This document shows positions 1 through 64,000 of a stretch of DNA of 64,000 bases, one piece after another. Position numbers and translations under genes: made by a program. Location: the NCBI GenBank assembly GCA_030704615.1, contig CM060732.1:34720001-34784000 (forward strand), read 5' to 3'. Origin of the DNA: Takakia lepidozioides. Lineage: Eukaryota; Plantae; Bryophyta. The first letter of the stretch is position 1, and the number at the start of each line of letters is the position of its first letter. Under the pieces are notes generated by a model that saw only the letters and a list, made by a program, of their open reading frames with translations, was not told the DNA's origin and ran no database searches.

Positions 1-1400
1 TCAAATGCTTGGTCAGCCTTCTCGTCCATACAAATTTGTCTTTCCTTGTGAGTCGTGTCAATGGTGCAGCAATTTTGGAGTAGTCATTGATAAAGATTCT
101 ATAGAAATTTGCAAATCCTAGAAAACATTGTACATCTCGGACCGAAGTTGGTTTAATCCACTCGATGATGGTTTGTATTTTCTTCTGATCCATAAAGACT
201 CATTTGTCGGAAATAATGTAGCCCAAAAATTCGACTTCAGATTGGTGAAAAAGACATTTTTCCAACTTGACATATAGTTTTTTTTCCCTCAATTTATCAA
301 GGACAAGGCGTACATGGCGACCATGTTCTTCTTCATTCTGTGAGAATATCAAAATGTCGTCCAAATAGATGACTACAAAGTCATCTAAAAATTCTCGAAA
401 GATGTCATTCATCATGTGTTGAAACATTGCTGAAGCATTTGTAAGACCGAAAGGCATAACACTGTATTCGAAATGTCTGTACCTTGTGCGAAAAGCAGTC
501 TTCCATTCGTCTTCTTCTTTTATTCGTACAAGGTTGTAAGCTCCTCTCAAGTCGATCTTTGTGAAAAAAATTGCTCGTCCAAGTTGTTCGAGGAGTCCGG
601 AAATCAGCGGTAGTGGGTAACGATTTTTTATAGTGACTTTGTTGAGCCCACAATAGTCCACACACATGCGTAACGATCCGTCATTCTTCTTCACAAATAA
701 GATAGGTGTCTTGCGGATGATTTCGAATGTCGAATGAAATTCTTTGACAAATTTTCATCAATGTATTCACGTAAAGCAGCCAGCTCCGTCTGAGATAAAT
801 TGTAGATCGGGCCGAATGGTGGTTGAGATCCTTCTTGCAACTCAATTGCACAATCATAAAGTCGATGTTCTGGCAACATGTCTACATTTTTCTTCTCGAA
901 GACATCCTTGAAATCTTGATATTGAGTGGGTAATGTCGAAGTACCTTGGTCTGTTGTGGTTTTGATCGGAGTCGCATAAAGTGCAAATGTCGCGTCTTTC
1001 TTCGTAGCTCTCATGAAGGCTCTAGCTCCAAGAAACAGAGGTTGAATACCTTTGGTACTTTTGCATTTTTGTCTTGCCGAAATTTTTCGTGATCGCCAGT
1101 CGATGTCAGGATTATGAAGTACAAACCAGGGAAGTCCAAGGATCACAAGATTCGTAGGCGACTGGATAACATTGAAAACAATCTGTGATGCTTGATTTTT
1201 AAGCTTCACTTCAAGGGGTCGAGTTTCATGGTCAATATTTCCTGATGCTAACGGTCGTCCATCGATGACTTCAACAAGGGCCGAGAATTTCTTTCTTACG
1301 AGCGTTAAATTGTGTTGCTTCGCAAAGTCTTTGTCAATAAAACACGCTGAAGCGCCCGAGTCCAAACTACGGAGATATCTCAATTTTGCATCCTGATCTT
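1..1400 (-). pseudogene. pol: Retrotransposon pol (aspartic protease, reverse transcriptase, RT/RNaseH connection), frameshifted
   Basis: LDSGASACFID; [13 protein letters not shown]; KIDLRGAY; MPFGLTNA; YLDDILI; FLGFANFYR near 100-130. Frameshifts at ~700 and ~200. Confidence 0.93.
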
Positions 1401-1489
1401 TACTGGAACAATGAAACAAGGTACAGGGTCTGGAGGTAGAAAGAGACTTTTTTTTGGTGAGGAATTTGGGGTGTCCAGCCACATGGTCC

Positions 1490-2536
1490 CTACTGTGACT
1501 GGACATCTTCGTTTTCCGACCTCCTCATATCGAACACTTGAGTTGTGCCCCGAGCTTTGAATCTTCTCTTGTTGGGGCAATTTAATGCTATGTGATCATC
1601 TTCTCCACAATAAAGGCATAATCCATTTGAACGCCGTCTTTGTTTTTCTTGTGGCGTCAATGGCTTGAATCGGATAGCATCAATCTGCATAGGATCATTA
1701 CCGGATGTATGATGGATCGTTGTGTTTGGTGTCGTGGTAGCAGCAGCATAGTGCGTCGTCGACCATCCAGATCGCTTCTCTTGACGTCTTTCGAACAAAC
1801 GATTATCGCATGCAATGACTTGGGTAATGAATTCGCTCAGTGTACTCACGTTTGGCATCATCAGCAACAAATCTTTTACATCCTCTTTTAGGCCACATCG
1901 AAACTAACTAATGAGACTCTTCTCATTCAAGTCGAGGTCGCACGCAAGTTGTTGAAATTCGGTAGCATAAACGGAAGCTGGACGTGCTCCTTGTCGAAGA
2001 TTTCGCATCTTTGTCTCTGCAACTCTCTCTCTATCATTCTCTCCAAACGTTGCAGTGAACTCGGACATGAACGCTTCAAAATTGTATAGTAAATGCGAAT
2101 TTTTCTCTAATAGCGGTACAAACCAAGATAGGACAGTGCCTGATAGAAGGGTGCCTACGAATCCCACTTGAATACCTTCATCAGGGTAGCGTTGGGGATG
2201 TAGTCGTAGGAACAATCGTACTTGTTGAACAAAACCGCGAAATTTTGATCTCGTCCCATCAAATTTTTCGGGCATGCTGACCTTTGGTTCTCTTGTAATC
2301 TGTTGAAGATTTGAAGGAACCATGGCAGTAGGATTTGTTGTAGTAGAGACTCGTAAGGTTGAAGATCCATTGTTCGACTCTTTCAACTCTGAAATTTGTT
2401 GTTGCAAATTGTTGAGAGCGTTGCTATGATCTTGAGACTGATCAGCTTGTAGTTGGGCAGTAGAGGCACAAAGCTCTTGCATCTGGAGCTGAAGACTCTG
2501 CAATGTGGCGACCATTTCCGCAAATGTACCTTCCAT
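1490..2536 (-). pseudogene. gag: Retrotransposon gag with CCHC zinc knuckle, one premature stop at ~1904
   Basis: PEKFDGTRSKFRGF, LRQG..ASVYATEF, PMQID and CLYCGEDDHIALNC. ORFs 1904-2536 and 1490-1870 are in the same frame. Confidence 0.9.
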
Positions 2537-2557
2537 CTTAACTAACTAAGGAACAAA

Positions 2558-2572
2558 CTTCAGTCTCGCCAA
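2558..2572 (-). promoter_or_regulatory. Self-priming primer-binding site
   Basis: Lies just inside the LTR. Its 15 nt (minus strand TTGGCGAGACTGAAG) are perfectly complementary to LTR 2855-2841, about 27 nt downstream of the TATA box. Confidence 0.8.
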
Positions 2573-2574
2573 AC

Positions 2575-3203
2575 TGTCAAGGACGAGAATATGAAACAAG
2601 AGATCAGAGCAGAGGTACAAGACTAGACAAGAAGTCTAGGTCGGCGTGGCCGTACGATGAGTAAATATGAATCGAGATGATCTTTATAACAATGAACAAG
2701 AGTACAAGATATTGGAACACGACTTGAATACTGGAATGCTGGAAACTAGACTGGAGTATCAGATACTGGAAACTGGGCTAGAGTATTGGGAACTGGACTG
2801 GAGTACTGGGAACTGGAAACAAGAGTAGCTTGAACTGGTGTTGGCGAGACTGAAGAGTGTCCAGTCTCGCCTCCTATATATACTGGCTACTAAGAAGCTT
2901 CCCTAAGAAGCTTCCCCTATGGAGGTTTCTTGCTGGAGAAGTTTCCAAGATTAAACAAAGGTTTCTTGATGGAGAAGCTTCCTTAAACAAATGAGGTATC
3001 TTGATGGAGAAGTTTCCTCCAAAGCTGAGCAGTTTCCCAAGTTACTCTTGGTAATTTGGTAAACTCCCGATAACTTGGTAAATAATGGTAAATCATGGTA
3101 AATCATGGTAACTTCCGGTAACATGGTAACTTCCGGTAACATGGTAACTTGGTAACTTTCGGTATTTATTCCTGGTAAGTTCCTCTGGGCTATGTCCGTG
3201 ACA
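2575..3203 (-). repeat. 5' LTR (~629 bp)
   Basis: Minus strand starts TGTCACGGAC and ends GTCCTTGACA (TG...CA, 9/10 inverted match). TATA-like TATATATAG at 2882-2874. Internal short tandem repeats at ~2730-2820 and ~3090-3165. Confidence 0.85.
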
Positions 3204-5043
3204 ATGGGTATTTTCGGATCACCACTTCCAAAAACAGACCAGATTGCATTCCAATTTGCATACGCGCTATTGGCCATAAATCCATGAAAGTTGGGATATG
3301 AGACACCATGATTTCTCATGACTCTCACAAGGGACTTCCACATCAGGATTTGAGACTCAGTGTCTGCGGATTGCATGTCACACACTGCAATTGTCAAAAC
3401 TCTTTGGTAAGAAGGATCGTACACATGGGCAGCCATGGTTGTCCAGCCCTTCACACGTTTCACATGATCAAACATGAGCCAGGATTTCTGGAGATCGCCA
3501 CTGGACTGCATTCTGCGGACCAAGCTAATTCCACTTCCCTCCGCAACTATGGACATCTTGAATAAGAACACTTTCAACGACCCCTGATCAGGAAAAACAT
3601 TGTCTTGAATGAAGTCGTACATGCTTCTCCGTTTCAATTCCAGGATGCTATCCACATAACATGTGCTCCCTGTTCCCATTCTGAGTGCGTTGATCTGGTT
3701 GCGTACATTTGGTGAACTAAGGGTCGAGAAATAGTCCATAACGACGTCCAGTTTTTCGCTGTCCAGTTTCTCTATGTTCTCTTCTGCTCCTCCTAGAGTG
3801 TGTTTTTGCAATAAGCTCTTGCTTGCATAAAGTGCAATTGCAGATGGCGGTGCATAAGGAGCATTCTCCCCCTCATGCCGTAGAAATCCCCGAATTATTT
3901 CAAAGACTTTCTCGACAATCCCCTTTCGATACGGGGTGGGTATGATTGCTGAGATGAACACAAGCTCGGGTAAGGCCGCAAAAATGATGGAGCACATAGT
4001 ACATGCGGGCCTTGCATGTGCCAATGCATGTTGGGGCCATTTTGCAATATTTGCAGAGCAACGTCGTGTTTTTAGGAGGTGGGCACCCAACCTCGAATGG
4101 GTTATCCGCGCAACCCTCCCACTCCGTCTCGTTTGGGGAGCCTCTCAATGACAGGCAGTTGCAGGCTTCATTTCCACAACGTAGGTGCCCAACGCATACT
4201 GATCTACGGAAAGACAAGCCATGAGGGTTATGTATGTTGGTTGTCTTAGTTCGACACCAAGGGTGTCCGTCGTGCTTCTTGTCCATCCCTTGCATGAGTC
4301 CCCCCAAACCTCCATAGGACGTCGGAGGTGGCAGCTCAAAAACCACATCTCCATCAAATTCTGCGGGAAGGTATTTTGCTCTTACAATATTTATTGTCCC
4401 CCATGCAATTCCACGCACGTCACTTCCGCAGTTTGGCAAGCCTTTCATAGACTACAACCTTGGAACAACACTGCATATCTCATGCACATCTGGTTCTTCG
4501 ACAGAAGATAGGTGTGTTGGAGGTGGTGGAATCTCAGAGATGTCGTCGTCACCGGAGCTTTCCGAAAGATCGACAAAAGCCGTCGATGTGCTGGTGTCCT
4601 CTTTTTTAATTGTAGCAGGTGTGAAGGCCGGAGCCACCAAAGCGGCAGTTCCTGGTGTGAGTGTAGAACCTACAGACGAACGTCGTTGATCCCCGTGCAT
4701 GCGGTAAGTGCCCGCTGGAACTCTCCATTGTCTAATACGGTCATCGCACACGAATGGCTCCAAAATCATCATACTGTCGACCCTACCGGCAGAGTCGTGC
4801 ACTTCTTTCTCCACATGCACAGTTCCAACTTGCAGATCCAAACTTCTACAGAGGACATCCTCTCCCACGGTTGCCATCCCATTGGTATCTGGCACTTTGG
4901 TGAGGGGGAACGATTTGTAAGCACAGTAGAATTTTACCAACTCTCCTGTGAGAGCCATTCGTAAAGCAGAGAAGAGTATGGGAACAGTGTCCAACAAAGT
5001 GTGCCAGCACTGGAGCAACGAGCCGTACGTCTGTGGATAGCAT
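3204..5043 (-). pseudogene. MULE-type transposase of element A (GCM/WRKY-like Zn finger and first DDE residues); stop, frameshift and gypsy insertion
   Basis: DGHPWCRTKTTNIHN...CVGHLRC...CKYC...RACVHLSNHTHP and WLMFDHVKRV. Clearly homologous to 14630-16018. Start codon uncertain. Confidence 0.85.
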
Positions 5044-5559
5044 CAAACAACATGATCGAAGCGCCCATACAGGAACGTCACTGCCGATGCACGGCTAGCT
5101 GGATGAGCAGTTTCATTCCACTTTGCACTAGGCCATCTATCCTCATCCATCCACATTACCCATCAGGCAAGGTATCCTAGGTAATCATTAACTGCCTGTA
5201 TCCAACAGTTTTTTACAGACACCAGCCGTCCAGCCACCCGTTCATTCTATCGAAAAGTAGCTAGGATGAAATTGTTTTACTTGTTTTCCTTTATTTGTTT
5301 CGAATGAGCAGAGGACGTGGAGAAGACACCACCACTGAAGCGACAACCAAAAATTCCCCTAGGCGTGTACGTCAGTTTTGAAACAACCTTATTTTAGTGC
5401 GACTCTGGACCGTTCAGGACGACGTGTCTTGCATGCAGATGCTCCACGCAACCCCGCCGCTTTTCCACGAAGCTGGCATCTTGGCGCAGTAGGGGCGGGG
5501 GAGAGGCAAGTGCACTCCCTCTTTCTCGCACCACTTTTTCCCTCCCTAGCTGCAATCCT

Positions 5560-6035
5560 GGATCCTATCAATAGTGAGACTCCCTCTCGAGCTAGAAGAA
5601 GGCGCCGCCGAACTCTGTACTTCACATCTAACAAACAAAGGTTGCAGGCGAAGGAGAGAATGAAGAAGATCCAAAGGGAACTCATGTTGGGGGAGGACAC
5701 CGGGGTGGGAGAGGCTGGAGGAGAGGGGGAGGCAGAGGCTGGAGAGGAAGAGGCCGGAGGAGCAGTTGCGCGGCAATCTCCAGAGGGTTTAGCCGCCGTG
5801 CAGGAGGAGCCCAACGAGCTTCAATCTTTTGAGGGTAGAGCGAGAGGAGGAACCATGGACCCGCCTCAGACAACAATCCCAGGTAGTTCGCATAATGGAA
5901 GAAACACCGGAGGTTGAAGTACGTGGTTTTGTCACCCACCAGCCCGATCTTCTGGGACCTGTCCTCCCACACGAACTGAAGGAGACGAGTCAGACTGGAG
6001 GTGCGTCTTCGAGCGCTGCAAAGAAGCAAGCCGAG
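5560..6035 (+). pseudogene. Exon 1 of the element A ParB-MTase gene (basic then acidic N-terminus, frameshifted)
   Basis: RRTLYFTSNKQR...HQPDLLG...ASSSAAKKQAE is homologous to B 13399-12950. It ends at a phase-0 GAG|GTATG donor (6036) that matches the phase-0 acceptor before RKRKRK. Start codon not identified. Confidence 0.65.
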
Positions 6036-6104
6036 GTATGTGTGACGTTCCAGTTTCCTTTGTTTCTCAACGACAGAAGAGATTCAATCTGTATGATAGA
6101 TCGC

Positions 6105-6959
6105 AATCAACCTTGCGTGAACGCAAGGTTGATTTGCTGGTAGCTGGAATGCCAGAGTCGTGACTGACGGACAAGAAGATGATTCTCTTAAGAAAACCCC
6201 AATCAACCTTGCGTCAACGCAAGGTTGATTTAGGTGACAGACACAGACATCCGAAACAAGCTTTGCCCTTTGAATGATTGATTTCGACCCGAATTGAGTG
6301 GTCTGGTTCTCCTTTCTTTTGACGTTTGAATCTTACAGAACAACCTTGCGTTGACGCAAGGTTGTTTTGAGTGTACTGTCTATGTCTATTTTTCCCTTCA
6401 CTGTCTGTTTTCCCACCGTTGCAAATCTCACAATAAACCTTGCGTCAACTCAAGGTTGATTTGGGTTGCAGGCCTGTGCCCTTTTAAAGGGTTTTTTTGA
6501 ACCACCAAACAACCTTGTGTTGACGCAAGGTTGCTTGAGAGTCCAGCCAATGTCTCCTTTTGCCTTCACTCCCAAAATTGCTAGCCCAAGAATCAACCTT
6601 GCGTCAACGCAAGGTTGATTTGGGCTGCAGTCCAATGTCGTTTTGATGTAGTTTTTTTGAACGGTTCAAGCTCATCACACAACCTTGCGTTGATGCAAGG
6701 TAGTTTGAGAGTCTTGCCAATGCCTGTGTTTTCCTTCAATCCTACAGGTGCATGCCCAAGAAACAACCTTGCGTCAACGCAAGGTTGATTTGGGCTGCAG
6801 TCCTGTGTCCTGCTGTAGGGTTTTTTGGAACGACTGAAGCTCATCAAACAACCTTGCGTTGACGCAAGGTAGTTTGAGAGTCTTGCCAATGTCTGTGTTT
6901 TCCTTCAATCCCACAGGTGAATGCCCCAGAAACAACCTTGCATCAATGCAAGGTTGATT
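6105..6959. repeat. Array of 10 palindromes (AACCTTGCGT-NN-ACGCAAGGTT) in intron 1 of element A; the distal part is a ~169-bp tandem repeat with two sites per unit
   Basis: Central hexamers start at 6117, 6213, 6350, 6444, 6519, 6603, 6689, 6773, 6858 and 6942. An 11th site lies at 18350, beyond the B insertion. Confidence 0.95.
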
Positions 6960-6983
6960 TGGGTTGCAGTCATGTGTCATGTG

Positions 6984-6992
6984 TCCTATGTC
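6984..6992 (+). repeat. Left 9-bp target-site duplication of element B (TCCTATGTC)
   Basis: Identical to 18275-18283. A 9-bp TSD is typical of MULEs. Caveat: it lies in a 7-bp micro-repeat. Confidence 0.75.
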
Positions 6993-9671
6993 GGGGAATG
7001 CTTGTGCGTGAGCCTGGCTAGGCTCACGCCATGTCAGCAATCATCCACGTGTGTAGGTCCTAATTCCGTGCCCCCCCCCCCCCCCCCTATTACCGCGGAT
7101 CAGTTGTCACCTATGTCCCTTTCATCGCCCCCACATGAATATTCTTTCCAACCGAGAACAATGGTAGGTTTGTGGATGGTTTAGGATCGAGGACATGATT
7201 TTTGAATGAGGAGATCGCCCGCTAGAGAATTGAATATTAACAACAAACCCCTTTTTTTGCAAAGTAGTTCATTCATTCCAACCCACAAACATTTTCCAAT
7301 GCTGGAATCTGAAGACCCACCCCAGGCAATCCCTAACTGTACTTACGGGAACGCGCGAAGATCTTGAGAAACAGTTTGGGATGGAAGCAAAACCAAAATA
7401 CATTTTATTAAGTCTCGGTACTTGAACCTCAAGAACTATTGGAGGTTTCAGAGGAACTACTTCCAGAGTCTGCAGCAATATCATCTATGAACACAGCAGC
7501 CCCTCCTTGATGTTTTTTTTCTCCACGACCCCCATGGAGAGGCAAATACATTGTTTGTCGGGACAACACCCGTGCACAAGCTTCCGGGTAAACCGGCAAG
7601 CGGTAAGCTCTAGGGGGACTCGGCGACATGTAGTATCCTTGGAAATCGAAAGGTGTCTGCGTATTCGATGACGCCTGCCGAACTCTGGAAAGCAAGAAGA
7701 GGAATGGTGGTAGATGTTATCATCCAGAAATAGACAATGTAAGCAACCATCTGTCGAATGGGAATGACACAATGAAATGCAACATATTTTGCACGACTAG
7801 AGCCGAACTTACTCACACTCAAAATCGGAGTCCACGTCGAGATCCTCGTCAGGCGCTTCGGGCTCCTCTAGAAGTTCCTCCGTGGATGGGGCAGAAGTAG
7901 TGCCCGACTCAAGCTGATGAAGCTCGCTTGAGAAGAGCTCCGTATCAGCCTCCATGCCGAAGAAGTGCCTTCTGGCGCTTTTGCACGCATGAAAAGATGC
8001 TCCTGCAAATCGAAGATGAACGAGAAATCAAAACAGGGCTTCCCTAAGCTCACTGCCCACATTTCAAACACAGCGTTCAGGGCCCCACCTGTTCCCATAG
8101 ACAAGTCAACCACTCGTCCACCGTGATGGCTGCATGTCTCCACCAAAGTCTGCATGAAAGCTCGAAATTTCTCCCATGCACCTCTCCAAGGGACACCAGT
8201 CGACCTTTTTGTGGTTCGACCCGAGTCCACATAATTGAAGATTACATCATCCTCCACTGGCTCACAGGTGGGGTCAATGTGAGCTTCAAGGTCCCTCAAC
8301 TGGAACTCAGCAATACCAAGAGTGTCCTTACGCACCCTCACCAGGCACAAAGCTTCGAACACCCGAGTCTGTCAACAATCACGAAGAGAGCATGAGGCAA
8401 AAGACAAAACCAATTTTTGACATGTACATCAGAACCACTAAACTTTAATTCAAAGGAACCAACTCACTTTCTGCCCCGGGAACTCGCCCTTCGTAAGAGG
8501 CAGAGTGTTGATGCATGTCCAAGTTTTGATGACACGAAACCCGGAAGCTTTCATGTAGCTGAAAAGAGTTCTCCGTGCCGACATGTCCTTTGACTGCATG
8601 AGAAGAAGAGCACCCGAGTCAGAAAAGAATTTGTTGCTGAATGAGAAGGCCCACTGCCAGTAACGAGAATCCGATTTGTTCCAAGTGGGGGTTGAATTGG
8701 AAGGCAACACATCAGGGACAGGGAAACCGTCAAGAATGTGCAGCACCATAAGGTCAGTCGTGTATGCCTGCTGAACTCCATTCACCCAATCCGGCCTTTT
8801 TGTGACCTACAGCCAAAAACATGGGACAGTGTCACAAGCCCAATCTTGATCCAACAAGAAATCAATCCCATCGACAAGCTAGAACAAGTTGCCAAAACAA
8901 AATTATTCACACAACAGTTAAGACATATGTGCTTACCTGAGTGAGGAACGAAACAAGCATGTCCCATGATTTCGAGGGCACCCCTTTGAATGTAGACTTC
9001 CTGGATTCCATCATTGCCAGAAAACTTTCATTCACCACCTTACGATGGAACTGGCCCAAAACCCTGGATGGATGGTCTCTCGCATCGAAAGGCTGCTCCC
9101 TCGACTTTGTTGTTCTCCTATCCCTCCTAGTTGGAGAAGGCTGTCTTTCAGCGACCTCTGACGGGCCCTGTTCCTGCGGAGCTGCACTCTTCCCCTTCCC
9201 CTTCGGATCCCCGACAATCTTCCCCTACCGTTTTGGAGTAGCAGATTTCTCAGGCTCTTTTGCAGCAAGAGCAGCAATGATTCTGTCCTAAATGTCTTTG
9301 TCAGCCAGTGGGGCAAGTGTCGCGGCGTTGTCGTTAAGGTTTCTCAAAACAACTTCATCGAATGGTGTGTCCTGTTTTGGCAGATCGAGGTACCACCCAC
9401 AGTCTCTGAAGTGCGCCCTGCTCCAGTCTCTGGCAATACTAGCCGTGTACATTGTCTTGTCATTGGAGGGGTCAACCCACGAGTAGATGAAGTCTGGGTC
9501 ATCGCTAAGGTACTTTCCCGGTATGAGGACATGATACATATACCTGAATGACACACACACCCAAAATCCAGACAGTCAATCGATCTGATCAGGACACAGA
9601 TCACACATCACGAGAAGTGTATTGGCATGCAGGTCAATAACACTGATAAACCAACGTTTGAAAGCCCGATT

Positions 9672-10433
9672 CAACATTGCGTTGACGCAATGTTCATTCG
9701 AACTGAAATGGAAAACATCAAATTTGGAGAACGGCACTTTCAACAAGCACGTACGAGAGGGAAAGCCCATTATCCTAAAACATCTCATGCACAACATTGG
9801 AACCACAATCAACCTTGCGTTGATGCAAAGAAGATTGGCGGATACACCTATGATAATGTAGCATTGAAAGAGACAGTGCTTGGCAACGGAATTCAACATT
9901 GCATCAATGCAAGGTTGTTTTCATTAACAGAGAAAATGGAAAACAGTGATTGAAAAACAACATCCGAATATCTGCTGGTATGGATATTCAACCTTGCGTT
10001 GACGCAAGGTTGAATTCCTCTGCTGAAACACCTGTCCAGGGTATTTTTGATACCCTTAACTTTCCTACAATTGTATGGAAATCGGGGTATTTTGGCGGGA
10101 TTAATCTAGCAATCCATACCGTCAAACAACGTTGCGTCAACGCAAGGCTGGTTGATGGTACAGTGTAAGCTCTAAACAACATTTCAAACAGACTCCAAAC
10201 CGACTTTAAGTTCATCCTGGCAGCATTGCAACTGGAAACCACAAAAAAAACAGCCCTAGAACGAAGGAAAACCTACACAACCAGGCCCTTCATCAACCTT
10301 GCGTTGACGCAAGGTTGATTTTCCTGTCAATTTTTGCCCTTTCACATGCAGAATAACGACTTCATTGGATACCCCAGGTACATGAAAGTGAAACCAAAAC
10401 AAAGGGATACAAGCTTGCGTTAACGCAATGTTG
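9672..10433. repeat. Seven palindromes in the large middle intron of the element B ParB-MTase gene
   Basis: Centres at 9681, 9819, 9903, 9998, 10136, 10303 and 10419, with unique sequence between them. Confidence 0.93.
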
Positions 10434-12321
10434 CTCGGCTGCACGTCCAGAGCCTTCATAGCTCCCTGAAAACCTCCGAATTCGCAGTACTACATGGAAA
10501 AAATGAAACAAGAATACAGAAACATACACTTCAAGTACCAGAATTGTTTCTTGGAGGTCACACCTATACAACACTCGTTTCATTGCTTGCTCGCTGTTGT
10601 ATTGGTTTTTCAATTCGTAGGACCTGGAGATTCATTTTTCTCTCTCAAACTCCCTGAAAAAACAGTTGTTCCAGACAGCGAGCTTCCATCTCCTGATATA
10701 GGCCTCCAGTGTGATCCGGGGGCAAGACATCTGGATTTTGTAGTCTGCCATTGACTCCCCAAGTGCAGTCACCGCTCGTTTTTCCAATTGCAGCAAAAAA
10801 GATCATAAGAATTGTGGAGAGAGCACGAAGCAGCTCAAGCATTTGAAAATGGTTTTGTGGAAACTTTATTTGGCTCCATACGGTTGCTTTGTGTAGCCAC
10901 TGGTCGAATGTGTGGTCGCTAACAACTTTTATTGCTTGTGTCTTGGAGTTCCTCTCAGGAGATGGGAACATGTTGGTGTCTCTCACAAGTGGATCGGAAT
11001 TCCAGATCTCCAACCACCTGATTTTGGTTGCATTGTCCACCATTGAAATGGAAAGGCGATGCAGTTTCTCTAGGTCATCTCTGGCTTTGAGCCATACTTG
11101 TCATAATGTGCTTTCACCTGTTCCAGAAATTCTGTGCCAAAACTTGGATCTGCTATGCGGATTTGTTTGTCGAACGCACTCATGAGGTTCTTCCTTTGAT
11201 TGTTCATCTCGAATTTCATTATGTCCTCGAGCCTAGTAGCAGACCTCTGCTCTTCTGTGTGGGAAGCATAGTACTCTGATTTCGCCTTCAAACCAGTTTC
11301 TGCTATTTCTTGCTGCATACATTACAGGGAGAAAGAATCAAACACTGCCGTTTCTTGATAAAATTTGCAGTAACAACAATCAAACATATATCAAGAAGCA
11401 TACCGTGTACATGTAGTCAAGAAAAGCCTCCCTTGTCAGGCTGTACCATGTGCTTGTCTTCTTTTCAGCACACCTCTTCATCTGCTGAGGACTGAGCACA
11501 TTCGTGAATGACTCCAGTGGCATCAGCCCTATCTTCTGGATACGGAATAGAGTGTGGCAGAGATTTGTCGTCACATAGGAGGTTTCATTGGACATGAAAA
11601 AACCTTCAACTCATAAGATGATTTCTAATTGTGCAAACGCAGATCGGAACGGGAACAATGTTGGTAACTTACTTGTTTATGTCGTGCATGGCTGTCAAGA
11701 GTTGCGTGACACATCCTTTGTGGTCGAGTACCATGGAAAACACGCTCCAATGCCATTCGATCTCGTCCAAGTGCAAGCTTGAAATGTAATCTATCCAGGC
11801 AAGCAGTATATGGTTCCCATCCCAGACAAAAAACATCTTTCCCATAAACGCTTTTGTGGAGGCCTTTTTGGACAGCTTGAACTCAAACTCCCTGTTTACA
11901 TCCCGCCAGCATGCATCCCAACTTCGCTCTGTCTCCACTGTTACAAGACACTCCTCTCCTTTCGTGTTCACAGTGGATACATAGAACACAGCAGATCCCT
12001 TGACATAGCTGTGAACAAAATTGTTCTTCAACTTCGTGATGTCGTTCCTCAATGCGGGTCGAACCGCGGGCATGGAGATCATCCTGCATAGTGGGATAAC
12101 CAGGTTTCCGCCGGGAACCTCCATCGACAGAATCACCTTCGAGGAGTTCACTTTCTGCCCACCCATAACCTCCTCGGCCTTGTCTTCATAGTGTCCCTCA
12201 AATGACTCCTCCTCACCATCACCTTCTGCCACTTCCGCATCTCCCCCCACGGATTTCCTTTTTCTTTTCCTCTGCACAAAATGAATATCCCTGTGAGTGA
12301 CAGATTGAGCTCCCATGGATC

Positions 12322-12890
12322 TACCTTGCGTTGACGCAAGGTTGATTGATGGGGATGCAACTTAGTCTGAAATGCATACAGTCCATTGAACCAACTAAAT
12401 GCTTTGCGTTGACGCAGGGTTCTTTCGGTGGCTTCAGATAATCGACTTTCCCTACTTTGCGTCTCCTAGTGCGAGACTTCAGATGCAGAGAGTGGCATCA
12501 GAATCAGCCTCGCGTCAACGCAAGGTGATTCGAGTGTTGAATCTGCTTCATGTCACCTTCTTAAACAAACGCTTTGGAGGTCGACATCAACCTTGCGTTG
12601 ACGCAAGGTTGCTGTGGAGCTCTCAGATTGGTGTTCAACAAACAAAAAAATCACATGGAAAGGCACATTGCAACTTATGGTTTCTTCTTGGCACTGTATG
12701 ATGCACCGGGAGCATCAATAGTTCCATGGCTGCCAGGCGTTTAGGGTTTGTGGTATTGAATAGAAAAGGCACACGAATCAACCTCATGTCAACGCAAGGT
12801 TGATTCGAGTGCAACATCTGCACTCGTTTCATGCCCAGAACATACACTGTGGAGGTCGACATCAACCTTGCGTTGACGCAAGGTTGATGT
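12322..12890. repeat. Six palindromes in intron 1 of the element B ParB-MTase gene
   Basis: Centres at 12330, 12408, 12514, 12597, 12788 and 12872. The intron runs 12949-12272 on the minus strand. Confidence 0.93.
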
Positions 12891-14091
12891 TGACCTCTCT
12901 GATGAGCATGGAACAGACAAAAAAAAGGATAAAGAGGGTGGATAGTCACCTCCGGTTTCTTCTTTGCACTTGATGATGCTCCTAAGGCATTCAGCTTCTC
13001 CATGGGGTCTGGAGGCAGCATACTTCCAAGGAGGTCCTGGTGGTGCGAAACAACGGCAGACGGTATGGTCTCTGTGTCCATCTCTCCTCCCTGCTCTCTC
13101 AAGACCTGGTTCTCCACTTGTAGTGCTTCCTCCCGAGCCCAGCTGACTTCCTCGCCCTCCCCCCCTTCAATTGGAGGTTGCTCTTCGGTCGCCTCCGGGA
13201 TCACTTGAAGACCTTCCTCTCCAAACAGTGGTTGCAGAATCGGGTTTTGGCATTCGTCCTCATCTCCGCCGGAGGTTTCCTCTCCCATTATAAGTTCCCG
13301 TCTCGCCTTCCTCAGCCTCTCCTTAGCGCGTACCCTTTGCTTGTTTGATGTGAAGTAAAGTGTTCTTCGAAGTTTTCTTCTCCCTCGGGATATGGTCACC
13401 GTCTCTACAGAATCCAGGGTTGCAAAGACAATATGGAGAAGAAGGAAAAAAGGGGGCTACGGTTGGTTCAGTGCAAGGCCTTCCACGCCAAGATGATCGC
13501 TCGGAACAACCTGTGTGCCACATGCTCATTCCACATGCATGGCAAACACGTGTCCATCTAACCGTTATGTATATCTCCGGAATTTTTTTTTTTCTCATCC
13601 ACCGAAATTCGTTCGGGTCCACCTCTCATCCAAAAAAGTTCATTGATGAGTAATAGCTTTTTGGATGTTTCAGAGGAATGTGAAGTATGTACAGTTGTAC
13701 AGCGGTGCAGGTGCCGTTAAAATTGAATGGAAATGGGCATCTCATCTGGAATCTCTGACATGACAGGCAAATGGCGGCTCTGTCAGTGAATCTTGCTGAG
13801 TTGGTTTTCCAATGCACTGGTGGGGCACCTCTGAGAAAACAGTTGCATTCTTTGATTAGGGCTGACATTATCCACTCCGCATTTGGGCACTCTGCAACCG
13901 TCCACTTGGTTCGCATGGGGACACATTTCTACGATGTGCCGAACCGCGTTAGGAGACCTGCAAGCGGGTGCGACACCTGCAACTGTGTGTAAGGACGTCA
14001 TCTATACAGCCAAAAAACTCCGCTCTAGTACAACCTGCAATCAGAAGCAACGTCGGACTGTGAACTGTTCGTTTTGAAGCAACATTGACAG

Positions 14092-17000
14092 ATGGCCTCC
14101 CAGCCCATGGGCTCCCTTGACGCGGACTTCTTCAGTGAGGACCACCCTATCCCCTTTTCTTATGAGGTGGAAGATGACGGTTTTGCGGTGGTGCATGAAC
14201 ACGTGCTCGCAACGTAGTTTCGGTTGGAAAATGGAACTCTATTCCTTGAAAGGGAAGTTTACGATGCCAATGGAAAACTGCTCAAGTACGCGTTCCAGAA
14301 AACCTTCGCATACTGCACCAACCACACAATGGAGAGTGACTCCAGGCAGATACAGGGTGCTCAGTGCTCCTCGGAGACAGTCTGCAGGATCGTTCGTTAC
14401 TCCTAGCACGGCATCATCAGTGGCCCAGGAGAAAACACCCGTGGTTGTCAAGAAGGAGTCAAGTACCGTTAACATTGTAGTTGAGCTTTCGGACTCATCC
14501 TCCGATGACGCCTGTGAAATACTGCCCGTGGATCAGCCATGTCCACATCAGGAAGCAGATGCGGAGGAGATTACCAGTGTCATTCCTAAACTGAAAGCCA
14601 TGGGTGGGATGGCATGATTCAAGAGTGAGTTGAGGGGGATTGACTGGAGCACTTTCAATGTTCAGAGGGTGGCATTCCTGCCGGAATCTTTTGATGGTAA
14701 TACTGTTTTTGAGCTGCCTCCTCCTAGTCGCGTTGGGGGCATTTCCAGTCTCATGGAAGGAATGGACAAAAAGAACGATGGGCACCCTTGGTGCCGCACA
14801 AAAACCTCCAATATTCACAACCATGACAACCTCATATTCAGGCAAACAGTCTGTAATGGGCACCTGAAATGCGAGAACGTGAAATGCAGACACTTCGCAT
14901 TGTCGGGTGTGCAAAACCAAAGCGAATGGGATGGTGTCAGTGAGAATCCATTCAAGCCTGGTGTGTCACCTCCATACAGTAACACTTTTGTGTGCAAGTT
15001 CTGTAGGGTACCGCCTTGCTGCCTTACAATGTGTGGCGCCAGAATGTACTATGTGGTGCATCGATTCAAAACCCTGACTAGAGCCTGTGTCCATTTCGGT
15101 TTTCACAACCACCCTGTGTCCAAGGGGGATTACAGGGAGAGCGTTGAGACAGTCTCGCGTCTGATAAGGCAAGAGTTGGATACCAATCCAACTGGAACCA
15201 CATCTGCAATTGCCATGGGGGCGAGCAAGTCCTTTCTGGAAAGCCATATTCTGTGTGCATCGGATTCGGTTGGAGGAAAACTAGAGGGACCAGCTTTGGA
15301 CACTGTTATGGACCATTTCTCGACTTTGACTTCTCCAAACATTAGGAATCAGGTGAACGCTTTAAGAATGGGCTCTGGGAGCCGAGGTTATATGGACAAT
15401 ATTATGGATTTGAAGAAAATGAGCATGTACGACTACATCCAAGACAACGTTTTCCCGGGGCAAAGAGCCAGGAAAGTGTTCCTATTCAAAATGTCCATAA
15501 AAGGTGAGGGCAGCGGAGTCAGCCTGGTTAAACGTATGCAGAAGGGTGGCGATCTAGGCAACTGCTTCCTTATGTTCGATCACGTCAAGAGGGTTAAAGA
15601 CTGGACCACAATGGCATGTCATGTTTACGACCTTGTGTACCAGCGTGTCATGACAATTGCAGTGTGTGACATGCAGTCAGAGGACACAGATTCACAGCAG
15701 CTCATGTGGGAAGCTCTCATTCGTGTTATGGCCTCCAATGGTCTCCCATCTCCCAATTTTGGTGGTTTCATGGCCGACAGTGCTCAAGCTAACTTCAACG
15801 TTGTCCGCATTGTATTCGGGACGGGAGATCCAAAAGTGCCAATGCCTGGAAGAGAACGTACGTGTCTTTTCCATTGGACACAATCCTTGGATAAACACAC
15901 AAAGGCAGACATCAAGCCAGATATGCAGAGTATGCAACGTCAACTGTGCAAACAGTACAAAGACGCCAAAACTATGGGGGAAGCGAATACATTGTTCCAG
16001 ACAATTCGTGCCTGGTGATACTCATCTGGAGCGGCATCGGAGGACAGCATGAGGGCACTGGAAGACTGGTTTGCATTTTGGCACTTCCGTTACCGACAGT
16101 GGGGAGCGGCCATGACAACGGTGAGCGGTTTGCATTCACCTTCCTTTGGGTGCTTCGGATATATCTTTCAGGGTCCCATCCTAATATCGGCTTTGTGTTT
16201 TTTTGCCTTGCAGCATATGTCCATTGAGGAGATGGCGGACATGCTGTCTTGCAATCTAGCGGAGACAGTGCACAATGCCTGGTTGCAGCAATCCGGCAAA
16301 AATGGAAGAGATTTGTATGCGGCTACGGCCGATGACCTTATCCGTGCTCTGCAGCAGCAAACCAGATACATGTCATTCTTGAGGGGTGGCCTTGGAGGCA
16401 AAGGCCCGGACAGGAGCGAGTTGATGTTGCGGGCAGCCAGAAGATCGGGAGATCCCAGCAAAATAGCGCGGGCAGTGCGCATATGTGCAGATGGCACCCC
16501 TCTCGTGGTAAGAGTTCCCCATCTGGAAGGCGAAGAGAGATTTGGGTCTTGCAAACGGAAATTGGATACCCCTCCCGGATCGGATGCAGACTCCCATAAA
16601 GCGGACAGGGTCAACTTCTCGACGCCACGTGTTCCCTTGGATCAGAGATGGAATTGCGGAACATCCACAGGTGAGGGCCATTCTGCCCCAGACCGGACCC
16701 TTGCATCAAGCACTATCACTGCAATGGTTGAAAACTAGAACGTGGTGCAGCATGTAATAGAGTCCATGTGCTTGGACGAGCTTTGGCATATAGAACACAC
16801 AAGTGCTAGATCGCATGTGAAATGCGCGGCGATCAGGGCCACCAATCATGAAAAATGTACATCATTAATATCCAGAGGAAAAGAACGCACTGCAGCTCCT
16901 ACATTCACTGGTTTGTTTCTCCCTTACGGCCAAGGAGAGGCAAAGAACCACAAGTTTTGGTTTTACGCTGACGATTGCGGGAGATGTGTGCGTGGGACAA

Positions 17001-17596
17001 TGAGGCCCTCCGTGGTGCGGAAGCCTACTCCACCAACTGTGTGGACTGTGAAGATGGGCATAGGTCTCACTCACCAAGAGATCGCAATGCTGGAAGAGGC
17101 GGGTTTCTCCCTAGCCAGACATTCCATTACACGTGAAGGTGCTTCAAGTACAAGCGGTTCACGGGTCCCTCCGCCTGACGCTCACTTGTGGCCAACCAGA
17201 CGGAATGGGAAGCTGGTTCGACGATTCCCTCCAACCGCATAACACTATGGCAAAATCGAGTCCGCAAGAATGATTCACGCTCGTGTTGCGGGAACAATGG
17301 AAGTGCCTGATCCAGGGTATGGTCGGGTCTTCACCATAATCTCATCCACATCTGCGCTGCAGGACAAGACGTACGACATCACTGTTTCCAATTTTCCAAA
17401 TTGTACCTGTCCTGATTTTGTTGGTATGCTTTCAAGTAGTTTGGGAAAGAGAGGGAAGTTCATACCGTGCAAACACCTTTACTTCGTCTTCTTGAGAAGG
17501 ATGGTTTGTGATCCAAAGCGGGACTTCTTCATTCACCAAGCCACTATGAGTTTCAACGAAGTCAACACACTTCTACAGCGAGATACAAACCCATAG
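14092..17596 (+). pseudogene. MULE-type transposase of element B: GCM/WRKY-like Zn finger, DDE core, C-terminal SWIM Zn finger
   Basis: ORFs 14117, 14630, 16049, 16742 and 17270 are all in one frame, separated only by single stop codons. Catalytic pattern FDHV...ADSA...CLFH...NLAETVH. SWIM CTCPDF...CKHLYFV. Predicted 93-nt intron 16121-16213. The 5' end is uncertain. Confidence 0.9.
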
Positions 17597-17796
17597 AAAG
17601 CATTCACTTGACACTCCGAAATCTGTGTTTTCCTTGACTACAACTTGTAATGGAATGACTGTTCAAGTCCAGTGTCTCTCAATGTATGTCGTTTAACATC
17701 TTTGCTATGCGTGGATCAATGCATTTGTCGCATTGGTCTGTCATTCTGTTTTCATGAGCAAGCACAAGAAACTACCTTCAGATAGACAGATGATCA

Positions 17797-18032
17797 AATC
17801 AACCTCGTGTTAACACGAGGTTTACTTGGAGTTTTCCAAATCCCCCTTGTGCCGACACAAGGTTGATTTTAGTTCTAAGAAAAGAACGTCGTGTCAACAC
17901 GAGGTTGATATGAAGTTCTCCGAATCAACCTCGTGTTGACACGATGTTGATTTTAGTTCCAGGAAAACAACCTCGTGTTAACACAACGTTCATTTCAGTT
18001 CTAGGAAATGAAGCTCATGTTAACAGAAGGTT
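17797..18032. repeat. Six variant palindromes (AACCTCGTGT-NN-ACACGAGGTT) with an exact 42-bp period, downstream of the B transposase
   Basis: Centres at 17809, 17851, 17893, 17935, 17977 and 18019. Confidence 0.92.
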
Positions 18033-18149
18033 GAACTCCAGGAAAGCCCGAAACCCTTCATCCGTTTCACCTTCATGTGGTGATATCAGCAGTTGGGGGC
18101 CCCACGGTTATAGGCCCACCTTCTTTGTGGTGATGTGGCATGACCTGGA

Positions 18150-18274
18150 CCAGGCTCATGCCATGTCAGCATCAGCGCCACGTCAGCTGCGCGAGCGTAG
18201 GCTCACGCCACGTCATCATTGTGTGAGCGTACGCTCACACGCTCACGTGCCAGGCTCACGCGGTAGCGTCGTTG
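18150..18274. repeat. Element B right subterminal region and TIR with repeated GCTCAC/GTGAGC motifs
   Basis: Multiple GGCTCACG and CGCTCAC copies. The same motif occurs at 7005-7030 and 23465-23512. Confidence 0.75.
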
Positions 18275-18283
18275 TCCTATGTC
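18275..18283 (+). repeat. Right 9-bp target-site duplication of element B
   Basis: TCCTATGTC, identical to 6984-6992. Confidence 0.75.
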
Positions 18284-18493
18284 CTAAGTCCTGGCTAAGT
18301 CTGTATTTGCCTTCATTTCCATTGTTGCAAGCCCCACAAACAACCTTGCGTCAACGCAAGGTTGATTTGGGCTGCAAACCAAGGGTCATTTTGATTTGTC
18401 GCAAGGCTGTTTTGGGCCATGCAACTGCATGTTTATCTGTAATTGTGTTCAATACTAGACTTCATGACTAATAGATCTTCCGGTTTTTTACAA

Positions 18494-21400
18494 AGGAAAA
18501 GGAAAAGGAAAGAACCTTCCAGAGACGGAGCAGAGGCAGAGTATGAAGATGATGAAGAAGGCGATGACGAACATTACGCAGACAGAGCATAGGCTGTTAT
18601 CGGGGGACAGAAGGTGAACTCTTTGAAGGTAATCCTGTCAATGGAAATTCCTGGTGGAGATCTCCTTATCCCACTGTGCAGAATAATATCGATGCCTGCT
18701 GTCTGGCCAACACTCATAAACGACATAAGGAAACTCAAGAATGATTTTGTGCATGGGTATGTGAAAGGTTCTACGGTGTTCTATGTTTCCACAACTGACA
18801 CAAAGGGCGAAGAGTGCCCTGTATTAGAAGAGATAGAGGAAGGTTGGGATCCATGTTGGCGTGAAGTTAACAGGGAGCTCGAGGCCAAACTATCCAAGAA
18901 GGCTTCCACGAAAGTTTTCATGGGGAAGATGTTTTTTGTATGGGATGACAATCACCGGTTGCTTGCCTGGATGGACTACATATCCGAATTGCACTGTGAC
19001 GAAAAGGATGGGCACTGGAGCGTTCATTCTATGGTCCTGGATCACAAAGGACGAATCACACAACTGCTCACTGCCATGCACGACATCAACAAGTAAGTTT
19101 TCCGAAGTTGTTGTGCATTATGTGATTGCATTGCTCTGTTTGTGGTTGTTTTCTTCTTAATTGGCAAAGTGACTGTTCAATGCAGATCAAACGAAACCTC
19201 CCACGTAACAACCAACCTTTGCCACACCCTTTTCCGGGTCCAAAAGATCGGTATGATGCCACTAGAATCGTTTGTGAACGTGTTGAGTCCAAGTCAAATA
19301 AAGAGATGCAGGGAGAAGAAGCTCGTTACCTGGTATAGCCTGACAAGAGATGCATTTCTTGACTATATGTACACGGTAAAGAAACTTAAGCCGAATTGAA
19401 ATTCAGACTAGTTTGTTCCCTCTATTCAATGGATGTGAACTGAATGATCCTATATTTTGGATTTTTTGCAGCAAGAGATAGCGGAGACAGGCTTGAAGGC
19501 AAAGGCCGAATACTACGCCACTCACGCAAAGGAGGAGAGGTCTGCTGTGGGGGTGGTGGAGGCAATCCGGTTTGAGATGGATAACCACAGAAAGAACCTG
19601 CTGAGTGCGTTTGACAAACAAATCCGCATTGCAGATCCCGGTCTCGGATCAGAGTTCCTGGAGCAGGTGAAAGTGCACTACGACAAGTATGGAACTAAAT
19701 CCGCAATGACACAAGAGAAACTGCATCGCCTGTCCATTTCAATGGTGGACACCGCAACCAAAATCAGATGGTTGGAGATTTGGAACTCGGATCCTCTGGT
19801 GAAGGACACGTATGGGTTTCCAAGAAAAGATAAAGACCCCAAAACCAATGTGATAAAAGTGGTGAGCGACCACTCCTTCGACCAATGGCTTCACAAAGCT
19901 ACATTCTGGAGCCAGGTGAGAGAAACTACCCATTCATTCTTGCAGTCTGCATTTTTCCATAATTCCGTGTTGCTTGGCTCCATAGCCTCACATTTGCCTT
20001 GTTGGGACAGTTGGAGAAGCGTGCTATTGCAGCACTGGGAGAGTCTTTGACTGACTACAAAATCACCATGACAACACCAATCTCTCTTGAGCAATACATT
20101 CGAAGATGGAAAGGTGCTATCTGGAACAACTGTTTCTTCACGGAGTTTGAAAGAGACAAAGACATTTCCAGGTCGAATGAGTTCAAGAATCAGTACAATA
20201 GCGAGCAGGCTATGAAGCAAGTCTTGTACAGGTATCATGTTTCTTCATTGCGTCTTTTCGTGGTTGTGTTTTTCCTCCTCGAATCAATCTTATGTTGTTG
20301 CAAGGTTGTTTTGGGACTGCTAATGTGAGGCTACTCTGATAGTCTGCCGTTCCTTTTCCAGTCACACTTTAACCTTACGTCAACGCAAGGTTGATTTGGG
20401 CTCATGAACACATTTCTGTTTGTTGTATGCTACTTCTCCAGGCATGTTCCAACCTTGCGTCAACGCAAGGTTGGATGTAGGTCCTGTAGAACAGTGTTTT
20501 TCGAAATTTCTCTGCTTGTAGAAGTACATTTTCCGTTCATTCTCTTCTTCTCCACTGTCTCTTCGTTGCAAATTCTGCTTCTCAATATTCATTTTACAGA
20601 CTGATTTCAACCTTGCGTTAACGCAACGTTGTTTGAGGCTTGATTTTAGCTGCACATTTAAGTTATACTTCAATGCTTTGTTCAGCCTTGCGTTGACGCA
20701 AGGTTGTTCATTGCTCGTAATAGACCAATTTTGTGTTTTCATTGTTGGTTTTGGCAATTGGTTGGGATGCCTCAAACAACCTTGCATCAATGCAAGGTTG
20801 ATCGAGGTACTTTGTTTTTCCAGCTTCTTTGTGTCTGGTGGACAATGGCCTTCACTAAATTGTTCATTTGGGTGTGTTTTCCAAGTACATATACCATGTC
20901 CTCATTCCCGGCAAGTACCTCAGTATGAACCGGATTTCATTTTCATGTGGGCGGACCCCACTAAGGACAAGACAATGTACACTGCGGGAATTGCGAAGGA
21001 CTGGGGCAGGGCGCACTTCAGAGATTGTGGCTGGTACCTGGACTTGCCGAAACAGGACACACCGTTCGAGGAGGTGGTCATGCGCAACTTCAATGACAAT
21101 GCAGCAGCTCTTGCACCACTCAGTGACAAGGAAATTCAGGAGAGAATATTTCAATCCCTCGCAGCAAAAGATCTGGAGAAAAATAGCACTCCCAAACGCA
21201 AAGGGAAGGGCGCAGGTGATGGGAAGGGTAAGGGGAAGATTGTGGCTGGGCAGGAACAGGCTATGCAAGACAACTCGCAAGGACATGAGAACTCCAAAAA
21301 CTAAAGAACAGCCTTACGAGGCCAGAGAGCACCCTTCTCGTGTTTTGGGTCAGTATGAAAGTGAGGTGATTAACGAGAGCTTCTTGGCAATGATGGAATC

Positions 21401-22572
21401 TAGAAAATCCACATTCAAAGGAGAGAGATCGAAGACTTGGGACATCCTGGTTTCTTTCCTCACAAAGATACCCACACAAAACTTTGCCTGGTGTGTTTTC
21501 CACTTTGTTCAAGATTATGTTATGCTCCTAACTGGTCTATTGTTTTTGTTATGTGAAACAGGTCACCAAAAGACATGAATGGGTGAATGGAAGCCACCAA
21601 GTGTACGCAACAGAGCTGGTGGTGCTGGACATTCCAGATGGTCTGCCTGTGCCGGACGTCCTCCCATCGAACACAACGCCATCGTGGAACAAGTCAGATG
21701 CCCTTTTTTGGCAGTGGGTTTTTTCCTTCAGCAACAAATTTTTGTCTGATGCAGGAGCACTTCTTCTTTTGCAGTCAAAAGACATGCTGGCGCGCGAAAC
21801 CCTTTTCAGTTACATGAAGGCTTCCGGATTTAAGGTAATCAAAACATGGACGTGTATCAACACTCTTCCATTTTCCAAGGGAGAGTTCCCAGGACAGAGG
21901 GTGAGTTCAGGATGGTGGACTGCCTCTTCTGGTAATTTCATTCTGTTGAGTTCATTAAGCATGTTCAAAAACTGAATGTTTGGGGGGGGCAATGCAGACT
22001 CGGGTGTTCAAGGCTTTATGCTTGGTGAGGATGCGAAAGGACACCCTCCCTCCCGGTATTGCGGAGTTCCAGTTGAGGGACCTTGCAGCACACATCGACC
22101 CCACCTGTGAGCCTGTGGGGGACGATGTCTTGTACAATTACGTGGACTCCGGGCGGACCATGAAAAGGACGAATGGTGTCCCTTGGAGAGGTGCTCGGGA
22201 GAAATCTCTAGCATTCATGCAGACTCTGGTGGAGACTTGCAGCCGGCATGGGGGGCGGGTGGTGGACTTGTCTTTGGGAACAGGCCTGTCCTGCCAAGTC
22301 TCCTGCTCTGTCGTATCTATGATCTTGAATTTTGTAATGATTCTTGGTTTTTTAACCTTTCGTTCTGTGCATTTGTAGGTGTAACATTCCATGCCTGTAA
22401 GAGCGCCGGTAGACACTTCTTCGGCATGGAGGGGGATGCGGAGCTGTTTTCATGCGAGATTCAACAACTCACCTCCGGCTTGGCATCAGCCCCACACAAG
22501 GAAACAGTTTTCGACGAAAGGGAACTTCCAGATGAAGACCTCGACGTGGACTCCGACTTTGAGTGTACATAA
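18494..22572 (+). pseudogene. Exons 2-9 of the element A ParB-like + beta-class DNA methyltransferase-fold gene
   Basis: ParB box MFFVWDDNHRLLAW (~18929-18970). Motif IV-like LVVLDIPDG (DIPD at 21628-21639). EKSLAFMQTLVETCSRHGGRVVDLSLGTG (motif X/I, ~22200-22285), then TFHACKSAGRHFFGMEGD. GT-AG introns include 19093-19185, 19376-19471 and 19916-20010. Premature TAG at ~18589 and two CAG>CAA acceptor mutations. Confidence 0.82.
20284..20802. repeat. Five (plus one degenerate) palindromes in the large middle intron of the element A ParB-MTase gene
   Basis: Centres at (20294), 20379, 20459, 20617, 20692 and 20786. The intron starts at 20232. Confidence 0.9.
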
Positions 22573-23139
22573 GTCCGGTTTGTTTTGGATGACATGTCGG
22601 ATTTTTCATGATTCAGACCTTCATTTTTGTCACAAAGCATTTCCCTTCCGCGGTCCTGTCTTTCTGCTTACTGGGCTTGCAACTTTGGGAATCTTTGCAG
22701 GACACCAGAAACGAGGAGAAGCATCCCTTTCTTTGCTAACCCGGAATTTTTTCCGAGCCCAACTGCCCCCCTATGCCATGCTATGCGGAGGCTGCCGCTA
22801 GGGAGTTTACTCTCTGCGACTCTCCCCCTCTAGTTTGCTTCAATCGTGTAGAAAAGGTGGACAGCAGGGCTACGATCTTTATGGACATTAGTGCGTCGGA
22901 GTCCAGTGCTACCACAAGTTCCAGTGCATAGACATTTTCCAATTGGTTCCACCTGTTTGGGAATATCTAGGGAATCAACTGTGAGGAGATTGCTTCTCTT
23001 GCTTCAACTGCGTGCCTCCCTTCCCAACATTGTCTACATAAGACATTTTCTGGACATAAAATTTTTCATCTTCACTTGCAAGTCCATTCATACAATCTTT
23101 GTGGGTCCACAATACTTCCAGTCTTTACACATACACACA

Positions 23140-23390
23140 TAAATTGTTCATGCATCCAAAACATAAGTCCATCCATCAACTGTCTGAAATTCTACCATTC
23201 CAAATTTGTCACTCCGTCATTCATCCAGTGTTCCAGCATATATCATCCATCATTCGCCCCACACTCAGCCATCATGCATGTAACATCCAACCAACATCCA
23301 TCCACCATCCATCCAATATTTTTCATCCATCCACCATTCATCCAACGTTCATCCAGCTTCACATCCAGGTACGCATTACATTTTCACTCG
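23140..23390 (+). repeat. Low-complexity CATC/CATCCA-rich tract in the element A subterminal region
   Basis: Many degenerate CATCCA/TCCATC units. Confidence 0.7.
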
Positions 23391-23454
23391 TTCCCACGGG
23401 AATAGGTCCCCTGGTAATCACCGTCCGCGGATGTGGGCCCCTACACCCTCTGGC

Positions 23455-23524
23455 ATGAGTATCTTTCCGCTCACGGATTGGCATCTTCCCGCTCACGTGA
23501 GCCGCTCACGGACTAGCATCCCCC
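23455..23524. repeat. Element A right terminus (TIR with GCTCAC repeats)
   Basis: CCGCTCACGG...CCGCTCACGTGAGCCGCTCACGGACTAGCATCCCCC, homologous to B's left end. Confidence 0.78.
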
Positions 23525-24346
23525 TGAAGGTTGCTTTAAACCGTAAAGCGCCTTCACCAGTCTGCAAACCTGGTTGGGGTGTTCTTCATCAATGAAACTG
23601 GCAGGCTGCTCAAGATAGATCTCTTCATCTATCTCACCATACAAGAAGGCCATGCGAACGTCAAATTGCGTTATATCCATGTCTTCCGCTGCAGCAATGG
23701 ATAAAATAGTGCGAATGGAATCGAATTTTGCCCCAGGACTGAAAGTTTCTGTACAGTCCAAACCTTATTTCTGGGTGAATCCTTTTGCGACAAGCCTGGC
23801 TTTGAAACGACCCACACGTTCATCGGCAACAAGTTTGACTTTATAAACCCATTTGGAACGGACGACCTTCCTTCCTTTGGGTAGCTCTTGCAAAATCCAA
23901 GTGACATTCTCTAGGAGAGAATCATATTCTTCTTGCATGGCAGCAATCCATTGCTGGCGCTCAGGAGAATTCACGGCGTCATCGATGGTGATTGGCTCGA
24001 TTGGTAGATAGCCGGGTGGGAGTTGAGTGGTCGTGACATTGCATGTGTAGCTTCCTTTTCCAACTGGGACAAACCAATCGCCATAGCGAGATGGGGGTTG
24101 GCGGGAACGAGTGCCGCGAGCCTTTGGAATAGTGTCCTGCAGATTTTGCATGGGTTGCATGGCATGATCTCCCATAATGGTTGGATCAACAAGATCAATG
24201 CTCACTAGTTCCTCAGCGCGCAGGATGTCATCTTCGCTTGACTGTGTGAAGGGGATCGGAGTCAGCGACTCAGGACTGTCTGGCGCCACAACTGGATGTC
24301 TTCGGTTCGGGTGCTTCCTCAATAACATGCGGTAGTAGGTCTGCAT
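23525..24346 (-). mobile_element. Ty1/copia pol fragment (post-integrase linker and RT N-terminal part), cut by element A
   Basis: W..AM.EEYDSL..N.TW.L..LP.GRK....KWVYKVK...RFKARLVAKGFTQ; QFDVRMAFLYG; VCRLVKALYGLKQ ends at the element A TIR. Confidence 0.92.
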
Positions 24347-27300
24347 GACCAGCTCCCACTACGGGTGGAGCACCTTGGAGGATGTATGCACATGAACTTA
24401 CTGGGATAAGATTGTCTAAAACCAGTCGTAACTTGATGTACTGGGCTCTCATCTCAGCATCAAGGCACATACGATCCCACTCCGCGGTCTACATGGTAAT
24501 GTCATTTTGTTAGCAAAATCATCACAATATTATTAGATATAACCAATGATACATCATAGTCATATAATATATGTCGATAATGTCAATTAGTCCAAATGTT
24601 ACCTGACCTATTGTTGCATCCGATCCTCCTCGACCAGCCCCTTGCGCCGTACGCAAGTTCTTCATGTCTCTGTGCTTTCTCTCTAACACCTCGTTCTTCA
24701 TACGACCAATAGTGACCAATAGTGACACCTTCAGGCAATAGTGCAGCAATCTGACCCGCATGTGCACATTGTACGTGAATATATGACGTCACCGTATCTC
24801 TTATGACCATGGATGCATGCCACATGAACTCATTGCACAAGAAACCAATACTGTGCGAACCATACAAAATATTAGAACTATGGTTCATGGAATAGCATCC
24901 ATCCATCCACTAAAATAACAAAAGACAGTAAGCCAAAGTACTTATCCTCTCCAATAGGTTCAGTGCCTAGCGGCCATGGATCATAACGCTGTTGTAGACG
25001 ATCACACCGCTTGTAAATGTCCCACATTTGCTGAGTATGATGAAAGCGCCGTGGAGTCGGTAATACGTCTATGACATGTACCCATTATCGTTCATGTTTA
25101 TTTGTTAAAAATACATACATGTTGCAAGACATAATTTAAAAAATATGAAAATCAGTATGTCACATGCGGAAATTAGATATTTACCAACAAAAACTCTGAA
25201 TGTTGTGCCAATATCCTGTCGGAGATGGACCCGTGTGATTGTCCATATAGAATATCATAGTACTAAGTGTCTTTGTATGTATGACTATCCACTCGACAAC
25301 CGATCCAGAATGGTGGCCCCTATATCCAAGTCAATGAACGTTCAACATTAGGAACACACTATAATGTGAAGAATTGAATTTCTTCTGAAAATATAATTAT
25401 GATAAAAGACAATGTACAATATATTCCAATAATATCCAAATATCTCACCGTCAAGATGTTGTAAATGTGTGTGGAACGACTTGGGCCCTCTCGAAGAGGC
25501 ATTGTTTTGTCAGTTTTATATGCTATCCTCTGTACATGTCGCATCATCTTCACAACTGTACGAATGATGGCATGTCGTGCACAATAGGCTAGTCCACTCA
25601 TCGGAGGCAGAGTCACCTACATTGCATGTGAATAGATTTTATCAATTTAAATGACACGACTGTGACGACACATAAACGATTCATGCCGGACAATCAATTC
25701 ACATTATACAATTTTATTTTATTCTGGTATGAGATAAAAAACAAATTTAAATAACATAATAGTATACTATGACAATGACTTGGGGTCCACACAACTTTGA
25801 ATGTTTAGCAATGGACATATCATATGGAACCCTTTGAAGTTAGAGGCCATTGACAATAAATATATATTAATAGAATAAAAATGTACAACCATAGTAATTA
25901 GAGATTATCATGTATATTATTTCAATTCATAATTTGGTTGAACATGACTAGGCTCGGAGCTTGTACATTAATATACTATAATATAATAGTATAATATAAT
26001 ATAATATAATTGATGTCTCCCCAATGAAACGTAAATTATTGTGTCTCTTCACCCCCGAGATCTTACTGCCTTCCATTATGAAGATGGACACCTTTGTGAC
26101 ACCAAACGGTGGATTGAACCCACAACCACTTCCGAGGTGGTATATGTCAATTACCATGTACGTTATATTTTCTTTATGTAATACATAATGATCAAATCGT
26201 TAGGATCATTTTTTAATATTAGTATATGATTGATGAATTATTTTAAAATATTCATATCAAACATAATATTTACTAATACTCCAAAAAATTAATATCACAA
26301 CTACAAATAATGAAAGTATGATATTATTTAAGTATTGGTAATTTTAAATTAATTATGACTATTAATCAATTTAGAATTAATTATTTAGGTCTGAAGTTAC
26401 TATTTACATTAGTTACCATGAATGATTACATGAAATTCAAATTATTGGTATGAAATTCGAACACCAAAATAATGTGGTCATTGAACGCCATTGGATGACG
26501 GTTAGAAACTTACATGACAAAAGCCTATGATCGTGTGACAACGTCCCCACTCTAAATCGGGCGGGTCAGCATTAAGCTCTTATATAAGAATGCCTGCAAT
26601 ATGTCATGTAATATAATATTACATAACATAGATATTTAAATATGTTTAATAAAAATGAGTGAGTGAATCACGGGCCAAGCGGGCCGATTCCATACTGAAG
26701 GAAAAAAAAAATGCATTACAAAATAAGTTTGAAAAATTTAATCGGTGGATGATTTATCGCACCTTGAGAATACGTCGAGGAAATGAATTGGTACCAAGTC
26801 CGACCGACCAACGTCCCGACGGTGTAATGGTGTAGCCATCGTATTCCTCCTTATAATAAGGTATAATATACTATAATAACAAACATTAGAAAAATAAAAA
26901 TAAAAGTAAAAATTCAAACTAAAATACAACACAAGATAACAAGAGAAAAATGAAGGCTTATCTCGAGGACTACTCGAGAAAAGAACTTGTGCGAGGAACA
27001 AATGAGGGCTCCCCATATTTATATGTGGGATGAGCACTTAGACAATGATTGTTGGACGATGTGCGGATGATACCATGTGGATGACCTCGTGGATGAATTT
27101 CTAACAATGCGATATGGAGGTATGACTAGGATGTAGAGTAATAATTATTGATGAGAAAATGTATGAGCATGGATGAGAAATCATTATTATGAAAGCCCAA
27201 ACATGTGAGCATGGTTGACATTATCATTAAGGTAAAATAAGACAAATAAACTTGAGTGCATGACATGTGGTTGCTTAATAATGAGACTTTTGTTTTATAT

Positions 27301-27659
27301 GAAGTTTGAATATGACGCAATCATTGCGGCTTGCACCATGTGCTTGAGAACCGGCTAGAGCCTCATTGTAGGTGATCGACTATACTCTGTTTTACAAGTC
27401 ATAAAGCATACTTTGAGACGAAAGATACCTTAAAGATACTTAGAAAAAGTTATCTTTGCACATAATTAATGGGAAGCCTCTAGCTTGGATGAAAATGTTA
27501 TTAGTAGTAGGGCTTCTCCCCCTTTATCAAAAAAAAAAAAAAACAGAATTCACATTGAACCATTGGTCTGCATTAACTTGTTACATAATTTAATTTGAAT
27601 TATAATTATTAAAATGATTAAATAAAATTTTAAACATAATAAAAAAATATTTAATGTAC

Positions 27660-27871
27660 CCGAATCTCATACTTGGATTACTGTATAGCCGCCGGATATT
27701 ATAATCTGAATATCCGGACCTATTTATATCCGACATATTTTGAAAATATTTCGTTATGCATAGAAATTCACATTATTCTAATATCCGGATTCGCCGGATA
27801 CATCCTTCTCCAATTTGGCAAGTATTCAGATCTGACGGAAATTAAAAAAAAGCAAAGAACCGCCCAACACT
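27660..27871. mobile_element. Possible end of a non-autonomous DNA transposon (hAT/MITE-like)
   Basis: Clustered TATCCGG/CCGGATA motifs ending in CCCAACACTG (reverse complement CAGTGTTGGG). No partner end found. Confidence 0.35.
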
Positions 27872-27933
27872 GGACCCTGGAACACACCAGCAAGCCCAGT
27901 TACGATTGGATTTTCCACATAATGTACTAATTA

Positions 27934-28490
27934 GTGCAAGTTACAGAGTTTGTAACTCAGATGCAAGAGCAGCTGGCAAGTGTAAGGTTGAATATCTGTA
28001 AGGCCTTAGATAGGGTTAAGAGTTATGCGGAGAAGAAACGCAGTTCTAGGAAATTCAAGGTGGGGGACAAAGTGTTCTTATTGATAGCATCACCTGAATC
28101 ACCTACCTTTGTGAAAAAATAATGTAAGAAAAAAGAAAAAAAAAACTATTTTATCGGCATTGCGGACCTTCGCTGGTTGTGAAATGCATTAACGATGTTG
28201 CATATAAGCTAGAGCTTCCATAGTCATATAAGATACATCAAGTGTTTCATCTTAGCAAGCTTAAGAGATATTTATATGATGAGGATAATTTGGTAGAAAG
28301 AACTATATTTTCTTAAGAAGGGCCGGAGAGTGACCAACACGGACCTTGGCAGGTTTTGGACAAAAGAGAACGCAACTTGCACAGTCGTCTCATCAAGGAG
28401 TGTTTGGTTGCATGACAGACTTCCTTTTACTGATGCTACTACGTGGGAGTTTGACTAGACAATAAGACAAAAATACTCATACCGTAGAGA
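27934..28490 (+). mobile_element. Degraded Ty3/gypsy integrase C-terminus/chromodomain remnant
   Basis: KSYAEKKRSSRKFKVGDKVFL, AYKLELP, IHQVFHLSKLK and a downstream chromodomain-like remnant, with many stops. Confidence 0.8.
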
Positions 28491-28491
28491 A

Positions 28492-28945
28492 TGTGACAAC
28501 CTAGATTAGCAAAAGTTAGACTTTATGGGTTTAAGCAAACCATAAATAGTAAAAGTATAAAAAAGACTTTAAGCAAAGCCACATATAGTAAAAGTACATA
28601 TATAGACTTTATAAACAAAATCAGAATATTGGCAAATGTCTAAGGAAGACTAGAGTTAAGTAAAGCAAAGAGTAAACTTTAATAGCAAGAAAAAATATCA
28701 GGAATAGCTAAGCCGGAATATCTTTAGAGCAAGGGGGTGAAAATCAGAGGTTGTTACTCAGAGTCTTGAGAGAGAGCAAGACATACTTAGTACCTAGAAA
28801 GATCCAGTACTCTTTGGCAAGCAGCAAGTCTAGAGGTCTCTAGGCTAGGATGTTAACTTGCTCGGAGGTAGCTTAATTGTTTAAGCACTTTCTATAAGAG
28901 ATTTGATCATTACATCATTATTCTATCTACAATAGATACACAACA
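28492..28945. repeat. Putative LTR remnant
   Basis: Begins TGTGA right after the integrase remnant and ends CAACA. Internal short duplications. No second copy in the window. Confidence 0.35.
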
Positions 28946-29689
28946 CTAGTTACCGAGAGCATAATTAAGAACACGTTTTTATGAACAGATTTTTTGGGAA
29001 CATGCACATGAGAACAAAAAGGGTGAAGTTTAAATCTGCCCCAGCCTTTATCCCTTTGCCATGTCAAATTTTGAGATAAATCTAATCTCCTGGCCGCACA
29101 AGGTACTTAAGCAAGGTAAAATACATTCCGCATTAATCCCTCGTATAACCCCAGGTGCAAATGGACCTATAGGATTTTCCTAACATGTAACATATAACAC
29201 TCTTTCACTTGTTTGTAGTGAAAGTTTTTAGGGAGTAGCAAAAACGTAATAATAAAAGAGATGTTTCATATAATGATGTAACATTCATAGAGGACCAACT
29301 ATAAGATGTTTTTTGCCTTATGGCCATTGACCCAACGCCAATTTGAGCGAAACACAAAAGGACATAAACTATCTTTGTGTCTTTACACATGAAGCATCAT
29401 TTTGCTGTGTGTGATTTTCCCAATAACTAAGCCCCGAAAGGGCTTGGGCTTCTGGAAGGTACAGAGTCGATCCAACCAGCCTTGCAATTCAATATCAGCA
29501 CGAAATGTTCATATGAAAAACACTGAAAATTATGAAATGAGTATTTTTTCACCTCTGGGGACTCGGCAAGGAAACCGGTCGCAGTTATCCTCACAAAAAC
29601 ATATTTGTTTTTGTTTTTTCGTTTTTTTTGAGATGAATCAGACCATTTCTCCGGTCCTCACCAGGCACTATCAATGCATTTCAATTACT

Positions 29690-30050
29690 CATAGGGTGAC
29701 ATGGGCAGAACTTGGTGGAGAGCTTAGTCAGTACCTTATTTTTGGTGTAAACCATGTTAAGTTGTCCATCTTTTTGGTCTTTGCAGATATGCAAGTTCGT
29801 CTTCTTTGAAAGTCCTACTTTGTGCCCTCTAGTTCACAATCTTCGATCCACCCTACTTGGCCGAGAAACCCCCTTACTTTAGAGACTGACCCTGGGGTAG
29901 GTAATTGAGAGATTGCACTTACCTTTGAAGGATTCATTGCAACTTCATTTTTGGACACAAATGTCCTAACAATAATCCACGAGTAAAGGCAAATACACCA
30001 TTGGGTTTTAAGAGAGATAGAGTTCAGGACATTTTATCTCAATTGATTAC
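29690..30050 (-). mobile_element. Degraded Ty3/gypsy RT-RNaseH connection remnant
   Basis: Minus strand reads VAMNPSKVSAISQLPTPGSVSKVRGFLGQVG. Confidence 0.65.
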
Positions 30051-30689
30051 ATAATTTTCCTTTCTCAGATTGTTTGTTTTGGAGTTTGATCTCGAAGTTT
30101 GTAGGGAGCACATGAAAATAGTGTTGCACATTGTTTACCTACTACTACCCAAACCAAAATCTCCAAAATGAAGATCAAATCCACTCAGGTAACAACTGTT
30201 ACTGGCACCATTTCCTCTCATTTCTGACAAACATCAGGGATTGAGTCACATGGGCATGTCTGCAACAAATGGATAGAGGCACCAGTTCCAGTTTCATGAT
30301 TTTTGTTTTCTTTCTCTACCTTGATTCTTCCCACCTGCATCAGATTTGTCATTTAAATTCTTCTCAGAGCTTTAGCTCTGCGCTACTGATGTGCAGGACA
30401 CTCTCTCCCTCTCTGACCATGCGGTCTACCTTTGGATGCCTTATACTCTGATCTCTTACTCACTCCAGCCAAAGCACCACAACACCTGTGAGATTGTGAG
30501 GGCTAGTAGGGTCCGCTCTTTGATACCCGTGCTTAGAACCGGGTTTATTTTGAACCTTCCACTGACTTTGCTTCAGGTACCATCCACTCATCAGAACAGC
30601 TGGTAGAACCCTGGATACCAGATCCACACTCGTTCTCCTCCTCCTCCCCTGCTGGCATGCGCAAGAGCCAGAGGAGACGCCCTCTTGCC

Positions 30690-31015
30690 CTGCTTCTTCC
30701 TCGCACAAAGGAGCTTCTTGTTTCTGAAACCCTATTTTTTGGTGCAGCAATTTGAAACTTTTCCTTTCACTCTTGAAGGAATGTTGGTGGATGTGGAGAG
30801 GGATGAAGTTGTACACTCATATGAGTTCCCCGATTGTGCAACCTGCTTCTGCCCTGCTCGTTTTCTTGATTCCTCTCCAATCTTAGTCTCCTCATCCATC
30901 CTGCTTGGAAACTAAAAGAAACGATGTTGGCTACCTTATGTGAATGCCCCTAAATCAGCTCCCCTGCAACATATGGCAGTTGAGACGAGCACGACTTCAA
31001 CATGACAATCTTGTA
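30690..31015. repeat. Decayed local duplication: pieces similar to ~38125-38290 and ~44208-44282
   Basis: TGAAACCCTA.TTTTTGGT.CAGCAATTTG...GAATGTTGGTGGATGT...GGATGAAGTT is shared with 38140-38230. TGTGAATGCCC.TAAA.CAGCTCCCCTG...GAGCACGACTTCAAC is shared with 44209-44270. Confidence 0.85.
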
Positions 31016-31305
31016 GCCATGTGGATTGAGGCAGTGGATTATGGATCCACTATGTTTGGGTGTGGAACGTGGGTGTAGGTTCATCGCTGTCCTTCGTCCA
31101 TGGCTGAATTTATGAATTTGGAAACTCCTCGATTCGATGCTGGCTTGAACAAAAGAACAATAAGTTGACTACTTTAGATTCACAAGGTGCACATCAGAGA
31201 TTCTCTCAATTACTGCATGCAGTTACGTCAAGGAAAGACATGTTGTGACTTTTCCACCACTGTGTGAAGCGATGCCACCTTTCTCATGCATGTTGCTTGG
31301 TTCAC

Positions 31306-33873
31306 TTACCAGCAATCCCCACAAGAACAAACCCCATCTTGGAAGTGGTGAAAGCGGTTGGCATCCCGTACAACAACTGTCCGCCCCACAATCTTTGAGA
31401 TGATCTTGGTGGCTGTGTGCATCCCAGGGGGAGTGCTACTAAGCCCAAATGCAATGGCCAACTTCTCACTGTGGTGGCAAAGAGAAAACTCCCTTTGCTC
31501 CTCCTCAAAGTGATGCAATACAGAGGGCATGTCAGGCACATACCCACCCTCCTTCATCTGCCCAGACAATCTATTCAGCTCAGCATGGGTGATTTGTCTC
31601 CTCCATAGAAGGTGTGCACCAGCTTGTCAACCTCAATGCAGCTGTGCCCTGGCACCTTTCTCACACCTCTTTCCTCCATCATTTTTCTCACCTTTGTTTT
31701 ATCGGCCCACCTGCCAGCGGCAACATAGATGTTTGAAAGCAGCACAAAAGCTTGAGCCTGTTGTGGATCAATCTTAAAAACGATATTTACTGCACGCTCT
31801 GCTATCTGAACCTCACCATGAAGTCTACAGGCACCAAGCAAGGCCCCCCACACTGAAGCATCTGGCTCAATTGGCATTTTCTGGATTAAGTCCTCTGCCG
31901 CATCCAATCGCCCTGCGCGGCCAAGAAGGTCCACCATGCACCCAAAATGCTCCATTGTAGGTGGGAGCCCATGTTCTCGAATCATGGAATCAAAGTAGTG
32001 ACAGCCTTCATCAACTAGGCCTGCATGGCTACATGCAGAGAGAAGAGATATAAATGCGATATTGTCCACCTTCAAGCCTTCCTCTTGCATTTGTTCAAAG
32101 AATTGCACCCTACCATAGCCATGCTGAGCATATCCTGCCATCATTGCAGTCCATGAGACCACATCTCTTTCAGCCATATTGTCGAACACTTTACGTGCAT
32201 CCATTACGCTCCCGCATTTTGCATACATGTTAACAAGGGCATTCTCCAACTTGGTATATGAGGCAATTCCAGCTTTCATTATGTCAGAATGGAGCTCTTT
32301 GCCTTTTCCCAGGGCTCCTAAGCTGGCACAAGCATTGAGAACACAAATGAACGCGACCCTGTCAGGCCTCACCATTTCCCGTTGCATTTGCTCATAGATT
32401 TTGAAAGCCTCCCTACCACTTCCACACTGAGCATATCCTGCTATTGTCGCACTCCATGAGACAACATCTCGTTCAGTCATATTTTCCAACACTTCACGTG
32501 CATCCTTCATGCTCCCACATTTCGCATACATGTCAACAAGGGTATTCTGCAGAATGATATCTGGTGTAACTCCACCTTTCATGATATCCGCATGGACCTC
32601 TTTGCCCTTTTCCAGGGCTCCTAGGCTGGCACATGCATTCAGAACGCAAGAAAATGTGATCCTGTCTGGTGCCACCCTTTCCTGCTGCATTCCCTCAAAG
32701 AGCTTTAAAGCCTCCCTACCACATCCATGCTGAACATACGCTGTAATCATGGCATTCCATGAGACCACATTTCGTTGAGCCATACTGTCGAAGACTTGTC
32801 GTGCATCCTTCACACTCCCACCAACAAGGGCATTCTCCAGATTAACGTATGATGAAATTCCAGATTCAAGAATCTCATCATGGATCTTTTTGCCCGTTTC
32901 CAAAGATCTTAGGCTGGCACATGCATTGAGAACAGAAATGAAGGTAATTGGGAGTCACCCCTTCCCGTTGCATTTGCTCATAGATTTCAAAAGCCTTCTT
33001 ACCATACCCATGCTGAGCATATCCAGAGATCAGCGCACTCCATGAGACCACATTTCGTCTAGCCATATTGTCAAACACTTCTCGTGCATCCTTCATGCTC
33101 CCACATTTGGCATACATGTCAACAAGGGCAGTCTCCAGAATGATCCCTGGCACAATTCCACTTCTGATGATGTCAGCATGCACCTCTTTTCCCTGTTTGA
33201 GAGCACCTAAGCTGGCACGCGCATGCAGCAAGCAAACGAACGAGACCCTGTTGGGTGTCACCCCCTCCCGCTGCATTTGTTGATAGAGCACGCAAGCCTC
33301 CCTAGCACAATTAAGCTTCGCATATCCTGCTATCATTATATTCCACGTAAACATATCTCGTTCAGGCATTTTGTCAAACACCTGACGTGCATCCACCACA
33401 CTCCCACACTTGACATACATGTTCATCAGGGTGTTCAGCAAACAGGTGTTTGGCTGGCATCCACTTTGGACAATGTGGGCGTGCACCTGTTTCCCCTCCG
33501 CCAGGTCTTTCATGTTGATGCACTCTTGCAAGACACGGACATAAGCATTGGAGTCTGGCCGAATGCCTCCATAGTTCCAAATGTGCAGTGCCTCTTTCTG
33601 CCATCCTGCATTACATTGCGTCCTCACATACCCCCAAGTGCCAGAAGTGTTCTTACCTCCCTCTCTTGATCGTCTTTCACAAGTGAAGGTGCTGTGCCTA
33701 CCGCCGGTCCGATTTTCAACAGCAAACTGTGGCCCCTCCAACGCCATAATCCTGCATGATTCGAAACACTTAGTTCCCAACCGGCAGACCCAACTGACAG
33801 TCGGGCTGCTGATCCCTCGGCTATTGTTTGAGAAGGCAGGACTTGCCAACCGTTGCAAAGATAGTAATCGCAT
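31306..33873 (-). pseudogene. PLS-class PPR-E-DYW RNA-editing factor, disrupted
   Basis: PLS repeats (LVDMYAKCGS...DVVSW), E domain (WGALLGACRLHG) and DYW (HSEKLAIAFGL...FHHFQDGVCSCGDCW). Frameshifts near 32930 and 31590. The KNLRxCxDC segment of DYW is missing. Confidence 0.9.
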
Positions 33874-34477
33874 CTAGGGCTTCCACCATACCGACAGTCT
33901 TGTAGACCATTCTTCAACGATAGCACTGTGGAGCGCGATAGACCAAACCTTCAAATCTAGGCTCTGGTTTTTCGTGGGCTGGTCATTCATCTCTAAACGT
34001 TGGTTTCATTCAGAAGTTCACTTGTGCTCTTGCCACACAAAGACGAGCAAACGTCGAACATTGGCCGCCCACAGCCTTCACCAACCGCCATCACTTCAAT
34101 GATACATAGAAGATTGAAACACATGCATCTCATGAACATTCTCGATTGTTTGTTGTATATGGAACCCTCCCACAGTGTGGAAGATTTGGGTGTATGGAAT
34201 GTGCAAAGTGGGATGTCTTCATTGTGCTTGTAGGCTGACTTGCAATCACATTTGAAAGCAACAAGGTGTACTGATGGATGACCCTGAACGGACACCATGA
34301 GCTGTAGTATCCCAAACCTTTAGCCCACAGCTGCCCGTTTCCTCAGATATGGGGTCCACGTGATTATGTGTTTGTTTGGTGATTGGTGCTTGTACTGTTA
34401 TGATAGGCAACAAATCCCAACTATTAGAGAGGCCCGCTTTACCAGATACATACCCTCTTGAGAACCGTTGAGAGGAA

Positions 34478-34527
34478 AAGGGCAGTCTTATAAGCTCTTC
34501 GTTCCTTGGTCTTATAAGACTGCCCTT
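34478..34527. repeat. Perfect 17-bp inverted repeat with a 16-nt loop
   Basis: AAGGGCAGTCTTATAAG ... CTTATAAGACTGCCCTT. Confidence 0.85.
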
Positions 34528-34946
34528 CTTTCCATGGTCCTTGAAATCTTACTGCCAGTGTAAATTATAAGCACAGGCATATTCCTCCTTGTTTTCCTCC
34601 CTCCCAAGGACAAAGACGTGACTCTCGATGCATCCTTGAGATACCACAGATTAGCAAAGCACATTGAGACAGGAAACACTTGCCATCTATTAGATTAGCC
34701 CCAACAAAAAGAAAATAGGTGCCTTATTATACATTTCCAACAAAAATGTCGGACCAAACCAACCTGCAACAAACATAACAATGCAAGCAAGCACATCTGG
34801 CTGCAGGTGGCTACTACAAGTTGGTCGAGGTAGGTAACTGTCTCCCTGAATAAATGACTCTGACAAACTATGTTACAAGCTGGGTACACTCCTTCCAATG
34901 TGGCAAAGGAGATAAAAAAGGGAAAAAATGGAGTCTGGCTGCTGTG

Positions 34947-37900
34947 TTAATCATGCGAACGCTTCTGAGAATCACGTCTGGACTTGGATGTTGCCAGACT
35001 ACCTCTAGACTTGGGTGTAGGTGAGATTTCCTTCTCAACTTGCTCAGTTCGGCGCTTGCGCTTCTTTTTGAGTCCTTTTGGAGCCACATCTAAACCATCT
35101 GAAGTAGAATATGAGAATCGTTTATGCTTCCTCTCCTCCAGCTTTAGGTCCCTTCTTTCTTCCCTTTCCAATGCAGTCAGCACATCCTCACTGTGACCAT
35201 GCACCTTCCAAGGACTATGAGCCTTGCCTGCAGACCAAGGAGCCGGCCATGAATGATGCCGCTGCCCACCCACACCCCAGAACTCTTTAGTGTAAGATGC
35301 ATTGAGGAATGCATCTCACAGATCCACAAGCATCCTCACAGCCTATTGCTTCTCTCTCTCTGCTTTCCATGGTCGTTACTTTCTTTCTCTTTTCAAAATG
35401 TTCAAGACAAGTCAGAATCTGTGGAACCTGCTAGTCCCTCACGAGACGAGCCTCCACAGTGGTTGTGACCCAGATTATGCTCCAATCCCGTCCCTCTCCC
35501 CCAATCTTCCCTTCTTTTGTGCTCCGTTAAAATCTCTTGCCGCAAGGCTATGGCACATGCACCCTAATGCATAATCTCTCTCTTCTCTCACACAGGGTCT
35601 ATGGCCACAAGGCAAACAACGTCTCATGAGTACATTCTCTTCTCTCCCATACACAACACAAAAACTGTACAAGTGTGCATAACACAGTATTTCAGAGACA
35701 GCGACCTGGTTTTGCGGCGTGCAGTCACGAGCAATGTGACCTTCCTGTCCACATTTGTAGCACAGATATGCCTGCCTGTTGCTTTCCTGCCTGACACATG
35801 CCTGAGGCCCCCACCCCCACTTTCTTTAGCTCAGACTGCAGAATCGATTATCATGCAGTTAAGAGGAACTTGTATAGGGTCGTGAGAGCACACACCGTGC
35901 CAGAGTGGCCCATGTCCCCACACTGGTAACAGGATACAGGAACAGGAGATGCATCCACAATGTCGACACAGCAAAGGTGGCCCACACCCTTGCAGATGTA
36001 GCATCGCACTTGCTGCCACGCACACCCTCCCCACATCCCACTTCTCAGTGACCTCGAGTTCCCAGTCCAACAGTCAATGGGAATCCTAGCAGAAAAGGCC
36101 AGTAACCACCTTGAAGTCTTGTCGGTCGTAACCTCCGAAGCACTTTGAAGCGTCATGAGCCACAGCTCCACACACAAGGCAACATCCTGTTCCGTATCTC
36201 CCTCCAATCCTTGAGTGCTTGTCAGGACACAGTTTTGCTGTATGCCCCACCTTTCCACACACGAAGCACTCTGTTCTCTGTAGCAACATCAGATTATGCA
36301 CCCGTCTTTAAAACTCACCACACAGTTGACATTTGCAGGTGCGACTGGTCTTGAGAAATTGTTTCTGGTGACTGGAAAATAGACTCAGTTGATCATCGTC
36401 CTTACCTTACAACATTCAAGGAACACAAGCAAGCTGCAACTCAGACTTAATCTGAATGACTAGTTCATTCACGTGGATCATAGCCTGGGATTTCAGGGAT
36501 GGATGCCTGCAAAAACGTACCTGTGGGCAGTCATAGCCTTCATGTCCGAAATTCCCACACACATAGCAGGGTTTCTCTCGTGGCTGCTCGGGACAACCAG
36601 CCGCACGGTGCCCAACTTTACCACAGTTATAACAGGCCTCCCCTTGTTCCTCCGGTGGGTCAAAATAGCGAGGTCCACGCTGCATGAATCACACATGATC
36701 ACCATCCACAACCCATGAACGCTACTACCCATATATATAACCACTGCAAGTGAAGATTAAGTTAACCATGTGCTTATCTGGAGATTTCCAGCATTATGAG
36801 CAACTGCATGCATTTGCCATCAACAAGGGCAGAGTGTGTGCGACACAGGCTAGGCAATTGGTCCCAAATGGGCTTGCGCACTTACAAGGAGCTTGCGCAT
36901 GACAAGCGTATCTGCTGCTTCCAGAGGTTTTTCCTCGGTTAAGACAGCTTCACCATCTTCATCAGATTGAGCTTTGATGTCACCCAGATCTCCTATATCT
37001 GTCTGCACCATGCATACTTCATCTTGTCACCAATGGATTAATCTCATTCTCAAGCACACGCCTGTCATAAATGGCAATGAACCAGAATTAAAGACAGTGT
37101 TAAGTTCCCAGCACAAGCCCTGCTTCTTAAGCCTCCCAGTTTATGTCTAGAAATGCATGTGTAGGCCCCAGCACTGCCTTTGCACAGCCATTTCTCATTG
37201 ACTACAAGAAGAGTTTTAATATCAAATGATACTCTTAATGAATGCAGATGCAGCAGACAAACTCAACAATGTCAAAGGACTAGCAAATTCAAAGGCCATA
37301 ACTTCCTCAGCATACATTTTCACTTCTCCAGCTTGAAAGTAACAACACACATCCTGACACCTGCAACCCTTCACTCACGCAAACACCTACACCCCTAGGT
37401 AAGGACATGAGAGGAGTTTGTTTTTGCAGACCACTGCGTAAAAGATCCTAGAACTGAAGTCCCTACTAAAAACTCAATCACAATCATCGAGTGTGCAGCT
37501 GAGGCTCGCCAGACCTGAATTGGCTTCCAAGAGTAGCATTTACTTGGAAAGAGACCCAAGTGAATGGACGAAAATTCATGTTCGAATCAACATGCTTTGC
37601 CCAAACACTGTTCCAGAGTCACAGTTTTTGGGTTTTCATGTCCACATTCTAGATTACTTACAATTGCCCACAGTACAAACTCTGAAAGGCGGTGCTCTGG
37701 AAGGAAACACGAAATCGCACGTAAAAGGAGGACAGTGATGGACCACGACACACCTTCCTTTTCTTCTTCTTCTTCTTCTTCCTCTTCTTTCCAGTTGTGG
37801 CAGGCTCCGACAGCGGGGGTGTTTCGTCGTCAGCATCTCTGGTGATCTCACCTTCTTCAAGCGTCCCCAGTTGAGAATCCTGCGCCTGGGCTCCCAAAGC

Positions 37901-38110
37901 GCCAGCACCAGACCCATCGACCTCCAAATTCACCACTTCCACTGGCGTAGGCGATGATAGCAAGACAGCGAGTGGGCTGCCATTCTCTTCTCGCTTCGGA
38001 ACCCTTTGGCGAGCCTTGGCCAGAATGTCCAACGTGAGGTCTTCACTTCCGTTCTGCTCATCCTCCCCATCGCTCGCTGGCGTGGGCGAGAGCAGACGCC
38101 CCCTCACCAT
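34947..38110 (-). CDS. Multi-CCHC zinc-knuckle protein, AIR1/AIR2 (ZCCHC7)-like, multi-exon
   Basis: RGPRYFDPP, CYNCGKVGHRAAGC, CYVCGNFGHEGYDC, CFVCGKVGHTAKLC, CYICKGVGHLCC, CYQCGDMGHSG. Lys-rich NLS in exon 1. Exons at approximately 38110-37753, 37004-36884, 36680-36521, 36268-36111, 36040-35856 and ~35630-34947. Confidence 0.82.
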
Positions 38111-39657
38111 AGCTCCTCGTACTAAAAACCTTCTTGCTTCCTGAAACCCTAATTTTTGGTTCAGCAATTTGGGACTTTTCCTTCTACTCTTGAACGAATG
38201 TTGGTGGATGTCGACATGGATGAAGTTCTATGCTGATCCGATTGTGCGAGCTCGGTTTCTCGATGCCTTTCAAATCACAATCTCTTCTCTGCTATGGATC
38301 GAGTACTCAGCTCGTAACGTAGAGTGTGGGTTGATCTGGCAGTGCTCACTGTCGCTGGAACTTCATTGTGGTTGGAAGGATCGCTGATAGAGAAAGAAGA
38401 GCCTCATAAAAAACTTTGCAAGAGAGAAACCAATGCGTTTTATTTTCTGCCTCTGCGTTTGTTCACCTTTTACCTCAATCACTGCAAGAGATGATGCAAT
38501 GTTGCATGCCAACCGATGTCTGCTATGAGGCTGTAGCGAGAGAGACCTCCGCAATGAAGTTTTCAGACTAACTTCGTACTTGATTTCGTGAAATAGCTGC
38601 ACATATGGCGTTGCTGGACTACTTTTACTACCTTGAAAATGTAGTTTTATGCTATGGTCCTTCTGTGGAAGATAAGGTCAAGGTAGAAGCTAGATAGTGC
38701 AGTGTGCATTGAAGACAAGTAGTTGAAATTAGCTAGTGCAGGTCATTGACTCATGCTCCTTTAATTTGTTGCAGATCAAACCAACCCTATACCAACTAGA
38801 CTCAGCTATCACCCAGTAAAACAGTCCTTGCAAAGTGCACTGCAATATTCGTAAGTTTCGTGACAGTACTACCCAATGCCCATCATGCTCGCTTCTACGT
38901 ATATGATAAATTGCCAGGGGAACTTACGCGGGTGACTGGTTCTATGCTGAAGTACGGTCCCACCATACAAGCATATGGAAAGCAAGTCCGAGAGAAGATC
39001 ACACGCTTCCATCTCTTATAGACACATGAACAAGGGAGGAGGAAGGTAACAGAGCCAACACCTTGTCAATTCATTCTTGATGTAACGCATTGTGACTGTC
39101 CACAGTCTGTGAACTCATTTGTTCACTAACAAAACCAGCGCCTCAAAAACAAATGACTTATGCCTTCCGAATTGTCTGCAACAGGAATTCGAATGTTCAG
39201 CTGAGACATGCATAGGAGCTCACAATCAGACGGCCATCGCTGGATGGATGAACCGGCGCGATAATGTCTGGTTCGTGGCACATACAAAGGCGAGGTTGGA
39301 CAGCACACCCCATCCTTCTCGGTGCTGAATCCTGGTTCGCTCTTCTGTGATACACGAATTTGCAGGAGGCAGCGGGGGATTGTGGTTGGCAATTGAAAGG
39401 ACCGATGGGTCTTTCCATCGACTGGGAAAAATGGTGACAACGTCCCTGTGAAGGAGGAAAGACAAGAGAAGGTTTGGGTCAGCACGCAATTCGACCTTGA
39501 ATTTTGGAGAGACGAAGATAGGGTCGTAATTGGTAGTGGGAGCAAGAGGAGTAGAGAAGGAAGCAGGGATACCTCATTATTCCTTTTTTGTTGTTCCTTC
39601 GCAGAGGCACGGGGGAGACTGAAGGGGGTTCATGGTGGTGGAGCTGGCCGAGGAGGG

Positions 39658-42600
39658 ATGGCTACCGTTCCCTTCCTCTGTGCTTCTGTTAAATGTGAGC
39701 CACTCAATATGGGAGAGGCCTCGAGACGAAAATTGCGGGCTAGTAGAATCACCCGTGAGATTACCTGTTTGCCATACGGTTTGGCATGCACACCCCTTTG
39801 GCTTTTGAAATTGGCTGCAGGCAATTCCCCTACACCATCTGTCAGCCTCCAATTTCAACTTCCAAGCGAAGAAGTGCATACAGGATGTGAAGAGATTTGT
39901 CAAAGTTCCGACTTCAGATGGGATAGCAGACGAGCAGATCCTACGATCTGGTGTAAAAGTTTGTCGTCCCATCTACAACTGCCTGCCAAATGCAGGGAGG
40001 CTACAGGTGAAGATGGAAAACACGTTCTAGTTTGTGGCAGAGCTGCAAGGGGCCGGTACTGTGGAATTCTGCCAGAAGTGATTGCGGGCATTGCAGCTAT
40101 GCTGTTTGTGTGCGCACCAGCCTGGGCAGAGGTGGGCATATCTCCAGGCATCACTGAGGGCGGCCGACAGGTTGCCACCCCAACTAGTGCGACAGTCGAA
40201 TCCATCTTGGCTCAGCAGCTTGCACGTAGGTGTGCCCTTCTCGTCTTCTTTTGGATAGGCATGCACTGCAGTCTTCTTTGCATTGCCCAACCTTGCAACT
40301 TGCACATTGGATTTTAAAGTATGCATTAGTGACACCTGTCTCCCATGTGCAATGTCTAAAGTTATTGCATGACTGTTCTAACGGTAGTTGTGGAAAGATC
40401 ACGTAGGAAGGACGAAACCTTCTCATGAAAACAGCTGGGGAGGTGGGAGCATGTTCCTTTGTGCCCGCAGTCTCTGGGTGTGTGAGATAGAGGAGTGAGA
40501 GGGAGACAGGAAATGAAGGGGGGCATAGAGGGCTTGCTGAGGAAGCTTTGCAAAACTTCTACAAGGAGAACTGTGGAACAGATTTTGAATTCTCAGTTGG
40601 CTTTGTTGTACAGGTTTCGGGAATTGAGTGACCAGGAACTGGCAGATGTGTTGGAGCAGCTACTCCGTGCAAGCAGGTTGGGGTCAGTGTTAACAGACGA
40701 GCCTCCTAGCAACAGGAAAATCCTGGACGAGAACATCACCCAAGAATTGGGCAGAGGAAATACATACAGTAATGCCAGGGGTGAGAGTTCAACACCGCAG
40801 GCAAATGCTGAAAAGCAAATGAACCCTCCTGTCCACGAGGGAGAATCAAGTACAGATGCCACACCACTGGGATTGGAAACTAATAAGGGGAAGGCAGTGA
40901 GGACTGAAGATTTGGCCCTGCCAAAAATAATCCAAGACAGAAAATTGCCATCAGAGCAGCAGGTGCCGGACAGAGAGGACATGGCGAGAATGGGGAAGGA
41001 GAGCAGCAACCAGGGGGACTTGACCACCTTGCTATGGGAAGACCTTCAAAAGAGACTAGATATGTCAGGTGAAGCAAAGCTGCTAGGTAGCGAGGGCTCA
41101 ATGGGGAAAAATACAGTGGAGCAGACGAACTCCAGAGCTCAAGGTATGCAGTCGGTGACCTCAGCTGATGAGTCTTAGGCATTGTGTTGTTTGGTCCCAG
41201 TCCAGAAACACAGGGTCTACACGTTGAGGTCTTCAACGGACCTTAGGACTAAGTAATTCCAATCGAAATGGAAGAAAGTTCAAATATTGATCATGGATTG
41301 TAAATTTTGGGTGTTCTGAGGTGTCTGTTAAGCATGTATTATATGAAATCATTGGCTGGAACTCATCATGGCCCATGTGTCAAAGATGCGTCTTTGTGAT
41401 GGTCACTGAGATTTGAGTTTACTACCATGAAAAGTGACTTTGGGAAACCATCATATTTATGTGTTGAAAGGTGAGAGCTCCATGTGATCTTTTTGAATGC
41501 CTGTACTGTCGTTGAGCTTGAGGTAAGAAATTTCCAAGTGATGTATTCCACTTGCTTGTCATGATGTGATTATTCCAAACCAGCAGGATGTTGGGTGGCA
41601 GGTGTATTCGAAGACACAAAAGTTTTGGCCCTTGGCGCAGGTGCATTGGTAGCTAGTGCATTGTTCTCTGTTGGAGCTTGGAAATTTCTTGATTCCAGAG
41701 TGAAAAAGCCATCTTCATATCTGGGTGAGGGGCTCAAGGAAAGGAGTGGTGAGAATGTAGAGGCGTCAATGAGAAGTCCTTGGAATACCAGTAAGGGTAC
41801 GGAAAGGGGTCAGGGATTGTTCAGGTCAATATTGACAGCTTTGCAAGCCTTAGTTGGCCGAGTCCGTGGTGTGGAGCAGGTTACAAAGCAAGATCAGCAG
41901 AACATGGAAGATGAGGGCACTAAGAAACCTAGAGGTGAGGATGAGGATAATTATGATACTAGAGAGGCCCAACCTGGGGTCACCAGTTCTATGAATGGAT
42001 CTCTGAAGAAGGGAGCAATTAAAGGAAAGGGTGCGGATACAAGGGAATCCACTTCAGGCCTCAACAGAAGGGGCAGTTTAAGCATCAGAGATGATTCCAT
42101 CCCTGAAGTGGGATATCAGGATGAAGGTGACATGCTTCCAAGCATCCGAACTTACAGGAAAGGGAGCAGGCTCAATGATGCAGGCCCCAGGTATGATGCA
42201 GGAAAAATCACTAGCACTTTCGTGGCTTCTATCAATCCTGGAGAGCAAAGTTGGTCAACGAGATCCGTGCCTAAATCTCCTGAGTACGAGGATCCGATTG
42301 CAAGAGACTTGGCTACTGACACTAGGCTATCATACAAGTACTCGGCACTCAGAAGCAGGGATGAACCGATTTCCAAGTTCCTTCGAAGAACTGGCAACAA
42401 TCAAGACAATCTTATGCTGAAAACTGACGGGCACAAACCGCAGAAAGCCACTGTTTCAAGTCATAACATGGAGGCACAGCGCAGCCAGGTTGATGAGGAA
42501 AGGCAACTGCAGCGTGATGATGGCCAAGTAACCATGAAAGGAACTGCTCTAAAGGAGAAACCATATGATGAGCAGAAGCTTGAGGAGAGCAACTACACAT

Positions 42601-43184
42601 ACAGATTGACAGACAAACATGGTCTGAACATGCCAAAGAGATCGAGTGTTGCCAGACCGGATTACTGGGCAAAGTCTGGTAAGAACCCTGATGAAGACAG
42701 AGTTAGTAACGAATCAAGTCAGCTTAAAGCCAATGGTGAAAGTTGCAAGGTCATTAATGGACAAGCAACTACCTTTGAGATGGATTGTTTTTTCCATAAG
42801 GGAACAATGTGGGTTAGGGATATGGATGGAGTGTTTGTGCAAAGCCCACTTAAAAGTCGTGATCCCACCAAGAAGACTCATGTCCTACGGGACAAAGGGA
42901 TAGGAAAGCCTGCCTCAAAGTTGTTTTCAAAGAGTGGCAGCACTGATGGAACAGATTTGAAGATGCGAAAAGGGCGTCAATCAGGCAACAGGGGTAAGAT
43001 TACAGATGCACCAGGATTTGACTACCATCATCTGGTCCTGCAGCATGTTGAGAATGATTTTCAATCAGCAAAGCTGCACATTCACAAACGGAATAATGTC
43101 ATCTCTGACACTCCATCTTCAGAGCACCAGGGACTCATGCAAGTTGAGCTTACATCACCTTTAACCTATGGACCAAACTACTGA
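39658..43184 (+). CDS. Uncharacterised protein, possible organellar targeting peptide and hydrophobic segments, long low-complexity C-terminus
   Basis: Three long same-strand ORFs (39448-40317, 40495-41178, 41595-43184) with plausible GT/AG junctions. Hydrophobic stretches IAGIAAMLFVCAPAWA and VLALGAGALVASALFSVGAW. No recognised domain. Confidence 0.55.
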
Positions 43185-44583
43185 GAGACAAGAGAGCCAT
43201 TGACTAATGCATGCTAGTCAATTTCTTCTTTTGTAGGATGTGAGCATGCATCACTGTGCAGCTTCTAGTGGCTCTGTTTTTCATAGATAGCTTCCAGCAA
43301 GGTGATTACACTAGAAACACAAGATCCACTTAAGCATGTTAAAGCTAGTTGCCTGAGCTTGCAGGATTTTCCTTGAAGCTTGGTTGTGGGTGTCTTCAAT
43401 TGTATACTAACAGGATGGTTGCAAACAATTCCTTGCACCTATGTACAATTTCGTTAGTTTTCCCTGAGGTTCCGAGATCTCCTGACCAAATGAATCCAGG
43501 TAGGTGTTAAGAATTCTTGTATGGAGTGATTGGTAGTTTAGTAAGCTAAATGTGGCGACATTTGACAGTGTCACGTTGTGGAGACTGCAGGGGGGCAGGC
43601 ATAAATTAAAGAGCATCGTTTCTTGTGATTATGTATTTACTGCCTTTCATCTCTCTCTCTTGAGCTCTCGAGCTTGGTACAGTACCTTGTTTTCAGCTTT
43701 GGGGGCTGTCGGAGCTCTGCTGAAATCGACAGTGTTTTTCCTGGCATCCACACTCAAATTCTCAAGTTCATTATAGTTGGCTGTCTGGGAGTGCTTGGGC
43801 AAATTTAGGAGAGTTTTCATACCGTCCCGAGTAGGAAAACTCAACTGTGTCTGTGTACATGCACCATATGCCCAGTGACTGTTCGTATGATTGTGAATTA
43901 TTGCATCTGCCTCTGCAAACAGACTTCAACACTGGAAACTTTTGCAATGGCTGTTCAATGAAGCTCACATCTGAAGCAGACAGATTGTTTGTTACACCAG
44001 AAACATCCTACATCATTTTCTCCAATTACTTTCAATTTTGTTAACTCACACCTTTATAGTGTAGTGCTCAAGATTATGACCCATACAATAGAGGGGCCTA
44101 GCTATATGAGCTACAGAATCACTTATAACAATAAATTCATTTATACTTAGACCATCCATGGAAAGGGCTGTCAAACGGTTCATTTGAGAAACAATAATGG
44201 GTTACTTCTGTGAATGCCCTAAACCAGCTCCCCTGAAACACATGGCATTTGAGAATGAGCACGACTTCAACGTGATAACCCTGCTGGAGTCCCCTCCAAT
44301 CAATGAGTCAACCAGCCGAAGTTGGCAATGCATAAGAGACAAGACTGAGTTGTATACATGATTTGTTTCTCCCACTTCCCCATCACCTCTGTGAAACCAC
44401 TGCTCGCATGTCGTGATTGTCACATTTAGGCATTGTACATGGTACCGCTGTCAAGATGTAGAGGCGCTGTTTCGCTTTGCCACATGAGGCTTCCTGCACT
44501 CTCTGATATATTTTACTCTACACCATCTATTTCTGATGTATGATCGAGCTTCCTATGCCAACCAAGGCGTAATGGGGAGAGCA

Positions 44584-47500
44584 TCACACCCTCAAATGTT
44601 CCCCAGGACATGGCCGCTGTCTTCCATCAGGAATGGCAATCAAAAGAATGGGCCTAGATGGCCTTACGTAAGGCACATCGCAGATAAAGTAACCCTTGCG
44701 TTCCAGCTGTAAAATTTCACCTCGCTTAATATTGCGTAGGTTGGAATCTCCAACAGCCGACACTTCAAACCGTGTGTTGAGATTGAGCACCGATTCGAAA
44801 TCATCTGTATCCTCCAGCTGCACCCCCCATCCAACCATGAATGAGATTCAGGATACAAATGGACAGCGGGGGTTCTTGAACCATTACTGCCCAAATCCTA
44901 GCAAGGAGATTTGCATTGGTTCTAGGACCTTAACCAGCAATAGCCCACAAAACCCCTAGCTGTGGAGGCACCTTCACCGATCGTCACTCTCTGCTCTCTA
45001 TTCTCCTCTCTATCAAGTCAATGGAACAGCCACGTCACATTGCCAGGTCTCCGACAGATTCCAAAATTCCTAACAAGAATTTCAAAGGAAAGATCCCAAT
45101 ATTCATATATTAGATGCCCCAAACTATGGGACAAGCGCACAGTGTATAGCAGCTCAAGCAAAGACTCTCAGCCCATAGTTCTTCTAATCTAACTCCCAAG
45201 TGTTTTATGTCTGCGTTTAACAGAAGTAATTAACTTCCCATAGGGGCTGTGGGAAATAAACGTATACTAGCAACAGACAAATGGGACGAAAGATAGCACA
45301 GCATTTCAGAACAAAATTCATACAACGGAAAATGGAAGTCAATAGCACCTTTTTCTTCTTGATGAGGTAGTCCAGCTCTACAAGAGTTAGAGGCAGCAGC
45401 TCCAAAATCTCAGGCAGCCAAGTGAGTTTCAATTTGGTGGTCTTCACAGAGCCCTCCAAATGCAAATCTCCCTTCAACCCCACCACAACCCCATTCTCAT
45501 CCTTTTCTACCTTGCGAATGATTGCATTTCCCCAGTCCATGAGAGTAACTTCCTCGCCTTCAGAAACACTGGCACCGTCTGCCTGATCTAGCCACACTCG
45601 CTTTGTAAAGGTGGTGGCCTTCTTGCCTGCACCCTCAAACTTTTTGTGTCTTGCAATCACTCGCACAAATGGCTTCTCAGGGCCATTGCTTAAGTCAAGA
45701 AGAACTTTACCGTCTGTCAAGACAGCTGTATGCCGAGGACATACAGGATCAATGATTTTCTTGTTGATAGTCCATAGCTTCTCCCACTCCATCAGATTGA
45801 GATTCTTGGATGCTCCCTGCCATGCTCACAATTTAACAATGCTTTAATGTACAAGATTTATAACGCACTTAGAACAGAATTTGCGGGTGACTATTCACAA
45901 CAGAAAAGTCGGCCGATCAACTAAAACTGGACAAAGCTACAAACCTGGGATAAGATGAATTGCTTCAGTGCCTCCACTGTGAGACCACGGCGGCGAATCC
46001 CTTGCACAGTGGGGAAGCGAGGGTCATCCCAGCCCTCCACACGCCCATTGTCCACAAACCACTGCAGCTTGCGCTTGCTAAGCAGTGTGTACACAAAGTT
46101 GAGTCTGCTGAAGTCCCATACATGCACACGTCTCAGTCCCATATCCTCCAAAACCCTATAGTATTGATCATTTCGGTCGTGGTACTCACTCGACCGAAGT
46201 GCATGAGTGACACCCTCCACACTATCTACAAAAGGGCATGCAAAGTCATAGGTCGGGTACACCTTATATTTATCACCAACCCGGTGGTGATGGGTTGGAT
46301 TACAACGATAGTACACAGGATCACGCAGAGATGCATTTAAATTGCTCATGTCAATCTTCCCACGCACACAACATAGTTTTCCTCTCTCTGTCCCAGTCAC
46401 CATCTCTTTCCACAGCTGCAGATTCTCCTGAACGCTTTGGCTCCGGCACTTTGATTCAACGCGGTCATACCTCTCCTTCTGCATTTGCTCCCGATCCGTG
46501 TCATCAACATATGCCTTTCCCTCAAGAATTAACTTCTCTGCCATCTCCATTAGCTGTTTGAAATAGTCAGAGGTGTAGGTCACCACATCAGCCTTAACCC
46601 CTAGAGTGTCAAGGTCTGCAAGTATGCTTTCCACAAACTCCTCCTTCTCTTTTGCAGGATTTGTGTTGTCGAATCGAACAATGAGTCGTCCCTTATACTT
46701 CTGGGCAAAATACTGGTTTAAGAGGGCAGCTTTGGCATGGCCAATGTGCAGGTATCCACTTGGTTCAGGTGGAAAGCGTGTGCACACTTTGCCCATTTCT
46801 GCATCAGGCAAGTCAATGTCGAAGGAGCCTTCAACCTTCTCCTTCTTCTCTGTAGTTGTTCCATTGACTTTAGAAACTCCTTTTGTATCCGGAAGTGGCT
46901 TTCCAGCGCTCCGCTGGGTTGTAGGCTTTTGCAAAAGATCTGTCAAGGCTGGATACTGGTTCAGAATGGAGTTGTACCACCGTGCCAAATTGGTAAACTT
47001 GGTTGACTTCCGGAAACTCTCCCATCGTTGCCCTGATGCTGATGCAAACAAGAATCTCCATCAACTCTCACATGACAGACTGTCTCCAATGAGCATCCAA
47101 CATCACTTTCCACAAAAGCCAGCAAATACGAAGAACAACACCGGTGGGAGGGGGTATACCGGAAAGGTATGCCCAGACAGTGATGTCAGCAATGGTGACA
47201 TTGTACCCAACAAGGAAGGTGCGGAGATTCAAGTAGGAGTTAGTGTAGTTGCAAGCGCCCTCAAACTCTCCTCCCACACCAAACGTGGGTGCATAGTCAA
47301 GCCATTCATCCACCTACCACGTACAACAAAGCAATAAGAACATTGCGTAAGATTTTGTGAGAGAGCCACAAGGGCCGGGTCACAAGCATAGATCGACTGG
47401 AAAATAGCTTGCACCAATGGGATTCCATGCATAAAGGAAGAGAGACCTGAGAGGCAGTGAGCACATTGGTTCCATAGAAGTCTGGACGCCTGCTGACACG

Positions 47501-48365
47501 GCCAATGTACCTTACAAGTGTGGTGGCTCCACGCAGTTCTTCCCTGTCAAAACCACCTCGGACCTTAGTCACAACCAGGGTTCTACGCACTGTAATCACT
47601 CCGCTAAGAAGGAAATGGGAAACATTAGGATGGACCTGGAAACAACTTTCACAATCCGAAGCACACCAATGCCTGACTGGCAAAGGGTGGGAATCTTCAG
47701 GGATGGGTCTAAGAGTAGAGTAGAAAGAATACATATTGCACTTTCTGGCTGGTCTACACCGTTTGATAACTGACACCCTGTTCTAAAATTTCCGCAGCAA
47801 AGTACCACTATAGTGACCAAAATCGTTTCAATGTTGACTGTCACCGCTCCATGTGCTCAGTGGAGCCCAAAAAAAATAGATTTTTGGCAGTCCAGGACCC
47901 CAGGGTTTAGGGTTTAGTCCCAAACTTCAAAAGCGAATGGGCTGCACGCTCTAGGGTTTAAGAGCGCACGCCGGAAACACAACACTGATGAGGCATGGAC
48001 GAGCGAGATGGCCCAAGGGCTCAACAAAAATAAATCACCCAGACCGGCAAACAAAGCACCAGGGCGGTCGCGTCGGCACACAAGTCTACTAAGCAAAGGC
48101 TCATCTACATCCAAGAACCTGCTTCAGCTCAGCAACCGCGCAAGTAAAAGGAAAAAATGATGAAGGGAAGAAAATGAAAACACAACTCAGGATGCGTTTT
48201 GGAACAGTACCCGGAAGAGAAGGACAGCACGGGCGTGGAGGCGGGAGGAAGCGAAGGGTGGGTGGAGAGTGAGAATTCCGCCAAAGAAGCAGCTGCTATG
48301 ACTGGCAATGGCACCGCATCCGCTGAGTATGCCAACGTCCCATCGACGCTCTGCGCCCTCCCCAT
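44584..48365 (-). CDS. GluRS: Glutamate--tRNA ligase, cytosolic (GST-like N-terminus, class I catalytic and anticodon-binding domains), multi-exon
   Basis: [18 protein letters not shown] (HIGH motif), [45 protein letters not shown]...IPDGR. Confidence 0.96.
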
Positions 48366-48719
48366 CTCCTCTTCCTCCCCTTCTTCTCTCGCACTCTGCT
48401 CCTCGTCCTCTGGGCTCGAGACTAGCACCCTCACTGCAACCCCAACCTATATTCAACCTAACGGAACGTACACATGTGGAATATAACACACTGGATGGAG
48501 GGAAAGTGTTGAGAGTAAAGCATATTAAAAGGATATTCTATATCAGTCACCCTATCCGACTTTAGGTGCTTTTTCATTATTATTCCAAAAAGAACAAAGC
48601 TTTGCATTGAAGAAAAATGTGACCTAATCCTAAAAGGGGCAGCCTGGACGGCTCATAAATCGCCGTCGACTGAGGACAGCCCAACGGTGCACCGTCCATC
48701 CATTTAAAAGCCGCATTTA

Positions 48720-49070
48720 GGTAGGTGCCACGTGGTAAACAAGGATTGATTGCAGTGCAAGGCAGGGGTACGTGGGCACAAGACCGAGTCTGGTGCGATC
48801 AATCTGACGGTCGCTGAGCACCGACCGGGGGACGGTGCGGATTTGACTTAATTAGAAGATAAGTGAGGATTCGAACCCTGGGTGGTCAAGGACGCCCGTC
48901 GGTGGGCTGTACGATTGACACGCGTGATGCATCTATCCATTATAGCATATGCGCTGGGTCTACCATGGGGAGCCGCGTGGTCCAGTCCGGAACGTGTCAG
49001 GCCGTAAGCAGTCACACGTGTCGGAGGCCACGCTGGCTGCCATTGGGGTGGCGCCACCTTATTATAGCCC
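48720..49070 (+). promoter_or_regulatory. ABA/dehydration-responsive promoter cluster (ABRE/G-box, CE3-like, DRE core, TATA-like)
   Basis: GCCACGTGG 48727, TACGTGG 48769, ACCGAC 48820, ACACGCGTG ~48919, ACGTGTC 48992, CACACGTGTC 49013, TTATTATA ~49059. Lies upstream of an LTI65-like gene. Confidence 0.7.
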
Positions 49071-49783
49071 GCAGGAGGAAGCGACATTGCAAAGCAGCTC
49101 TCGCTCGTCTCGCATCTCGCTGAACTGCTTCCTTTCTCGCCTTAGGTTTGTGAGCGTCTTACAGATTTTGCTGAACAGCTTTCTCGAATTTCCCGTGCTG
49201 CATTTTCCAAACTGCTCGCTTGGGAGTTGGAAGTGCTCTAGTCGTGATTCGCTTTGTTTGCTGTGCTGATCTGTTCGCGGGTTGAGGAAGTCTTCGACAT
49301 AAAAAATGCCGCTTTTCCATAAATCCGAGCAGACGAGCGTTCCCGGTACTGCTACTCTTCACAGCAATTACATGGCGCCTTGTTCTAATCTGGATTTTCG
49401 TTTCCACTGTGTGGGTTATTGCTCGATCGATGGGTGGTGGTAGATGGTTCAAAGAGTGGGAATTTTGGTTGAGCGTTTTTGTTTTTAATTGTATTCTTCT
49501 GAAAGGCTTTGTAGGGGTACCGTGCATGTGTTCGAAGAGTTGCGTGTGAAGGATCGGCAGACAATGGGTGAATTGGTTTCAGATGAGCTAATAGCTTGGG
49601 TGTGTTTCTGTAGTGCACGGATCCTGTCGAGATGGTTGTCTGATCATACTAGATAGGATCGTGTTTGGAATTTGTATGAAATTATGGACTCAGAGATTGT
49701 TGATTCTCTATGACGGACGATGCTGTGGGATTGAGATGAGTTAGATCGTTAACTGATTTCGCCGTACAACGTGATATCTGCAG

Positions 49784-52626
49784 AGGAGGAAGACACAAGT
49801 TACACTGGCACCGCTGATTCCCAGGGGCAAGACGATGGAAAGAAGTCTGTGATCTCCAAAATGAAAGACAAGGCCAAGACCAAGGTTAGAAAGATGAAGA
49901 ATAAGATGGGAAAGAATTCAGATGGTCAGACGGACGACACGGAGGAGGGAATTGATGATGACTCGGGATCCAACGACGACGTAAGCGGCTAATCGATGAT
50001 ATTGTGACTGTAGTTTCCGTTGAATTGTCCAGCATGTGATGTGCAATGCATGTCGATCGTGGTTGTCACCTAGATCTCTGCCAATGGTAGACGTGTGCAT
50101 TTTGATACATGATCTTCTCATTAGTATGCGTTCAGTTTACATCTCGTTCTGAAGATGTGACGAATCGAGTTTAGGAGTACCGTCCAGGGGTGAGGATTCA
50201 ATTCGCCTTTAATTGGAATGTTGATTACAGCTCCACTTCTCGCTTCCGAATACGGAAGCACTTGATGCAGTAAATTAAAGCCTAGGCCATCAGGTTGTCA
50301 CCCAGCTGTGCTGTCCATTGGCGTTTCTAAGTCTTCGCCTTGTGTGAACAAATAATCTCACAGTATGTATGTCCATGACATGACCAGGTGCAGCCACAAC
50401 AGCAGGCTCCAGTGAGCTCTCCTGCTGACTATAACCCATCTGGTGACCGGAATATCTCCCATGCTCCTGAGTCTGAGAGAGGATTTGATGGATACACTGG
50501 CCCAAACCAGTCTGCAAACGATACTTCGGCGACTGAAGCTCCAGCCCCAGAATTGGGCGCTGATGGTTCTCAGCCGATCAGCGGGTTCAAGAATGATGGT
50601 CCCCCTGAAACGTTGCAGGCTGTGCCTACGCAGTATGGAGGCTACGCTTCTTCAAACCGTTCCAACGCACAAGAACAGCAATCTCCTTCAGTCGGAGGTA
50701 GGACTGGTCAAGGATAGCGTTGGCCTTCAGTCGATTGACATTCGTTTCCGAGTATTTTGTATGTGCAACTGTCAGCCTTCCGGAGATGAAGATTAAATCT
50801 TTTCCGTGAAGTTAACTTTTTGTGTCGTTCGCAGCTCATTCGGGATGATGAATCCTGCGAGTAGACGATGATTTCATGTTTATAGTGTGATCGGCTGAAT
50901 TGCCTCGCAGGTCAGGAATTTTCATCTGGAGTGACATCAGATGCTTCGCACTATGCAGATGACAGTGACACATCAATTCCCGAGGGAATTACCAAACCGA
51001 AAGATTTCGACACCGTCGACAGTCGGGATTTTACGCCGTCGTCCGAAACTACTGATGAGTCGAAAGATTTTACGCCATCGTCTGCGACTACTGATGAGCC
51101 AACGGTCACAGAGAATCCTTCCGGAGATTCTATCGGGTACCCCAGTCAAGATGCTCCAAACTCGGAGATGGCTGATGATCAGTACACGAACAAGCCCGCG
51201 GAAGAATTTGCCAGTAGGGATTCTGCACCAACTGACGAAACTACTGATGGCGGGTATACGAATGAGCCATCTACACCCGGTGCTGGCGGGGATTTCACAG
51301 AGACATCTACACCATCCTCTGGCAACACAGATTACCAGGCCAACACAGGCGCAGCGGGCGAGGATAACCAGTCGGATACTGCAAGTAAAGCCTCTGGAGG
51401 ATATGGTGCTATTAAGGACACATTGATGGCATCTGCTGCAGCAGCTGCTGGGGCAGTAGGATACAAAAATCTGGGTTCAGGCCAAGGTAAACAGGAGGAG
51501 GAGAATGTGGCTCCTACAACCCCAGAAGGTGGAGAGGGAAAGTCGTGGGGCCAATGGGCTTCTGACAATGTGAATTCCTGGACATCAAAAGCCCCAGAGA
51601 CTACTTCACAGGGTGCAGGTAAATACGCATGGAAAAGAAGACTCGAAGTAGAGTATTGTAATTGACCGATATTTGTCAGTTTAGCTCGTTTCTGATATTG
51701 CTGAACATTCCGATGACATTAGAGTACTGCAGAAAAACATCGCTTGGAGGGATCTTTTGGTATTGAGCTGGAAGTATTGTGTTGGATTTTGGTTGACAGG
51801 TGCTGTAGAGAGTGCCCAGGATGATGTTTCTTTTAAAGCCAAAGATCTGGACAATGCAACTGGAGATAACCAGTCTTACACCCAGAAGGCAGGTGAGACT
51901 GCAAGTGGAGTGAAGGATACTGTAATGTCCAGTCCAGGTGATGTAAACAACGCTACTGGGGATAATCAGACTTACACCCAGAAAGCAGCTGATACTGCAA
52001 CTGCGGTTAAAGACAGTATAGCATCGACACTGGGTTTGGGACAAAACTCTTCCTCACAGCAGCCGTCATACACCCAGAAGGCATCTGAGTCTGCTACTGG
52101 AGTGAAGGACAATGTAGCATCGGCACTGGGTTGGGGACAGAACCCTTCCTCACCGCAGCCGTCTGTCATAGACAAAGCAAAAGAGTATCTTTCCTCTGCT
52201 GTTGATACTACGAAGGGTTATGTAGGAGGTGCTACCGACACTGCCAAGGGTTACACGGAGTCGGCCAAAGGTACAGCCACTGATTACAGTGCAAAAACTG
52301 CAGACTCTGCCAATGCTACAAAAGATGCAGCGATCCAGAAGATAACACCCGGACATGAGGATAGACAGCTTTCAGATCAAGTTACTGAAACCATCAGCAA
52401 CTTTCCAGGCCAAGTGAGAGGGAGGTTGTTTGGTACCCTTCCGATTACTTCTCCCAGCAACACTGACAGCTCTGATGTTCCCTCATCCGACCAACAAGAG
52501 GGATTAGTGAGTCGTCTGACTGGAATGTTTTTTGGCCCTAAGAAATCTGTGCAGGGTGAAGAGTATTCCGTGGATCAGCAGAATGACACACCTACAGCTG
52601 GTATGGCATTTGGACCCAATTTCTGA
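49784..52626 (+). CDS. LTI65/LTI78 (RD29/CAP160)-like hydrophilic stress protein, multi-exon; start exon not resolved
   Basis: KKSVISKMKDKAKTKVRKMK resembles the LTI65 N-terminal motif. SYTQKA repeats. ITPGHEDRQLSDQVTETI resembles the PGEED motif. Ser/Thr/Asp-rich. Confidence 0.72.
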
Positions 52627-53261
52627 GATTGGTTTTATTGGTTCCATCACTCTTAGCAATGCACAAATTGCTACGCAAACTCTCACCTCTGAGCTTGGGT
52701 GTGCTTGACAGCAAACATAAATTGAACATACATCAAAGTATTTCTTGGAGGGGGGGAGTAATTGAAATTTATTGCAGATTCTGTTGAATCTTTACACCAT
52801 ATGGTGATTGAATAGTAGCTGATATTATACTGGTTTGTTTTGATCAGATCATTCGCAGGAGGGGTCAATGCCCATCTCTACCCCAGCCGCACCTGCAAGT
52901 TAGAGGAGTTCATACCAAAACTGTTTTGTGTTCCAAGTGTGCAAGCTGGTAGTGTATCAAAATAAGTGCGATACTGCTACATACAAGCTAGAAGCGTAGA
53001 TCGTAGGTTGAGATTTGGGAGTACAGCAACGAGAGCTTTATTCCACAGTTTGTATAAATTGCAAGTGTAATGTAAATGATTGTGCTGCTGGCTAGCACCA
53101 ATTTTTTTATTATACATGTACAGCTTGTGCAAGATCGGAATTTATCGTACCCTTGTGCAGCATGTGTTCTTTGAAATCTTCTCCTACCTAAAATGCCTGG
53201 GTTTCTCCTTACACTATTTGAATTCTACTTACAGTGTTTACTGTAAAGACACTTGACTATA

Positions 53262-54805
53262 TCACTCTGTCCCTGTGTTGTCCTCAAAACTTTTTCGCCA
53301 AGCAAGTTCTCGGGCTCCATCTTTGTCAACTATCTTAATCACGAAGTTGAGGGGTGCTGCAACCAATCTTGTTTTCATCTCTGCAAGACATTTGTCCACC
53401 AACTCGAGCGCTTGATTAACCGACATATTCTTCTGATAATACTTATCCATGACCGATAATATAAAGAATGCGCCTGTCATGGTGAATGTAAAAGAAGTGG
53501 AAATTGATGTCATTTGCTTATACATTGCATCTACTCTCAACTGGAAAAGCTTTGTCAAACTATCACACCCATCATCATTTGTCAAACTATCATCTTCAAT
53601 TTTAGCAGCAAAACTCAGAGCCGTAGATGAACATTAAACATGATCGACTACATCAAAGCCTTTGTCTGTACATTCATTACCAGAAAAAGCTAGACACAGT
53701 TTGATGACAACAGATCGTATACCTAGTTTCTCTTCTATTCAATCTGGCGCTCTTTTCTGCAAAGAGTACTTCTGATTCATGTGCAGTTATCCCAGGTGCC
53801 AAGTTTGACCGTTAAGTATATGAAAAGGTAGGCTAGCTATTGTCGATGTTTTGAAAAAGGACCTCACCGTAGCCCAAAGCACCTTTTTCAAGCTTATGGA
53901 GCGTTGCAATGTAGTCCAGGTAATACAGAGATGGTTCATTCCCATCAAAGCCCGCCATCATTATGTTCACTTGATACGGGCTCTGCTCACAAGAGCAATC
54001 CCAAATATTGTGACATAATCAAGTCTTGATAACAGGAAATTGTTATGCTGCTACTTCTAAAGAACTGATCTGAGGAGACAATGTTGTAGCGTGCAGTTCA
54101 TGTGATAAGTTAACTTGATCTTCATCCCACATCAATGACTTAAGAACAGCATACCCGTCTACTTCTAGTTATATGCTAAAATGCAAGGGAAGAGAGAGTC
54201 GTCACTGATCTGGTTCAAGGCGCCCTGCACCAAATCTAGGTCAAATTTCGAGGAGGATAAGGACACGATCAATTGATAAATGATTGAAGAGTAGATCTTG
54301 AATAACACCTGCTGGACAGGTCTACCTTAGAAACTTGAGGGTCATCTGGATCATAAGACGCAGCAGCGGGAAGGAGGGACATGTTCAGAACAAAGATTAT
54401 AATAGCCCACCTTGCGCAGCGCTATAGCCAGCTCTCCCCGCGTGAAGTTGGCAGCTGCTGACGTTGAGAGTGAGATACCATTGCGGAACAGATAAAGATT
54501 GACATTCTTTTGTATGAACTCACAAAACTGCACCCTGCAACCATTCAAGCAATGGAATCGTGACTGATACGCAACCCATGCACAACATATATGTGTCGAT
54601 GAAATATCAAACAAGCTATTCTTAACTCAGTGGCACAAATTATGGACCTGTCTCCGCTCTCCCCAGTACATCCCAGAAGTTTGTGAGAATCCAGCACCAT
54701 GATCTTGTCCTCCGTAGATTTTTGCACCACTATGCTTTGAACGGCCAATGTGTCTGCCACCACCAGCGCAAACCCGTCTCCCAGGAACCCAAAAACACAT
54801 TCCAT
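53262..54805 (-). CDS. PBD: 20S proteasome subunit beta type-2, multi-exon
   Basis: MECVFGFLGDGF...EDKIMVLDSHKLLG..GESGDR; VQFCEFIQKNVNLYLFRNG...AANFTRGELA; PYQVNIMMAGFD; RLVAAPLNFVIKIVDKDGAR. Confidence 0.95.
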
Positions 54806-56419
54806 CACACCCACACTCACAAACTTCTGCCTTTCTCTTTCTGTACTGTCTCCCTCTAGCTCTCTCTTTCTTTTGAGTTCTTGTGGCTTAATCTTGGCAA
54901 CTGCAGTTAGGACACAACCGGTCCTACTACTATCCCACCGATACGTGGCCGTCTCAACGTTCCAGGTCACTGTTCTCAAATCCGGGGAAGTCTCGAGTCG
55001 AGACTTTCCACAACACAAGACATTGCAAGAGTCCGACGGGACTCAGCCAGGCTTCCACATTGTCCACATGAATATCTGGAGGAATCGTGGGAAACCCAAT
55101 CTGGAGTTGGCGTTAAGATTCCGAATTTCACCTCCAGGGTTCCAACTTTTGTCTTTATGCGCGCTGTACTTGAGAGCTGCTTGGAAGCATCCCATTCCAA
55201 CGCGAAACACCAAGAAGAGGCTCTGACGTCATTGAGGACGATGTGGGTGAGGACGAGTGGCGGAGATTGTAATGTGGGAAAAATTACGTCCACGAGTGGG
55301 GTCGACATTTCGTGTTCACAAACAACAACATCTGAAGTTTGCAAGTCAAAGAGCAGCACATATTCACTGGAGCATCTATGTATCCTTTCCGCGATGATGG
55401 CTTAATGCAAAGCAGAACAAAACGGTGGAATATCTTTTGTCCTTGCGTGCTTTACATTGTTTAAACACCAATATTTACGAATCCAAAGTAGAGGTGGATC
55501 TCTTATCTGTCTTTTCCATCTCCCTGCCGCCTTTCGGCACATAGAGCACAAATATACGTATGTAACCAATTCTCTTTTCTTGCTGAGGCCACTGTGACAG
55601 ACAGTCGATCTATGTTACAAGCCTTCAACTTCAATGCTTTCACACAACAATGTCAAACTTTGAATTTCTTCAGGACCAGTTCCCAAATGCAAAGTTTTGT
55701 CTATGTGCTGAGGAGAAAGGGTAGAAACATCTTTCACAGATAAATGCAAGGCATCTGCTCACACCACCAATCCACAGTTCCTCACCCCTTCTCCTGCCAC
55801 TCTGTTCTTTCATGCTATTACAGAAACTGCTCAGGCTCACAAGTTCGCTTCTCTAGGTGAGTCTCTGGTACTCTATGTACAAATACCTTCACTTCAATTG
55901 CACAAAAGTCAGATAAGTGACCTTCAGGCAAGCTCACTTGACTGTCAACTCTCTGCACTGAAAGAAGCAAAGTTCTCCTACGGTGGCCTGACTGGAATTA
56001 AAAGTTGCATTGCTGAGACAATTCCAACCCTTGTTGTCTCAAACAGTATCTACTCTTCCGTGAGGTGCATGCATCCAAACACTCAACTCGGTTCTCGACG
56101 GACCTTCAGAACACCAACTACGCACATACTTATATAGAAGCTTCTTCACTGATATGGAAAGAAACAACAAACTCGTTGCACCCCTCTAAAGGAGATACCG
56201 GAAAAATGTTGGCACAGAACAATCTTCTTGCTGGTCTCTCTCTGGCATCCCCCTGCAAACAGGGTCCTTCAACTCCCTTATCACCAAAACTGGCTACTTA
56301 AACCAAAATTTTGCACCACATCACCCCCAGGTCCAGGCTGAAAGAAATGCAACAAACCCTCACTTGCAGTTCTGCTAGAAGGCCTAATTAGATTCCAGAA
56401 AACAGCCCACTTCCTGGCC

Positions 56420-57367
56420 TTAAATGGCAAGAGAGACAAATTCCACTGTGATAGGGCCTTTAAGCTTGGTGTTGATGATGAAGAACTGGGGATACCGCCT
56501 TAGAAGATTCAGAAGGCCTGACCATGGCCTGCGGTCCCTTTTCCCGTCAAAATTGCCACCGTAATCTGGACCCACAAGCCTTGCAAACTTTGCTGAAAGG
56601 AAGTGACCATGGTACCTCTCCATCAGCTCAGAGTGGAGCTTTGCAATTGGGGTCCACTCACCAGGTGAATGCTCTTGCAATATAGTGGCTACAGCAGTGA
56701 TCACCTCGCCTTCTTCTACTTGGTCCTGCAATATCTCCAAATCTGCCTCCCCTCTCCTTCCATCCCTCTGAAAGTCAAAATGATGTGCCTGCCCCTGCAA
56801 TGTGGTGCTTCCACCTGCCATCATTTCCTCCCCCTCATGCATATTCCATGGCGACAATACCTGCCTTTCCATTGCACCCCCACCGGCATCTTGCTTTGCT
56901 TGCCCTCTCATCTTCTTCGGCCCGGTGCCTTCTACTGCTCCAGTCCCCTTCGCCGCAGCCGAGGCTTTCCCAGCTGATCTCTTTCGACCACCCGTACCCG
57001 GAGTGGTCACTGCTGCCACAGACCTCACAATCTTTTTAGCTGGCAAAAGAAAATAGAATTTTTTGTCCCCTATTTGGAGCAGGTCCTGAGAGTCAAGCTT
57101 GACAGGAGCTTTTCCGGGCTGATGGAGAACACCTTCCACATAGCAGCCATTCTTCCCCAGAACTTCAAGCACGAATCTGCGTCGCTCGAAGTCATAACCA
57201 ATACGAGCATGATGGCGAGAGATGTGCATGCCTCCTCCCAGACTGGCCAAGTCAACATCAACTGACGACTTCTTACTATTTCTTCCCAGCACGATCGAGT
57301 AAGTTTGCATATAGTATTCAAAATCCTCTCCCTGAAGTTTTGCAAACCCTGCTTCCAAGTCCCCCAT
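56420..57367 (-). CDS. FHA-domain transcriptional regulator (FHA1/FHA2-like), intronless CDS
   Basis: MGDLEAGFAKLQGEDFEYYMQTYSIVLGRNSKKSSVDVDL...ISRHHARI.YDF...LGKNGC.VEG, as in plant FHA2 proteins. Confidence 0.93.
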   Translation of the reverse strand: MGDLEAGFAKLQGEDFEYYMQTYSIVLGRNSKKSSVDVDLASLGGGMHISRHHARIGYDFERRRFVLEVLGKNGCYVEGVLHQPGKAPVKLDSQDLLQIGDKKFYFLLPAKKIVRSVAAVTTPGTGGRKRSAGKASAAAKGTGAVEGTGPKKMRGQAKQDAGGGAMERQVLSPWNMHEGEEMMAGGSTTLQGQAHHFDFQRDGRRGEADLEILQDQVEEGEVITAVATILQEHSPGEWTPIAKLHSELMERYHGHFLSAKFARLVGPDYGGNFDGKRDRRPWSGLLNLLRRYPQFFIINTKLKGPITVEFVSLAI

Positions 57368-58245
57368 AGCTGCCCCGCTGTGAAATCTCACAACTGATCC
57401 TTCTCCCGCACGGTTTTGCAGACTCTTAATTTCTACCTATTGAGATATCTCGTGTGACACTAGTTACCACCGACGACGCCTTATATCAATATCTCCCAGC
57501 CCCATCACATCTTACTGACTGGAGCAATCGTTGATTCCAAGTAAACAAAAGCTCACGCTGCCTCAGATACAATTCGAGAACTATGTCTCCAACTTGCCAA
57601 GAAGCTGAAATATGCTATAACCCCTGCACTGCCGCTGCATCATCCCACTGTCCCCGTCACGTAGCTTCCACCCTTGCACTTTCTTCCTCTTGCCTCTACG
57701 CAATCTAGGAAAACAGAAATAGTAAGCTTATAATGCCCTTGTACCTTTACAAATACATGGGCGTCTCTGTCCTCCTCCACCTCATCGAATGCCTTCGGGT
57801 CCTCTAGAAACCCTACCCTCTATCCTTCAAAAAAACCGCACAATTCTCCTCAGACAACAAACAAGGATCTCACAGACCCATATCTCGACTTTGGCCCCCC
57901 TGAACTCCAAAGCTCCTCCCAAGCTCCGCCCACAGTGACGCGCTGTGATCTCCAGCAGCGACCCTACAAAGACCTTTCGTTTACTCTCTCCCTCGATTCC
58001 TCCCCTTCCTCGCAGGGAAATGGTTCGCTCGTCGAGATCCGGAGATAGTATATTCCTCCATCGGAATCCAGGGAGAGTATATTCGTCATTCAGTCCGTTG
58101 TCTCGGTAGCCAAGTTCGGGAGTCAAGTTTTTATTAGCTTTTGGATGGTGCGTGAAGGTTACGGGCAATTCTGAATTGCATAACTTCAGCATCGAGAAGG
58201 AAAGAGGGAGAGAGAGTGTGCGTACAGACTTAGTTTTGCGCGACG

Positions 58246-60388
58246 ATGTCAGCCCCTGGCTCTCGCAAGCGAACCCGCAACAGCTCCGATTCATCGAAAT
58301 CGGAGGAGCATTCAGGAAGTGGGCCTCTTCTGGTCTTCGCACATGGGGCTGGAGCGTCTTCCTCCTCAGATTGGATGCTCAGGTGGGTGTCCAAGTCTGT
58401 GTACGTGCATGTGGAGCTGAGGGAACTGAGGTTGAGCTTCCAGATGTCAGACTGACGAATAGTGCCTCTGTTATCGGCCAGTCTTCACAAAACGATCTTC
58501 TGGCCAATTGGTTTGTTTTTTATGGATTCTGGGGACGGCGACCCTGTGGGTCCTGACAGAGAAGAAGCAGGGTGAAATGGGGGCAGATGGAAGGAGCTGC
58601 TGGCTTCGGCTACCAAAGCTGTAGAGGTGGTCACCTTCGACTATCCATGTAATTCTTACACCTTGAGGGACACCGGTTGCATACTTGCAATGTTGCAGTG
58701 GGCTTATCTTCCCAATGTCGTTGCTAGAGGTGACTGTAGTAACAAATTGAGGGTGAGGGAAGTGCAGATTGCGCTGGAGGAAAGCGTGGGGCGCCTCCGA
58801 AAGCAGAGAAGCTGGTGGACAGTCACATGGCTGAAATTGAGAAAGCTATTGCCACGCATCCTGGCCATCCCTTGGTTCTTGTCGGCAAATCCATGGGATC
58901 GAGGTGCACTTCCATTTCGTCAGAAATTCCCAAAAGGCGCACACCAGTGTAGACATAGCACTCAGGCTGTGGGTTTGACAGATGCTGTCTGACATCAGCG
59001 TGTGGCAGAGAAATTACTGTAGTCTGTAGATTGGGAAGTTGGTCTTGAATGATCTTGTGAGGGCACCAAAGCCGCCCTTTAAGAGGAGCCAATGTGGGGA
59101 CAGGGTGAGCTGCATGGTGGCGGGGAAGGAACATACGAATGTGGCAGCGGTGGTGTGTTTGGGTTATCCCCTCAAGGTGCCATTTCTTTGGCTTCTCTAT
59201 CCTTTTGCAGAGACTTCTGTCCTTGCAGTGTCAGTTCCCCACCAGTAAACCTAATTCTCTGGGCACTACGGCCACCATGTGACCTGCGATGTAGCTTAGG
59301 GTGGGGCCTTGCCTCTCTGAATTCTGAGGACTCGGAGTCCTTGAAGGGGAGATATGTGCTACAAAACAATCCGTTCAGAGGTGGACATGGAGAAATGCCC
59401 ACTACGTTGGCACCATGACTGAACTGACTCTGTTTCCTATGTCCTGCATTAGTTTGGAATCCTGATGGTAGATCCCCTGCTTCTAGAGAGATGTCATCTC
59501 CATAAAGAGCTGCATCAGTATCAAGGTACACAAAAAATGAATGGTAAGTTACCCAGAATGAGCAGATGGAAACACCAGACGTTTTTCTGTTCTCTGGCAG
59601 CAGGCAGATCTTTTGATGTCTAACTAATGGAATTGTGGCACTAAGGCTCAGCTCCATCATGTAAAACTTACTGAAGTGCTCAGCTCCATCGCATAAAACT
59701 TACAGAAGTTATATTCACAACATCAAGCTGCCTGGGGGAATTACTGGTAGGGTGGGGTTTTGCATTTGATATTGCTTGGGTTATTGCAATTTAAACACTT
59801 TCCTTATCTGGCACATAAGATTTTGTATATGATTGTTGGTGTTCTTAGCACCAATATGCGTGCTTTTTCTCTGTGACAGGGAGGTAAGGGAATCCTCCGG
59901 GATGAAACGTTGTTGCAGCTCCGAGCTCCAGTCATGTTTGTGCAGGTGTTTGTTACCTTGGTCTACCTTTCTAGTAATTTGTGAGCTGACAAGTTCTTTT
60001 CATTTTCTCAATATGATAAATGCTCACACCATGAGCGATATCATATCAGTCATGCACTTTTTTCTTCATGTACATGCGTTCAGTTCTTTCTTTTCAAGGG
60101 CCCGAGTCAATGAAGTTCTTATGTATGGAGTTATTGATTGATCCAATGGAGTCACAAGCTGGAGTTGGGTTTTCCCAGGGAAGCAAAGACAGTTTGTGCC
60201 CACTCAGCGAACTGGAAAAGGTCAGGAGGAAGATGGCAGTGAAGAATGAGCTTCATGTGGTTGACGGCGGAGATCACTCTCTCAAACAAACCAAAAAAGC
60301 AAGTGGGCTGACCCAAGCTGAGGCCGAGCAGAAGGCACTTGATAAAATCCAAGCATTTCTGTCTGGAGTTCTGGGGGACACTAACTAG
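58246..60388 (+). CDS. KANSL3-like alpha/beta hydrolase-fold protein, multi-exon
   Basis: VFAHGAGASSSSDWMLRW; VVTFDYP; LVLVGKSMGSR (nucleophile elbow); AVVCLGYPLK; QGSKDSLCP; LHVVDGGDHSL. Confidence 0.88.
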
Positions 60389-63046
60389 CAGAGTATGTTT
60401 GGATTGAGATTGGTAGTCCAAACAAAATGCAGCTGTGTGCAGGGAACATTGCTGATCAGTTGCTCCGTAAAGTGGGCCCATCCTGCTAGAGAATATGTGT
60501 ACAGCAGGTTTTTCTCCAACCTTCCTATGTACAGAATTGAAGAGTTATATTGGAAGACTAACATAATGTCTATTTGAACTTGGATGGATTCGGTACTATC
60601 CAAAGTCTACATATCACAGTTATCTGAATTAGGTGGAAATGATAATGGAGATTGTCATGATGCTCTTGGCTTCACTTGCGGTGTTTTTTGGAGATGTGCT
60701 CGAGCACAGCCAGAGACAAAGGTGGGAAGGTTTGGACATTGGGACATTGTTGCAGGGAAATGGAGTTGCATTGTTGCAAACAAAAATCTGGATCTTACTG
60801 TCATTTAATCCACTTCATAGATGTCCTTAAGCAGAGCTGCCCTAGGGAATGGCTCAAGAGAGCCCGCATATTCTGTAGAACAACTTGGAAAATCCATGGG
60901 GGTCCCTGTTTTGTCAAGAGGTTGTGGTCAAAGAGAGAAGAAGAGTGACACACCAATACGTTTGGCAGATACAAATTGTCCAGCGGGTGAGGAGGGGGCC
61001 CCCACCCCCCCCCCCAAAAGCAACTCCCCTAAGAAAACGTGAAAGGTGGTTGCATGGAGACCTTTCCAAGCGGCCCCCTAAAATCATGGCACCAATTGCC
61101 ATGTCTGACAAGGACGAGAACATGACTGAACGTAAACATTGATAATTAATTTAAGTTTTCAGTGAAAATATCAAAATTTCATTCCCTCCCTTGTAAGAAG
61201 GGACGTCCAATTCCTTGGGGGTGCTCCTACAAAATATTTTATCAAAGCCCGCCTCTTTAACCGGATTGAGGTAAGGGAGTTTTGAGCATTTAAAAAACCT
61301 AAGGGCAATTCACATAGAGGCCATTGGGAGTGCCCATGGAACCTCACTCACTCAAATAAAGAAGGTAGAACGGGGAAAAAGCTCGACACAACAGCATTCT
61401 AGGCCTACTGAGAGATGGATTCTACCTAGCCTGGATGCACTTCTGTTTGCAGTATGGATGAAAAGCAAGGGGTGGTTGGAGAATTAAGGGCTAGCCTAAT
61501 TTTGGGATTTGCTACTTTGTCTCATGTCAACAGTAACATGATCAGGCAGCCATATGCTCATGTACCCAAGTCACTCAAAAAAGAAAATCAAGCAAAGGGG
61601 GACATGCAGCACCGACGGGGTGTGAGGGAGGGTGGCTATTCGCATGGGTCCCACATGGCTATTGCATGTCCTGCTCACGTGTGAAGGACGACGCTTGCCC
61701 TAAACTCATTGGGTGAGCGTCCTGACACGTTGTGGCCACCGACCACACTTTTTGTGGCCTAGCGACCCCTTTAAAGCCTCGATCGTCATGTAGGCTTTCA
61801 TCTCCGGCCGTAGCTTGTGACTTGCTGCAGGGCAAGCAAAAAGCTTCGATCTTGTCACGTCTGCTTTCAACTGCCATGCTATGTAGATTGTAAGGGGTGG
61901 TTCAACACCGAATTTAGTAGCAGCAGCATTGTCCATGATTTGGTCAGACCCAGCAGTCCTTTTTGGTGATCAGTAGTGGTTGATAGCTGAGGGAAGCTAG
62001 TTGATGGAACTAGGGGGGCGGAAGTTGAAGGAGAGGAAGTGTGAGAAGCTCATTGGTGATTGACAGTGTCTCAAAGCTGTGTCAAGAAGCAGGTGGTGGG
62101 GTGGTGGGTCGGAGCTGGTTGATGAGATGAGGATGTAGCTATGTTCCAATGTTTTCCTTGAGAGATCCAGTTACAGGGAGTACCAGCCGCCCTCTTTTTT
62201 GCCTCAGCCTGTCTTGGCAAGTCCTCGCCCCTCCACTTGAGTTTGCGCCTCTTCTGCTGCTGCTTCCGTTATTCCTGTACCCCATCCTTCGATGCTATAG
62301 CAAGTTTTGGTCCTGGTCAGGTCAGCTTCTGGAAGAGAATGGAGGGGTGGTTAGCGGTCACTTTCAAAGCTGCACAAGCACTCTCAAAGTGGGGCAGGTT
62401 TAAGGTGGCCTATTTACCAAATGAGAAAGATGTACCGTGAAGAAACAGAGTCACAAGTTGTGTGTTTTTCCTCTGTTGCAGAGGTGTGGTTGTTGCATCC
62501 AGAACTTGTAAACTCAAGGTGATAGAGCATTTTTTATCGCCATTCTTCAGGAACAACCGCACCTTTGCAACAGGAAATCTCCCATCTTGTGATACTTTCT
62601 TCACTGTATATGTTTCTTCTTTTGGCTGGACTTTCCACAAGCACGACAACAGTTGAACTTGCCTAGGTGCCTTCCTTCTTCACATGCACACAAGGTAAAC
62701 CGTAGCTGCCTCAAAGACATTTGTAAAACATACACAATTGATGCATGTAGGCAAGGGCATAACTTTGAGCACCACGCCAGATCTATTTGCTTTCATGGAA
62801 TTAACTAAGGAGAGTATCCAATCGAGATGAGTGAAATCTGCCAAATGGTTATTCAGATCTGATATTGTCACGGAGTCTTCTATTGCATAGTTCTCTTGAA
62901 TTAGCTCAATGCTTATCGGTAGATTAATCAGTGTTTACCTAGCAAACCATGTCCCAACTTTACCCATTAGCAGCTAGAGACATTCTCCTCAAACCGGTAC
63001 TTTCGACGTTAGTCCTTGTGTAAAACAACACTGAGTTATGATTCTT

Positions 63047-64000
63047 TCAACTGATGCACACATACAACTGATTTCGCCAGTAATCTCCACAAAGAACAAA
63101 CATCATGGCATCTAGGACAATAGTTTTCGAATTGAACTCGGTGGCTGTGTGGCAGTCACCGCACACACACGGAGGTTCTGATGATGCGATTACATCCACA
63201 AATTGAGGAAATCCATGCGGAAATGAAGAGATTGTCTGGGCAGATGAAGAAGGGCGGGTTTGTGTCCCAGGGGATGTGTTTACGAGCCTAATGGCGAGCT
63301 TTTTCACTGCGGTGGCAAAGAGACACTCCCTTTGTTCCTCCTCGAAATCGTGCAGCACAAATCGTGTGTCAGGCACGTACCCCGCATTCTTCATCTTCAC
63401 ATACAATCCCTCCAGCTCAGCATGGATTTCCTATGCAATTCGCCTTCTACACGGAACGTATGTACACAATTGTCCACCTCAAATGCACCTGCATCCTGCC
63501 TGCTTTCTGACATCTTTCCTCCATAATTTCTATCACCTTTGCTTTATCCTGCCAGCTGCCGCATAGATGTTTGATAAGAGAACATAAGCTGCGGGGTGCT
63601 GTAGATCCAACTTGAGAATGTACATTGCATTTTGCAGCATGCTCGGCTAGCTGTACATTGCCATGATTTCTGCAGGCACCGAGCAATACTCGCCACACTG
63701 CATTTGCTTGAATTGTAATCTTATCAATAAAGTCCTCTGCTTCATCTAATCGTCCACCACGCCCAAGAAGCTTCACCATGCAGCCAAAATGCTTCAATAG
63801 CTTTGAGGCTATAATCTTGATACATGGAATAGAAATAATGACAGTCTTTCATCCACTAGGCCTGCATGGTTACCTATGTACTACATTGGACTTCAGGGCC
63901 TCCTTCCTGTCGCATTTGGTCAAAATGATGCAGGGTCTCCCTAGCACACTCATGCTTTGGCATATCCTGCGATCCATGAAACCACATCTCGTCCAGCCAT
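63047..64000 (-). pseudogene. Heavily degraded PPR-E-DYW gene, 3' part (continues past the right edge)
   Basis: HFGCMVKLLGRGGRLDEAED, WRVLLGACRNHG, MKNAGYVPDTRFVLHD, CGDCHTAT, CGDYW. Many frameshifts. Confidence 0.88.

Follow-up and report, generated by a model that had tools for sequence, protein, structure and literature searches.

Palindromes spaced in register with the DNA helix within nested Mutator-like transposons of Takakia lepidozioides

Introduction

Within a Mutator-like element, VANC21 motifs are arrayed in tandem in introns and other non-coding sequence, as described in the relevant parts of PMC5735166 and PMC6446971. KorB loads and then slides, and so exerts its effect at a distance, according to the corresponding part of PMC11790492. 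The PATCs of C. elegans are traced to Helitron minisatellites in part of a recent report (10.64898/2026.08.08.743475), and DUF3723 is described as a conserved cargo of fungal Starships (10.1101/2021.12.13.472469, in part).

The DNA analysed here is a 64 kb window of Takakia lepidozioides, the whole stretch to which all positions refer. It contains two MULE-like elements of a multicopy family, element B being nested in element A, and arrays of a palindrome which lie mostly in the introns of their accessory genes.

Structure of the nested elements

Element B (6993..18272, ends ±2 bp) is inserted in intron 1 of the accessory gene of element A. It is flanked by an 11-bp direct repeat on the + strand (6982..6992 and 18273..18283). 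MULE target-site duplications range from 9 to 11 bp. The repeat falls within this range, in one insertion, and is likely such a duplication. The B transposase (14078..17596, + strand) has a large Cys/His-rich region, a MULE-like D..D..CxxH core and a C-terminal SWIM finger (PF04434, E 1.4e-5, above cut-off). It is interrupted by 4 in-frame stops, therefore copy B is defective. Across 20 transposase homologues D487, D553 and C582xxH585 hardly vary, and the D..D..CxxH pattern is presumably the MULE one; the Pfam MULE models gave no match to the transposase, and no residue could be assigned as the catalytic Glu. A GCM/WRKY-like label for the Cys/His-rich region found no support in Pfam. No long terminal inverted repeats were found, the ends of B sharing only a 13-bp subterminal match; in non-TIR MULEs long terminal inverted repeats are absent. 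Both termini bear a separate repeated motif, GCTCACG, instead of palindromes. The right end of A (23460..23524) has GCTCACG motifs and a GCAT-CCCC terminus which matches the corresponding end of B. The transposase remnant of A (3170..5042, − strand, left limit approximate) is left-truncated and divergent from the accessory gene.

The accessory gene of B lies on the − strand, with a ParB/Srx-like exon at 11672..12274 and methyltransferase-like exons at 7868..8806 (where the motif IV region precedes motif I, VVDLSMGTG). In A it lies on the + strand, with a ParB/Srx-like exon at 18593..19093, 78% identical to that of B, and methyltransferase-like exons at 21562..22570 (motif IV DIPD, motif I VVDLSLGTG).

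Scanning the window with up to 8 mismatches allowed gave 37 matches to the 24-bp core CAACCTTGCG-T-YR-A-CGCAAGGTTG, all between 6108 and 20800. The palindrome is 24–31 bp long, is conserved (51–59 of 60 half-sites per arm position) and is confined, within the 64 kb window, to this element family. Ten palindromes lie in intron 1 of the A accessory gene (6105..6960), at spacings of 96, 137, 94, 75, 84, 86, 84, 85 and 84 bp; the array closes with a 169-bp tandem unit that holds two sites of alternating core orientation. The last palindrome of the same intron (18338..18367) is 117 bp from the 6933 site after B and one repeat copy are removed. The A middle intron (20282..20803) holds six palindromes spaced 85, 80, 158, 75 and 94 bp. 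In B, seven lie in the middle intron (9669..10436; 138, 84, 95, 138, 167 and 116 bp) and six in intron 1 (12318..12890; 78, 106, 83, 191 and 84 bp). Six variant palindromes with CCTCGTG arms form a further array 3' of the transposase stop (17797..18036), each 42 bp or 4 turns from the next. The palindrome gave 0 matches in viral contigs, and in metagenome contigs 6 stretches with a single isolated site each and no array, which were set aside as unrelated.

Palindrome spacings follow the helical repeat

The initial annotation reported that 28 of 30 centre-to-centre spacings lay within 2 bp of a multiple of 10.5 bp. All 29 of its within-array values were reproduced exactly, together with the 117 bp across the excised B insertion, and one interval absent from it (20285 to 20370, 85 bp) was also in phase, which brings the count to 29 of 31. 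Its chance level of about 40–45% agrees with the computed 0.43–0.44, and the two intervals it had named, 78 and 80, are the sole off-phase ones. The B middle intron is in phase throughout, as had been claimed, and along its 738 bp no site departs from one face by more than 1.2 bp. The count leaves out two rows of a degenerate match at 18386 (8 mismatches), which is 45 bp past 18341 and 3 bp out of phase, the 331-bp interval from 18010 to 18341, which crosses from element B into A, and four kb-scale gaps separating arrays.

When the window spacings were de-duplicated and given the Rayleigh test that had been proposed, 21 of 23 were in phase (Rayleigh p 1.6e-6, binomial p 1.7e-6), and so were 17 of the 19 distinct values (p 3e-5). 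Under jitter nulls with a period scan of 5–30 bp, the observed value was reached in 0, 0 and 1 of 2000 trials. For a stricter set (n=21) the mean cosine was 0.71 at 10.57 bp (V-test p 2e-6); neither 10.2 bp (−0.37) nor 11.0 bp (−0.38) fitted, and the values at 21, 42 and 84 bp (−0.15, 0.26 and 0.38) were all below that at 10.57. A slope through the origin gave a period of 10.557 ± 0.019 bp (19 spacing values, 78 and 80 excluded from the fit). Ten turn numbers were seen (4, 7–11, 13, 15, 16 and 18); the modal spacing was 84–86 bp, and tandem duplication was evident. These results support that the phasing is real and that it is a property of double-stranded DNA, not of RNA hairpins.

Spacings in other copies were read by hand among the matches listed. 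Other copies have 84 in place of the off-phase 78, as 3 of 4 runs carry a +6 bp allele and one diverged spacer also measures 84 bp; in place of the off-phase 80 they have 96 and 94. One allele with an 11-bp duplication at the site edge gives 105, and loss of one site gives 126, both in phase. Among the matches listed, 6 of 9 new spacings were within 2 bp at 10.57 and 5 of 9 at 10.5 (V-test p 0.03–0.05), the misses being 110, 71 and 87, a looser fit than that of the window set. Alleles identical to the window were kept out of these nine, as were ±1 bp variants (168, 95, 93), alleles breaking or removing terminal sites, and joints of indefinite in-between sequence. Homologous spacers differ by single indels of 9–10 bp (94 versus 84, 75 versus 85/86), and the 9-bp insertion of the 94-bp spacer sits in mid-spacer. 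Since indels of 1, 2, 3, 6, 8, 11 and about 16 bp also occur among copies, mutation alone is not quantised. The phasing is likely kept by selection.

Spacer composition is periodic in register with the sites

Once the palindromes are masked, the spacers show an AA/TT oscillation of about 10.5 bp with peaks at half-turns from each site centre (26, 37, 47, 58 and 68–69 bp). The value was reached in 0 of 5000 random-phase nulls. The sign was concordant in 14 of 17 spacers, and the signal persisted in 9 spacers without detected mutual homology (p 0.0002). The maxima were at 0.51 turn for WW and at 0.98 turn for SS. In the B middle intron with sites masked, 10.5 bp was the best period and the signal ranked 1 of 181 windows. 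The amplitude is moderate; B intron 1 shows a weak signal (−0.04), and past the outermost sites the signal fades (−0.035). Hidden decayed palindromes were rejected as the source of the peaks, the best spacer match being 12/22. By this masked-spacer periodicity the introns are bendable tracks, along which all sites share a rotational register. CpG is depleted in the DNA of the elements (o/e 0.56–0.76; 0.49 in spacers), thus any protection from methylation has not been complete.

Wrapping of the whole intron, or its rotational positioning, would explain the in-register AA/TT no less well than pairwise loops between sites. Of the initial reading, phased sites on double-stranded DNA and probable selection stand; the cooperative binding or looping that it suggested is hypothetical.

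The accessory protein has ParB-like and methyltransferase-like parts

The named homologues of the accessory protein are from Riccia and Adiantum. Fold evidence for its first part comes from the Riccia homologue P0304, which is about 29% identical to the window exon. Residues 150–325 were modelled mostly with pLDDT >90, and the window ParB/Srx-like exon alone with pLDDT 32. Five ParB/Srx-fold chains aligned to the same confident domain of P0304 with modest Z scores (6.0–7.9; below 8 is a common level): KorB (Z 7.9, rmsd 2.7, 95 aligned), PadC (7.4), pNOB8 ParB-N (6.6), SerK (6.2) and Srx (6.0). The top Foldseek match was ParB-CDP (prob 0.97, E 0.064). In the helical region the model was of mixed confidence, and no HTH was resolved. 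The models thus show a predicted ParB/Srx-type fold in homologues of the accessory protein. The motif has the consensus [DE]GNHR (G in 90 of 100, N in 100 of 102, H in 94 of 102, R in 81 of 102), each window copy having one substitution in this box (GNH-I in B), and the downstream Asn N322 is conserved in 81 of 90. [DE]GNHR and N322 correspond to the GxxR nucleotide-binding box and its downstream Asn in the ParB/Noc/KorB clamps, and are putative equivalents of R117 and N146 of KorB. Atlas neighbours of the protein were clusters with ParB_N and HTH, scoring under the Atlas bar.

Pfam ParB matched none of the 8 aligned family members. PDB sequence searches returned nothing significant and the NCBIfam search nothing meaningful. 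No relatives were found by protein-based locus scans of viral and genome contigs, by tblastn against phages or, among 170 candidates, by a longer protein search.

The methyltransferase-like exons in the window had weak PHROG matches (a DNA methyltransferase for the B exons, E 0.0065) and no Pfam match. By tblastn the B exons matched Riccia P0343 (E 0.016), and the A exons gave a match at E 0.002. PF01555 matched 3 of 4 Riccia proteins with E 9e-6 to 5e-5, below cut-off (23.7–26.2 bits versus 26.7), including full-length P0342 (E 5e-5) with the domain at the C-terminal end, and Atlas feature matches at 0.95 carry PF01555. Motif IV stands ahead of motif I, as in beta-class N6A/N4C DNA methyltransferases. 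The catalytic motif IV of N6A/N4C enzymes is (D/N/S)PP(Y/F/W). This canonical form is absent from the family, which has DIPD (A), HILD (B), DLPT (Riccia), and DVPF and DFPI (Adiantum). The predicted domain may serve as a DNA-binding module rather than as an enzyme.

Proposed function of the palindromes

The explanation we tentatively favour, at somewhat under an even chance, is that the palindromes are putative docking sites for a dimer of the accessory protein, by which the element would recognize itself and, by analogy with VANC of VANDAL elements, probably resist silencing. Copies whose sites lose register would be removed by selection. In nucleosomes, A/T dinucleotides lie where the minor groove faces inward. 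Because the AA/TT peaks fall at half-turns from the site centres, this rule would place the central minor groove of every site on the outside of the bend, so that all sites would stay exposed even where chromatin DNA is wrapped or curved, and could be bound jointly. As the site is two-fold, the binder would be a dimer of the ParB-like protein, which could then load, spread or bridge along the element and mark or shield it as VANC does. The initial annotation named no binding protein; the element's own ParB-like accessory protein is the likely one.

A bolder version is rather unlikely: a eukaryotic parS/ParB-type system of transposons in seed-free plants, in which a CTP-gated ParB clamp fused to an amino-methyltransferase fold would load at the exposed palindromes, spread, and mark or shield the element as self, the related DUF3723 cargo of fungal Starships doing likewise. 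No description of such a system was found in the searched open-access full text; Repbase, most subscription journals and supplements lie outside that text and could be relevant to how new the element family is.

The docking-site explanation overlaps with a purely mechanical one, the main difference being the identity of the binder. The introns could be PATC-like curved or nucleosome-positioning tracks on which only outward sites are usable, possibly by a host factor and with no need for cooperativity. This is possible, if on the unlikely side. The AA/TT periodicity that remains with sites masked, with its WW and SS maxima, suits it, and the 169-bp tandem unit and sums such as 75+94 and 84+85 are of nucleosome-repeat size. 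Intronic 10-bp A/T tracts are also reported to protect from silencing in C. elegans, in part of 10.64898/2026.08.08.743475. However, the site spacings do not fit a 10.2 period, the signal fades outside the outermost sites, and the conservation and family restriction of the palindrome in the window suit an element-encoded binder.

It is improbable that the sites are transposase enhancers, phased internal sites bridged for transpososome assembly which would offset the missing long TIRs. The large Cys/His-rich transposase region and one array about 240 bp from the right end of B are compatible with this role, and helical-phase selection is known in transposon-derived Paramecium IESs (PMC3464196, in part). 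But accessory-gene introns hold 30 of the 36 counted sites, mostly kilobases from the element ends; the window scan found no palindrome within 2.6 kb of the B left end or the A right end, and no 24-bp palindrome within 230 bp of either end of B. The separate GCTCACG motif at the ends suits the transposase.

Still less probable is a mutational by-product, through inheritance from a unit of 42 or 84 bp, through register slips between TCAAC repeats that lie 11 bp apart within the palindrome, or through a transcription-coupled bias of the kind proposed for PATCs. The modal 84–86 bp, the tandem duplication and the 11-bp duplication allele point that way, and a bias is proposed to make the 10-bp periodicity of Helitron minisatellites (10.64898/2026.08.08.743475, in part). 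Against it stand the ten different turn numbers, the mid-spacer position of the 9-bp insertion, the many other indel sizes and spacers without decayed sites. Slips of 11 bp or a 21-, 42- or 84-bp unit were rejected as a general source of the phase because of their poor period fits.

RNA hairpins in the pre-mRNA, for splicing control or as a small-RNA source with incidental spacing, are very improbable: although the sites are mostly intronic, G-U pairs make up 14 of 37 non-Watson-Crick arm pairs on the sense strand versus 8 of 37 on the antisense strand, and 4 double changes preserve pairing, hairpins predict neither the DNA-helix phasing nor the AA/TT periodicity, 23 of the 37 sense-strand departures are true mismatches, CpG positions account for 3 of the 4 double changes, the arms are themselves conserved in sequence, and an Rfam search gave no match.

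The locus provides a natural helical-twist experiment in a plant transposon, in which the spacing of sites and the bendability of the DNA are alike tuned to 10.5 bp along 700–800 bp, as is known from few eukaryotic elements. It points to sequence-specific self-recognition built of bacterial-type parts (ParB and N6/N4 methyltransferase folds) in liverworts, ferns and this host. If the docking-site explanation is true, it would be a second, independent answer to the VANC problem of a transposon protecting kilobases of itself. Both the site and the protein are defined, and the locus may open a route to non-5mC DNA marks in plants and gives a lead on what DUF3723 does.

Comparison with known systems

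VANDAL21/VANC21 of Arabidopsis is likewise a Mutator-like transposon with an accessory gene (PMC5735166, PMC10398659), and in the parts of these reports that bear on it tandem duplication has gathered the motifs in introns, those of the accessory gene among them, and in other non-coding parts. The VANC21 motif is described there as a 9-bp non-palindrome in one orientation, whereas a 24–31 bp palindrome in helical register on periodic DNA is found here. A term search of the available part of PMC10398659 found no mention of spacing or periodicity. The accessory protein here is ParB-like and methyltransferase-like with named homologues in Riccia and Adiantum, so membership of the VANC family, judged from domains and homologues rather than by direct sequence comparison to VANC, is unlikely; the anti-silencing role is proposed by analogy.

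The ParB/parS, Noc/NBS and KorB/OB clamps share with this system a ParB/Srx-type N-terminal fold with a GxxR-like motif, as predicted here, and several palindromic sites spread through a mobile element. The differences are a eukaryotic transposon, a longer site and a fused methyltransferase-like domain, with HTH and CTP use being putative. Neither parS nor OB is known to have many sites held in helical phase. Phage ParB-linked DNA-modifying enzymes also combine a ParB domain with a DNA-modification enzyme in mobile elements (parts of PMC4738411 and PMC13229309), and the part of the eukaryotic adenine-methylase survey consulted contains no ParB-methyltransferase fusion from land-plant transposons. 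In the Atlas feature search, DUF3723 clusters ranked first (0.95–0.96; 17–51% of members carry the family), a lead, drawn from features rather than alignment, that links the Starship cargo to the accessory protein.

PATCs resemble the present introns in AA/TT periodicity, the measure used here in place of the published PATC score: both have A/T periodic at about 10 bp in introns, a transposon origin and a proposed protection from silencing. PATCs act without short protein-binding motifs, according to part of 10.64898/2026.08.08.743475, whereas here a palindrome is phase-locked to a weaker periodicity. Paramecium IESs, as treated in part of PMC3464196, show helical-twist selection on the distances between protein contacts in transposon-derived DNA and a gap after the shortest class, as the window has 42 and then none until 75. 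IESs undergo excision, and their period is 10.2 bp; here the sites are internal, many per element, and follow a 10.56-bp period.

Helical phasing of the palindromic sites

Scanning the entire 64-kb window with the 24-bp core gave 37 matches, every one within 6108–20800. All 29 within-array spacings of the initial annotation were reproduced exactly, and its 117 bp across element B was recovered on deleting the 11,291 bp that separate the copies of the 11-bp direct repeat. The scan added one interval of 85 bp. Left out of the counts were the kb-scale gaps, the 331-bp gap between the two elements and a degenerate match at 18386, which is off phase at 45 bp. The claim that centre-to-centre spacings lie near multiples of 10.5 bp holds, as 29 of 31 were within 2 bp of n × 10.5. 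When tandem copies were collapsed, 21 of 23 remained in phase (Rayleigh p = 1.6e-6), as did 17 of the 19 distinct values. Jitter nulls with the period left free gave 0, 0 and 1 of 2000. In the stricter set (n = 21) the mean cosine reached 0.71 for a period of 10.57 and fell below zero for 10.2 and 11.0, and the fitted slope, with 78 and 80 excluded, was 10.557 ± 0.019. Consistent with the earlier claim that the B middle intron is in phase throughout, 7 of 7 sites there lay within 1.2 bp of one face across 738 bp. The helically phased arrays are a real and non-trivial feature.

AA/TT periodicity of the spacers

AA/TT was tested in 17 spacers, excluding tandem duplicates, the 42-bp array, the two off-phase intervals and positions less than 21 bp from a site centre. 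Maxima were observed 26, 37, 47, 58 and 68–69 bp from the nearest site centre, with minima at whole turns; the phase agreed in 14 of 17 spacers, and none of 5000 random-phase nulls attained the observed signal. The WW maximum fell at 0.51 turn and that of SS at 0.98 turn. The effect was present on either side of the sites and persisted in the 9 spacers without detected homology (p = 0.0002), and was weak in B intron 1 and beyond the outermost sites. With sites masked, the best period of the B middle intron was 10.5, ranked first among 181 windows; neither B intron 1 nor the entire A middle intron peaked at 10.5 by itself. Decayed sites were ruled out as the source of the signal by a check of the spacers. 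In bent and nucleosomal DNA, AA/TT phase is related to the facing of the minor groove, and by this rule every site's central minor groove would face outward from the bend. That the arrays serve a mainly mechanical or nucleosome-register role is somewhat unlikely.

The two transposons and the accessory protein

Two related DNA transposons, A and B, carry the arrays. Element B (6993–18272) sits inside intron 1 of the accessory gene of A, flanked by 11-bp direct repeats; GCTCACG motifs and a GCAT-CCCC terminus are common to B's ends and A's right end. The transposase (194 homologues) combines a SWIM finger with a MULE-like D..D..CxxH core and is rich in conserved Cys/His; the B copy has 4 in-frame stops. 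The elements resemble MULEs but without long TIRs. The sites acting as a transposase enhancer is improbable. CpG is depleted across the element, so any protection of it has been incomplete.

Inside the left end of B (7103–7119; compare 18270–18285) is a sequence closely resembling the flanking repeat (GTTGTC-A-CCTATGTCC). The B insertion site is of 7-bp tandem character, and target choice may be guided by sequence. Ty3/gypsy-like and copia-like retrotransposon remnants (1–2900 and 23525–24400) flank element A, and the gypsy-like remnant seems to have cut A's transposase short. Host genes carry 303-bp repeats (32062–33422; presumably PPR-like) and 96-bp repeats (51844–52163; which we take to be LEA-like), as would be expected in a land plant.

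The accessory gene is divergent to the transposase and has 522 homologues at E ≤ 0.001; names on 5 of the 10 homologue clusters looked up were Riccia sorocarpa and two Adiantum species. The model of the Riccia homologue P0304 (102 sequences) was confident across residues 150–325, and this predicted domain aligned with KorB, PadC, pNOB8 ParB-N, SerK and sulfiredoxin (Z 6.0–7.9), with ParB-CDP as its top Foldseek match (E 0.064). The homologue set, itself assembled by similarity to the query sequence, conserves [DE]GNHR. Full-length Riccia P0342 has a C-terminal PF01555-like domain, scoring below the cut-off, that weakly matches the window's last accessory exons (E 0.002–0.1); its catalytic motif is non-canonical in all homologues seen. 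Atlas features of another Riccia homologue, P0283, connect the accessory protein with DUF3723 of fungi, which is conserved as cargo of Starships (10.1101/2021.12.13.472469); DUF3723 may be ParB-like.

Spacing in other copies and site architecture

Homologous A intron 1 spacers are single 9–10 bp indels apart (94 versus 84; 75 versus 85/86). Contigs from public runs (5 runs, 2 samples, 2 studies) showed a multicopy and variable family. In other copies the window's off-phase 78 was 84: 3 of 4 runs carry 6 extra bp inserted at 12377, and 84 was also the length of a diverged spacer. The off-phase 80 became 96 in one contig, where five insertions among the rows listed sum to 16, and 94 in a second. 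An 11-bp duplication gave 105 and loss of one site 126; 110, 71 and 87 were off phase by 2.4–4.3 bp and 118 by 1.7 bp. Among the best-supported rows listed, from which the new lengths were taken by hand, a period of 10.57 accommodated 6 of 9 (V-test p = 0.03), against 5 of 9 for 10.5 (p = 0.049). Several diverged pieces (8–25 substitutions) retain 75, 85 and 94 with 0–1 gaps. Phasing as a mutational by-product is still more improbable than an enhancer.

The core is asymmetric (TCAA versus TTGA), and neighbours tend to alternate within 6108–20800, strictly so over 6204–6933. Alternation gives a two-site unit of 169 bp, or 16 turns (94 + 75 = 84 + 85 = 169). The 42-bp array (17797–18036) carries a symmetrically altered palindrome, CCTCGTG..CACGAGG. 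With its conserved flanks the usual site spans about 38 bp, so the 42-bp interval leaves little room for tighter packing; spacings of 53 or 63 bp were absent from the window. Three sites (6933, 9894 and 20777) share an identical symmetric double CpG change (GCA..TGC) that leaves the palindrome perfect, a hint that one arm has converted the other or that the variant is tolerated. RNA hairpins are very improbable; most departures from pairing are mismatches, despite a slight lean to sense-strand wobble pairs (14 versus 8 of 37). Metagenome contigs L002 and L006 (6001–6022) have in common a single site-like palindrome, identical in both and isolated, which is probably an unrelated prokaryotic operator.

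Proposed mechanism and comparison with known systems

The best explanation, given a little under an even chance, is an accessory-protein dimer on the phased palindromes. What is observed is the gene content, the bending signal and the sites with their phase; from these we infer that a dimer of the protein would bind the palindromes. Through the common register every site would look to a single side of the helix, likely the outside of curved or wrapped DNA. Simultaneous occupancy would then be possible, with bound proteins adjacent where sites are 42 bp apart and bridging or wrapping the DNA where the spacing is 75 bp or more. The bound protein would next spread over or mark the element.

A search of open-access full text turned up no account of such arrays, nor of an accessory gene of ParB-methyltransferase type in DNA transposons of land plants. 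VANDAL/VANC is closest to how this system would work: the site layout parallels VANC21 targets, which sit in VANDAL21 introns (PMC5735166), although the long palindrome here is unlike the short one-orientation VANC21 motif and the accessory protein looks unrelated. The accessory protein also parallels KorB, a protein that is loaded at operators and then slides (PMC11790492); its ParB-type fold comes from the model, and a CTPase activity and an HTH would be hypothetical. A eukaryotic ParB-clamp system is unlikely. The bending signal parallels that of PATCs (10.64898/2026.08.08.743475).
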